Shown here: positions 1 through 64,000 of the stretch, one piece after another
Layout: every line of letters begins with the position of its first letter
How positions within the stretch are numbered: the first letter of the stretch is position 1
DNA from: Macrostomum lignano
Taxonomy: Eukaryota
Direction of reading: 5' to 3'
Length of the DNA stretch: 64,000 bases
Assembly (NCBI GenBank): GCA_002269645.1
Contig: NIVC01000013.1
Span: 682,001-746,000, forward strand
Notes under the pieces: model-generated
What the model was told of the DNA's origin: nothing
The model's input: the letters and a program-made list of their open reading frames with translations, nothing else
Databases searched by the model: none
Position numbers and translations under genes: made by a program

Positions 1-969
1 TGGTAGGTCGTGAAGTCTGTTATTTTACACGTAGCGAGACAGGCATCAACAGTTTGTTTGTTGTGAACAAACACTCGCACAAGGTGAGTGGGCTCATTGT
101 TGCGTTTGGCGATTATGCGGCTGACAGAGATTACTCTCAAACCTGCGTTCTCCTGCAGATGCCGCTTAAAGTCACCGGCCTCGACCTCCGGTGGTACGCC
201 GCGCACCACAAAGGAGTGGACCGCCTGGGTCACCGGTCGCTGCTGCACGGTAGGTCTAGGTCGTAGGTCGGGTCGAGCTCTCGGAAGCCGCCTCGTCACC
301 GGCCCCCCGACAAACTGGGGCTCACGCAGGGGCCCACGCAAGAAAATTTGGTGGTCCTGCGGAGTGGCCGGGAAGACAAAGAAGCCGTCTTCCTGCGAGA
401 GCTTCCTGGTAAGTGTGGCCCGGGCCGACCCTTGAAAGTTGGCCGCGAGCCACCTGAGAAAGTCAATTTGGCTTGCCTCAGCCACAATGTTGAATACTAT
501 CGGTACCACATTATTGTTGCCCCTGTTATTATTAGGCCGTGGTCCTTCCGCTCTTGGAGCTGCCGCCGTGGCAGCATAGGAACGGCGATAGCCGCCCCGC
601 CGCGCACCGACATTTCCGCCGTCGTTGCGCTGGGCTAGAGGGCCGCCGGGACCGCAGGGCCGGACGCGCCGGCCGCCCCGCGATCTGGCTGCCCAGTTCC
701 CGCTGCTGTCCGGGGGCCCGGCGCAGCCAGGCTGGTGCACGCCCCGCCACCGCCAGGCCCTTCCCCGTCGTGTGCAGCTGCTGTTTGGGTTGTGCCTCCG
801 CGTCCCGACGTGGCACTGCCAGGTGGGTGGGTTACTCGAAACGTGAGCGAGATACGAACCCCTTCCTGCATGCGCACCGCCGGGACGCTGTGCTGGCATC
901 TGCGCTGACACCCGCCTGCCATGACAATGACTGAGCCTGGCTCGGTTTTGAAGCGCCCTATGATTCGAT
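1..969 (-). CDS. Non-LTR retrotransposon ORF1-like (gag/RRM-like) region; frame open through the left window edge, so absent from the ORF track
   Basis: My translation of the minus frame has no stop from 969 to 1: ...GARRGGYRRSYAATAAAPRAEGPRPNNNRGNNNVVPIVFNIVAEASQIDFLRWLAANF...QAVHSFVVRGVPPEVEAGDFKRHLQENAGLRVISVSRIIAKRNNEPTHLVRVFVHNKQTVDACLATCKITDFTTY. The SYAA linker and the VVRGVP...L...G..V..V.RI.....PT.LV.V pattern are typical of RRM-like ORF1 domains in I/Jockey/R1-group LINEs (recognised by eye). Confidence 0.7.
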
Positions 970-1400
970 GGTCACTATTACGCCGGACAAGGAAGCTCCG
1001 CACCGCCCCAAGCGACACTGTGGCAATATACGGGTCAGTGCCTAGCTCGGGCTCGTTGTCTGCGTAATACGGTATCATGTCGTCGGCTGTTTCATAAAAA
1101 TTGATAAGGCACGAGTTGAATTTCGGCATGCCGAGGTCAGCGTTGATTTCCAGGAAATCCCGCAGGTCCTCGACAGCCGGGTGCCATGCTTGATTAGGTT
1201 CTAACGGTACACCGGAATAGGAGTAGTTTGGGCCATACCATACTACTCTGCGCTGCTCTTGCGGCCGGTGCCTAATAGCTTTCGGCAGTCGGCGATGAGG
1301 CAGTCGTAGAGCTGCTGGGAGACCGATTCAAGTAGTTTTGGGTAGTACTCTAGTACAACGTCGCCATGATGCTGAATATTCTCCCCGGATCGGTCTGGGT
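635..1400 (-). pseudogene. AlkB-family 2OG-Fe(II) dioxygenase domain, ALKBH2/ALKBH3-like; frameshifted, first Fe-ligand His replaced by Tyr
   Basis: Joined translation: GDVVLEYYPKLLESVSQQLYDCLIADCRKLLGTGRK[1-nt shift near 1258-1262]EQRRVVWYGPNYSYSGVPLEPNQAWHPAVEDLRDFLE...FNSCLINFYETADDMIPYYADNEPELGTDPYIATVSLGAVRSF...GSVIVMAGGCQRRCQHSVPAVRMQEGVRISLTFR. It has the WYG, FNSxLxNxY, (H>Y)xDxE, HSVP and RxSLTFR motifs of ALKBH2/3. Confidence 0.9.
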
Positions 1401-1941
1401 GAACTGGGAAGCCGATGGGATTATGAAGATAGTTTGCTGAATCCGCATTGACCTCGCTGTCCGCAACGTCATTACTATTTGATGTGTCGGATACTTCAGA
1501 TGCCGCAGCTGACTCGGGATCAGGGGCCACAGTACCTGGGTCATCAGCAACCTGGCCGGGTTCCTCTAGTACTGTATCAGAGCCACTTGATGTTGAGGCA
1601 TCCGAGTCGGCTGGGATCTTAACGATCTCAGATTGAACATTGACCGCCGGGTTTGCTAGCACCGGCGAATCGGGAGCCGATGAATGGTCAGACCCAGGTG
1701 TAAGCGTGCTCGGTGCAAGGGGCGGTGTCGTCTTGCTGGACGGGCCAACGGAGGAGCGCCGCCTTTGGGCCGGAGGCACAGATACTCGGCTCATCGTGCC
1801 TCTACTAATTGCTACAACCGAAGAAGATGCACCGGCAGTATTGCTGTTTGACGACCAGTCCGAGGACTGGCGGTTGTTCGCTCTCTTACTCGGCGGCTCA
1901 ACTGCGCCAGCCGATTTTTGGTAGGTTGGTAGTTTAGACAT
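1243..1941 (-). CDS. Ser/Asp/Ala-rich low-complexity N-terminus of the AlkB-containing ORF
   Basis: 232-aa ORF starting at ATG 1941. Its last ~45 aa are the start of the AlkB domain, and it is preceded by AT-rich sequence. Confidence 0.55.
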   Translation of the reverse strand: MSKLPTYQKSAGAVEPPSKRANNRQSSDWSSNSNTAGASSSVVAISRGTMSRVSVPPAQRRRSSVGPSSKTTPPLAPSTLTPGSDHSSAPDSPVLANPAVNVQSEIVKIPADSDASTSSGSDTVLEEPGQVADDPGTVAPDPESAAASEVSDTSNSNDVADSEVNADSANYLHNPIGFPVHPDRSGENIQHHGDVVLEYYPKLLESVSQQLYDCLIADCRKLLGTGRKSSAE

Positions 1942-2599
1942 GCCTAATAAGATAAATATTAAAACTTATTTTTTGGTGTAACCTATGGGGCAAAAAGCAA
2001 GTTAACACCTTTTCAATATTTATTTTATTTCAAGAGGAAGATTGGAAAGCTGCTCAACAACAATTTAATAAATAATATTGATGTATTACAGACCGTCTTT
2101 GTTGTTAAACGGGGTTGAAAAGCCTAGGGGCTTCTGGCAATCAATGGCCAGATAAAAGCAGGGGATAAAACCGCGCTGGGATGCCAGCCCAGAAAAAAAG
2201 AATGGCAGAAAGGAGGAGCACCTGAACCCAACCTAGCAGGCCTGCTACTTAACCTGCTGCCCGGGGCTCAGCCTCAGGGCTGGCATCAACTAGGCTCTAC
2301 CGTACACCTTCGTGAATGGTCATTCTTTCCTGCAGGGCGGGTACTACCGGGGGGCTCAAGTCCAGTTCTAGCCACACTGCAGTCCAGAGTACGCACTAAC
2401 TCCAGGTACACGTCCCTAAACCAAAGCCGAGGGCCGAAATAATTAGAATGAAAAGTAGGGTTATTTTTAGAATGGGCACAGCCCCTCCGGAGCGGACCCT
2501 TAGAAAATTGGGCTAGCCGAAGCCAGGCCAATCGGATTGCGCACAACCCTTAGACAAGCTACCAGAGAGGCAGCCAGGGTAAAAACAGTCAGAGACCGT

Positions 2600-4941
2600 C
2601 TTTGTTGTTGTTAAACGAGGGTGGGGAGCCGGTGGCAACCCGCGGATCAGCCCTGAATTGGGCTCTGCCGCTGAGGGGCACTTCCAGGGGCCTAAGCTCC
2701 ACAAAATCGAGCGTCAGTTCTGCACTGCAGTACATTTCAAGGAAAGCCTGGAGAAGCGTGACGAACTTTTGAAGAGCTGTCACGAATTCTCGCGATAGAA
2801 ACATGATCAGCAGGGCTTCGCCCTTGTATCTAACGATCTTGTGTTTCACATGTTTACACATTGTGTAAGCCGAGCCGTCTTCTTGAAGTCGAAAGTAGAC
2901 AGGATCCAGCAGGTGGTACAGGCGTAGAAATCTGTGCGTAATAATTAAGAGCGAAATCGAGTGAAAGCAGTGCAAAAGTACCGTTATGAAACGCAGCTAA
3001 AACTCAGTGTGTCATCTGACAGACTTATTTTTGGTACACTTCGGGTTATTCAATTGACGAGTATTGAGCAAACTGATATACGAATACATCTTACCGGTAC
3101 GAGTCGTACCTCATGTGCTGAAAACACATGTGGTGGAGCTTCAGATTGGCGCCAAATTTTCTTACATCTTGAAGTGTCAATTGCCTGGAGGACACGTCAA
3201 AGTGAATGACGTCTTGAATCTTCTTCTTCAAAGACGAAGATGCGTACAATGCGGCCATCAGTATCCGACACCACTCTGGACCCTGGTCGCGTCGTCGGTC
3301 GTCTTGGCGGAAGCGACGGCTAGCGATGTTGCCTTGTTTGCCGGCGCGCGCGGTCGGATTGCGTAAAATAACCAAATTTGACTCCAGGAGCTCCTTGCTG
3401 CAATGAAGCTCCTCAAGAAGCTGCTTTGAGGTGGTGGAAGGTCGCAGTTCGACTTCTAGAAGAGCCTAGGCGAGCCACCGCAAGGTTAGTAGTTGCAGTT
3501 GTGAGCTCTTTCCACCGACCCACCACAAAGCTGTTTCCTCAAGGATGTCTAGATCAAACAGGCCGGGAAGATAAATATCACGGCCAAGACCTGCTGCAAT
3601 GCCCCGCCACATCATGTCGAGACGAGACAGCCTTGTCTCCGGAGCTTTGACAGCCGAAACATTTTCGGATGTTTCCAGCTCTTCCTTCCTTACCGGCTCC
3701 ACGCGGATGTCTCGGCCTACGCCAAAGTCGCTGCGGTAGAAACCGGTATCTCTCTTTAGAAAACGAAATAGCTTTTCTCGACGATCGGAGTCTTCCACCT
3801 TTGTCAGCCTTGTCGGATGGACGGTGTTAAATGGCTTCAGCCAGTACGAAAAACTGACTTGGATTTTCCAAAGAATGCTAAATAGTGGCTCTCGCATCTT
3901 GATGTCATGGACGATGGTATACGATGCCACATCGAGGTAATGGTATCTTTCACCATGACTTCCGAAACAGTTTCTTCAGCAACCAATGAACCAGTCCCAG
4001 ATAGCACTGATGTAGTAGACACGGAGGACACCCATGAGTATTGTCGAATCCGTCTAACTGGTCCAACACTGACACCTCCATGACTCCAAGGTAGTTATCT
4101 TTGCCAGTCGGGATGTTACGCGCCAGTAGGTGCGTGTCGTAAAGGCTACGAGCGGTAGGTGTTATACAACCGGCTGCGCTGGCTAGCGCGGCCCCCTCTT
4201 CATGGCCACGAACTGGATACTGTTTGGCGCCCAAGCACCTCTGAGTTTGCACATAGCAATTATCGCAGCCGAACTCTGCGTTGTGACGCTTCAGACCCAT
4301 AACCTCAGCCCTCTGTGGGGCGTCTAAAACAAAGAGATACGGGTGCAGGCGAAGCAGACGCATCACCTCCGGGGCCAACACCAGTGCTGTAAACGATACC
4401 GGTAGACCGGAGCTGGTTTAGCTCTCTGACCAGACAGGGAAGAAATGCTGAAGCTTTCACATTAGATTTGGAGGCCGCAGATGACAATGAAGCGCGATTT
4501 TATGGCTTCATGCACCTCGTTAATGCTCAGGAAAACCGGGCACATTTCCATCAGGGCGTCGTCAAACGCATGAAATCCATCTATGTTTACAGTGTAGGAC
4601 AAATCCTGCTTAAAGTGTCGGTATTCGTCACAGTTGGATATGGACATAAAATTGCGTCCATAGTCTGATGGTTGAACTGGGAATGTTACATTCTGCAGCA
4701 AACGGCAGTTTTCAATGAGCTGCAAGATTTGCCTCTTAAAGTCGGTTTGAAAAATTTTGGGTACATTTGTTGGTGATAGTGTGCCGTTACACTACGGACA
4801 GTTCTGTCGGCTTTGCACCTACGCGGAAGGGACCTCAGCGCTACAGGAAGAGCAGAACATCTGGGGCGCCAACTTAAAGTCGTTTACGAACCCTTCAACG
4901 GATTTGCGCAGCCTGCACACGGTGTGAGGGAAGATGCTACC
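2600..4941 (-). pseudogene. CACTA/EnSpm (CMC) family transposase, 3' part; multiple frameshifts and stops
   Basis: Family motifs occur in order: FCSSC...CP*C; LSYTVNIDGF...CPVFLSINE; FLPCLVRELNQLRSTGI; LDAPQRAEVMGLKRHNAEFGCDNC; LLHQCYLGLVHWLL; FVTLLQAFLEMY; degenerate VEL(R)PL. In-frame TAG at 4819 and 4792; frame changes near 4470 and 4385. Confidence 0.85.
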
Positions 4942-4954
4942 GGGTCCATGAGAA

Positions 4955-5510
4955 ATGCCCGCAGACAAATTGCCCGCCGAGATTTGCCCGCAGGAGATTT
5001 GCCCGCGGAGATTTGCCCGCCGAGCTTTTCCTGCCGAGATTTGCCCGCAGTGCAATTTGCCCGCAAAAGATTTGCCCGCAGGGGGTTTGCCCGCCGAGCT
5101 TTTCCCGCCGTAATTTGCCCGCAATGCAATCTGCCCGCGAGTGAATTGCCCGCCGAGATTTGCCCGCCGAGATTTGCCCGCGGTGATTTGCCCGCCCGCG
5201 AGCGAATTGCCCGCCGAGATTTGCCCGCGAGCGATTTGCCCGCCGAGATTTGCCCGCGAGCGATTTGCCCGCCGAGATTTGCCCGCGAGCGATTTGCCCG
5301 CCGAGATTTGCCGCGAGCGATTTGCCCGCCGAGATTTGCCCGCGAGCGATTTGCCCGCCGAGATTTGCCCGAGCGATTTGCCCGCCGAGATTTGCCCGCG
5401 AGCGATTTGCCCGCCGAGATTTGCCCGCGAGCGATTTGCCCGCCGAGATTTGCCCGCGAGCGATTTGCCCGCCGAGATTTGCCCGCGAGCGATTTGCCCG
5501 CCGAGATTTC
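4955..5510. repeat. Array of ~11-bp GATTTGCCCGC units inside the left MULE TIR
   Basis: Visible tandem array. An inverted, shorter copy lies at ~9670-9940 in the right TIR. Confidence 0.95.
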
Positions 5511-5605
5511 CGCAATGCTTTTTCCTTTAGTGCTGCATTTACTCGTACATGTAGCCTCGCGAGTAGCGACAGATTTGCCTGCATTGCGTTTTGTCAACAC
5601 CCAAT

Positions 5606-5842
5606 GCTAAGTAATGTCATTTTTAATAAAAATATTTAGCCAATCAAATTGCTCCTAATGTCATTTTGCTAAGTAATGTCATTTTTAATAAAAATATTTA
5701 GCCAATCAAATTGCTCCTAATGTCATTTTGCTAAGTAATGTCATTTTTAATAAAAATATTTAGCCAATCAAATTGCTCCTAATGTCATTTTGCTAAGTAA
5801 TGTCATTTTTAATAAAAATATTTAGCCAATCAAATTGCTCCT
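5606..5842. repeat. 62-bp tandem repeat (4 copies) in the left MULE TIR; single copy in the right TIR
   Basis: GCTAAGTAATG starts at 5606, 5668, 5730 and 5792. Confidence 0.95.
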
Positions 5843-6879
5843 GTAGTATACATGTAACTGTATTTCAAATTTCTCTATGCAGATTTTTCTTGTGGGAGAA
5901 GTTTTCATTTCTATAGCGGCACATCAGTGAGCCACATATATTCTATGTAGCTAATGCCCCCCTAGACTAGAGCATGCTCGATGCAATTTTTGGCGCCGCA
6001 GTTGAGATTTTTTCGTGGAAAATGAAAAAAACTAAAAAACTAAAATTCCTTTTGCAACAACTTTTCCACAAATGTGTCTTGTCAATGGAGGAAAGAATAG
6101 AATGGAGTGCTAATCTGAGCCAGTTATTTTTATCTCGCTTGATCTTAACTTTTAACATCCCTTTCCCCCCGTTCATTTCTATTGGCTGAAAGCATATTTT
6201 GATGCGAGCTCATACTATGCTGGGACAGACCTTTCAGAGGGGAACGAAAGCGAAAACGAGACGAAAAATATTTTGTCTATGGCAGTCACGAGCCAATGTA
6301 TGTAGCATACATGTATTAGCTATAATAGTAAAAATGTAGTGAGAAAAGACAGAATACAGTAGAGCTGCTGCTAATTGGGACAAAACAAACATTTTCTACG
6401 CAAAATTGTAATTATTATTTAAACAAAGTAACCGTCGAATACCGTTAAGTGAAATTTTTATAACATGCAAAAATGACAAGGAGATTTATCATTTAATTAA
6501 TTTAGTAGTTTATCATATATTTGTAAGTAGCTTTACTTAATGATAAATCTCCTTAAGTTACAGTACATGTAGTTGAAATTAATGCTGCTATTGAAAATAT
6601 AAGTGTATTATTGCATTCATATAGATGATAGAGGAAATAAGACAGTAGTAGACAGTGGGTATTATCAGATATATATATATATAAAACACACAATTTATAA
6701 TCAAGTGTCAACAATGGGCCAAGGAAAAAAAACAATCGCATCATGTGCATGTAAGCCATATAGGTCAATGTCAACTTAAAATTAATGAATGATAAAATCA
6801 ATTAAACAGGCAGTAGTGTCATAGATGTCATAGTGTCATAGGTGTCAAAGATTTCGATTTTAGTTTAACTCCTACCATA

Positions 6880-7055
6880 CAGTGGCGCAGCCAGGGGGGC
6901 CTGTCTCCTTCCCCTCGAAATTTACCCCCCCCCTAATTCTGGAGAAAAAATTGCTGCTCCCCCTGAAATTCTGGAGAAAAAACCCCGCCCTCCTATACCC
7001 CCTCCTCCGGGTGTTGAATGCCCCCCCCACGAAAAAATTTCTGGCTGCGCCACTG
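6880..7055. mobile_element. hAT-family MITE inserted in the MULE
   Basis: Perfect 15-bp TIR CAGTGGCGCAGCCAG (6880-6894 / 7041-7055). 8-bp TSD CTACCATA at 6872-6879 and 7056-7063. Confidence 0.9.
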
Positions 7056-7410
7056 CTACCATAATTCTTCTCACTTCTTATTTGCCTCAGAATGAATAGG
7101 GAATAGAAAAAGACACAATGAGTTAAAATGAAATTTGAATTTTAAAAACTTGAATTTCTACTTTCATCATTCTAATTTATGTTCTGTTGGGATTTTGTGA
7201 TTTGAATGTTAGGGCACCAACACTAAAAGTTGTTTCCATAGACGGTTTCTGTAAAATCTCAAGCATTAAAATTGGAGTCCTGATAGGGTATAACAAACTA
7301 AGTTAAATTCATTTTGCAACTTAGTAAAATGTAAACTAAACATCTAATAGATATAGTCAGAATTGGAAACTAGTTAACTGCACGTCCAATTCAATTACAA
7401 TCGTTGCGAC

Positions 7411-8876
7411 TCACTTCTTCAAATGATGAGCGATGCCCCTTAGAAATGAACGCAAAGGGAAGTTCGCGGGCAGACCTCCACCTTCACCATTCCTGCGTTG
7501 CGTGACTTCAAGAACCATATCGTCGTTCTGGGCGTACTTTGTCTTCTTCTTAGGAGTTTCACCGGCAGCAGCTCTGGCAATCAATAGTGAATGATGGTCG
7601 ACTTCTTTCTTGAGTTCGTTGATAAGCCGAAACAAATTCGGATTGCTGCAGCCCAGAATTGACTGAAGCCTTCTGTGCCAGGCTTCAACGGAGTTGTTGG
7701 TACGATGCAGTCCATTCAGGGTTCGCTCACGAACGTTCCAGATTGAAGGCGCGAATCGTGGCTGCCGTCTTCTTCCATTAGGTAGCCTCCGACCAATCCA
7801 CTGTGCCTCGAAGTAGTCAGCAGTCGAAATCATGGCCTCAGGGAAGTCGGGAAGCATTATCAACTGATCAAACGCAGCAGGAACGCTATTGAGAGGAACA
7901 AACGCCAGTGCTGAAAGGGAGCGAAGTCAGAGTGACATTTCGCCATCCTCTTCTTCAAGTTGGCCTTTTAACCCTTCAGCAACCGCCCTTCTATAAACGC
8001 ACTGAACAAGGTGAAATAGACAGCCTGTTGGCTCAACGCTAAAGACCTGCTGAACTGCGTTCATATTAGCTCGCTCAAAATCTGACATCCAGCGAATTGG
8101 TCTAATATTTGGCGCTAATTGAAGGATAGCCTCGTAAAGTCGACAATAAGTTGCCTCATTCTTGTTGGGTAGTAAAGCATAGATAAGGGGCCTCACGAAG
8201 CGTTGAATTTCAGCATGGACTGTCACTAGCTGAGCAAAAAGTGGTGGTGAAGCGTCAAATGTGCCATCGGAAAAAAGTCGGTAGCTCCTTGCAAAGCATG
8301 GAGGCTTTCTTCACTACCAAATAATAAAATTCGGTTGTTGTTTTGTCCAGAGTCGTACAGCAAAAATGGTGCACCATTATGCAGACGAAACTCATCTGGT
8401 ATGATGAGCTCGGCAAGGGTGGCCAGCTGTACTGGGAGACCCTGATGGGTCTGTCGAACGTCTTGAACTAGCCGCTTTAGAGTACTCTGGGTTGGAAGGG
8501 CTACGCCAGCAGATTCAGATAACCCATTTGTGTGCTCCGTAACTATATTCGCAGTCGAATTGACGGTGTTTCTGGCATCCGACTTTATCATCCTAATTGC
8601 TTCCAAAACTTGGAACTGAGAACCATCTGGTCCGTGATTGTGGACGTTCAACTGTCGAATTTTAAGACCATTTCGGATGTGAATTCGGGCCGGACAGGGT
8701 CCTAGACGCCGCTCTTCGCACTGCCAGAAGCTTACTTCTATATCGACCGCGCTGGCTCGTTCGAATGTATAATAATATCCTTCGCATGCTGCTTTACGTT
8801 TGCCACGATTTGTTGCACTAAATCGCACAGCGATCGGAGGAGCTTCCATATTATTTGTCAATAGCAAGTTGAGCAA
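7411..8876 (-). pseudogene. MULE transposase with N-terminal FLYWCH zinc finger; one frameshift and one in-frame stop
   Basis: FLYWCH: GYYYTF...FWQCEERRLGPCPARIH...HNHGP. Catalytic core: TDFF[shift in T6 run ~8270]DGTFDASPPLFAQLVTVH...YALLPNKNEATY...MSDFERANMNAVQQVF...GCLFHLVQC...EMSL*LRSLSALAFVP (TGA at 7927-7929)...YFEAQW...RTNNSVEAWHRRL. Confidence 0.93.
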
Positions 8877-9952
8877 TCAAATAGATTCAGTTAATTCCAG
8901 AATCCAGACAAACTATTTATTGGGCTTATATACTTGTAAGAAGGCAATCAATAAAAGCCCAAACAGCTATAGCTTAAGGAGAGGACGAGACCCATACGGT
9001 TTTTATTACCATAGGGTGATCGACTTTAGAAAAAGGGGTGGGGGTATGGGCCTCTGTGGGTAAGGTGGTCTGTGCTGGGGCAGAGGGCCTAGGGAACACC
9101 AGCCCAGCGGGGCAATCTTAGTAGGCAGAGGGAAGAGGGAAAGTGTACATTGACAATGTACAATGAGCGCCGAACACTCAACATTGGATAAGGACAAGAA
9201 AGCAATCTTCTGACCTTGATCTTGGATGGGTTTTATAACTTTAATACTATCGTAACTTTATAGTATTGATACGAAACGTGACTTGCGGATGGATAAACAG
9301 GTGTATTTCGTGTATGAATCACCTTGTTTTGTGTGTGTCTGTGGTCAGCAAAAGTCGAACTTTGCGACCCAAACGCGGCGCCAAAAATTGCATTGAGCAT
9401 GCTCTAGTCTAGGGGGCTACATAGAATATATGTGGCTCACTGATGTGCCGCTATAGAAATGAAAAATTCTCCCACAAGAAAAATCTGCATAGAGAAATTT
9501 GAATACAGTTACATGTATACTACAGGAGCAATTTTATTGGCTGAATATTTTTATTAAAAATGACATTACTTAGCATTGGGTGTTGACAAAACGCAATGCA
9601 GGCAAATCTGTCGCTACTCGCGAGGCTACATGTACGAGTAAATGCAGCACTAAAGGAAAAAGCATTGCGGAAATCTCGGCGGGCAAATCGCTCGCGGGCA
9701 AATCTCGGCGGGCAAATCGCTCGCGGGCAAATCTCGGCGGGCAATTCGCTCGCGGGCGGGCAAATCACCGCGGGCAAATCTCGGCGGGCAAATCTCGGCG
9801 GGCAATTCACTCGCGGGCAGATTGCATTGCGGGCAAATTACGGCGGGAAAAGCTCGGCGGGCAAACCCCCTGCGGGCAAATCTCCTGCGGGCAAATTGCA
9901 CTGCGGGCATATCTGGGCGGGCAATTTGTCTGCGGGCATTTCTCGTGCTCCC

Positions 9953-10571
9953 GATGCTACCGACAGGCAAAGCGATATCTAGGAGCTTAAGCAGATCAGT
10001 TATTCCTTTTCTGGATAAGGACTGCCGCGTCACTAAACAGTTGGATGTACGCAGCTAAGAAGTTGTGAGTCAATGCAGAGCCAAGAAACACTGCAGCCCC
10101 ATTTCTCCTGCCTGGATGCATGGCGACATCAGCAGCACCAGCATCATCATCAGCATCATCGTCGTCACAGCCACACGGATCTAGATCTTCGGCAGATATA
10201 GGCGCAACGCCCCAATAGTCGCCATCTGGATCAACGACCATGTGCTGTACATCTTCATCATCGGAGTAGTTCGAGCCAACAGGCTCGATTGTCTCCTGCA
10301 TCGTGACACCGCCAGTCTCACTTGGCGCTCCTGCATTGCTGCCCGTTGCTAAATTGCCACTCTCTTCGTCGGGATCCACGACAATAGGCTGCTCATCAGA
10401 TCCAGCTGGCTCCACCGCCCCCGACTGCGTCTGGACACTGCAGGTCTTGTCGGTGACACTGCTGCCGTTAGCCGCACTGCTACCTGACGCCACCGGCTTG
10501 GTCGTACCAGCAGGCTCCACCGCACCCGCATACGCTTGACGACCGTTACCAGTAGCAGCAGGTTTGACATC
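9953..10571 (-). pseudogene. CACTA/EnSpm transposase, 5' part (acidic low-complexity segment plus LSRKGITDLLKLLDIALP motif)
   Basis: Removing 4942-9961 restores the continuous frame ...TDLLKLLDIALPVGSIFPHTVCRLRKSV..., matching the dll.l...lP..n.lP N-terminal motif. Possible splice acceptor (AATAG) at 10572. Confidence 0.75.
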
Positions 10572-12379
10572 CTATTAGAGAAACTGATACCTCAATGGAT
10601 GCAATGACATCATATTAGAGACACTGATACCTCACTATATGCACTGGCATCCCGTTGAAACCCTGATACATCCAGTGAGTAGACTGATATCCTACTACAG
10701 ACCTCGATACCTCACGGTACGCGAAAAAACCGACGGCGAGAAAAGCAAATAATTTGCGAAATAAAAAAAATTATTTGTGTCGTCGGAACATTGTAAAAGT
10801 GTAAATTTTCCATAGGATCGACGTCGGGTGTGTCAGTAATATCGGCGGGTATCGGAATCTTCTTCGGTAGGAGACTCTGACATCCCTCTGAGAAAGTTCA
10901 AGCCCAAGATTACCCTGACATCCTTCTAGTGGGGCACTGAAATCTCACTCCAGACTCTCAACTGAAATTGTGTTGTGTAAGCCGGATCGCAACTCTAGCT
11001 ATCTCAGCGGACGAGCCCAGAGATGGCGTCAGTCAACTGGCCGACTGACTTCGGACTCTGAACGTGAGATCGCGTCAGGAGACCTGGTCAGTCCGTCCCT
11101 ATGGCGCAAATCAAACTCAGCCAGTCGCACAATATAGAAAGAAACGCGACTTATTATTGTCTTCACACAACGGCGATGGCGGCAGCAGGGGTGGATTCTC
11201 TCAAATTCTGGCAGTGAGAGCTTCTAGGTAAAGATTGATTTTCAGTTGTAGTTGTTGCGGAGTTAGTAGCTGAGCCTAGATCGGTACGAAGGTGGCCTCT
11301 ACTACCGCCGCTCATGAATACACACATATATACTCGTATATTTGCGCTGACTGGGTAAGTCCTAAGGTATTGCTACCCCAGGCCCAGCTAGCCAAAATTA
11401 CAAGACTTGCAAATTACAGAGCGCGACGGGGTCACGATTGGAGGAGATTAATAGTAAAGCTGGGTCGGAGCTCACGTATGCACGTACATCTGCACGTATC
11501 AGGAGGTCAATATTTGGATACAGTAAAATGTATGGTAAAATGTTAGGACTGGTGCCATCTCTTTGTTTAAATAGACAACGTGCTAAATTGGATTAAAAGC
11601 TGCGCAATATTTTGACGATAAGACGGACGGGCCGTGGCTGTTTTTCTTGATAGTGAGGTCGGGGGGTTTTGAAAACTATTCTCTGCTGGGCTCCTTGAAA
11701 TTCGTTCGTTCTCGTCCGTTCGAATCGGTGCGCTTTGTCGTTTCAAACAAACTTGGCGAAGATTTCGGCTTGTAGATGACGGGGAGCTCCGCTGCTGAGT
11801 TCCTCAGGCTCAGGGGGGGGGGGGTAGCTGTGGTCGCGGCTGAGCGGTCTAGTATGCCGACGTTCAGAAGGCCGAATGCAGAGATTTGTAGCCGATGAGG
11901 GGCACTTCAAAATAAACTAAAATTTCTCGAGAGTGTTACTAATAGTAGTAGGTCGCTGCCACCACCGCGATTTTACGCGGGAAATGCTCTAAAGCTGGAA
12001 ACTAGCTCGAGTTTGCTCTAGCGCTTCTCGATGGACCTCTAAGGGTCAAAATAAAGTGCTTCCGAGGTCACGAAGGTAAGACACCGTTTCACACACAGAA
12101 CTAAATGGGCCGGTATAAATATTTGGCCGAAAACTGGGTAATTATTATTATTATGCGGCACTAAGTTAAGTAGCAAGATTAAGTATAACAAAACAATTCG
12201 CTTAATTATTAGACTTAAATTGGTGGACGAGGAGCTGGTCGGGTCGGGATACTGGGCTTACAAGATAGGGGCCTCTCGTGGTCTGAGTCGGGTCGGCGGG
12301 ATTCCTTGGAGTTCGGGCAAAGGACACGAGAGTCTGGCTGGAAAGGCGGGCGCAGACTCTTAAATTAGGTTCTTAAGGA

Positions 12380-12645
12380 ACCACCGGGCGGAAGCGGGTT
12401 ACCCCGGGTGGGACCAAAGAGACACACGGTGGGGAGAGGGGAGGGTACACCGGGTGGTGAAGACTAAACACCGGGTGGACCCTTATGGAAAACGCAGTAA
12501 AACAAAAATTAGCCAGGGGTGGGAAGGAAAGTTACATTTGCGTAAAACGCTTTCCGCGCAGGGAAAGTGACGTCAATGTTCGGAATCCACTGAGTAAAAT
12601 CATCCACCCCGTGGAAAATAAGGTTACATTCAGTGGGAAGTAGTG
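12380..12645 (-). mobile_element. Candidate CACTA terminus with subterminal CCGGGTGG-like repeats
   Basis: The minus strand begins CACTACTTCCCACTG at 12645. About 6 copies of C(A)CCGGGTGG-like motifs lie in 12380-12615, and composition switches abruptly to AT-rich right after. The partner TIR was not found. Confidence 0.4.
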
Positions 12646-13975
12646 GGAGGCCTCGCCTACCACAATAGCAACAAAATAACAACTTAAATATGATCGATAA
12701 TAGTAATTTTGCGAAATAAATTATAAAATCTGTTTTTAAACAATTAAAAATGGTCACTGTTCTTTATTCGAGTCTAAATCGGTTGAATTAGTTTTTAGAA
12801 TTTGTTTATATGGTATACTTTTGCCACGTTTTACGTTTAAACTATTTGATTTCTTGTCATTAATGTAAAAATCGCGATAGTTACTAAATATCGGCCGTCT
12901 GCTATACACTTTCTATGACAAAATTATAATTTTTGTAATGCTCCATTGTATCGTGGAGACTAATGTTTTAGATTTTATTTGCTTATTTCTGTATAAGTAA
13001 CTGACAATTTAATCCAGATACTTGACATCTAAGAAGAGACATGTTTAGTAATAGTATGATGTTCAAACTTAAAATTTAGAGCCATCAACAGAAACTAGCA
13101 AAATAAAAATACAGCAGTAAAATATATGCACATAGGTCTAGAATTTTACCTGTCAGTCAATTAATAGTCGTAGTCAAAGGGAAAGATTGGCAGTTTTTTT
13201 AATTTAGACTTATTGTATACCATGGAAGTTAGAAGTAGAACCTTACTAATTTAAATATTTTTTATTGACATTTCTTTGTTCAACAATTAAAAATAAATAT
13301 TTTGCTTTTTCATCAGTAACAATTTATGGCTTTTAATTCAAATTAGCTAGTACTAGTGCATTAAGCCCCCATAGATGATATGGGCATTCAAATTCAAAAT
13401 TCAAATATTGAGAAGCATAAAAAAATCATTTTTGAATATTTCCCCTAGGCCTAATTTCAAATCTATTTTTCATTGTTTAAAATTTTATATATACTCAGCA
13501 ACATTAAAAAGTCAACAATTTACATGCCTGTCTATAATCAACTTCTCTTGGACTAGGCCTATTTTTAAAAATATACAATTTAATACAGAAAACTAAAAAG
13601 AAAACATATTAGGCTAGATACCTTTAATCTATTCAACAAAACATTTGCACAATGCACCCCCAAACTTTATCCTTCAACTCATGCCTGCCACAAAAAAAAG
13701 CTATGTTGCATCATTCACAAAGATGGAGAAGCTTTAACTATACTATAAAAAATGATGTTCATAGACATAGACTTTTCAATGTTGCTAAATATATAAGCAT
13801 AGACCTATTATGACACTAAGCCCCTGGTGGTAAGCATTCAAGTAAAAAATTCAAATAGGGGTTTATTTAAATTTGAAGCATTTAAAACTTTGTTTTTCAA
13901 ATATTTGACCTTTTAACAATTGGTAAAAAAATTATTTACCAATTTACCAAATTAATTTGAATCAATTGTGTCTAT

Positions 13976-15504
13976 TAGCTACTATGTAAAGGTTTCACGA
14001 CAGATATTCAAACAGACATTCAAAACAATCATCTGTAACTTTAAACAAAATTGACCCACTTCAACCATCTTTTTGGCAAATATTTAAGCAAGTATTGGTC
14101 ATTGAATAAGATTTACTTTATTAACTGAAGTAAAAATCTTTCTGATATACATTGATTTAAAATTTGCTTAGCAACACTCTGATTAGACATTGCTTTACCA
14201 TTGAGTGAAATTGTTTTGATTGTAGCAGCCTTAAAGTAGATATTGGATTAAAAAATGTTTCAATTTACTCTTTTTATGCATGTCTCAGCTTTAAAATGAC
14301 ATATCAGGCGTTGCAAAACACAGCTTTGATGCCAAGATATTTGACACAAAACATTGCTTTGCACAAACTCACATTCAGAAATTTCACTGATTTTTAATTG
14401 ATATTTGTGTAGCTGCCATGTCCTTGTGTTTCATTATGGAATAGCCGCCCCAAAGTTTGGAGCAGTGGGATTGGCTTGTCAAGGGAAAAGGTTTTTTTGC
14501 CATGACAACAGCAGCCATCCAACTTTTTGACGGATTAACTTAGCCAAAGAAGAGCGCATTTGTCCTTTAGTCGTCTCTTGTGGAGTTACTGCTGATATTG
14601 TGGAGTAAACTTGGAAATGCATATCATAGAAGCCACAGTGCTTGTAATTAATCTTTTTCCCAATGCCCTAAGAATGTGCCTAATTTGCTTAATTACAAAA
14701 TTGCTTAATACTCATAATAATATTAACAAAAATCATAATAATAATACTAAATAATGTTTGGATCGCAATACTGCACAATTTACAAAAACCAATAAAATAA
14801 TTGTCTTAAGCATTCTACAATACACTTGTATGTTAGCAAGGCTTCATGCAATGGTTAATAAATAGAGAAGTAGGCAAGCATCTGAACAAATATTGATTAA
14901 AAATCAGTGAAGTTTCCAAATGTGAGTTTGAGCAAAGCAATGTTTAGTGTCAAATATCTCAGCATCAAAGCTGTCTTTTGCGACACCTGAGGTGTCATTT
15001 TAAAGCTGAGACATGTGTATAGACATGACTAGAATTTGACGAATCTGATGAAAAACAAGGACATGGCAGCTACACAAATATTAATTAAAAATCAGTGAAA
15101 TTTCTGAATGTGAGTTTGCACAAAGCAATGTTTAGTGTTGAATATCTCGGCATCAAAGCTGTGTTTTGCAATGCCTGAAGTGTCATTTTAAAGCTGAGAC
15201 ATGTGTAAAGAGTAAATCAAAACATTTTTTTAATCTAGTATCTACTTTTAGGCTGCTACTATAAAAACAATTTCAGTCAAGGGTAAAGCAATGTCTAATC
15301 AGAGTGTTGCTAAGCAAATTTTAAATCAATGTATGCCAGAAAGATTTTTACTTCAGTTAATAAAGTAAAGCTTATTTGATGCCCAATACTTGCATAAATA
15401 TTTGCCAAAAAGATGGTTGAAGTGGGTCAATTTTGTTTTAAGTTACAGATGATCATTTTGAATGTCTATCTCAATATCTGTCGTGAAACCTTCACATTTA
15501 GCTA
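13976..15504. mobile_element. Non-coding fold-back element with ~455-bp diverged inverted arms
   Basis: 13976-14433 is the reverse complement of ~15049-15504 (e.g. GGTTTCACGACAGATATT / AATATCTGTCGTGAAACC). An extra partial arm copy lies at ~14890-15030. No clear TSD. Confidence 0.75.
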
Positions 15505-15606
15505 CTGCCCCCTATCTACAACTATGCCACCTAGTGTTGTATTCATAAAATAAGACAAACAAGATCAGAGCAGTTTAGCCTGCCACGTGAAGGGTCATAA
15601 AACTCA

Positions 15607-17815
15607 TTTAGCTTAAAGTCAAGGTAAGGTTACATCTGATAAAAGCCAGAAGAACAAAAGCAGAAATGAACATTCACATTTTTTTAATAATTACCAAAAT
15701 ATATTTTTTTAATCTTTGAGCAATATGTTTGCCAAACAATTGGCATCTTCAACCAATAATAAGATTAAAAAAAGATGGTAAATTTTTAGTCTAGTAAGCC
15801 AAAATGATGCAAGTATGGCCATATGGGTAGCAGAGTTAGATGACCTTAAATAAAAGAAAATAAGATGCCATAGAAAATGTTAAGAGTGATAGCGATTCCT
15901 ATTCCAATATCATTCAAGTCCCATACATTGGGTTGCCTAGCCTTAGGTTTTGCCATAAAAATGGCCATCTATTATACCCACTTGGACACTAAGGTCTTCA
16001 ATGTGTTCTATATTGTAAAAATATTGCAATATATGCAAAGAATTAAGTGCAATGTACCACAAACCTTATGCGCAGGAGTTATTTATAAATCTTATGCATT
16101 GCTAAGCAATGTTGGTTTTGCATAGGTAAAACTGAAAAGCAAGAGCTAGCACAAGAGCTAGCAAGTACAAGAGCTAGCACTGTGTATGACCATCTCCTGG
16201 TGTGCAACCAATGTGTTAAAGTTAGACATGCTAAGAAATTTAAAATTATTGATCTTAACTGCTAGAGTACGAGGGGCATTCAAAAAGTTTTGGCAACTGA
16301 CCTAATATCTCCAAAAGTACATATCACAAAGCGTTGAAATTTTTTTACTAAATCGCAGACATATTGGTTTTAACCACAGAGTATGACTTTTTTCCCTCAA
16401 ATGTGTTATACTTGCGCGTGGCCAACGCAAGGTGGTGTTTTACACTCTGCCAAAAATGGAGCCAGTTGCAACAAGACCAGTGGTTATTCTACATTTTTAT
16501 GTGCTCACAACTCAGAGAAAGTGCGATCAAAATCGATGCAGACCTGGTCCAGGTAGTCGGGGACCGAGCCCCTTCCTATCGGACGGTTGCCAGGTGGATA
16601 GAGTCCATCAACGCCAGATGGGCTTCCTTGAATGATGGATGAGCACAGCTGTGACTGAAGCCAACATTGCTGCTGTCAGGGCTCTGGTGGATGAGGATCC
16701 AAACATTACCATCTCTGTGATTAGCAAGACTGTCGGTATTTCCAATGGCAGTACGCACACCATCCTGCACAGCCACCTGGGCCTCTGCAAGGTCACCGCC
16801 AGCTGGGTGCCCCACCTCCTGACAGAAGAGCAGAAGAGGGAGAGGGTGCGGTGCAGCCAGGAATTCCTGCGCAACTTATGGAGATGCAAGGCTGACTGTC
16901 CTGCAGTCCAGCTTTCAGTCCGGGAAGGAGATTTTCGTCATCTTCATCAGCACATCTGGGCCCGTGGCCATCATCATGGTGCCTAATGGACAGAATGTGA
17001 ACGCCAGCTTCTACTCCGGTACGGTTCTACCACAAGTCATGGCGTCACTTCACACAACTCAGCCCTCACGGCTTCAAGCTGGGCGAATTCACCTGCACCA
17101 TGACAATGCGTCCAGTCACACAGCAGCCCTGACGACCAACTTTCTAGGCAGCCAACAACATCAAGACCATCTGCCACCCACCCTACAGTCCTCACTTGGT
17201 TCCCTGCAACTTCTGGGTGTTCACCAAGCTGACTGAATGGCTGGCAGGACGGAATTTTCACCGATGTCAGGACCTGGCTAAGTTCATCAATTCAGAGCTG
17301 AAGGCCATACCTGCTTCATATTCGGCGGCACCAAAAGTGCATTGAGAGAGGGGAGACTACATGACTAACATGTGAGTCAGGAACCAGTAACATGTTGTTC
17401 ATTAAACAGCTAAAGCTGGTAGCAGTCAGTTACTGTTTTTTAATAGTTGACCAAATTGCCAAAAATTTTTGAGTGCCCCTCGTATTTGAGAGGTATTGTA
17501 CATTAAACAGCTAAAGCTCACATTAATATCCAACTTGGTAGTAGAAAGGCAAGTGTCCATCCAAGGGTGTTCTGAACCCTATGCGCTTGCCTGCTTATTT
17601 AGAGCCATCTAACTCATGTTACCCATACTTGCATCATTTTGGCTTATTAGAATTAAAAAGTATTACATTCTCTCTGCATTTACATTATTGCCTAAAGATA
17701 CCAATTGTTTGGCAAAACATGTTGCACAAGGATGAATAAAATTTTAATTTAGTATTAAGAAAAATGCAAATGTATTTTTAGCTTTTAGCTTCACCTTTAG
17801 CTTAATCATACATTC
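15607..17815. repeat. Old inverted-repeat pair enclosing the mariner
   Basis: GCCAAACAATTGGCATCTT (~15731) vs AAGATACCAATTGTTTGGC (~17696); AAGCCAAAATGATGCAAGTATGG (~15796) vs CCATACTTGCATCATTTTGGCTT (~17623). Boundaries approximate. Confidence 0.55.
16270..17482 (+). mobile_element. Mariner (Tc1/mariner) element, defective
   Basis: TA at 16268-16269 and 17483-17484; 28-bp TIR CGAGGGGCAtTCAAAAAgTTTTGGCAAc with 3 mismatches. Transposase remnants include the HTH region, WVPHLL, HDNASSH and PPYSPHLVPCN (degenerate YSPDLAPxD), with frameshifts and an internal deletion covering the first catalytic Asp region. Confidence 0.92.
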
Positions 17816-18283
17816 AAATTTTTCTTTAAAAAATTTATGTACAAATGTAAGTTGTAAGTTGCATTTTTGGTCAAAAAGTAAATCACATAGCCAGTATAAG
17901 TCAAGGAGGTTGCAGTAAATCACATATAAAAAGTAAATCACATATAAATGAGTGAAAAAATTATCTATATTCACTTTTAAAATCATTTAATTGAAGCATA
18001 CAATTTCATTGCAATACCATGCCCACTGGATTTTGATTTTCTAAAGTATTATTAGTATATTAAGTAGCAACCTATGCTCCCATTTGGAAGGCAACAAAGA
18101 AGGAAAGAAAAAGTTTAAATAAACTACATGTTAGTAAATCATTATTGTTGAAATTATAATTGAAATTGAAAATCTTTATTGTTCAAGTCTTGCAATATCA
18201 TGTCATGATTTACTATATCAAGATATAGGGTAAATGATAACTGTTATATTTAAATAAAAAATTATTGTTCAATGTGTATAATC

Positions 18284-19667
18284 TAATAAAAATCAATTGA
18301 TTATACCAGCCCTAATATTTAGATATGCAACTGACAGCTTAGCTGCAGCTATTTCATAGCACATCTAAAGGCTGCATATGGGCCATTCCATATAGTTATG
18401 GTTGTAACATGACAGACTATTTTTACTTATAAAATGAAATCTAATAATAGAATATACTAAACCAATATTTTGAATGAAAGATTATTTTGTCAAGAATATG
18501 TTTATAAAGTTTTATATAGATATCATCATTAGTATAGATCCTATTAAACCTTGAATGGCACTTATGGTTGTAACAACAGGATTTTTGACATATAGAAACT
18601 AAAAGGTAAAAGTCTTATAACATTTTTCATTTTTGATATTTTGCAATAATTTTTTTTAAATTTGACTAAGAACATCTTTAGAAGTCATACTCTTTTATTA
18701 GAATATATAAACTCAAAAAGGCAACAAAGATACAAAAGAAAAGGCAGCCTTATGGTCATAACATTATGGTCGTAACATTTTTTTCTGTCAATTCAGTAAC
18801 TTTGAAGTACTAATATATTAAAAATATAATAGATTGTATGGTTGCTAATTTTTTATCTGATGATGCAAGTACTATAATTTTATATATAGTTTGTTTTAAC
18901 CTTCTAAAGCTTTCTATTTGTTTTTAAAAGGTACATAAACTTAATGATGTCTTTTGCTTAGAAAATGTCCAATTTTTTACAAAAATAACTTTTTTGCCAA
19001 TTGATAACATACTAATCCAACATTTTATCATTTATTTATTCTTAGATTGTATACATTATATACAAAAAAGATTTGGTAAAAAATTGGCTGATAATGCAAT
19101 GACAAGCAAAAAGATTGACTTTTCTATTTTCCAAATATGTCCATCTTATATGGAATGGGCCATATGGCTGTTCAGTCCAAAAAGGAGGATTGCTACTTGA
19201 TTTACTTGACTTAGCTGCAGGGGGTTTTGGGTACAGTAGGGGAGACACTGCCGCCGATTCCACTAACCCATAGCAACTACAGGCAGCTGGTGCTGCAGTG
19301 TTGTGCAGTGAGATACAGTGGTGCTAGACGCTGGTGTCTGCAGTGCAGTCCCCCTCCGGACAGTCTGGAGGTGGATGGTCTCTCGCCTAGTAGCCGTTAG
19401 ATAAAAGACGAGCTGGCAGAGATTCTTGGGCCTGAAAACATTGAGGAGGTCCGGGTTTAGGCCGAGGTAGGTGGGCCTGTCCTGAGTAAGGCGGGGCATG
19501 CACAGATGAAGTGGTCCATATTGTCGACACTGGAGAATCAGAAAAAGCATTCGTCGCTATGGATTTTTCCCTGGAAGTAAACGATGCCTGGCAAAATAGC
19601 CATGTCCCGATAGGGGCCATGGAAACTAACCTGGTGTCCCCGCGGTTGAGTCCAAACAGGGCCCTGC
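18284..19667 (-). mobile_element. 5'-truncated non-LTR retrotransposon 3' end (R1/Loa/I-group-like ORF2 C-terminal CCHC domain plus 3' UTR)
   Basis: Joining three minus frames gives RALFGLNRGDTRLVSMA/LSGHGYFARHRLL/QGKIHSDECFF*FSSVDNMDHFICACPAL/RPTYLGLNPD..., matching the L.R.d.r.lv...GH...H...G...C..C......H.lC.CPAL...R...LG pattern. The 3' UTR is homologous to 54193-54345. Confidence 0.75.
18380..19161. mobile_element. 782-bp non-autonomous DNA element with 4-bp ATAT TSD, inserted in the LINE 3' UTR
   Basis: TIR GGGCCATTCCATATA / TATATGGAATGGGCC (1 mismatch); ATAT at 18376-18379 and 19162-19165. Removing it restores collinearity with the uninterrupted copy at 54236-54309. Internal TTATGGTTGTAACA-like repeats. 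Confidence 0.8.
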
Positions 19668-19760
19668 GACACAAATTGTTCCGAGTGGTTTGTAAAACGA
19701 ACTCCCAGCCTTTCAGTCGTGAGTCTGACGCTTTCTAACCGCAAGGTTAGAGCAACCCCC
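19668..19760 (-). mobile_element. tRNA-derived SINE head (truncated), fused to the LINE fragment
   Basis: The minus strand reads GGGGTTGCTCTAACCTTGCGGTTAGAAAGCGTCAGACTCACGACTGAAAGGCTGGGAGTTCG...AACAATTTGTGTC, alignable to the SINE at 54351-54437. Confidence 0.75.
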
Positions 19761-19943
19761 AGTCTAATATACTGCAAATGTAATATTACAATAGATAATA
19801 CCGCATTCCTATTTCTGTCGAATTTTAACACCAGCTAAAAGAGGCCGCGATTTCTTGTGTAAAAGAAAAACAAAATTTGAGAATTCAAATTAATTGAGAT
19901 CATTCTTTTTTCCCTATAGACACCTCCCAGCCTAGCGATAAGC

Positions 19944-22900
19944 ATGTCTGGATTGGAAGTGGCCGCTTTCGGCGTGCTGTTCGTGTTTGTAGTTAGCAGC
20001 ATTGTCTATCTGCTGTTTAAACGCGCCCCTGGTCACAAAGAAGTTATGGGGGCTGCGTTGAGCTCCGGCGCTGCAGCTTCCAGCTCCAAGAAGGACGCTA
20101 ATAAAAAGAAAACCAATAAGAAAAAAAGAAGAAAAGAAAGAGAAAAGAGCTGCTGCGGCTCCTGCTGTTTCTTCAACGGACAAAAAATCAGAAGAAACTC
20201 CCATTATTGCAAAGACAGTTGCTTTCGTGGAGCCTCCGCAGCAGCAGCAGCCACCTCCGGCATCAAAGAAAGTCTCAGCCGCAGATAGTAGCAAAGCCGA
20301 TAAGAAGAGCAGCCAGCCAGCTTCGTCATCGGTATTGCGTCATCGTAAGCTGGCTGCGCCAAACACAGCTGCTGCTCCGGCTCCACCGCCAGAGCCCGTG
20401 AACTTGGCCGGCTTCACTCCGGTGGCCAGCAAGAAGAGTTTGAAAGCTCAGGCTCAGCAAAAAGCTCAGCACCAGGTGGAGGCTGACCAATCGAAACTAG
20501 CCAATGAAAAGCCTCAGGCTAATGAGAAACCTCAGCAACAGAAGCCTCAGGCTAATGAGAAACCTCAGCAACAAAAGCTTCAGGCTAATGAGAAGCCTCA
20601 GCAACAGAAGCTTCAGGCTAATGAGAAGCCTCAGCAACAGAAGCTTCAGGCTAATGAGAAACCTCAGCAACAGAAGCTTCAGGCTAATGAGAAGCCTCAG
20701 CAACAGAAGCTTCAGACTAATGAGAAGCCTCAGCAACATAAGCTTCAGGCTAATGAGAAGGCTCAGACTAACGCAAAGTCTCAGCCGCAGCAGCGTCAAG
20801 CCAAGCCGCAGGCTCAGCTAAAACCAACCGAAGTAGATTCGGATAGGCCAGCATCGCCAACCCAGGAGGCCCTGGCTCTGGTTAAACGGACCAGCGGCTG
20901 TCGAATCGACGCGCTGGTTGAAGCTCTCGGCGCCTGTCCAACTTCTAAGCTTGATGCCCTTCGCGCCGAACTCGAATCCACCCGCCGTAGACTAGCCGAG
21001 GCTAGCGTTCGCGTTGCCGCTGCCCAGTCTGAGGCCCAATCAGCTGGCCAGCTCAAGCAAGAGCTGCAAAGATTGCGCGCTTCTAGCCAGGGCGCCACCC
21101 TGATGCAGCAGGAATTCAGCAAGAAGATCGCCGAGTTGCGCTCCGCCGAGGCCGAGATCGCCCGCCTGAAGGAGGCCCTGGCGGCGGCTGTCAACGGCGA
21201 GGCCGTGACGCGGTCGGCCGCCGACGAGGCTCGTCGACGCACCGAAGGCGCCGCAGTTCGTGATGGCTACGAGGCGGCTGTTGAAGCTCGCGAGATGGAC
21301 GAACTGCGGAAGAAGAACGATGTAAGTGCTATGAGTTTGTGCCAGCCTCCCAGATCCTCAGTTGATGGGCCAGCCTCCCAGATCCTCAGTTGCTGGGCCA
21401 GCCTCCCAGATCCTCAGTTGCTGGGCCAGCCTCCCAGATCCTCAGTTGCTGGACCAGCCTCCCATATTCTCAGTTGCTGGGCCAGCCTCCCAGATCCTCA
21501 GTTGCTGGGCCAGCCTCCTAGAGTGTCAGTTGCTGGGCCAGCTTCCCAAATCCTCAGTTGCTGGGCCAGCTTCCCAAATCCTCAGTTGCTGGGCCAGCTT
21601 CCCAAATCCTCAGTTGCTGGGCCAGCTTCCCAAATCCTCAGTTGCTGGGCCAGCTTCCCAAATCCTCAGTTGCTGGGCCAGCCTCCCAGATGCTCAGTTG
21701 CTGTTCACCCTGCCTATGTAATAATTATTTGTGTTTCATTAATGACTAAATCTATCTCTAACTACTTAACATTGTCTTTAATAGCTTAGGCTAGAATTTA
21801 GCTTGTTCTTGTCGATACTGTTTCATCAGATACACAGAGGGCAATGTTCCTACCGAATTGTATCTTGGTATTATTCTTATCCCAGAGCCTGCAGTCGGAG
21901 CTGCAGAAGGCGACCAACAGGGCAGACGCAGCCCAATCGGAGGTGGCCCGCGAGCGCCGGAGTATGTCCGAGGTGCAGTCGAAACTGGCCGAAGCTGTCC
22001 AACGATTGGACGCCTCTAGCAAGGAGGTGTCGGCTCTGCAGACTGCTCTGGCACAGAAAGATGCCCAAGTGAAGCGGCTTGAGCAGCAACAGCAGCAGCA
22101 GCAGCAAGCTCCGAAGCGTCAACAGAGAAAATCATCGTCAAACAGCAACGACGAAGAGCTGGCAAATCTGCGAATTAAAAACAATGAGCTGCGCGAGAAG
22201 AATTGGAAATTAGTTGATGCGCTCAAGCAGGCCGAGGAGAGAGCGGATAATTACCGACGCGAGGCTGACAGTCGGAAGCAGCAACAGCAGCAGCAGCCGG
22301 CTGACAATGCCGTGGCAACTGTTGCTTTGGAAGAGCAGCGGGCTAAAAATAACGAATTGCGACAGAAGAACTGGGAGCTGGCGGACAGTTTGAGCGCTAA
22401 TGAGAAACGAGCCGAGCAGTTGTCTGGCGAGTTGGCCAAGTATAAATTGGCTCTTGAGTATTCGGAAGGTGTGCTTAAAAAACTAGAAGCCTCCGTTGAA
22501 GAAGAAGAGGCTCGTTGGAAATCCGCCCTGTGCGCTTCAGAAGCCGATGTTGAAAAGTACAAAGCCGCCCTGGCGTCCGCTGTTAGCGAGCTGCGTCGCT
22601 ACAGGGGGTCTTCAAATGATGTAAGCCCGGTTGCTTTTCTATTAATCTCCAAATGTTTAGAATTTCCCAAGTAAGAATGATTGCTTTATACACTCTCTGA
22701 TATCGATTTTTTTAGGATTTGACCGACCTGAATTTTGCCTATCATTGCGTTGAGAAGTCTCTGACTAACATTGTTGACGAGGTTTGTTCGCCTTCTCATT
22801 ATTAGAGCATCAATGTACTTTGTAGTGACTTTGAGATAACACTCTAGATTGTGGTGTGTGACTTTGAGATAACACTCTAGATTGTGGTGTGTGACTTTGA

Positions 22901-25900
22901 GATAACACTCTAGATTGTGGTGTGTGATTTTGAGATAGCACTCTAGATTGTAGTGTGCGACTTTAAGATAGCACTCTAGATTGTGGTGTGTGACTTTGAG
23001 ATAACACTCTAGATTGTGGTGTGTGACTTTGAGATAGCACTCTAGATTGTGGTGTGTGACTTTAAGATAGCACTCTAGATTTTGGTGTGTGACTTTGAGA
23101 TAGCACTCTAGATTGTGGTGTGACTTTGAGATAGCACTCTAGATTGTGGTGTGACTTTGAGATAGCACTCTAGATTGTGGTGTGACTTTGAGATAGCACT
23201 CTAGATTAGGTGCGACTTTGAATGGGTCAAAATTGCTTGAAATTCAACCTATTCTCTTATTCCAGATGGAACAAAAAGTAAAAGAAATGGAAGATAAACT
23301 TGGCAAAGTTTCGGCTGAAAGAGACAGTGCTAAACAGGTACGACCAGTGCACTTAATACTGAGGCGTAAAATATTGTATGCGAATTTCCTTATCGATAAA
23401 GTAAGCTTCATTTTTCAATGTCCGCAATTTTCTCAAGGCTGCCTCAAATGTGTCGGAGGTAATTAGCGTGCAGTGCTTTTTGTTGACAGACTTTTTTAAA
23501 GATTTACCGGTAATTATGAACTTAGTCGGTATATACTCGTTATTACCTTAAACTTAGCACCTGTTTTGCTTTGACATCAGTTTTATCAGTTTTTGGCTGT
23601 GAATTTAGCAGCGCACTGTTAAGTATAAAACCTTTGGAACTGGGCTCTTGTTGCATTTGCGAAGATTGATCAGCATTGCGTGTTGTTCTAAATTTACTTT
23701 ACCAGTGCTTGACTTTTGATCACCATTGCTTTTTGAAGGCTTGTTATGTGATTCATTGCCCATGAGGGCCAATCATCAAGGCGCAGATAGTGTTCATCCT
23801 GTGTTTCCTCCTAGCTTGCTGCGGCGGTACCCCACTATGGATTTTGACAAGTTAATTAGACTTCTTTAATTTAGGGAAATAAGCTGAGTATTACTTATCC
23901 TATATACCTATATTATACACTATACAGGCTCAAATTGTAGCGTAAGTCGAGTATCAATTTTTAAACTCTCTGTTCTGAAGTTTTTTTTAGGATTTTTACC
24001 GACCTGATTTTGCCTATCATTTTGAGAAGTTTGACTAACATTGTTGACGTTCTGTTCGCCTGTCTCATTTTAGAGCATCAAGTACTTTGTAGTGACTTTG
24101 AGTAACACTCTAGAGTGGTGTGTGACTTTGAGATAACACTCTAGATTGTGGTGATGTGTGTGACTTTGAGATAACACTCTAGATTGTGGTGTGTGATTTT
24201 GAGATAGCACTCTAGATTGTAGTGTGCGACTTTAAGATAGCACTCTAGATTGTGGTGTGTGACTTTGAGATAGCACTCTAGATTGTGGTGTGATTTTGAG
24301 ATAACACTCTAGATTGTGGTGTGTGATTTTGAGATAGCACTCTAGATTGTAGTGTGCGACTTTAAGATAGCACTCTAGATTGTGGTGTGTGACTTTGAGA
24401 TAACACTCTAGATTGTGGTGTGTGACTTTGAGATAACACTCTAGATTGTGGTGTGTGACTTTGAGATAGCACTCTAGATTGTGGTGTGTGACTTTAAGAT
24501 AGCACTCTAGATTTTGGTGTGTGACTTTGAGATAGCACTCTAGATTGTGGTGTGACTTTGAGATAGCACTCTAGATTGTGGTGTGACTTTGAGATAGCAC
24601 TCTAGATTGTGGTGTGACTTTGAGATAGCACTCTAGATTAGGTGCGACTTTGAATGGGTCAAAATTGCTTGAAATTCAACCTATTCTCTTATTCCAGATG
24701 GAACAAAAAGTAAAAGAAATGGAAGATAAACTTGGCAAAGTTTCGGCTGAAAGAGACAGTGCTAAACAGGTACGACCAGTGCACTTAATACTGAGGCGTA
24801 AAATATTGTATGCGAATTTCCTTATCGATAAAGTAAGCTTTATTTTTCAATGTCCGCAATTTTCTCAAGGCTGCCTCAAATGTGTCGGAGGTAATTAGCG
24901 TGCAGTGCTTTTTGTTGACAGACTTTTTTAAAGATTTACCGGTAATTATGAACTTAGTCGGTATATACTCGTTATTACCTTAAACTTAGCACCTGTTTTG
25001 CTTTGACATCAGTTTTATCAGTTTTTGGCTGTGAATTTAGCAGCGCACTGTTAAGTATAAAACCTTTGGAACTGGGCTCTTGTTGCATTTGCGAAGATTG
25101 ATCAGCATTGCGTGTTGTTCTAAATTTACTTTACCAGTGCTTGACTTTTGATCACCATTGCTTTTTGAAGGCTTGTTATGTGATTCATTGCCCATGAGGG
25201 CCAATCATCAAGGCGCAGATAGTGTTCATCCTGTGTTCTCCTCCTAGCTTGCTGCGGCGGTACCCCACTATGGATTTTGACAAGTTAATTAGACTTCTTT
25301 AATTTAGGGAAATAAGCTGAGTATTACTTATCCTATATACCTATATTATACACTATACAGGCTCAAATTGTAGCGTAAGTCGAGTATCAATTTTTAAACC
25401 TCTGTTCTGAAAGTTTTATGGTTTTTAAACCCTATTTGTAGTTTATTTTGTAGTTTGGCAATTCATTCTTAACGTCCCTCTGAATGTGTAAATAAATTTC
25501 TTTACAGATCCAAGCCAAGCTGCAGGGAGAGCTGAGTAGCGAAAAGCAGAGAGTGCAACAACTGGAGCAGAAAATGAAGCAGCAACAGGTAAGTGTAATT
25601 ATCTCGTCGATGGCGTGTACTGTTTGTTATACGGTAGCTTAGTTTATAAAAGATAGTAAATATGAACTTTTAAATTACAGAAGTACTAGGATAACACTTT
25701 TGTACTTTCCAAGTGAAAATGTACTTTTAAAGTACACACTTAAGTACATGTGTACTTTTGAAGTACACTTGTGCTTCTCGAATTCTACCGACATTCAGCA
25801 GTAAAAGTAAACTTTTAAGGTGCGCGAGTGCCATGATTTCTTGTCTATTTTGTACTTAAACGTGTTTACTTTAAAAGTAAAATTTCACTTTGAAAGTACA

Positions 25901-26827
25901 AATGTGTTATTCTAGTACTTCTGTAATTTAAAAGTTCATATTTACTCTACTGTATTAGTACATAAGTACTTTAAAAAGTGCAGATGCACCTGCAAGCATA
26001 CAAAGTTTTGTACACCCCTACTAATTTATTCTAGTCACAGCCGCAGCAAAATGGCCAAGCGTCTTCAACCGCGTCAACCGTCGCCGCCCCCGCCGCCCCC
26101 GCACCGGCCCCGTCCCCAGCCCGCGCGGCCGCCCTTTCGCCTCCCCCTGCAGCGTCTCGCAACTCCAGTCGCCAAGCCTCGGAATCGTCGGCGGTGGCGG
26201 CGGCCGCGCCTGTTTCAACTGCAGCAGTGTCGGCGGCGGCCGGAGTCTCTGTTGCGGACGTCAGCGGCGGCAGCAGCGGCAGTGTCGGGCCGACCAGCGG
26301 CGGTGTGAGTAGCATGAGTAGCTCTAATAGTCACTGTTCCACTGGCTCCAGTCTGTTGGCTTAATCCATTGTCTGCATCCATTTTTCTTTTAAAAGAGTT
26401 AGCTAGTCAGATCGGGGTTGCTGCACTTAAAGTAACTTTGTCCTTTTTTAAATTGCTTTTCAACAGCCTTTGGTCTTGGGTTAAACTAATAGAATCTGCT
26501 TACTTATTATTTGCTTCTAGAGATTACTTGCTGAGCAGACTGAACTTTTGTTGAGCCCCGTTTTTGTATTATTATAACTCTTGCCCATACATTTTATTTG
26601 CAATAAGTACTTTGCTCTTTAATAACTACTGTGCTAATTTCAGTTTGATATTATCTTCTTTTTTCTGTTGTCATTTTTTCTTTTCTTTATTGATTTTTGG
26701 CGTGTTTTATTTTATCGCTCTGTTTATACACGTATCTTTTTTTCGATATCAACATGTGCAATCAGATTGTTTCTGGTGTTTTATGGTTTCAGAAATTTTC
26801 TTTGACTTTTAATTAGATGCAGCCTCT

Positions 26828-26863
<36 letters not shown>

Positions 26864-26864
26864 C

Positions 26865-26902
<38 letters not shown>

Positions 26903-29900
26903 TGACTGAAGGCATGCGCTCTATTCTATCTATCTAAGAGCGGCAAACCATTACAATGCTATATTTCGGCAGCGGGTTGGGCAATAGTTCAATGATTTGA
27001 TATTCAGTCCTATCACATCCTGCATCGCAGCTTTCACTGTTCGTCACTTTTTCAGTATTCTATTGACATCTAGATACAACGTGTTTCAAAGTATTTATTT
27101 AAAACTTGATTTTTTGCGTAATTATCACTGACTTAATCAGGCGATTAGCAGGTAAAAGCTGGTATATTGGTTGAGCCCGGTCGCGTCCTCAATATTTTTG
27201 GCATTCCAAAAATAAAAAAATAGTTTTGCAATGCTGTTTGTGCGCAGTATCCACATTTTGTTGGATTACGCAATTCAACAGTCTTCAATTGTTTATTCCC
27301 TAATTACCTGAATGTTTCGCATTTGCAGGCAAGACGAGAGAGCACTAGCTCCAAGGATGAGACTGGTGCAGTGAGTATATTTGCATTATTTAGGCACGGA
27401 TCATTTCATAAACCTTGTCAGTATTTGGTGTAGTATGTTTGCTTTACTTGTCGAAACTGTCTCTGATTTCCTTAATTACCTTCAATATTTATATTGTGCT
27501 GGACTTATCTTCTAATTTCACTTCAAATATGGGTTTTTATTATTCACATACTGTTCGCTTAACTCTTGCCAGTTTTTGTGTCGGTCTGTCAGAATTTATG
27601 CAAGCTAGACTCTGTTCTTCAATCAATTTGAATTTGGCGATATTGATTTATCGGCTTAGAAAATTATTTTCCTAGTTTATGTTATGATTCTATACTTGAA
27701 TAAACCATTGAACCCTAGTGAACTGACCCATTGACCCAATGACCCAGGTGGATTGACCCATGGACCCAGATGGATTGACCCATTGACGAAATGACCCAGG
27801 TGGACTGACCCATTGACCCATTAACACAGGTGGATTGACCCATTGACCCAGGTGGATTAACCAAATGACCCAGGGTAATTGACCCAATGATCTAGGTTCC
27901 AGGTTGATTGACCCAGAAACCCAGCTGGACTGACTCAATGACCCTGTTGTATTGACTCAATGACTCAGGTTCCTGGATGATTGACCCAGGTTCCAGTGTG
28001 ATTGACCCAATGACCCACGTTCCAGGTGATTGACCCAGTGACCCAGGTTCCAGGTTGATTGACCCAGTGACCCAGGTTCCAGGGTGATAGACCCACTGAT
28101 CCAGTTGAATTGACCCATTGACCCATGATCCAACTTCGATTTATGAGTAAACAATCGCAAGCTCGTAGTTAAATTTTTGCAATCCTACTGATTACAAAGG
28201 CGGATGTACTCCAGGGTTCCTGTACGTTTGTCTTACTCTGATATATGCACTTAATTACTCTTAGTGTAGTTTCATTTAGTTAAAATCAATGTCTATCTGG
28301 CACATATTACATGTATTTAACATTCTATAAATGTTAATGTGATTACAACGATTTCTTCTCATACAGTTGAGTTGAATTCAGTATCAATGTGTTTCGTGTA
28401 ATCTTTGTTTCTGAGCTTGCACCAGAGCCTACCGTCTTCAGTGCTCAAAATCGCAACAGAGGAACAGTTCTGTGCGTTCACCCTTGTCGCGTGTGCTTCG
28501 TGTGAAATCGGAATTGCGCTCTTGTCTTGCTTTAGCGCGTGTGTAGTTATTATTAATTTGTGCGCTCACTTGGAGCTACGAGCTCGAATATATATATAGA
28601 TTACTGAGTTAACAGTTCACTGGGGTTCTTTGTTTTTGCTTTGGAAATATGAATACAAACTGATATAGATAGGCGGGCGGACTGGCAGACAGACAGACCG
28701 ACAAACACACAGAAGACAGACAGACAGACACACAGAAGACAGAATGACAGGCAGGCAGACAGACAGACAGACACACAGAAGACAGACAGACACACAGAAG
28801 ACAGACAGACACACAGAAGACAGAATGACAGGCAGGCAGACAGACAGACAGACACACAGAAGACAGAATGACAGGCAGGCAGACAGACAGACAGACAGAC
28901 ACACAGAAGACAGAATGACAGGCAGGCAGACAGACAGACAGACACACAGAAGACAGACAGACAGACACACAGAAGACAGAATGACAGGCAGGCAGACGGA
29001 CACACAGAAGACAGAATGACAGGCAGGCAGACAGACAGACAGACAGACACAGAAGACAGAATGACAGGCAGGCAGACAGACAGACAGACACACAGAAGAC
29101 AGACAGACAGACAGACAGATACACAGAAGACAGAAGACAGGCAGACAGACAGACAGACACACAGAAGACAGACAGACAGACACACAGAAGACAGACAGAC
29201 AGACACACAGAAGACAGAATGACAGGCAGGCAGACAGACAGACAGACACACAGAAGACAGAATGACAGGCAGACAGACAGACAGACAGACACACAGAAGA
29301 CAGAATGACAGGCAGGCAGACAGACAGATACACAGAAGACAGGCAGGCAGACAGACAGACAGACACACAGAAGACAGACAGACAGACACACAGAAGACAG
29401 AATGACAGGCAGGCAGACAGACAGACAGACACACAGAAGACAGAATGACAGGCAGGCAGACAGACAGACACACAGAAGACAGAATGACAGGCAGGCAGAC
29501 AGACAGACAGACACACAGAAGACAGACAGACAGACACACAGAAGACAGAATGACAGGCAGGCAGACAGACAGACACACAGAAGACAGAATGACAGGCAGG
29601 CAGACAGACAGAGGCGGCGGTAGACAGACAAACCAGGGGCTCTAAGACAGACAGGCAAACAGACAACACTAAGACAGAAAGGAGAATGAAATATGTTAGC
29701 TAAAATCTTCCAATGCCGAAAATTTACATGTAGGTAGCGATTAGAAATATCAAGTATTAAATTTTACTGCGAGTTCACCTCAGCCAATGTAAGTATACTT
29801 ACACTTACGCCTTTGATCTGTGATCTGTAAAACAGTTTGAAAATGCCCAACTGAAATTCAATTTTGACAAGTAAAGAATTGTTTTACTGCTTTTAATTTG

Positions 29901-30078
29901 TTTTAACTTTTCAGGCCCCCAAGAAGAAGAAAAAGGGTGTGCTGGGCTGTGAGTTCTTTGTTCATTGTCTTGCTAATTATTTTCTATTTTAATTTTAAAG
30001 TACATGCTGTTTTTTAATATATAATCGAAATTATTTTTTATTTCAGTGTTCAATAAAAACAAAGACAAGAGCAAATGA
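19944..30078 (+). CDS. RRBP1(p180)/kinectin-like ER membrane-anchored coiled-coil protein, 9 coding exons, ~902 aa after correcting one frameshift
   Basis: Exons 19944-21321, 21886-22620, 22716-22781, 23266-23337 (duplicate at 24698-24769), 25508-25588, 26035-26304, 27329-27370, 29915-29948, 30047-30078 (TGA). All junctions are GT-AG and phase-compatible. Layout: N-terminal hydrophobic helix (VAAFGVLFVFVVSSIVYLLF), Lys-rich segment, Pro/Ala segment, 11-aa repeats, long coiled coil, basic tail KKKKKGVLGLFNKNKDKSK. One extra A lies in the A7 run at 20121-20127. The family call rests on architecture only. Confidence 0.75.
20518..20748 (+). repeat. Coding 33-bp tandem repeat (7 x ANEKPQQQKLQ-like)
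   Basis: Units start at 20518, 20551, 20584, 20617, 20650, 20683 and 20716. Confidence 0.95.
21341..21700. repeat. 28-bp minisatellite GCTGGGCCAGCCTCCCAGATCCTCAGTT (intron 1)
   Basis: Visible tandem array; same unit as 31690-32435. Confidence 0.95.
22706..25411 (+). repeat. Tandem segmental duplication (~1.3 kb + ~1.4 kb) covering exon 3, a minisatellite, exon 4 and the following intron
   Basis: 23266-23337 is identical to 24698-24769 (offset 1432) and the downstream intron is nearly identical. The exon-3 copy at ~23990-24050 is indel-riddled. Confidence 0.9.
22825..23220. repeat. 31-33-bp minisatellite GTGACTTTGAGATA(A/G)CACTCTAGATTGTGGT(GT); second array at ~24090-24650
   Basis: Period 33 (22825, 22858), with 31-bp variants. 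Confidence 0.95.
25632..25952. mobile_element. Tc1/pogo-type MITE in intron 5
   Basis: TA flanks at 25630-25631 and 25953-25954; termini C(G/A)GTAG. ~95-bp inverted arms AGTAAATATGAACTTTTAAATTACAGAAGTACTAG...; the left arm has a ~17-bp insertion. Confidence 0.75.
26828..26902. repeat. (GATA)n microsatellite
   Basis: Direct reading. Confidence 0.97.
27705..28130. repeat. Degenerate 9-10-bp TTGACCCA(G/T) tandem repeat
   Basis: TGACCC recurs every 9-20 bp. Confidence 0.9.
28686..29630. repeat. Compound (GACA)n-derived minisatellite
   Basis: Recurrent CACACAGAAGACAGAATGACAGGCAGGCAGACAGACAG blocks. Confidence 0.95.
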
Positions 30079-30530
30079 ATGCCAAACTGGAAAACTTGAA
30101 CTGCAATACGTCTGTTACCATTGCGCAAACTTCTCTCTATCTTTTTCTCGAAGCAGCATGTTCATTTCGTAAGTGCAAGAGTCCCTGTCTACATCGTCTA
30201 TAAGTTTTTGTTTTCAATTCATGCTAAACTAAAAAAAATCAAAAACTCACTGGCGTTTTCTATAGTTATTATTGTTGATGTCAAGAATTTATTATAACGC
30301 AATATTGTTTGGGTTTGTTGTTTCACTTTTAATATAATTGTAGTGACGCTTGTTTTGATTATATATATATTCATTGTCTGGATATATTTATTGGGTGTCG
30401 GTCAACTTCACTCTCAGTTTTTTATTGGATGTGCTTTTTATTTTCTCCATCGTTTATGTACTTTAGGTGTTGCCATTTTGTGTGAATTAACCCATTTTCT
30501 CGTAATTTGACTTTTTAAAGATTTTTTATG

Positions 30531-30942
30531 AGACTGAAACTGTGTCTCAGCTTAGAAAACTTATAGTGACACTTTGAAACTGTGTCTCAGCTTAGAGATC
30601 TCATAGTGACACTTTGAAACTGTGTCTCAGCTTAGAGATCTCATAGTGACACTTTGAAACTGTGTCTCAGCTTAGAGATCTCATAGTGACACTTTGAAAC
30701 TGTGTCTCAGCTTAGAGATCTCATAGTGACACTTTGAAACTGTGTCTCAGCTTAGAGATCTCATAGTGACACTTTGAAACTTTGTCTCAGCTTAGAGATC
30801 TCATAGTGACACTTTGAAACTTTGTCTCAGCTTAGAGATCTCATAGTGACACTTTGAAACTGTCTCAGCTTAGAGATCTCATAGTGACACTTTGAAACTG
30901 TCTCAGCTTAGAGATCTCATAGTGACACTTTGAAACTGTGTC
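30531..30942. repeat. 40-bp minisatellite TTTGAAACTGTGTCTCAGCTTAGAGATCTCATAGTGACAC (~10 copies)
   Basis: Period 40 (ACTTTGAAAC at 30571, 30611, ...). Confidence 0.95.
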
Positions 30943-31689
30943 AAATGGTGATAATGCTGAGTGGAAAATATTCTTTGATATTTACTCTATCAGCCATCTT
31001 GTCTTTGGTGTTGTCCGCTATAGACAAAATAGAGACCCATTGGCTCCTCCAAAGTTATTAATTATTCATTATTTTCATGTCGCCATAGATTGCGCCTTTG
31101 TCTTTTACTTTTTTGTCGTCTGCTTGCCTTTTGTTTTTTGGACACAAAAAGCAGTTAGTAAGTTAAATTTGAATAATTTTTGAGCTAGCATTTTGAACCT
31201 ATTTGTTACATTAGTTACATCACAAGGTCAAATTACTCGTATATGAATTCGTGAAGCAATTTTTTTTACAACTTTGGTGCCAAATACCAGAAAGTTGATT
31301 GGACAAGGATTCTTTAGTATCTAACTAGTCAATTGAGTTATGAGCTGGTATTTTTGGCTAATAGGAAACCTGCTATGCAGGATTATTATTATTTTTTATA
31401 GAAGCAATTCAAGAGTTTGAAGAAGCCATATATTCGTTTAGTAGAAAAATTTTTCAATTTAGTTTTGTGTCAGCCGTGTTGGTTTGGTTTCGTCACTTCG
31501 CTGCCTTGCAACCCGCGCCAGCAAACAAATGTTTTCTGTTTAATGACAACAGAGTGATAATTTTGTATGTCTATTGAGCCGGAAGCGTCTCTCTCCTGTT
31601 TGGGTTGAACCGCTTTGAGTAATAGTAACTCCCTATCTTTAAGCATCTTCCCATGCCTTCTGCAGGGTACATAGGGTGCTTTGAATTTC

Positions 31690-32435
31690 TTCCTCCCAGA
31701 TCCTCAGTTGCAGCCTGGGACAGCCCCCAGATCCTCAGTTGCTGGGCCAGCCTCCCACATCCTCAGTTGCTGGGCCAGCCTCCCAGATCCTCAGTTGCTG
31801 GGCCAGCCTCCCACATCCTCAGTTGCTGGGCCAGCCTCCCAGATCCTCAGTTGCAGCCTGGGACAGCCCCCTGATCCTCAGTTGCTGGGCCAGCCTCCCA
31901 CATCCTCAGTTGCTGGGCCAGCCTCCCAGATCCTCAGTTGCTTGGCCAGCCTCGCAGATCCTCAGTTGCTGGGCCAGCCTCCCACATCCTCAGTTGCTGG
32001 GCCAGCCTCCCAGATCCTCAGTTGCTGGATCAGCCTCCCAGATGCTCAGTTGCGGGGCCAGCCTCCCAGATGCTCAGTTGCTTGGCCAGCCTCCCAGATG
32101 CTCAGTTGCGGGGCCAGCTTCCCAGATCCTCAGTTGCTGGACCAGCCTCCCAGATCCTCAGTTGCTGGGCCAGCCTCCCACATCCCCAGTTGCTGGGCCA
32201 GCCTCCCAGATCCTCAGTTGCTGGGCCAGCCTCCCAGATGCTCAGTTGCTGGGCCAGCCTCCCAGAGTGTCAGTTGCTGGGCCAGCCTCCCAGATCCTCA
32301 GTTGCTGGGCCAGCCTCCCAGATGCTCAGTTGCTGGGCCAGCCTCCCAGATCCTCAGTTGCTGGGCCAGCCTCCCAGATCCTCAGTTGCTGGACCAGCCT
32401 CCCAGATCCTCAGTTGCTGGGCCAGCCTCCCAGAT
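31690..32435. repeat. 28-bp minisatellite, same unit as the intron-1 array
   Basis: Tandem GCTGGGCCAGCCTCCCAGATCCTCAGTT. Confidence 0.95.
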
Positions 32436-35400
32436 TATCAGCCCCAATTTTATGAATATCGCGGTGGCAATATTTCAGATGTTGTTACAATTTTTTCCTA
32501 TACGTGTGTTTGTCTTGCGTAAAAAAGAAATTAATAAAATTCGCGTATTTCTCAGTGTCGCAATCTCTGCCATGTAGCAACTTTTGCTGGTTCAAACTGC
32601 GAGAGTGGGAGGGAGGTATTCAAGCAGTGCAGCGTGGTCTCTAGCGTAAAACAGTGTAAAATTGAAAACTTTACAGCACGAGTATTTGACGCACTGCTCG
32701 GGCCAGGGAAAGAACTGCTGAATCATGCCAGCACTGTAATCTGTAGCTATTAAGAAAAAACCGCTGCCGCGTGTGCGACTTGGACTGTTTCCTACTATTT
32801 TTTCATTCCTTTAACCCTCCTTGCCGTCTCTCTCTCTCACTGAACTGCGCACTCTCCCCAAGTCTTCTCTTTAACTCCACTGCACACGGCTATAGGATCT
32901 CTGCTGTAAGACACTGCTTGTTGCTTACTTTCAAATCGATCTGGGCAACTTTTCACCGTGTCTCAGTCTTTTTTTTATTTCTTTTATTTCGTTTTTCCTT
33001 CGTTTGTGTCCGGTTTTTTCGTTCGTTTTTCTTCGATCCGAGCAAAATACTGTCTCAATTATTGTTTTGCGGCCATTGACTAGTTTTTAGTTATTGTTAT
33101 ATTATTATTAGTTGTCCAAAATTGCAACTTTAAACCCTATAATTATTAGCTATGAGCAACAGTCGGTTTCCGCTTTCAAAATTTGTCCGTTTTTTGTTTA
33201 AAGATTAACGTTTTTTAGTGATAAGTTTTCAAACAAAATCAAATCGCTTTCTTTATGCCAAAACGCTTAGAAATTGTTGTTATATTTACTAGTATATTTA
33301 CAGTGCTTAGCTGTGAAGGCTCGGTTTCAAGTTTGCGTGTCTGTGACATTCTTCTTTTGCCCACTATTTCTGTCTTGTAGTGTTGTACCGTCTGACATCA
33401 GCAGCGCTAACGTTTGGCGGCCGCAGTGAGCCCAGCTGATTAAATAGAATAAAAACAGGTTTTTTTTCTCTTTGCGCTCAAATGTCCCTTTCACGTGTGT
33501 CTCTGAGGATTAATCTTCTGCTCAATTGCTACTTTGTTGTTAGTTATTTCTGTCTAGTAGCTCTCGCCCTTGAAAATTAGACTAAGGTAATAATAAATCA
33601 TAAAATAATAGTGCGGCTAAACGACATGTATTAAACCTTGGTCAGCAAATAAGGCACTAAGTATTAGCCTTAGTCAATTGTCAGCGCTAAGTATGTTTCG
33701 CCAATCCAGTCGGTAGCTAATTATTTCGCGCAATTTGATATGCCGCCCCATGCGAGGACCGGATCAATCTCTTCAGATTATGAATCTTTTCTTTCTTTGC
33801 AAAAAACCGGTGTGGCGAATTTTTAGCGCCAGAATGGTATTTCTGCTACAAACAACCGTACTCACAGTAGTCAACTATAGATTTTAGTCGCAAAACGAAG
33901 TAAATCTATTAAGCTCAAAATTTTCGTGATAGTAAATTTTTTGTTTAGGTGGCCGCAGTCTGCTTTGGAATTATACTTTTCACATGATGCTTAATATAAT
34001 AAGGGTGATTATTTAGTATACATGTAGTTGGACTAGCACCTACAGTCATTTTTATCATTTTATCATTTATGATAAATTTTATCATTTTTAGCTTAATGAT
34101 GACTGTAACAGAATGATAAAATCGATTCATAAAACGAAATGAGTCGATCGAGTTGTGCCATTTTTGTAATTTTTAGGCGTGGGACATGCGTAGGATATAA
34201 AATTAATAACAGAATCCTAATTTTCTAAAAAAATCTATGAATATCAATAGAACCACAAGAAAGGCAAGATATACATGTATCAAAAATGAACATTGGGTCT
34301 CCCTTCTTATCAAAAGCTGTCATTTTTGTGCTGAAGTAAAACAGCTGCTATCTCCATAATCTGTTTTTCGGTTAAAAAAACCCTAGCTGCCTACTAAATT
34401 TCTTTCAAGAAATGTAGTTCTTCGTCTATTAATACTTATAAAGTCGCTCTTAATTGATATTAATTCAGTAAAATAATACGAGTATATCATTCTCAAGCTT
34501 CTATGCAAGATGGCTTATAATAGCAGTATAGGTTGAATACAATTGTAGTGAGCATCTGACCTTGAATTAAGAATTTGCTGACTAATGTATAATTAGCTCG
34601 AAGTTTTAAAATAATCTGGTGTTGGCGACCGCTATATCGCTGTAGATTATTGATTTGCGGTTATCTTTAGCAATCATAATTAATAAAGATTTTAAACAAC
34701 GTGGAGCTCTGCCCCAGGTGAATTGAAGTTGCTCTTATATAGCATCATCGCCTGCACGTACCTGCGATGTACTCGTACGATAGGTAGAGAAGATGAATTG
34801 TAGAGTTTTCGTGTTACAGCTCGAGATTGATTAATGATTGTCAATCAAAAAAAGGCAACAGGTAAGCCATGATGCAAAATTGACCAAGTTTTGTTTTAGC
34901 TGACTATATATTTGTGAATGCATGATGTACACAATTATATTTTGTTTTATTATACGAGTAGACGAACATCTACAATTTAGTTTGTAAAGTACAATAAATA
35001 ACGGAATTTTGACATTTTTCTTAACGAGAATGTTCGTCACTTAAACAGAGTGCGTTAACTGTTGTTGAGTGCGGAGCCTATATTTGTCATGAAGCGGGCT
35101 AAACACTTCATAAACGTAACAGTATGTTAACAGAAAGAAATTGCAAAATTACATCAATAGCGACACGTGAGAATTTCGGCAAGTACGAATATAAATTTGT
35201 ACTTTTGCCTCCTAACAATTACATGCAGCTACCAATTATGATTTGTTTAAATTTTCTAACGAGTGACGTTAAACTATAGCGTTAGCATGCTTTAATAATT
35301 ATACTGCTATCAAAACTTGAAGATTTCATTTTGCATCTAGGGGCTGCGCAAAGAATTGAGATATAAATATAGCTTTAAAATCGAAATTCTACACAGAACA

Positions 35401-36851
35401 TTAATTGACACATTTTACAGTTTTAACAATACATTTATGTTACACAAACACAAAGAACGAACTTGATACATTCCCAAAAATCCTAAAATTAAGAGGAAAA
35501 ATTGCAAAACCGAAGCTAAGGATTTCAATTTTATTAACAAAACAATATGTTCATAGCTTAATGAATAAAATGAAAACTTTATAAATCACGACAAACAATT
35601 GTTCATGTCTCATTGCAACAAGCAAATCTAAATGTTTATACATGTATAGCTATATAACGTAGTGTACACCTTTGGACAATGGCTACACAGGCTTAGTATT
35701 CCACAATTGATCAAACTACTGTTGCACATCCAGTATACAAAAGTGAAGAATCTACACAAAAATAACATTGCTCATAGAGGAAAGATGCATTATTATATTA
35801 TGATGCAAAAATAGAGGACGTGCAACATCAAAAGCAATTCGCAAAACTTGAGAAGTGCATCGATTATTCTGTGCAAAACGCGTGCGCAAATGCACACACA
35901 TTGTCAAAAAGCTTAACATATTCTCAGTCAGAATATTTGACTTTTTAAAATCTTTACTAAAATATTTGAAAACATATAAATCGATGAGGTATTTATGATG
36001 AGGTTTTCTGTAGTTCACCAGCGGAATTAAGACGGATTCGCGTCAAACAGATGTCACAGGCGAATGGGCGTTTTCACATTGCACCGACGGATATGACCGT
36101 TGGTGTAATATAGCTCGTACAAGTACACACATCTCCATCGGATTGCTATACAGCCGGTAAACTAAGTGTTAACAACAGTGCATAGCGTGGAGTAGCGGTG
36201 TGGATAAAAAAGAAACCTTCCAGTTTCTTGTTTACAAACCCCCGTTGTGCTGTAACGATGCTCAGATCCATCATCTCAGCTCTCAGCACGGATGCCATAA
36301 AACAAAAATTTTAAATAACAGAACCGACGCTTCTTACGACAAAAGAACATTTTTCAAGCAAAGCAACTACCGTGAGAATCTTTTCGTTAGCTTAACAATA
36401 AATGACAAAACTTAACACACACCTTAATGCAATTATCTCATTATATAGGCAAGGACTTTAGCATTTGAACAGGACTTACGTGTGATAATTATATAAAAGT
36501 ACAATAAAGAAGCATTCCAGGAATAATAAAAGAATACAAAGCAGGTATTTTTATTCAAAATGTTTAGAAGTTAAAGTCTGCAGGAAAGTTCATTGCTCCT
36601 ATTGCATAATGAATAACGTAGTTTGTGGCGTACGCCCGAACAGTTTGAGAAGTTCTCGGCAGCGTAAAACACAATACTTTGGAATTAAACCCTTGCTTGT
36701 AATTGAATTGACTAAAACAATATGTGCGTTCATAATCAAATTCCGAAGCAGCTGTCGCACGGGTGTATATCATTGTGCTTGTGCTAGATTGACGTTGGCT
36801 ACCTCAAATCGAGTTATCAAGATGTCGAAATTCGCAAAAACCTGTACTACT

Positions 36852-48930
<12,079 letters not shown>

Positions 48931-49059
48931 GCCGCCCTCGTGTCCTTGGCCGCGACTGCCGCCGCTTCCGCTCTGGTGATGCGAACCGCCGTAGCCCTCC
49001 TTGTGGTGGCTGCCAGCAAAGACGACGTCCCGAAAGTGGCCTGCGGTTGTGAGTTGGAG

Positions 49060-49960
49060 ACTGAGAGTGAATGTGAGACACTGAGATTGGAACTGATAGT
49101 GAATGTGAGACACTGAGATTGGAACTGAGAGTGAATGTGAGACACTGAGATTGGAAGTGAGAGGAAAGGTGAGTAAGTTTGAGAGTTAGGGTGAGAGAGT
49201 GAGGGTGAGAGAGTGAGGATGAGATTGAGAGTGAGGGTGAGAGCGAAGGTGAGAGTGAGAGTGAGGGCGAGAGTGAGGGTGAGACTGAGGGTGAGAGAGT
49301 GATGGTGAGCGAGTGAGGGTGAGAGTGAAGGTGAGGGTGAGGTTGAGAGTGAGGTTGAGGGTGAGGGTGAGAGTGAGGGTGAGGGTGAGGGTGAGAGTGA
49401 GGGTGAGGGTTAGAGTGAGAGTTAGGGTGAGAGAGTGAGGATGAGATTGAGAGTGAGGGTGAGAGCGAAGGTGAGAGTGAGAGTGAGGGCGAGAGTGAGG
49501 GTGAGACTGAGGGTGAGAGAGTGATGGTGAGCGAGTGAGGGTGAGAGTGAAGGTGAGGTTGAGGGTGAGAGTGCGGGTGAGGGTGAGGGTGAGAGTGAGG
49601 GTGAGGGTTAGAGTGAGAGTTAGGGTGAGAGAGTGAGGTTGAGATTGAGGCTGAGAGTGAGGTTGAGATTGAGGCTGAGAGTGAGGTTGAGATTGAGGCT
49701 GAGATTGAGACTGAGAGTGAGGCTGAGAGTGAGGGTAAATTTTAGAGTGAGGGTGAGAGTGAGGGTGAGAGAGTGAGGGTGAGAGAGTGAGGGTGAGGGT
49801 GAGAGTGAGGGTGAGAGAGTGAGGGTGAGGTTGAGAGTGAGACTGAGAGTGAGGGTGAGGGTGAGGGTGAGGATGAAATTGAGGGTGAGTGTGAGGGTAA
49901 GAGTGAGGGTGAGGGTGAGAGTGAGAGTGAGAGTGAGAGAGGGTTAGAATGAGATAGTGA
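49060..49960. repeat. Degenerate (GAGRGT)n hexamer repeat
   Basis: Runs of GAGGGT/GAGAGT. Confidence 0.92.
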
Positions 49961-50752
49961 GACTGAGACTAAGTGCGAAATCAAGTGGCAAATTTCAAAT
50001 ATAAAAAATCTTTCAAATCTTGAAATAAATCCCATGCAATAGATGTTTACCTTCTTTTCGCAATGCCACTTTGATGTTGTTTGTCTAACTGTTTTGCTCT
50101 GATCGAGTTTAGCGCTCAAATCAATTGATCAACTTTGCTAATAAAGGGGATTAAACAGTACTATAGCTTAATCTTCTTCTATTCTACAGATGCAAAACTA
50201 CTGAAAAACACTAACGAACTAACAGGCAGGGCAGTGCTAATCTGCATCTACCTGAGGTGAGAATATCATAGTAAACAGCAGCTTAGATAGGTGAAACGGT
50301 TGAAGAGGGGAAAGAAAAAAAAACAGATTTTCCTGAGCTGAGACTTTTTCTAGGTATTTCTCTGCGACAGGCTCCGCTCCGTGATTGGATTCTGCCTAGC
50401 AACCAACCATGAGCTGAATCTGATGTTGATGAGAACAGTTCTTTATTTCTCTTCCCGTGTGTCAGTAAAATGCAAATTGCACTTTTATTTTGTCACTGCT
50501 GTTTCAACAATTCATAAGCAATACTAATTCAGTTGGACATCTTGAATCAATATTTTGATAAACAATAGAACAGTATTCTCAGCTCGGAAATTTCAGAAAC
50601 TCATTTAAATTTTTAGGTAGTAGGCAAACATTTAAATACTACTTATCGGGAGTAGCGAGTGCAGAAAATGCTTATTTAACCTGTACAGTGTATGGCTGCC
50701 CATTCTGCCCATTCTGGCAACACCTGAGCAAATACTGAGCACATGCAATCAC

Positions 50753-51108
50753 TATCCAAGGGGCGCCATCGCTATCCAAGGGGCGCCATTGATATCAAAG
50801 GGCGCCATTGATATCCAAGGGGCGCCATCGTTATCCAAGGGGCGCCATCGATATCCAAGGGGCGCCATTGATATCAAAGGGCGCCATTGATATCCAAGGG
50901 GCGCCATCGTTATCCAAGGGGCGCCATCGATATCCAAGGAGCGCCATCGATATCCAAGGGGTGTCATCGATATCCAAGGGGCGCCATTGATATCCAAGGG
51001 GCGCCATCGTTATCCAAGGGGCGCCATCGATATCCAAGGGGCGCCATCGTTATCCAAGGGGCGCCATCGTTATCCAAGGGGCGCCATCGATATCCAAGGG
51101 GCGCCATC
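50753..51108. repeat. 20-bp minisatellite TATCCAAGGGGCGCCATCGA
   Basis: Period 20, ~18 copies. Confidence 0.95.
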
Positions 51109-51526
51109 TCAAAAGGCACCAAGTCTACCATATCGCCGCACTAAATCAGAAAGATTTAAACAAAAAACAAATTTATAAATTAAAACTTACGTTCTCAAAG
51201 GTGTGATTGCTGTTTTAAATGGCCACGGTTGAAAATATTTGCTGAGACCTGCAGGGATTGAAGCAGTCGTAGTCGGCAATTTATAAAAGTTGTTTTTCAA
51301 CTGAAATTCTATTTGCAATTCGAATTTTTGACAAAAGCGATTAAATTTTTGTACTAGTCTCCATTCCTATCATTAACTTCAATAAAAATCTAACAAGTAT
51401 GCTGCCTCACTTCTTTGACATCAGCGATACAAACCCTTTAAAAGCTTTTCAATAAGAATGACGGTTCAAAAGTTTGAGATATGTACATATACAAGCAATG
51501 TTTTTAAAAAATAAAACAGATCACAG

Positions 51527-51985
<459 letters not shown>

Positions 51986-52481
51986 TAACAAACAGTCAAT
52001 CAATGTCCTTAATTATCTACTTATCGAGTAGCACATTCAGCAAACAGCAATTATGCGTTTATCTATATTTTCAGAACTCCGAAGTCAAACTGGTATGTCC
52101 TCAAGGAGGTTGCAACGAAAGTATTCATTATTTTGTTAATCATGAAAATGACGCAATTTCGAGAAATGATGGACAATTGTTCAACGTTGTCTGTGTCAGT
52201 TACAGCCAGACTGCATCAGCTGTTTGTATTACCTGTGAATGCACATCAGCTTAGCAGGAGTTGGTATCGCATAACAATGTAAGTTAGAGATAAAATTGCG
52301 CGCGTATTTAAAAAACGTGGCTAGTTGTTTGATAAATAAAATAGTGCCTATCAATATAAATTGTTGCCTAGAATAGACTAGATGCAGGTGTAAATTAATT
52401 TTTTGTAACATATTGATATGCTAAGTAACAGAGAACAACTATTGGCAAACAAAGCATAAGGGCTTTTACTAAACTGAACTA

Positions 52482-53694
52482 GCAATTAGAAATCTATGGC
52501 TCAGCAATTAGAAATCTATGGCTCAGCAATTAGAAATCTAATGGCTCAGCAATTAGAAATCGAATGGCTCAGCAATTATAAATCTATGGCTCAGCAATTA
52601 TAAATCTATGGCTCAGCAATCAGAAATCTATGGCTCAGCAATCAGAAATCTATGGCTCAGCAATCAGAAATCTATGGCTCAGCAATTAGAAATCTATGGC
52701 TCAGCAATTAGAAATCTATGGCTCAGCAATTAGAAATCTATGGCTCAGCAATTAGAAATCTATGGCTCAGCAATCAGAAATCTATGGCTCAGCAATCAGA
52801 AATCTATAGCTCAGCAATCAGAAATCTATGGCTCAGCAATTAGAAATCTATGGCTCAGCAATTAGAAATCTATGGCTCAGCAATTAGAAATCTATGGCTC
52901 AGCAATTAGAAATCTATGGCTCAGCAATCAGAAATCTATGGCTCAGCAATCAGAAATCTATAGCTCAGCAATCAGAAATCTATGGCTCAGCAATTAGAAA
53001 TCTAATGGCTCAGCAATTAGAAATCTATGGCTCAGCAATTATAAATCTATGGCTCAGCAATTATAAATCTATGGCTCAGCAATCAGAAATCTATGGCTCA
53101 GCAATCAGAAATCTATGGCTCAGCAATTAGAAATCTATGGCTCAGCAATTAGAAATCTATAGCTCAGCAATTAGAAATCTATGGCTCAGCAATCAGAAAT
53201 CTATGGCTCAGCAATCAGAAATCTATGGCTCAGCAATTAGAAATCTATGGCTCAGCAATTAGAAATCTATAGCTCAGCAATTAGAAATCTATGGCTCAGC
53301 AATTAGAAATCTATGGCTCAGCAATCAGAAATCTATGGCTCAGCAATTAGAAACCTGTAACTCAGCAATTAGAAATCTATGCCTCAGCAATTAGAAGTCT
53401 ATGGCTCAGCAATTAGAAACCCCAACTCAGCAATTAGAAACCCCAACTCAGCAATTAGAAACCCCAACTCAGCAATTAGAAACCCCCAACTCAGCATTAG
53501 AAACCCCCAACTCAGCAATTAGAAACCCCCAACTCAGCAATTAGAAACCCCCAACTCAGCAATTAGAAACCCCCAACTCAGCAATTAGAAACCCCCAACT
53601 CAGCAATTAGAAACCCCCAACTCAGCAATTAGAAACCCCCAACTCAGCAATTAGAAACCCCCAACTCAGCAATTAGAAACCCCCAACTCAGCAA
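52482..53694. repeat. 22-bp minisatellite CTCAGCAATTAGAAATCTATGG grading into CTCAGCAATTAGAAACCCCCAA
   Basis: Period 22; variant switch near 53350-53420. Confidence 0.96.
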
Positions 53695-54192
53695 ACGAAA
53701 ATACACATTTTGTAAATAGCAAAACTGCTATTCTAACGAATAAAACAAAATTAGTTATGCATAATTTCCATAACTAATAAGTGAAATCAAAAACATGTAA
53801 GTTTTTGTTAAAATACAAAATGAACGCAGTTAATTTTACACGATAAATGATATACCATAAAATTAATTGTTTGTTTTACGAGAACGTTTTTAAGTGCGAT
53901 TACTAATTTTGAGTGCCAATAATTTCAAGTGCTGGAATACTGGTACGAGCTAAAATTGTATATGTACGATTAACAATGTCAGAAAAAAAGCTATTTACGA
54001 GCTTTATTCCAAATCGCCAATTACGTATATACTAGTAAATTACGCCGTATAACCGACAAGAAATTTACTTCTAATGAATTATTATTACTATGAGTAGTCT
54101 GCCCCTTTCATTGATGTCGTTAACTGTGTCATACAAAATATATTAAATTTAAGACTATGCTTCATTAGCTATTAGATATATTGTGCTTCACT

Positions 54193-54345
54193 AAATAATA
54201 ATATAATAATAATTGATTACACCTGCCCAATGGGCAGATGTGCAACCGACAGCTCAGCCGCAGCTATTGCGCGGCGCATCTGAAGGCTGCGTACGGCTGT
54301 TCAGTCCAAGGACTGGGGGGTCGCCACACACACCCTCAATTACCC
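54193..54345 (-). mobile_element. Short LINE 3' end with (ATT)n-like tail; same family as 18284-19667
   Basis: 54236-54309 aligns without gaps (74 nt, 12 mismatches) to 18321-18379 + 19166-19180. The minus strand ends in ATTATTATTATATTATT. Confidence 0.65.
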
Positions 54346-54350
54346 CTCAA

Positions 54351-54590
54351 GGGGTTGTAGCCTAGTGGTTAGGGTGTCGGACTCACGACTTGAAGGTCGG
54401 GGGTTCGATTCCCGATCCCTCTGCAACAATTTGTGTCCTTGAGCAAGACACTTAACTCTGCGTTGCTTCAGTTTACCCAGCTGTAAAATGGGTACCAGCA
54501 TTAGCTTCACTAAAACAACAAGCATTTGTACATCATTGCGTAAGTTACTGCCGGCATCAGACACCCGTCGTGTGCAAAATCACTGATTAA
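54351..54590 (+). mobile_element. tRNA-derived CORE-type SINE
   Basis: A box TAGCCTAGTGG and B box GGTTCGATTCC, followed by TGTGTCCTTGAGCAAGACACTTAAC...CAGTTT...CTGTAAAATGGG, which resembles the MIR/CORE central domain. 3' boundary approximate. Confidence 0.8.
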
Positions 54591-54855
54591 AACAAACACA
54601 CCAAAATACGCCAATATTTATAAAACAGACTGTACACAGAAACGAGACAAAGAATCTTACTAAAATATGAAAATAGTTTTATACAAAAATATTAGATCGT
54701 TTTTTAATTGTTTTAATAGATATAAAAGTGCACATCTGATTTATCTGACAAAGGGAAAATTTCGTTCGGTAAATGAAATCGAATTCAAATTTGCTAACAT
54801 CTTAGAAGCGCAGGATGTCCGTCATGCCAAAGTACAGTATCGGAGCTCGATTCGG

Positions 54856-55114
<259 letters not shown>

Positions 55115-55248
55115 ATAATTCTCAAGTGATAAAACATATTTCAATAGTGCTTCAAAGACGATTTAACAATGCCCTTTTTAATGCAATTTTGAATTGGATT
55201 TGATTTACCGAACTGACTAATTATAGTCAAACTGCTCTGACAAGGTGT

Positions 55249-57973
55249 CTACACGGAGCTGCTGCCTCTGTTGACACTCTCCAGCAGTCTGTTGATATCA
55301 TCCTCCGTTCCCGTGATCTTGGCTTGTCGATAATTCTTCCACATTGTGGTGGCAACGTCCAAGGCGATGAGGTCGCTGGCCAGGTTGGACACGGCCTGCA
55401 GGATGAACACCCCATCAGCTCCAAGACTGAAGTTCACGAACTTGGCGCAGTCTCTCTCCTCGGTGTTGGATATGAGTCGCATGGCTCTGAGGTACTGCTT
55501 GATGAAGGCGACTCTGCTGGCGGGAATCAAGGTCTTGAAGACCCAATAGAACGTGTTTAGTAGGGTGAGGCCGGCCAGTAAGAGGAACCAGAACCACAGG
55601 AAAATGTACACCTTTTCAACGAAATGATTGATTGGTAGTACGCATTGGACTGTGTACCTGTGGGTTGAGAAACAGTTGTTGTGTATTTATCATAGAATTC
55701 AATAAAAAGGCTAAAAGTACATTTCGAAAAAATGCTGCTTTATTTTAAGAAAGTTGATGGGGGCAATGAGAACTGCAATGGGAAGAATGAGATCTGCAAT
55801 GGGAAGAATGAGAACTGCAATGGGAAGAATGAGATCTGCAATGGGAAGAATGAGATCTGCAATGGGAAGAATGAGAACTGCAATGGGAAGAATGAGAACT
55901 GCAATGGGAAGAATGAGAACTGCAATGGGAAGAATGAGAACTGCAATGGGAAGAATGAGAACTGCAATGGGAAGAGTGAGATCTGCAATGGGAAGAATGA
56001 GAACTGCAATGGGAAGAATGAGAACTGCAATGGGAAGAATGAGAACTGCAATGGGAAGAATGAGAACTGCAATGGGAAGAGTGAGATCTGCAATGGGAAG
56101 AATGAGAACTGCAATGGGAAGAATGAGAACTGCAATGGGAAGAATGAGAACTGCAATGGGAAGAATGAGAGCTGCAATGGGAAGAATGAGAACTGCAATG
56201 GGAAGAATGAGAACTGCAATGGGAAGAATGAGAACTGCAATGGGAAGAATGAGAACTGCAATGGGAAGAATGAGAACTGCAATGGGAAGAATGAGAACTG
56301 CAATGGGAAGAATGAGATTTACAATGGGAAGAATGAGATCTGCAATGGGAAGAGTGAGATCTGCAATGGGAAGAATGAGATCTACAATGGGAAGAATGAG
56401 ATCTGCAATGGGAAGAGTGAGATCTACAATTGGAAGAATGAGATCTGCAATGGGAAGAGTGAGATCTACAATTGGAAGAATGAGATCTGCAATGGGAAGA
56501 GTGAGATCTGCAATGGGAAGAATGAGATCTACAATGGGAAGAATGAGATCTGCAATGGGAAGAATGAGATCTGCAATGGGAATAATGAGATCTGCAATGG
56601 GAAGAATGAGATCTGCAATGGGAAGAATGAGATCTACAATGGGAAGAATGAGATCTGCAATGGGAAGAAGGAGATCTGCAATGGGAAGAATGAGATCTGC
56701 AATGGGAAGAATGAGATCTGCAATGGGAAGAATGAGATCTGCAATGGGAAGAATGAGATTTACAATGGGAAGAATGAGATCTGCAATGGGAAAAAATTAA
56801 ATCTGCATTGATAAAGTGCAAATATAGATAGAAATCTGCAAAGAAATGCAAAATTGAAAAAGGGTAAGAATTAGCTATACGAAGAGAAAACTAGAGGGGA
56901 TTAACAAAGAATAGCTCGGCGAGTGCTGCCTTCCCATTCGCGAGCAAATTAATTACTCCCATTCTGCTGCCCAATACAGTCAGTACCTATCTTCAGCCGA
57001 AAATATTCTCCAGGGGATTTGAGCAGAGCTCTATCTCTTTAGGCGGGCCCCAACCTGGATTAGGGGAGAATGAGGTTTCGGGGAGACAACCCGAACTGAT
57101 CGACTGAATGATGAGGCAGCCCAATCTCCTAATTCCATTTCCCTAAAAATGTTGTTTGTCTCTCAGTCGACTGTCTATTCGCCTCAGAGGCCGTGGGGAT
57201 CAGTCATCCTCTAATCCCCCCAGTCCCATTTCTCTGTCTGCTTGCTCTGCAGCTACCTGGACGGTAGAGTGTCCTTTTGAGTTCGTTTATCGTGTGATTT
57301 GGTAATTGATATGCTTGTAGTAAGAAGATTGGGAGAGAAAGGAGAGAGACAAAGGAGAGGGAGAGAAGAGGAAGAGGTAGAGTGAGATGGAGAGTGAAAC
57401 GGGGACGGAGAGGGAGAGAGGAGAGAGGGAGAGGGAAAGGGAGAGGGAGAGAGGAGAGAGGGAGAGGGAAAAAGAGAGGGAGAGGGAGAGGGAGAGGGAG
57501 AGAGGGGAGAGGGAGAGGAGAGAGGAGAGAGGAGAGGGAGAGGGAGAGGGAGAGGGAGAGAGGGAGAGAGGAGAGAGGAGAGAGGAAGAGGGAGAGGGAG
57601 AGAGGGGAGAGGGAGAGGAGAGAGGAGAGGGAGAGGGAGAGGGAGAGGGAGAGGGAGAGAGGGGAGAGGGAGAGGGAAAAAGAGAGGGAGAGGGAGAAGG
57701 AAAGAGGAGAGAGGGAGAGGGAGAGGTAGACGGAGACGGAGAGGGAGAAGGTTGGGAAAGGAATGGTTGCACAGGAGAATCGATAAAGATCAATGGGTTC
57801 CAGAGTCAGCGGCTTCCGACAGGGCAACTTAAAAACGAGAGAATAAACGGTTGAGTAGCCTCTGCCTCTTTCTGCTTTTTTCTGCTTTTTCGCAAAAGAA
57901 GCTCAAATTAACTTTCAGGCTTTAACTTTTTGTAAAAAAGATGAAAAAGCTGAGCTAGATTGCTGTCCTCTCT

Positions 57974-58043
<70 letters not shown>

Positions 58044-59379
58044 GTGTAGCCCTCTGAAGATTGCAAATCCTTTTTTTACCCAGGCCGCCCGGGTAGCCAG
58101 AGAAGACGTGACAATTTTACAAATGAAAAGAGACGAAAGAAGATCGTTTAAAAGCAGAGATATGGGGCGGAGCTGAAGTGCGGGGGTCGTGTCAGAATCC
58201 AGTTAGTTGCTACGCTCTCACGATTGGTGAATAGCAATAATTAGAACTATAGAAAAACTCCTTAAGTTTGCTGCTAGAATTTCTGATTTCAGAGGCTGAT
58301 TTCTTGGGAAACTCTTCCTGGGATTTCTTGAGAGAATTTTAGAGTGGCTGTTCCCACCTGGCTTGTTGGGAAAGGAATCTATATTTATGAATATTAAAAA
58401 TGCCTAGAAACTCTATACGGACTTTAGATTTGCTAAGAATGTTGTAAAGCTAATTGGTAAAAATTTCTGTGTAAATCATCTTAACTTACTTCCTGCCCCT
58501 CTTCCCACCCCTCTTCCCACCCTTCCCACCCCTCTTCCCGCCCCTCTTCCCACCCCTCTTCCCGCCCCTCTTCCCACCCCTCTACCCGCCCCTCGACCCG
58601 CCCCTCTATCCACCCCTCTTATTCGCTTTAGTCCAATGTCCTCCTCTATCTCCATGCAATTGTGTAGTCTCTTTTATTTGTTACAGCTACTTCACTAAGG
58701 CTTCCCACCAGCAAACGCATATGAATCGCGTACAATACTCACGTCTCGCTCTTGATGCCAAGCTTTCGAATCGGTATCCTACAGTAGGTGACCCTGGGAA
58801 AGTGGCCAGTGCTCTGCCACTCCTCGCCGGCAATCAGCTTAGTAAGAACTTCGTATCCAAAAAGTACAGACTTGGTGCCCAGAAACTGCCGCATGAGGTA
58901 GATTTGGCCAATAGCGTTGCCGATGAACATCAGCCTGACCATCACGAACAGCAGCGTGAGTCGCATTGTCGGATTAAGGCAGAACAGAAACTTCTCAACC
59001 GTGTTCCTCAGTCTCCGGTGCCTGTTGGCCGCCTCCGCCTGCTCTTCCAGAGCCGCCACCAGACACTGGACCGCTTTGCGTCGCAGGTCGGTGTCTGGCA
59101 CGGCTGCACTCCTGGCGTTCTTAATCAGAATCGGCAGACGACGGGCGCCAACTCGCCAGATGAGATGGGGCACCCAGGTGAGCATAGCCTGGCCTGCTAG
59201 CACTATGGCTACCCACTGGTAATAGGTGAGGTGCTGCACCTTGGCTAATTCCTTCGCATTGATTGGAATATCGTCGCTAGCCATGAGGAAATAGGTGTTT
59301 GATACCCAGCAGTAGTTCTCGGCGAAGTCTTCCCAAGCTTTGGAGAACTCTTGCGGCACCCAGCATTGAATTGGTTTGC
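55249..59379 (-). CDS. inx: Innexin B, partial (two 3' exons; first exon not found in the window)
   Basis: Exons 59379-58743 ([12 protein letters not shown]...FAENYCW...YYQWV...[19 protein letters not shown]) and 55657-55249 ([23 protein letters not shown]...SSV*). Same intron phases as innexin A. Confidence 0.93.
55763..56790. repeat. 21-bp minisatellite TGCAATGGGAAGAATGAGA(A/T)C
   Basis: Period 21, ~49 copies, in the last intron of innexin B. Confidence 0.97.
57333..57750. repeat. Polypurine (GA-rich) tract
   Basis: Almost exclusively G/A. Confidence 0.92.
58495..58620. repeat. 14-bp CCCCTCTTCCC(A/G)C repeat
   Basis: Direct reading. Confidence 0.85.
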
Positions 59380-61034
59380 CTGAATGCGGGTTTGATGCGT
59401 TAGGAATATTTGAATTAGTATTAATATCACTCAATAATCAATTAATATTAGAATTTAAAAGATAAATCAAGTAAATATAAATTAGAACTAAAATGTATCC
59501 GGACAAATCAATTTTTTTATAATTAAAGCAAATAGTTAAGGTTTTGTTTTAAATAATGATAAACATTGCAAATAAACAAATTTACTATTAGAGGAGCGGA
59601 TTTGGTCATGTTTTACGATCTAGCTGTAATTACTTCTTCGTTTTTTATATTTCGATTTAAAATAAAATTTTTGACCGTAATATACAATCTACGCTTGTAT
59701 ATTAATAATACGTAAATGCATACTTTTACGACCGTAAATATTTTTAAATACGATTGTCTGGCTTTTGTTTGTTTTTAAAATTAATTTGTTTTAATACAGA
59801 AACTGCGGTAGCTGAATATAACTACTCAAACAGTATTTATTTCGAAAGACGTCATTCTTATTCTAATTTCTACAATTTATTGTAGTAATTGCAGATATTT
59901 TATACCGTAACGATTTTCGCAATCTCTGTTGAACTAGCTAACTCAGTCATTAATCTTGGGCAGAAGGCGGAACAAATATTCTGGACAAGCGCTTTCTACA
60001 TTAATCCATCTGCTGGCTCTTTTTCTGCTAGCAGGGACCCCCGAGAAAAAACTGTAGCCAAACATTGGCAGTCAGGGTGGGATGTTCTCTTCCGCCGCGT
60101 ATAGCCGCCATGGCTCTGATGCTGCAACGGCTGCTTTGCTACTTTTGAGTTCCAGCTCTCCCTCTCTCTCGTGTCGGACTCATTTTTCTCGGGACTTCCT
60201 TTAGCTCTACAGGGAGCTGGACTTTGGCATCCGGTTAATAATTCAGATAGAAACAGCCATGCAGGGCAGAGGGAGAGGAAAAGAGGGAGATTGGAGGGAT
60301 TCGGGTGAACCAGCTATGGTGTAGAAGATGTTGAACAAGAACCTACAGTGTAGTATAGGCATCCTTCACACACGGCGTCGAGTAGGTCGACTTCCGGAAC
60401 ACAAAAAGAGTCTAGCTAGCTACTCCACTTTTAGCTACTGCATAAGCTCTAGCTACATGCCTAATTCAGCTGCTCAGGTTTTTGCTCAGTTCTGCTTTGC
60501 AAAACAGCTCTGCATGGCTAAAGTGTAATGCGACTGCAGACTTGAGTAATCGAATCGAAACTCTACAGAGGAAGTTTTAAAGGAAGTTTTTAATAGAAAA
60601 CAGTTGGAGTTGGGATTCTCGGCCCCAGAGCAGGACTTCCGGAGTATAGCGTTTTGAATGAGGTCGGATGAATAGGAACGCGAAATGGCTTGATTGAAAG
60701 CTCGCGGATTGATCGAGAGTGGGTCCCAAATGAGTTGAGCTCATGGAGCCGTTATTAATGGCTCTTCGTGAATTGACCTATTTTTACTGTTCTTTTTAAG
60801 CCTCCTGAGCTGTTCTTATTGAGAACAGAAATTTCTAGTAAAAAATAGCCAAACCAAGGGCGAGTCCTGACTCGGAAGAAAGATTGACGGCGTATTGAAA
60901 GCTCAGCATGTGGCTCACTGATGCGAAATATTGTTGTAAACAGTTCGTTGTACCGAGTAATAATAAGGGGAGAAATATGTAGAGATGCTTAGAGGCATTT
61001 GCATGTGAAGACTGTCGAGAGGTGTAAAGAAGTT

Positions 61035-62200
61035 TTAGAGACGTTTAGAGACGTGCAGAGACGTTTAGAGACGTGCAGAGACGTTTAAAGACGTGCAGAG
61101 ACGTTTAGGGACGTGCAGAGACGTTTAGGGACGTGCAGAGACGTTTAGAGACGTGCAGAGACGTTTAGGGACGTGCAGAGACGTTTAGAGACGTGCAGAC
61201 GTTTATAGACTTGCAGACGTTTAGGGACGTGCAGAGACGTTTAGAGACGTGCAGAGACGTTTAGAGATGTGCAGACGTTTATAGACTTGCAGACGTTTAG
61301 GGACGTGCAGAGACGTTTAGGGACGTGCAGAGACGTTTAGAGACGTGCAGAGACGTTTAGGGACGTGCAGAGACGTTTAGAGACGTGCAGACGTTTATAG
61401 ACTTGCAGACGTTTAGGGACGTGCAGAGACGTTTAGAGACGTGCAGAGACGTTTAGAGATGTGCAGACGTTTATAGACTTGCAGACGTTTAGGGACGTGC
61501 AGAGACGTTTAGAGACGTGCAGAGACGTTTAGGGACGTGCAGAGACGTTTAGAGACGTGCAGACGTTTAGGGACGTGCAGAGACGTTTAGAGACGTGCAG
61601 AGACGTTTAGAGATGTGCAGACGTTTATAGACTTGCAGACGTTTAGGGACGTGCAGAGACGTTTAGGGACGTGCAGAGACGTTTAGAGACGTGCAGAGAT
61701 GTTTAGGGACGTGCAGAGACGTTTAGAGACGTGCAGACGTTTATAGACTTGCAGACGTTTAGGGACGTGCAGAGACGTTTAGAGACGTGCAGAGACGTTT
61801 AGAGATGTGCAGACGTTTATAGACTTGCAGACGTTTAGGGACGTGCAGAGACGTTTAGAGACGTGCAGAGACGTTTAGGGACGTGCAGAGACGTTTAGAG
61901 ACGTGCAGACGTTTAGGGACGTGCAGAGACGTTTAGAGACGTGTAGAGACGTGTAGAGACGTGTAGAGACGTGTAGAGACGTGTAGAGACGTGTAGAGAC
62001 GTGTAAAGACGTTTAGAGACGTGCAGACGTTTATAGACTTGCAGACGTTTAGAGACGTGCAGAGACGTTTAGAGACGTGCAGACGTTTATAGACTTGCAG
62101 ACGTTTAGGGACGTGCAGAGACGTTTAGAGACGTGTAGAGACGTGTAGAGACGTGTAGAGACATGTAGAGACGTGTAGAGACGTGCAGAGACGTGTACAG
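61035..62200. repeat. 10/20-bp GACGTGCAGA-GACGTTTAG(A/G) minisatellite with higher-order structure
   Basis: The marker GTTTATAGACTTGCAG recurs at 61201, 61277, 61393, 61469, 61623, 61739 and 61815. Confidence 0.95.
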
Positions 62201-63102
62201 ACGTGTTGAGACCTGTAGATACGTTTAAAGGTGTATAGAGACATGTAGAGTTGAAAAAACGCGTAGAAATTTGTGGAGAGAGCAGTGAGAGGTGGAGAGA
62301 AGTGGAAACGTACATATGGTGTGAGGGAAATTAACAACCGACACAAGTAAGTGAATCGGCGACAAAATTGCCCACCAAACCCGATCTGCAAAAATCAGAG
62401 GGCCTGTCATGAACGAATCTAGAGAATCATTTTCTCGATTTCGCCTCGTCGTAGTCTGTTTCTGTGTCAACGTCAAATCTTGTCGAATTTCTGGGTCAGA
62501 TTTTTATCTGAAGAATCTTGCGCAGGTTTTCTAACCGCGGGGGTTTTTCCCGCCTAAGTTCAGACGGTGCGCGGTTCAGAAAGTTAAAGAAAGCCAAAAA
62601 GTATATGTACATCATGTGGGAAAGACAAATAAATACTCCAGCCAAGGAGAACTAGAATTAGGCATCTGGGTTGGACACTAACTGGCGAAACCTTTCTGTC
62701 TCGTCGGCATATACTTAGTCTGTAAAGCCTATTTTCCAGGACGTTCTTAGTAATCCATGCTCGAGCGAGTGCAACCTTGCCCATCGAGTTCCCCACAGGG
62801 GAAGAGCATCGATTTCTATGCATTCGGGCCGCTGTACTGCATTTTTTGACAAGCGTCATCAATAGGGTTGGACAGACTTTTCAGTTCGAGGAGACGTCGT
62901 CAATCACCTTCCTTAGCCTTGCTTCGTTACGAACAGCCTGCGGAATGCAGCGCTCCGAGCAGCCGCTGCCTCCTTTGCGTGTGCACGGAATTCTGGCTCG
63001 TTAGTGTTCTGTCATTCAGGCACTGCGGCCTCCATGGCAAGGGAAATCAAGGTGCCGTGTCAGTCACAGTGAGCTGATCAGAGCTGAGGACTGCGTAATC
63101 CA

Positions 63103-63140
63103 TCTATCTATCCATCCATCTGTCTATCTATCTATCTATC

Positions 63141-63195
<55 letters not shown>

Positions 63196-63200
63196 TTATC

Positions 63201-63256
<56 letters not shown>

Positions 63257-63266
63257 CATCCATCTG

Positions 63267-63351
<85 letters not shown>

Positions 63352-63356
63352 TTATC

Positions 63357-63427
<71 letters not shown>

Positions 63428-63490
63428 TTATCTATCTGTATATCTATCTATCTATCTATATATCTATCTATCTATCTATCTATCTATCTG

Positions 63491-63571
<81 letters not shown>

Positions 63572-63634
63572 TTATCTATCTGTATATCTATCTATCTATC
63601 TATATATCTATCTATCTATCTATCTATCTATCTG

Positions 63635-63712
<78 letters not shown>

Positions 63713-63720
63713 CATCCATC

Positions 63721-63768
<48 letters not shown>

Positions 63769-63778
63769 CATCCATCTG

Positions 63779-63863
<85 letters not shown>

Positions 63864-63868
63864 TTATC

Positions 63869-63923
<55 letters not shown>

Positions 63924-64000
63924 TTATCTATCTGTATATCTATCTATCTATCTATATATCTATCTATCTATCTATCTATCTATCTGTCTATCTATCTATC
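63103..64000. repeat. (TATC)n microsatellite running off the window edge
   Basis: Direct reading. Confidence 0.97.

What the first reader, a model, noticed from the sequence alone, without database searches (positions are those of the whole stretch)
1..1941. Retrotransposon ORF1 that appears to carry its own AlkB (ALKBH2/3-type) nucleic-acid demethylase
Seen: one intronless minus-strand unit running low-complexity N-terminus, complete AlkB fold, Gly/Arg linker, SYAA motif, LINE-type RRM/gag region (open off the left edge). It is interrupted only by frame changes near 1260 and somewhere in 640-850. Established: AlkB enzymes remove m1A/m3C (some m6A) from RNA or ssDNA, and several plant RNA viruses carry AlkB domains thought to protect their genomes. 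Inference: this LINE family captured an AlkB domain that may repair or demethylate its own RNA or cDNA inside the RNP, a possible counter-defence. I cannot tell from here whether this fusion has been catalogued.
Basis: partly seen in the sequence, partly recalled or inferred. Interest (0 to 1): 0.85.

Follow-up and report, generated by a model that had tools for sequence, protein, structure and literature searches.

The report
LINE ORF1 with built-in AlkB demethylase
The left end of the window holds a decayed copy of an invertebrate (probably flatworm) LINE retrotransposon whose RNA-binding ORF1 protein has an ALKBH3-type nucleic-acid demethylase fused to its front; intact relatives keep this fusion conserved, and I found no description of it for any non-LTR element.

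Summary
On the minus strand of 1-1941 lies one intronless unit. It has an ATG at 1941, a low-complexity N-terminus, a complete AlkB domain (PF13532, E 2.7e-22; closest solved relative human ALKBH3), a Gly/Arg linker and an SYAA motif. Two RRM folds follow and run off the left edge. Corrections: the first frameshift is near 1288, not 1260, and the catalytic His is Tyr here, so this copy is dead.

An exhaustive search of 1.84 billion proteins found only nine clusters with this RRM module. Seven of them also carry the AlkB domain or its C-terminal end. Four are intact 757-962 aa ORFs: AlkB (HxD...H and RxNLTFR intact), two RRMs and three CCHC knuckles. In four independent contigs, including Macrostomum lignano, an endonuclease or endonuclease-RT ORF2 follows directly. 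The AlkB domain is as constrained as the RRM-knuckle core.

The likeliest function is removal of m1A/m3C-type methyl groups from the element's own RNA or cDNA so that reverse transcription can proceed. This is inferred, not shown. The only transposon precedent I found is an orchid Ty3/Gypsy element. I rate it a new variant of a known kind.

The parts
1939..1941 (-). ORF1 start codon (ATG), first start after an in-frame stop
1366..1941 (-). Low-complexity Ser/Pro/Ala/Asp-rich N-terminal region of ORF1 (about 190 aa). It is not conserved between families.
821..1365 (-). Complete ALKBH3-like AlkB (2OG-Fe(II) dioxygenase) domain, read in frame 0 and then frame 2
   Evidence: PF13532 E 2.7e-22. Human ALKBH3 E 4e-24. 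A profile of six TE AlkBs covers positions 4-184 of 185 against ALKBH3, E 1.7e-39.
1285..1291 (-). Frameshift 1 (frame 0 to frame 2), inside the N-terminal part of the AlkB domain
   Evidence: Comparison with P0013/L003: LITDLLPQAFQHRPSEQRR versus window LIAD|LPKAIRHRPQEQRR
1064..1066 (-). TAC (Tyr) codon at the position of the first Fe(II)-binding His of the HxD motif. This substitution should inactivate the enzyme. The next Asp (HxDD) is Asn.
890..892 (-). Second Fe(II)-binding His (CQHSVP), retained
836..856 (-). RISLTFR, the 2-oxoglutarate-binding Arg motif (RxNLTFR of ALKBH3), retained
597..820 (-). Gly/Arg/Ala/Pro-rich linker containing frameshift 2 (frame 2 to frame 1, somewhere in 815-637; frame-2 stop at 637-635)
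   Evidence: P0001 has a Gly/Arg-rich linker at the same place.
570..581 (-). SYAA motif (RRSYAATAAA)
   Evidence: The same motif sits before the RRMs in P0001 and after the knuckles in P0005, P0006, P0007 and P0010.
270..503 (-). RRM-like domain 1 of ORF1
   Evidence: AF2 pLDDT above 90 over this part, beta-alpha-beta-beta-alpha-beta topology. Foldseek top hits are tandem-RRM proteins.
3..221 (-). RRM-like domain 2 of ORF1, cut by the window edge near its last strand. The CCHC knuckles and ORF2 expected from relatives would lie beyond position 1.
1942..2095 (-). AT-rich stretch directly upstream of the ATG. It is a candidate short 5' UTR; the boundary is not established.
2096..2630 (-). Two copies of GTTTAACAACA(ACA)AAGACGGTCT (2096-2124 and 2602-2630) bracket a ~490-bp segment. 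The motif resembles the 3' end of the M. lignano AlkB-LINE, so this may be the 3' end(s) of a preceding element lying head-to-tail. Tentative.

Best explanation
**Identity (about 0.95).** Window 1-1941 (minus strand) is the 5' part of a degenerate copy of a non-LTR (LINE) retrotransposon. Its ORF1 protein is a Type I ORF1 (two RRMs followed, in intact relatives, by three CCHC knuckles). It has gained an ALKBH3-like Fe(II)/2-oxoglutarate dioxygenase domain at its N-terminal side. This copy is inactive: it has two frameshifts and the catalytic His is replaced by Tyr. Intact relatives are complete two-ORF LINEs.

**Mechanism (inferred, about 0.5).** ORF1p coats the element's own RNA in cis, which tethers the AlkB domain to that RNA. 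The domain then oxidatively removes N1-methyladenine, N3-methylcytosine and similar Watson-Crick-face methyl groups from the single-stranded template, and possibly from the nascent single-stranded cDNA. These lesions or marks stall reverse transcriptases, so clearing them would raise the yield of full-length target-primed reverse transcription.

**What is shown:** domain identities, the fusion in one ORF, ORF2 downstream, conserved catalytic residues, and stronger constraint on AlkB than on the linkers.

**What is inferred:** enzymatic activity, the substrate, action in cis, and the benefit to retrotransposition.
For: - **AlkB identity.** PF13532 scores E 2.7e-22. ALKBH3 is the best solved relative for the window alone. 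For a profile of six TE AlkBs the ranking is ALKBH3 1.7e-39, ALKBH2 5.5e-29, E. coli AlkB 6e-7. An AF2 model of an intact member (pLDDT 87, pTM 0.86) superposes on human ALKBH3 bound to 3mC ssDNA at TM 0.87.
- **RRM identity.**
- **Fusion is recurrent.** An exhaustive HMMER search with the RRM module found 9 clusters in 1.84e9 proteins. Seven of them carry AlkB or its C-terminal end in the same ORF. Four are intact, with HxD, the second His and RxNLTFR conserved, and with three CCHC knuckles.
- **LINE identity.** In L001, ORF1 (1752-4283) is followed by ORF2 (4710-7556) with Exo_endo_phos_2 and RVT_1. L005 and L009 have an endonuclease-type ORF2 starting right at the ORF1 stop. M. lignano L003 has endonuclease-like and RT ORFs downstream.
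- **Constraint.** Between families, the non-synonymous difference in AlkB (pN 0.20 and 0.25) is no higher than in the RRM-knuckle core (0.23 and 0.26). It is half that of the linker (0.44).
- **AlkB-less relatives exist.** Relatives of the same ORF1 without AlkB exist (P0010; P0011, which has an endonuclease ORF2 downstream). This indicates a domain gain.
- **Established knowledge.** AlkB, ALKBH2 and ALKBH3 reverse 1-meA and 3-meC in RNA and DNA, and plant-virus AlkB domains repair RNA (PMC2553587). Base modifications interfere with cDNA synthesis by reverse transcriptases (PMC12140624 abstract).
Against: - The window copy is cut by the window edge, so its own knuckles and ORF2 are unseen. The window holds no ORF2-like sequence and no second copy.
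- Its closest relative (P0001, 52% identity) has no contig on record. Membership of this particular family in a two-ORF LINE is therefore by homology only.
- The M. lignano family is seen as head-to-tail tandem arrays on two contigs, at 99% identity. Dispersed, recently retrotransposed copies were not demonstrated.
- Synonymous sites are saturated, so a proper dN/dS is not available.
- There is no biochemical evidence. The ALKBH3-like assignment does not fix the substrate.
- The host organisms of the Logan contigs are unknown.
Confidence: 0.8

Rival explanations
1. The AlkB domain is an eraser of a regulatory RNA mark (m6A, or programmed m1A) that the host deposits on LINE transcripts to trigger decay or silencing. 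On this reading it is an epitranscriptomic counter-defence rather than damage repair.
For: The only TE precedent found is an orchid Ty3/Gypsy AlkB with demonstrated m6A demethylase activity (PMC9289625). m6A writers and erasers modulate mammalian L1 (PMC7873242).
Against: The domain is ALKBH3-like by sequence and fold, not ALKBH5-, ALKBH9B- or FTO-like. From established knowledge, ALKBH3's main substrates are m1A and m3C. Nothing here tests the substrate.
Confidence: 0.2
2. The domain acts on DNA rather than RNA. It would repair alkylated single-stranded DNA at the nicked target or in the first-strand cDNA during target-primed reverse transcription.
For: ALKBH3 prefers single-stranded nucleic acids, including ssDNA. 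The best structural matches are ALKBH3-ssDNA complexes.
Against: ORF1p RRMs and knuckles tether it primarily to the RNA. No evidence separates RNA from DNA substrates. This is compatible with the best explanation rather than exclusive of it.
Confidence: 0.15
3. The AlkB fold is retained as a non-catalytic nucleic-acid-binding or scaffolding module of ORF1p.
For: The window copy lacks the first iron ligand.
Against: All five other TE AlkBs examined keep HxD, the second His and both 2OG-binding Arg residues. 44 columns are invariant across those five sequences, which include three lineages only 37-45% identical to each other. The window copy's loss goes together with frameshifts, which is decay.
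Confidence: 0.07
4. It is a host ALKBH3 retro-pseudogene or host gene lying next to an unrelated LINE ORF1 fragment by chance, or a domesticated host gene that is no longer a transposon.
For: There is only one copy in the window, and the downstream part is unseen. The M. lignano copies sit in tandem arrays, which amplification without retrotransposition could also produce.
Against: The same order (AlkB, linker, two RRMs, three knuckles) occurs in one ORF in several lineages only 30-60% identical to each other. Each is followed by an endonuclease or endonuclease-RT ORF2.
Confidence: 0.03

Closest known systems
Type I LINE ORF1 proteins (RRM(s) plus CCHC knuckles; subtype IB = two RRMs plus three knuckles, Jockey lineage; Khazina & Weichenrieder classification as summarised in PMC4120745)
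   Same: Two RRM folds are followed by three CCHC knuckles in intact relatives. The ORF sits directly upstream of an endonuclease-RT ORF2 with no RNase H hit in Pfam.
   Different: It has an additional ~185-aa AlkB dioxygenase domain N-terminal to the RRMs. None of the domains catalogued for 448 Jockey-superfamily ORF1s (RRM, CCHC, PHD, coiled coil, CTD, esterase, zinc finger/leucine zipper) is an AlkB; the paper has no occurrence of 'AlkB' or 'oxygenase'. The RT clade of these elements was not determined here.
Human ALKBH3 (m1A/m3C demethylase of ssDNA and RNA)
   Same: 38-44% identity over the catalytic core. Full-length profile match at E 1.7e-39. TM 0.87 to PDB 8jnr. HxD...H and RxNLTFR are conserved in intact TE copies.
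   Different: It is encoded inside a retrotransposon ORF1 and fused to RRMs and knuckles. It lacks the Pro/Glu-rich insertion of ALKBH3 between two core strands. Activity and substrate are untested. The window copy has Tyr in place of the first His.
AlkB domains of plant RNA viruses (Flexiviridae and others; PMC2553587)
   Same: A selfish RNA-templated replicon carries its own AlkB, which is thought to keep its single-stranded genome free of methyl lesions.
   Different: Those are domains of RNA-virus replicase polyproteins in plants. Here the domain sits in the RNA-packaging protein of an animal retrotransposon that must be reverse-transcribed.
Orchid (Phalaenopsis) Ty3/Gypsy elements with an AlkB ORF (PMC9289625)
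   Same: It is a retrotransposon-encoded AlkB-family dioxygenase, proposed to act on the element's own RNA.
   Different: That is an LTR element in plants. Its AlkB lies in an additional separate ORF and is ALKBH5/9B-like, with m6A demethylase activity. Here the element is a non-LTR element in an animal, and the AlkB is ALKBH3-like and fused in-frame to ORF1.
Esterase-type (Type IV) ORF1 of CR1/L2 LINEs (PMC3905857)
   Same: It is a precedent for an enzymatic fold recruited into a LINE ORF1.
   Different: That domain is a lipid-directed SGNH esterase, not a nucleic-acid-modifying enzyme.

Membership tests
AlkB / ALKBH3-like 2OG-Fe(II) dioxygenase | Significant match to the AlkB family profile (PF13532) above the curated cut-off | tested here: met
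   Window: 80.4 bits against a cut-off of 31.2, E 2.7e-22. Relatives: 70-108 bits.
AlkB / ALKBH3-like 2OG-Fe(II) dioxygenase | Double-stranded beta-helix fold with nucleotide-recognition lid, superposable on ALKBH3 | tested here: met
   AF2 model of an intact member built with the family alignment: pLDDT 87.4, pTM 0.86. Top PDB hits are ALKBH3 at TM 0.87, rmsd 2.4 A. The window copy aligns over the full domain.
AlkB / ALKBH3-like 2OG-Fe(II) dioxygenase | Fe(II) facial triad HxD...H | tested here: not met
   The window copy has Y-A-D in place of H-S-D (codon 1066-1064); the second His is present. All five other TE AlkBs examined keep the triad. The family meets this feature; this copy does not.
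AlkB / ALKBH3-like 2OG-Fe(II) dioxygenase | 2-oxoglutarate-binding Arg pair (RxNLTFR) | tested here: met
   RISLTFR at 856-836. It is invariant in all members.
AlkB / ALKBH3-like 2OG-Fe(II) dioxygenase | Oxidative demethylation of m1A/m3C in single-stranded nucleic acid | not testable with these tools
   This needs a biochemical assay.
Non-LTR (LINE) retrotransposon | ORF2 with apurinic-type endonuclease and reverse transcriptase downstream of ORF1 | tested here: inconclusive
   It cannot be seen for the window copy: it would lie beyond position 1, there is no ORF2-like sequence in the window, and the contig could not be extended. It is met in relatives L001, L003, L005, L009 and L014.
Non-LTR (LINE) retrotransposon | Type I ORF1: RRM fold(s) | tested here: met
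   Two RRM-like units, pLDDT 84. The Foldseek top 50 are all tandem-RRM proteins.
Non-LTR (LINE) retrotransposon | Type I ORF1: CCHC zinc knuckles after the RRMs | tested here: inconclusive
   They would lie beyond the window edge for this copy. Three knuckles are present in P0004-P0007, P0009 and P0010.
Non-LTR (LINE) retrotransposon | Multiple copies, including truncated or decayed ones | tested here: inconclusive
   There is one copy in the window. M. lignano has at least five near-identical copies, but they sit in two tandem arrays, plus the diverged copy P0001 (P0004's organism was not established). Identical ORF1s occur in contigs from several sequencing runs. Dispersed insertions with target-site duplications were not shown.
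Non-LTR (LINE) retrotransposon | Assignment to a named RT clade (Jockey, CR1, L2, I ...) | not tested
   No reference RT set was available. The only indirect hints are the Type I ORF1 and an ORF2 without an RNase H hit in Pfam.

The most novel reading that the evidence does not exclude
An animal LINE lineage encodes, within its RNA-coating ORF1 protein, an active ALKBH3-type demethylase that clears m1A/m3C-type methyl groups from its own template or cDNA. This would mean that base methylation of retrotransposon RNA, whether chemical damage or a host-installed mark, is a real and selectable barrier to target-primed reverse transcription. It would also make these elements a natural, genetically tractable test of that idea, since Macrostomum lignano can be made transgenic (my own knowledge).
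Probability: 0.5. Interest if true: 0.8.

Novelty: new variant of a known kind. Interest (0 to 1): 0.7.

Why it matters
LINE ORF1 proteins are thought of as RNA chaperones and packaging proteins. The only enzymatic domain catalogued in them so far is a lipid esterase. A nucleic-acid demethylase fused in-frame to ORF1, kept with intact catalytic residues across lineages only 37-45% identical, argues that methylation of the Watson-Crick face of LINE RNA or cDNA limits retrotransposition enough to be worth a dedicated enzyme.

This links three fields: alkylation repair, epitranscriptomics and transposon-host conflict. It parallels AlkB capture by plant RNA viruses and by an orchid LTR element, which suggests convergent solutions in unrelated selfish replicons.

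Practically, such ORF1-AlkB proteins would be natural RNA-tethered demethylases. The M. lignano database entries for them (a 'Fe2OG dioxygenase domain-containing protein', an 'HTH La-type RNA-binding domain-containing protein' and three 'hypothetical protein' records) would be better annotated as transposon proteins.

Tried and rejected
1. **Word-indexed protein searches.** The fused conceptual protein returned only P0001 plus two unrelated AlkBs. The RRM module alone returned nothing. A family alignment returned only the two AlkB-less relatives. The word index evidently misses this family. The exhaustive HMMER search was what worked.
2. **Extending the window leftwards.** I looked up the two complete window ORFs in the assembly index. 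Neither is on record.
3. **P0001's contig.** Not on record.
4. **Nucleotide similarity.** None between the window and any fetched locus, so no family consensus or age estimate for the window copy was possible.
5. **Metagenome scan.** The RRM-knuckle alignment found 17 other Type I ORF1 LINEs. None has an AlkB upstream.
6. **Identifying the organisms behind the Logan runs.** A full-text search for the run accessions gave no hits.
7. **Literature.** Searches for AlkB in non-LTR elements found only the orchid Gypsy case and mammalian host-factor work. Repbase was not searchable.
8. **dN/dS.** Synonymous sites are saturated, so only the contrast in pN between domains is usable.
9. **Small ORFs between ORF1 and ORF2.** L001 and L007 each have a 123-124 aa ORF there, but the two are not similar to each other and have no Pfam hit. 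I rejected them as a conserved gene.
10. **Rfam.** It finds nothing in 1-3000.
11. **'Complete but frameshift-free host gene' reading.** Rejected because of the two frame changes, the absence of introns and the relatives' architecture.
Full report
**1. What is in the sequence**

Reading the minus strand from 1941 downwards, an ATG at 1941-1939 opens a 232-codon frame. It is the first start after an in-frame stop.

- **N-terminus.** The first ~190 residues are low-complexity, rich in Ser, Pro, Ala and Asp.
- **AlkB domain.** From about 1365 the translation is an AlkB domain. Pfam PF13532 (2OG-FeII_Oxy_2) matches at E 2.7e-22, 80 bits against a curated cut-off of 31. The best solved relative is human ALKBH3 at E 4e-24, ahead of ALKBH2 at 7e-12 and E. 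coli AlkB at 1.5e-3.
- **First frame change.** The domain is broken by one frame change. Comparison with the M. lignano relative places it at about 1288, directly after ...LIAD. From there, frame 2 reads LPKAIRHRPQEQRRVVWYGP against the relative's LLPQAFQHRPSEQRRVYWIGP.
- **Linker and second frame change.** The AlkB domain ends with RISLTFRVTHPP (856-821). A Gly/Arg/Ala/Pro-rich linker follows. All three frames are open there, so the second frame change can only be bracketed to 815-637.
- **C-terminal module.** Frame 1 then gives RRSYAATAAA (SYAA at 581-570) and a ~170-residue module that runs off the left edge.

**2. What the C-terminal module is**

Pfam does not recognise this module. AlphaFold2, given a ten-sequence family alignment, models it at mean pLDDT 84.4 as two beta-alpha-beta-beta-alpha-beta units joined by a disordered loop. 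Foldseek against the PDB returns only tandem-RRM proteins in its top 50, including HuR, Pub1, Sex-lethal, hnRNP A1 UP1 and NONO, each at probability 1.0. The low TM scores reflect different inter-domain orientations. The second RRM is cut by the window edge.

**3. State of this copy**

Besides the two frame changes, the first iron ligand of the HxD motif is Tyr (TAC at 1066-1064) and the following Asp is Asn: PYYADNE versus WHSDDE.

| Region | Columns invariant in the other family members | Window agrees |
|---|---|---|
| AlkB | 44 | 40 |
| RRM module | 15 | 14 |

There are no in-frame stops in the frame segments used.

This is a moderately decayed, inactive copy. I cannot exclude that the two indels are assembly errors, but the His-to-Tyr change would still inactivate the enzyme. 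The window holds no other copy and no ORF2-like sequence. The window's host genes are innexins, so the genome is from an invertebrate.

**4. Relatives**

The word-indexed protein search was nearly blind to this family. It did give one key hit, P0001 from Macrostomum lignano. P0001 carries the end of AlkB (RISLTFRV), a Gly/Arg linker, SYATAAA and the same RRM module in one ORF.

The exhaustive HMMER search of 1.84 billion cluster representatives, using the window's RRM module, found only nine clusters.

- **Intact AlkB-bearing ORFs.** P0005 (757 aa), P0006 (962), P0007 (843) and P0009 (892) are intact single ORFs. Each has a variable N-terminus, an AlkB domain (PF13532, E 1e-28 to 1e-31), a linker, two RRMs, three CCHC knuckles, SYAAA (absent in P0009) and a C-terminal tail.
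- **Truncated AlkB-bearing ORFs.** P0004 and P0008 are N-truncated versions that keep the AlkB end.
- **AlkB-less relatives.** P0010 and P0011 have the RRM-knuckle module with only ~30 residues in front and no AlkB.
- **Known sources.** Cluster look-up shows that P0008, P0013 and P0014 are M. lignano proteins (PAA54534.1, PAA49615.1, PAA54535.1). P0001 is UniRef100_A0A1I8G3B4, also M. lignano. The intact ones come from Logan assemblies of runs SRR31628392 to SRR31628437, whose organism I could not identify.

**5. These are LINEs**

| Locus | Source | ORF1 | What follows |
|---|---|---|---|
| L001 (9.1 kb) | Logan | 1752-4283 | 948-aa ORF2 at 4710-7556, Exo_endo_phos_2 + RVT_1, no RNase H hit |
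| L005 | Logan | ends 3587 | endonuclease-type ORF2 begins at the ORF1 stop |
| L009 | Logan | ends 3110 | endonuclease-type ORF2 begins at the ORF1 stop |
| L003 | M. lignano | 6158-8299; frame change in the knuckle region, ORF continues 7900-8652 | endonuclease-like ORF 8739-9287 (no Pfam hit; similar to the endonuclease region in L014) and RT ORF 9489-11546 |
| L014 | JGI metagenome | AlkB-less relative P0011 | endonuclease ORF2 |

The architecture of two RRMs plus three CCHC knuckles upstream of an endonuclease-RT ORF2 is Type I (subtype IB) in the Khazina-Weichenrieder scheme as summarised by Metcalfe and Casane (PMC4120745). I could not assign the RT clade.

**6. Is the AlkB part a working, selected part of the element?**

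- **Catalytic residues.** All five other TE AlkBs examined keep HxD, the second His and the RxNLTFR arginines.
- **Family assignment.** A profile of six TE AlkBs matches ALKBH3 over its whole length at E 1.7e-39, ALKBH2 at 5.5e-29 and E. coli AlkB at 6e-7.
- **Fold.** An AlphaFold2 model (pLDDT 87.4, pTM 0.86) superposes on human ALKBH3 bound to 3mC ssDNA at TM 0.87.
- **Divergence.** The three TE sub-lineages are 37-45% identical to each other and 38-44% identical to human ALKBH3. The fusion is therefore old, or the domain was acquired more than once.
- **Constraint.** The table gives Nei-Gojobori non-synonymous differences (pN) between family pairs.

| Family pair | AlkB | RRM-knuckle core | Linker |
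|---|---|---|---|
| P0005 / P0006 | 0.20 | 0.23 | 0.44 |
| P0007 / P0009 | 0.25 | 0.26 | 0.44 |

Synonymous sites are saturated, so this is a relative statement: AlkB is at least as constrained as the canonical ORF1 core.

- **AlkB is not general to Type I ORF1.** Seventeen further Type I ORF1 LINEs from metagenomes show no AlkB upstream. The domain is specific to this small group.

**7. How it most likely works (inference)**

Three pieces of established knowledge bear on this.

- AlkB, ALKBH2 and ALKBH3 reverse 1-methyladenine and 3-methylcytosine in DNA and RNA by oxidative demethylation, and plant-virus AlkB domains do this on RNA (PMC2553587).
- ORF1 proteins bind their encoding RNA (abstracts listed).
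- Base modifications impede cDNA synthesis by reverse transcriptases (PMC12140624 abstract).

Putting these together, an ORF1p-tethered ALKBH3-like enzyme would strip RT-blocking methyl groups from the single-stranded template, and perhaps from the first-strand cDNA, inside the RNP. I put this at about 0.5.

The alternatives are erasure of a regulatory mark such as m6A as counter-defence (as for the orchid element, PMC9289625), action mainly on ssDNA, or a non-catalytic role. The conserved active site argues against the last of these.

**8. Comparison with what is known, and novelty**

- Virus- and transposon-borne AlkB domains are known in plant RNA viruses (PMC2553587).
- They are also known in one orchid Ty3/Gypsy lineage, where the AlkB lies in a separate ORF, is ALKBH5/9B-like and removes m6A (PMC9289625).
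- Enzymatic ORF1 domains are known in LINEs in the form of the esterase (PMC3905857).
- I found no report of AlkB in a non-LTR element or in an animal transposon. Repbase and subscription journals were not searchable, so prior cataloguing cannot be excluded.

I therefore rate it a new variant of a known kind. The window's own copy is a dead member; the interest lies in the family.

**9. Limits**

- The window copy's knuckles and ORF2 are unseen, and the contig could not be extended.
- The organism of the window and of the Logan runs is not established. Macrostomum or a related flatworm is likely, because the named relatives are all from M. lignano.
- The M. lignano family occurs as head-to-tail arrays with a ~6.45-kb period at 99% identity on two contigs. 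Recent dispersed retrotransposition is therefore not demonstrated.

Noticed in passing
window 2096-2630 (minus strand), compared with L003 5640-5670 and 12095-12125: The motif GTTTAACAACA(ACA)AAGACGGTCT occurs twice just upstream of the ORF1 start (2 matches versus 0.2 expected) and brackets a ~490-bp GC-rich segment. The M. lignano AlkB-LINE ends its 3' UTR with a very similar string (CCTCGTTTTAACAACAAAGA). The window copy may therefore lie head-to-tail behind the 3' end(s) of related elements.
   Followed up: partly
L013 (M. lignano NIVC01002892.1, 86081-107289) and L003 (NIVC01003829.1): The M. lignano AlkB-LINE is arranged in head-to-tail tandem arrays. There are three copies in L013 and at least two in L003, with a period of ~6.45 kb and 99% identity. 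After the last copy in L003, a junction-like string recurs ~120 bp further on without an element. This could reflect site-specific or self-targeted insertion, or tandem amplification.
   Followed up: partly
L001 4346-4717; L007 3269-3643; L008 3177-3551: A 123-124-aa ORF lies between ORF1 and ORF2 in two AT-rich AlkB-LINE families. It has no Pfam hit, and the two versions are not similar to each other, so it is probably not a conserved gene.
   Followed up: yes
window 36852-37322, 42456-43052, 58739-59434 (all minus strand): Three ORFs match the Innexin family (PF00876, E 4e-27 to 1e-48). They look like exons of at least two innexin genes, and they show that the window comes from an invertebrate animal.
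   Followed up: partly
window 7411-8876 (minus strand): Two adjacent ORFs, one with a FLYWCH zinc finger (PF04500, E 4e-10). The other contains a '...NSVEAWHRRLQ...' stretch that recalls MULE-type transposases (from memory; no Pfam hit). Probably a DNA-transposon remnant.
   Followed up: partly
window 3950-4381 (minus strand): A 143-aa ORF (…HNAEFGCDNCYVQTQ…) with no Pfam hit lies 2 kb upstream of the AlkB-ORF1 copy. It is possibly another transposon-derived gene.
   Followed up: no
window 4813-5904; 28600-29670; 39536-40534; 41352-42505; 44266-44878; 45163-46966; 47253-47958; 51466-52031; 55732-56851; 57204-57854: The window holds an unusually dense set of long micro- and minisatellite arrays, which produce spurious long ORFs in several frames. 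Examples are 29-nt and 62-nt periods at 4.9-5.9 kb and (GTCT/GACA)n-like arrays elsewhere.
   Followed up: no
window 20227-22674 (+) and 31681-32577 (+): There is a long ORF pair encoding a Gln/Ala-rich coiled-coil-like protein with QANEKPQQQK repeats. Its C-terminal 'PPRSSVAGPASQILSCWASLPDPQLLGQ' repeat recurs as a separate array about 10 kb away.
   Followed up: no
window 54351-54420 (+): Single tRNA match (Rfam RF00005, 35 bits, above the gathering score).
   Followed up: no
P0001 and P0013 (database records): The M. lignano proteins carrying this fusion are named 'HTH La-type RNA-binding domain-containing protein' and 'Fe2OG dioxygenase domain-containing protein' in UniRef, and 'hypothetical protein' in NCBI. 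They are not flagged as transposon ORF1.
   Followed up: yes
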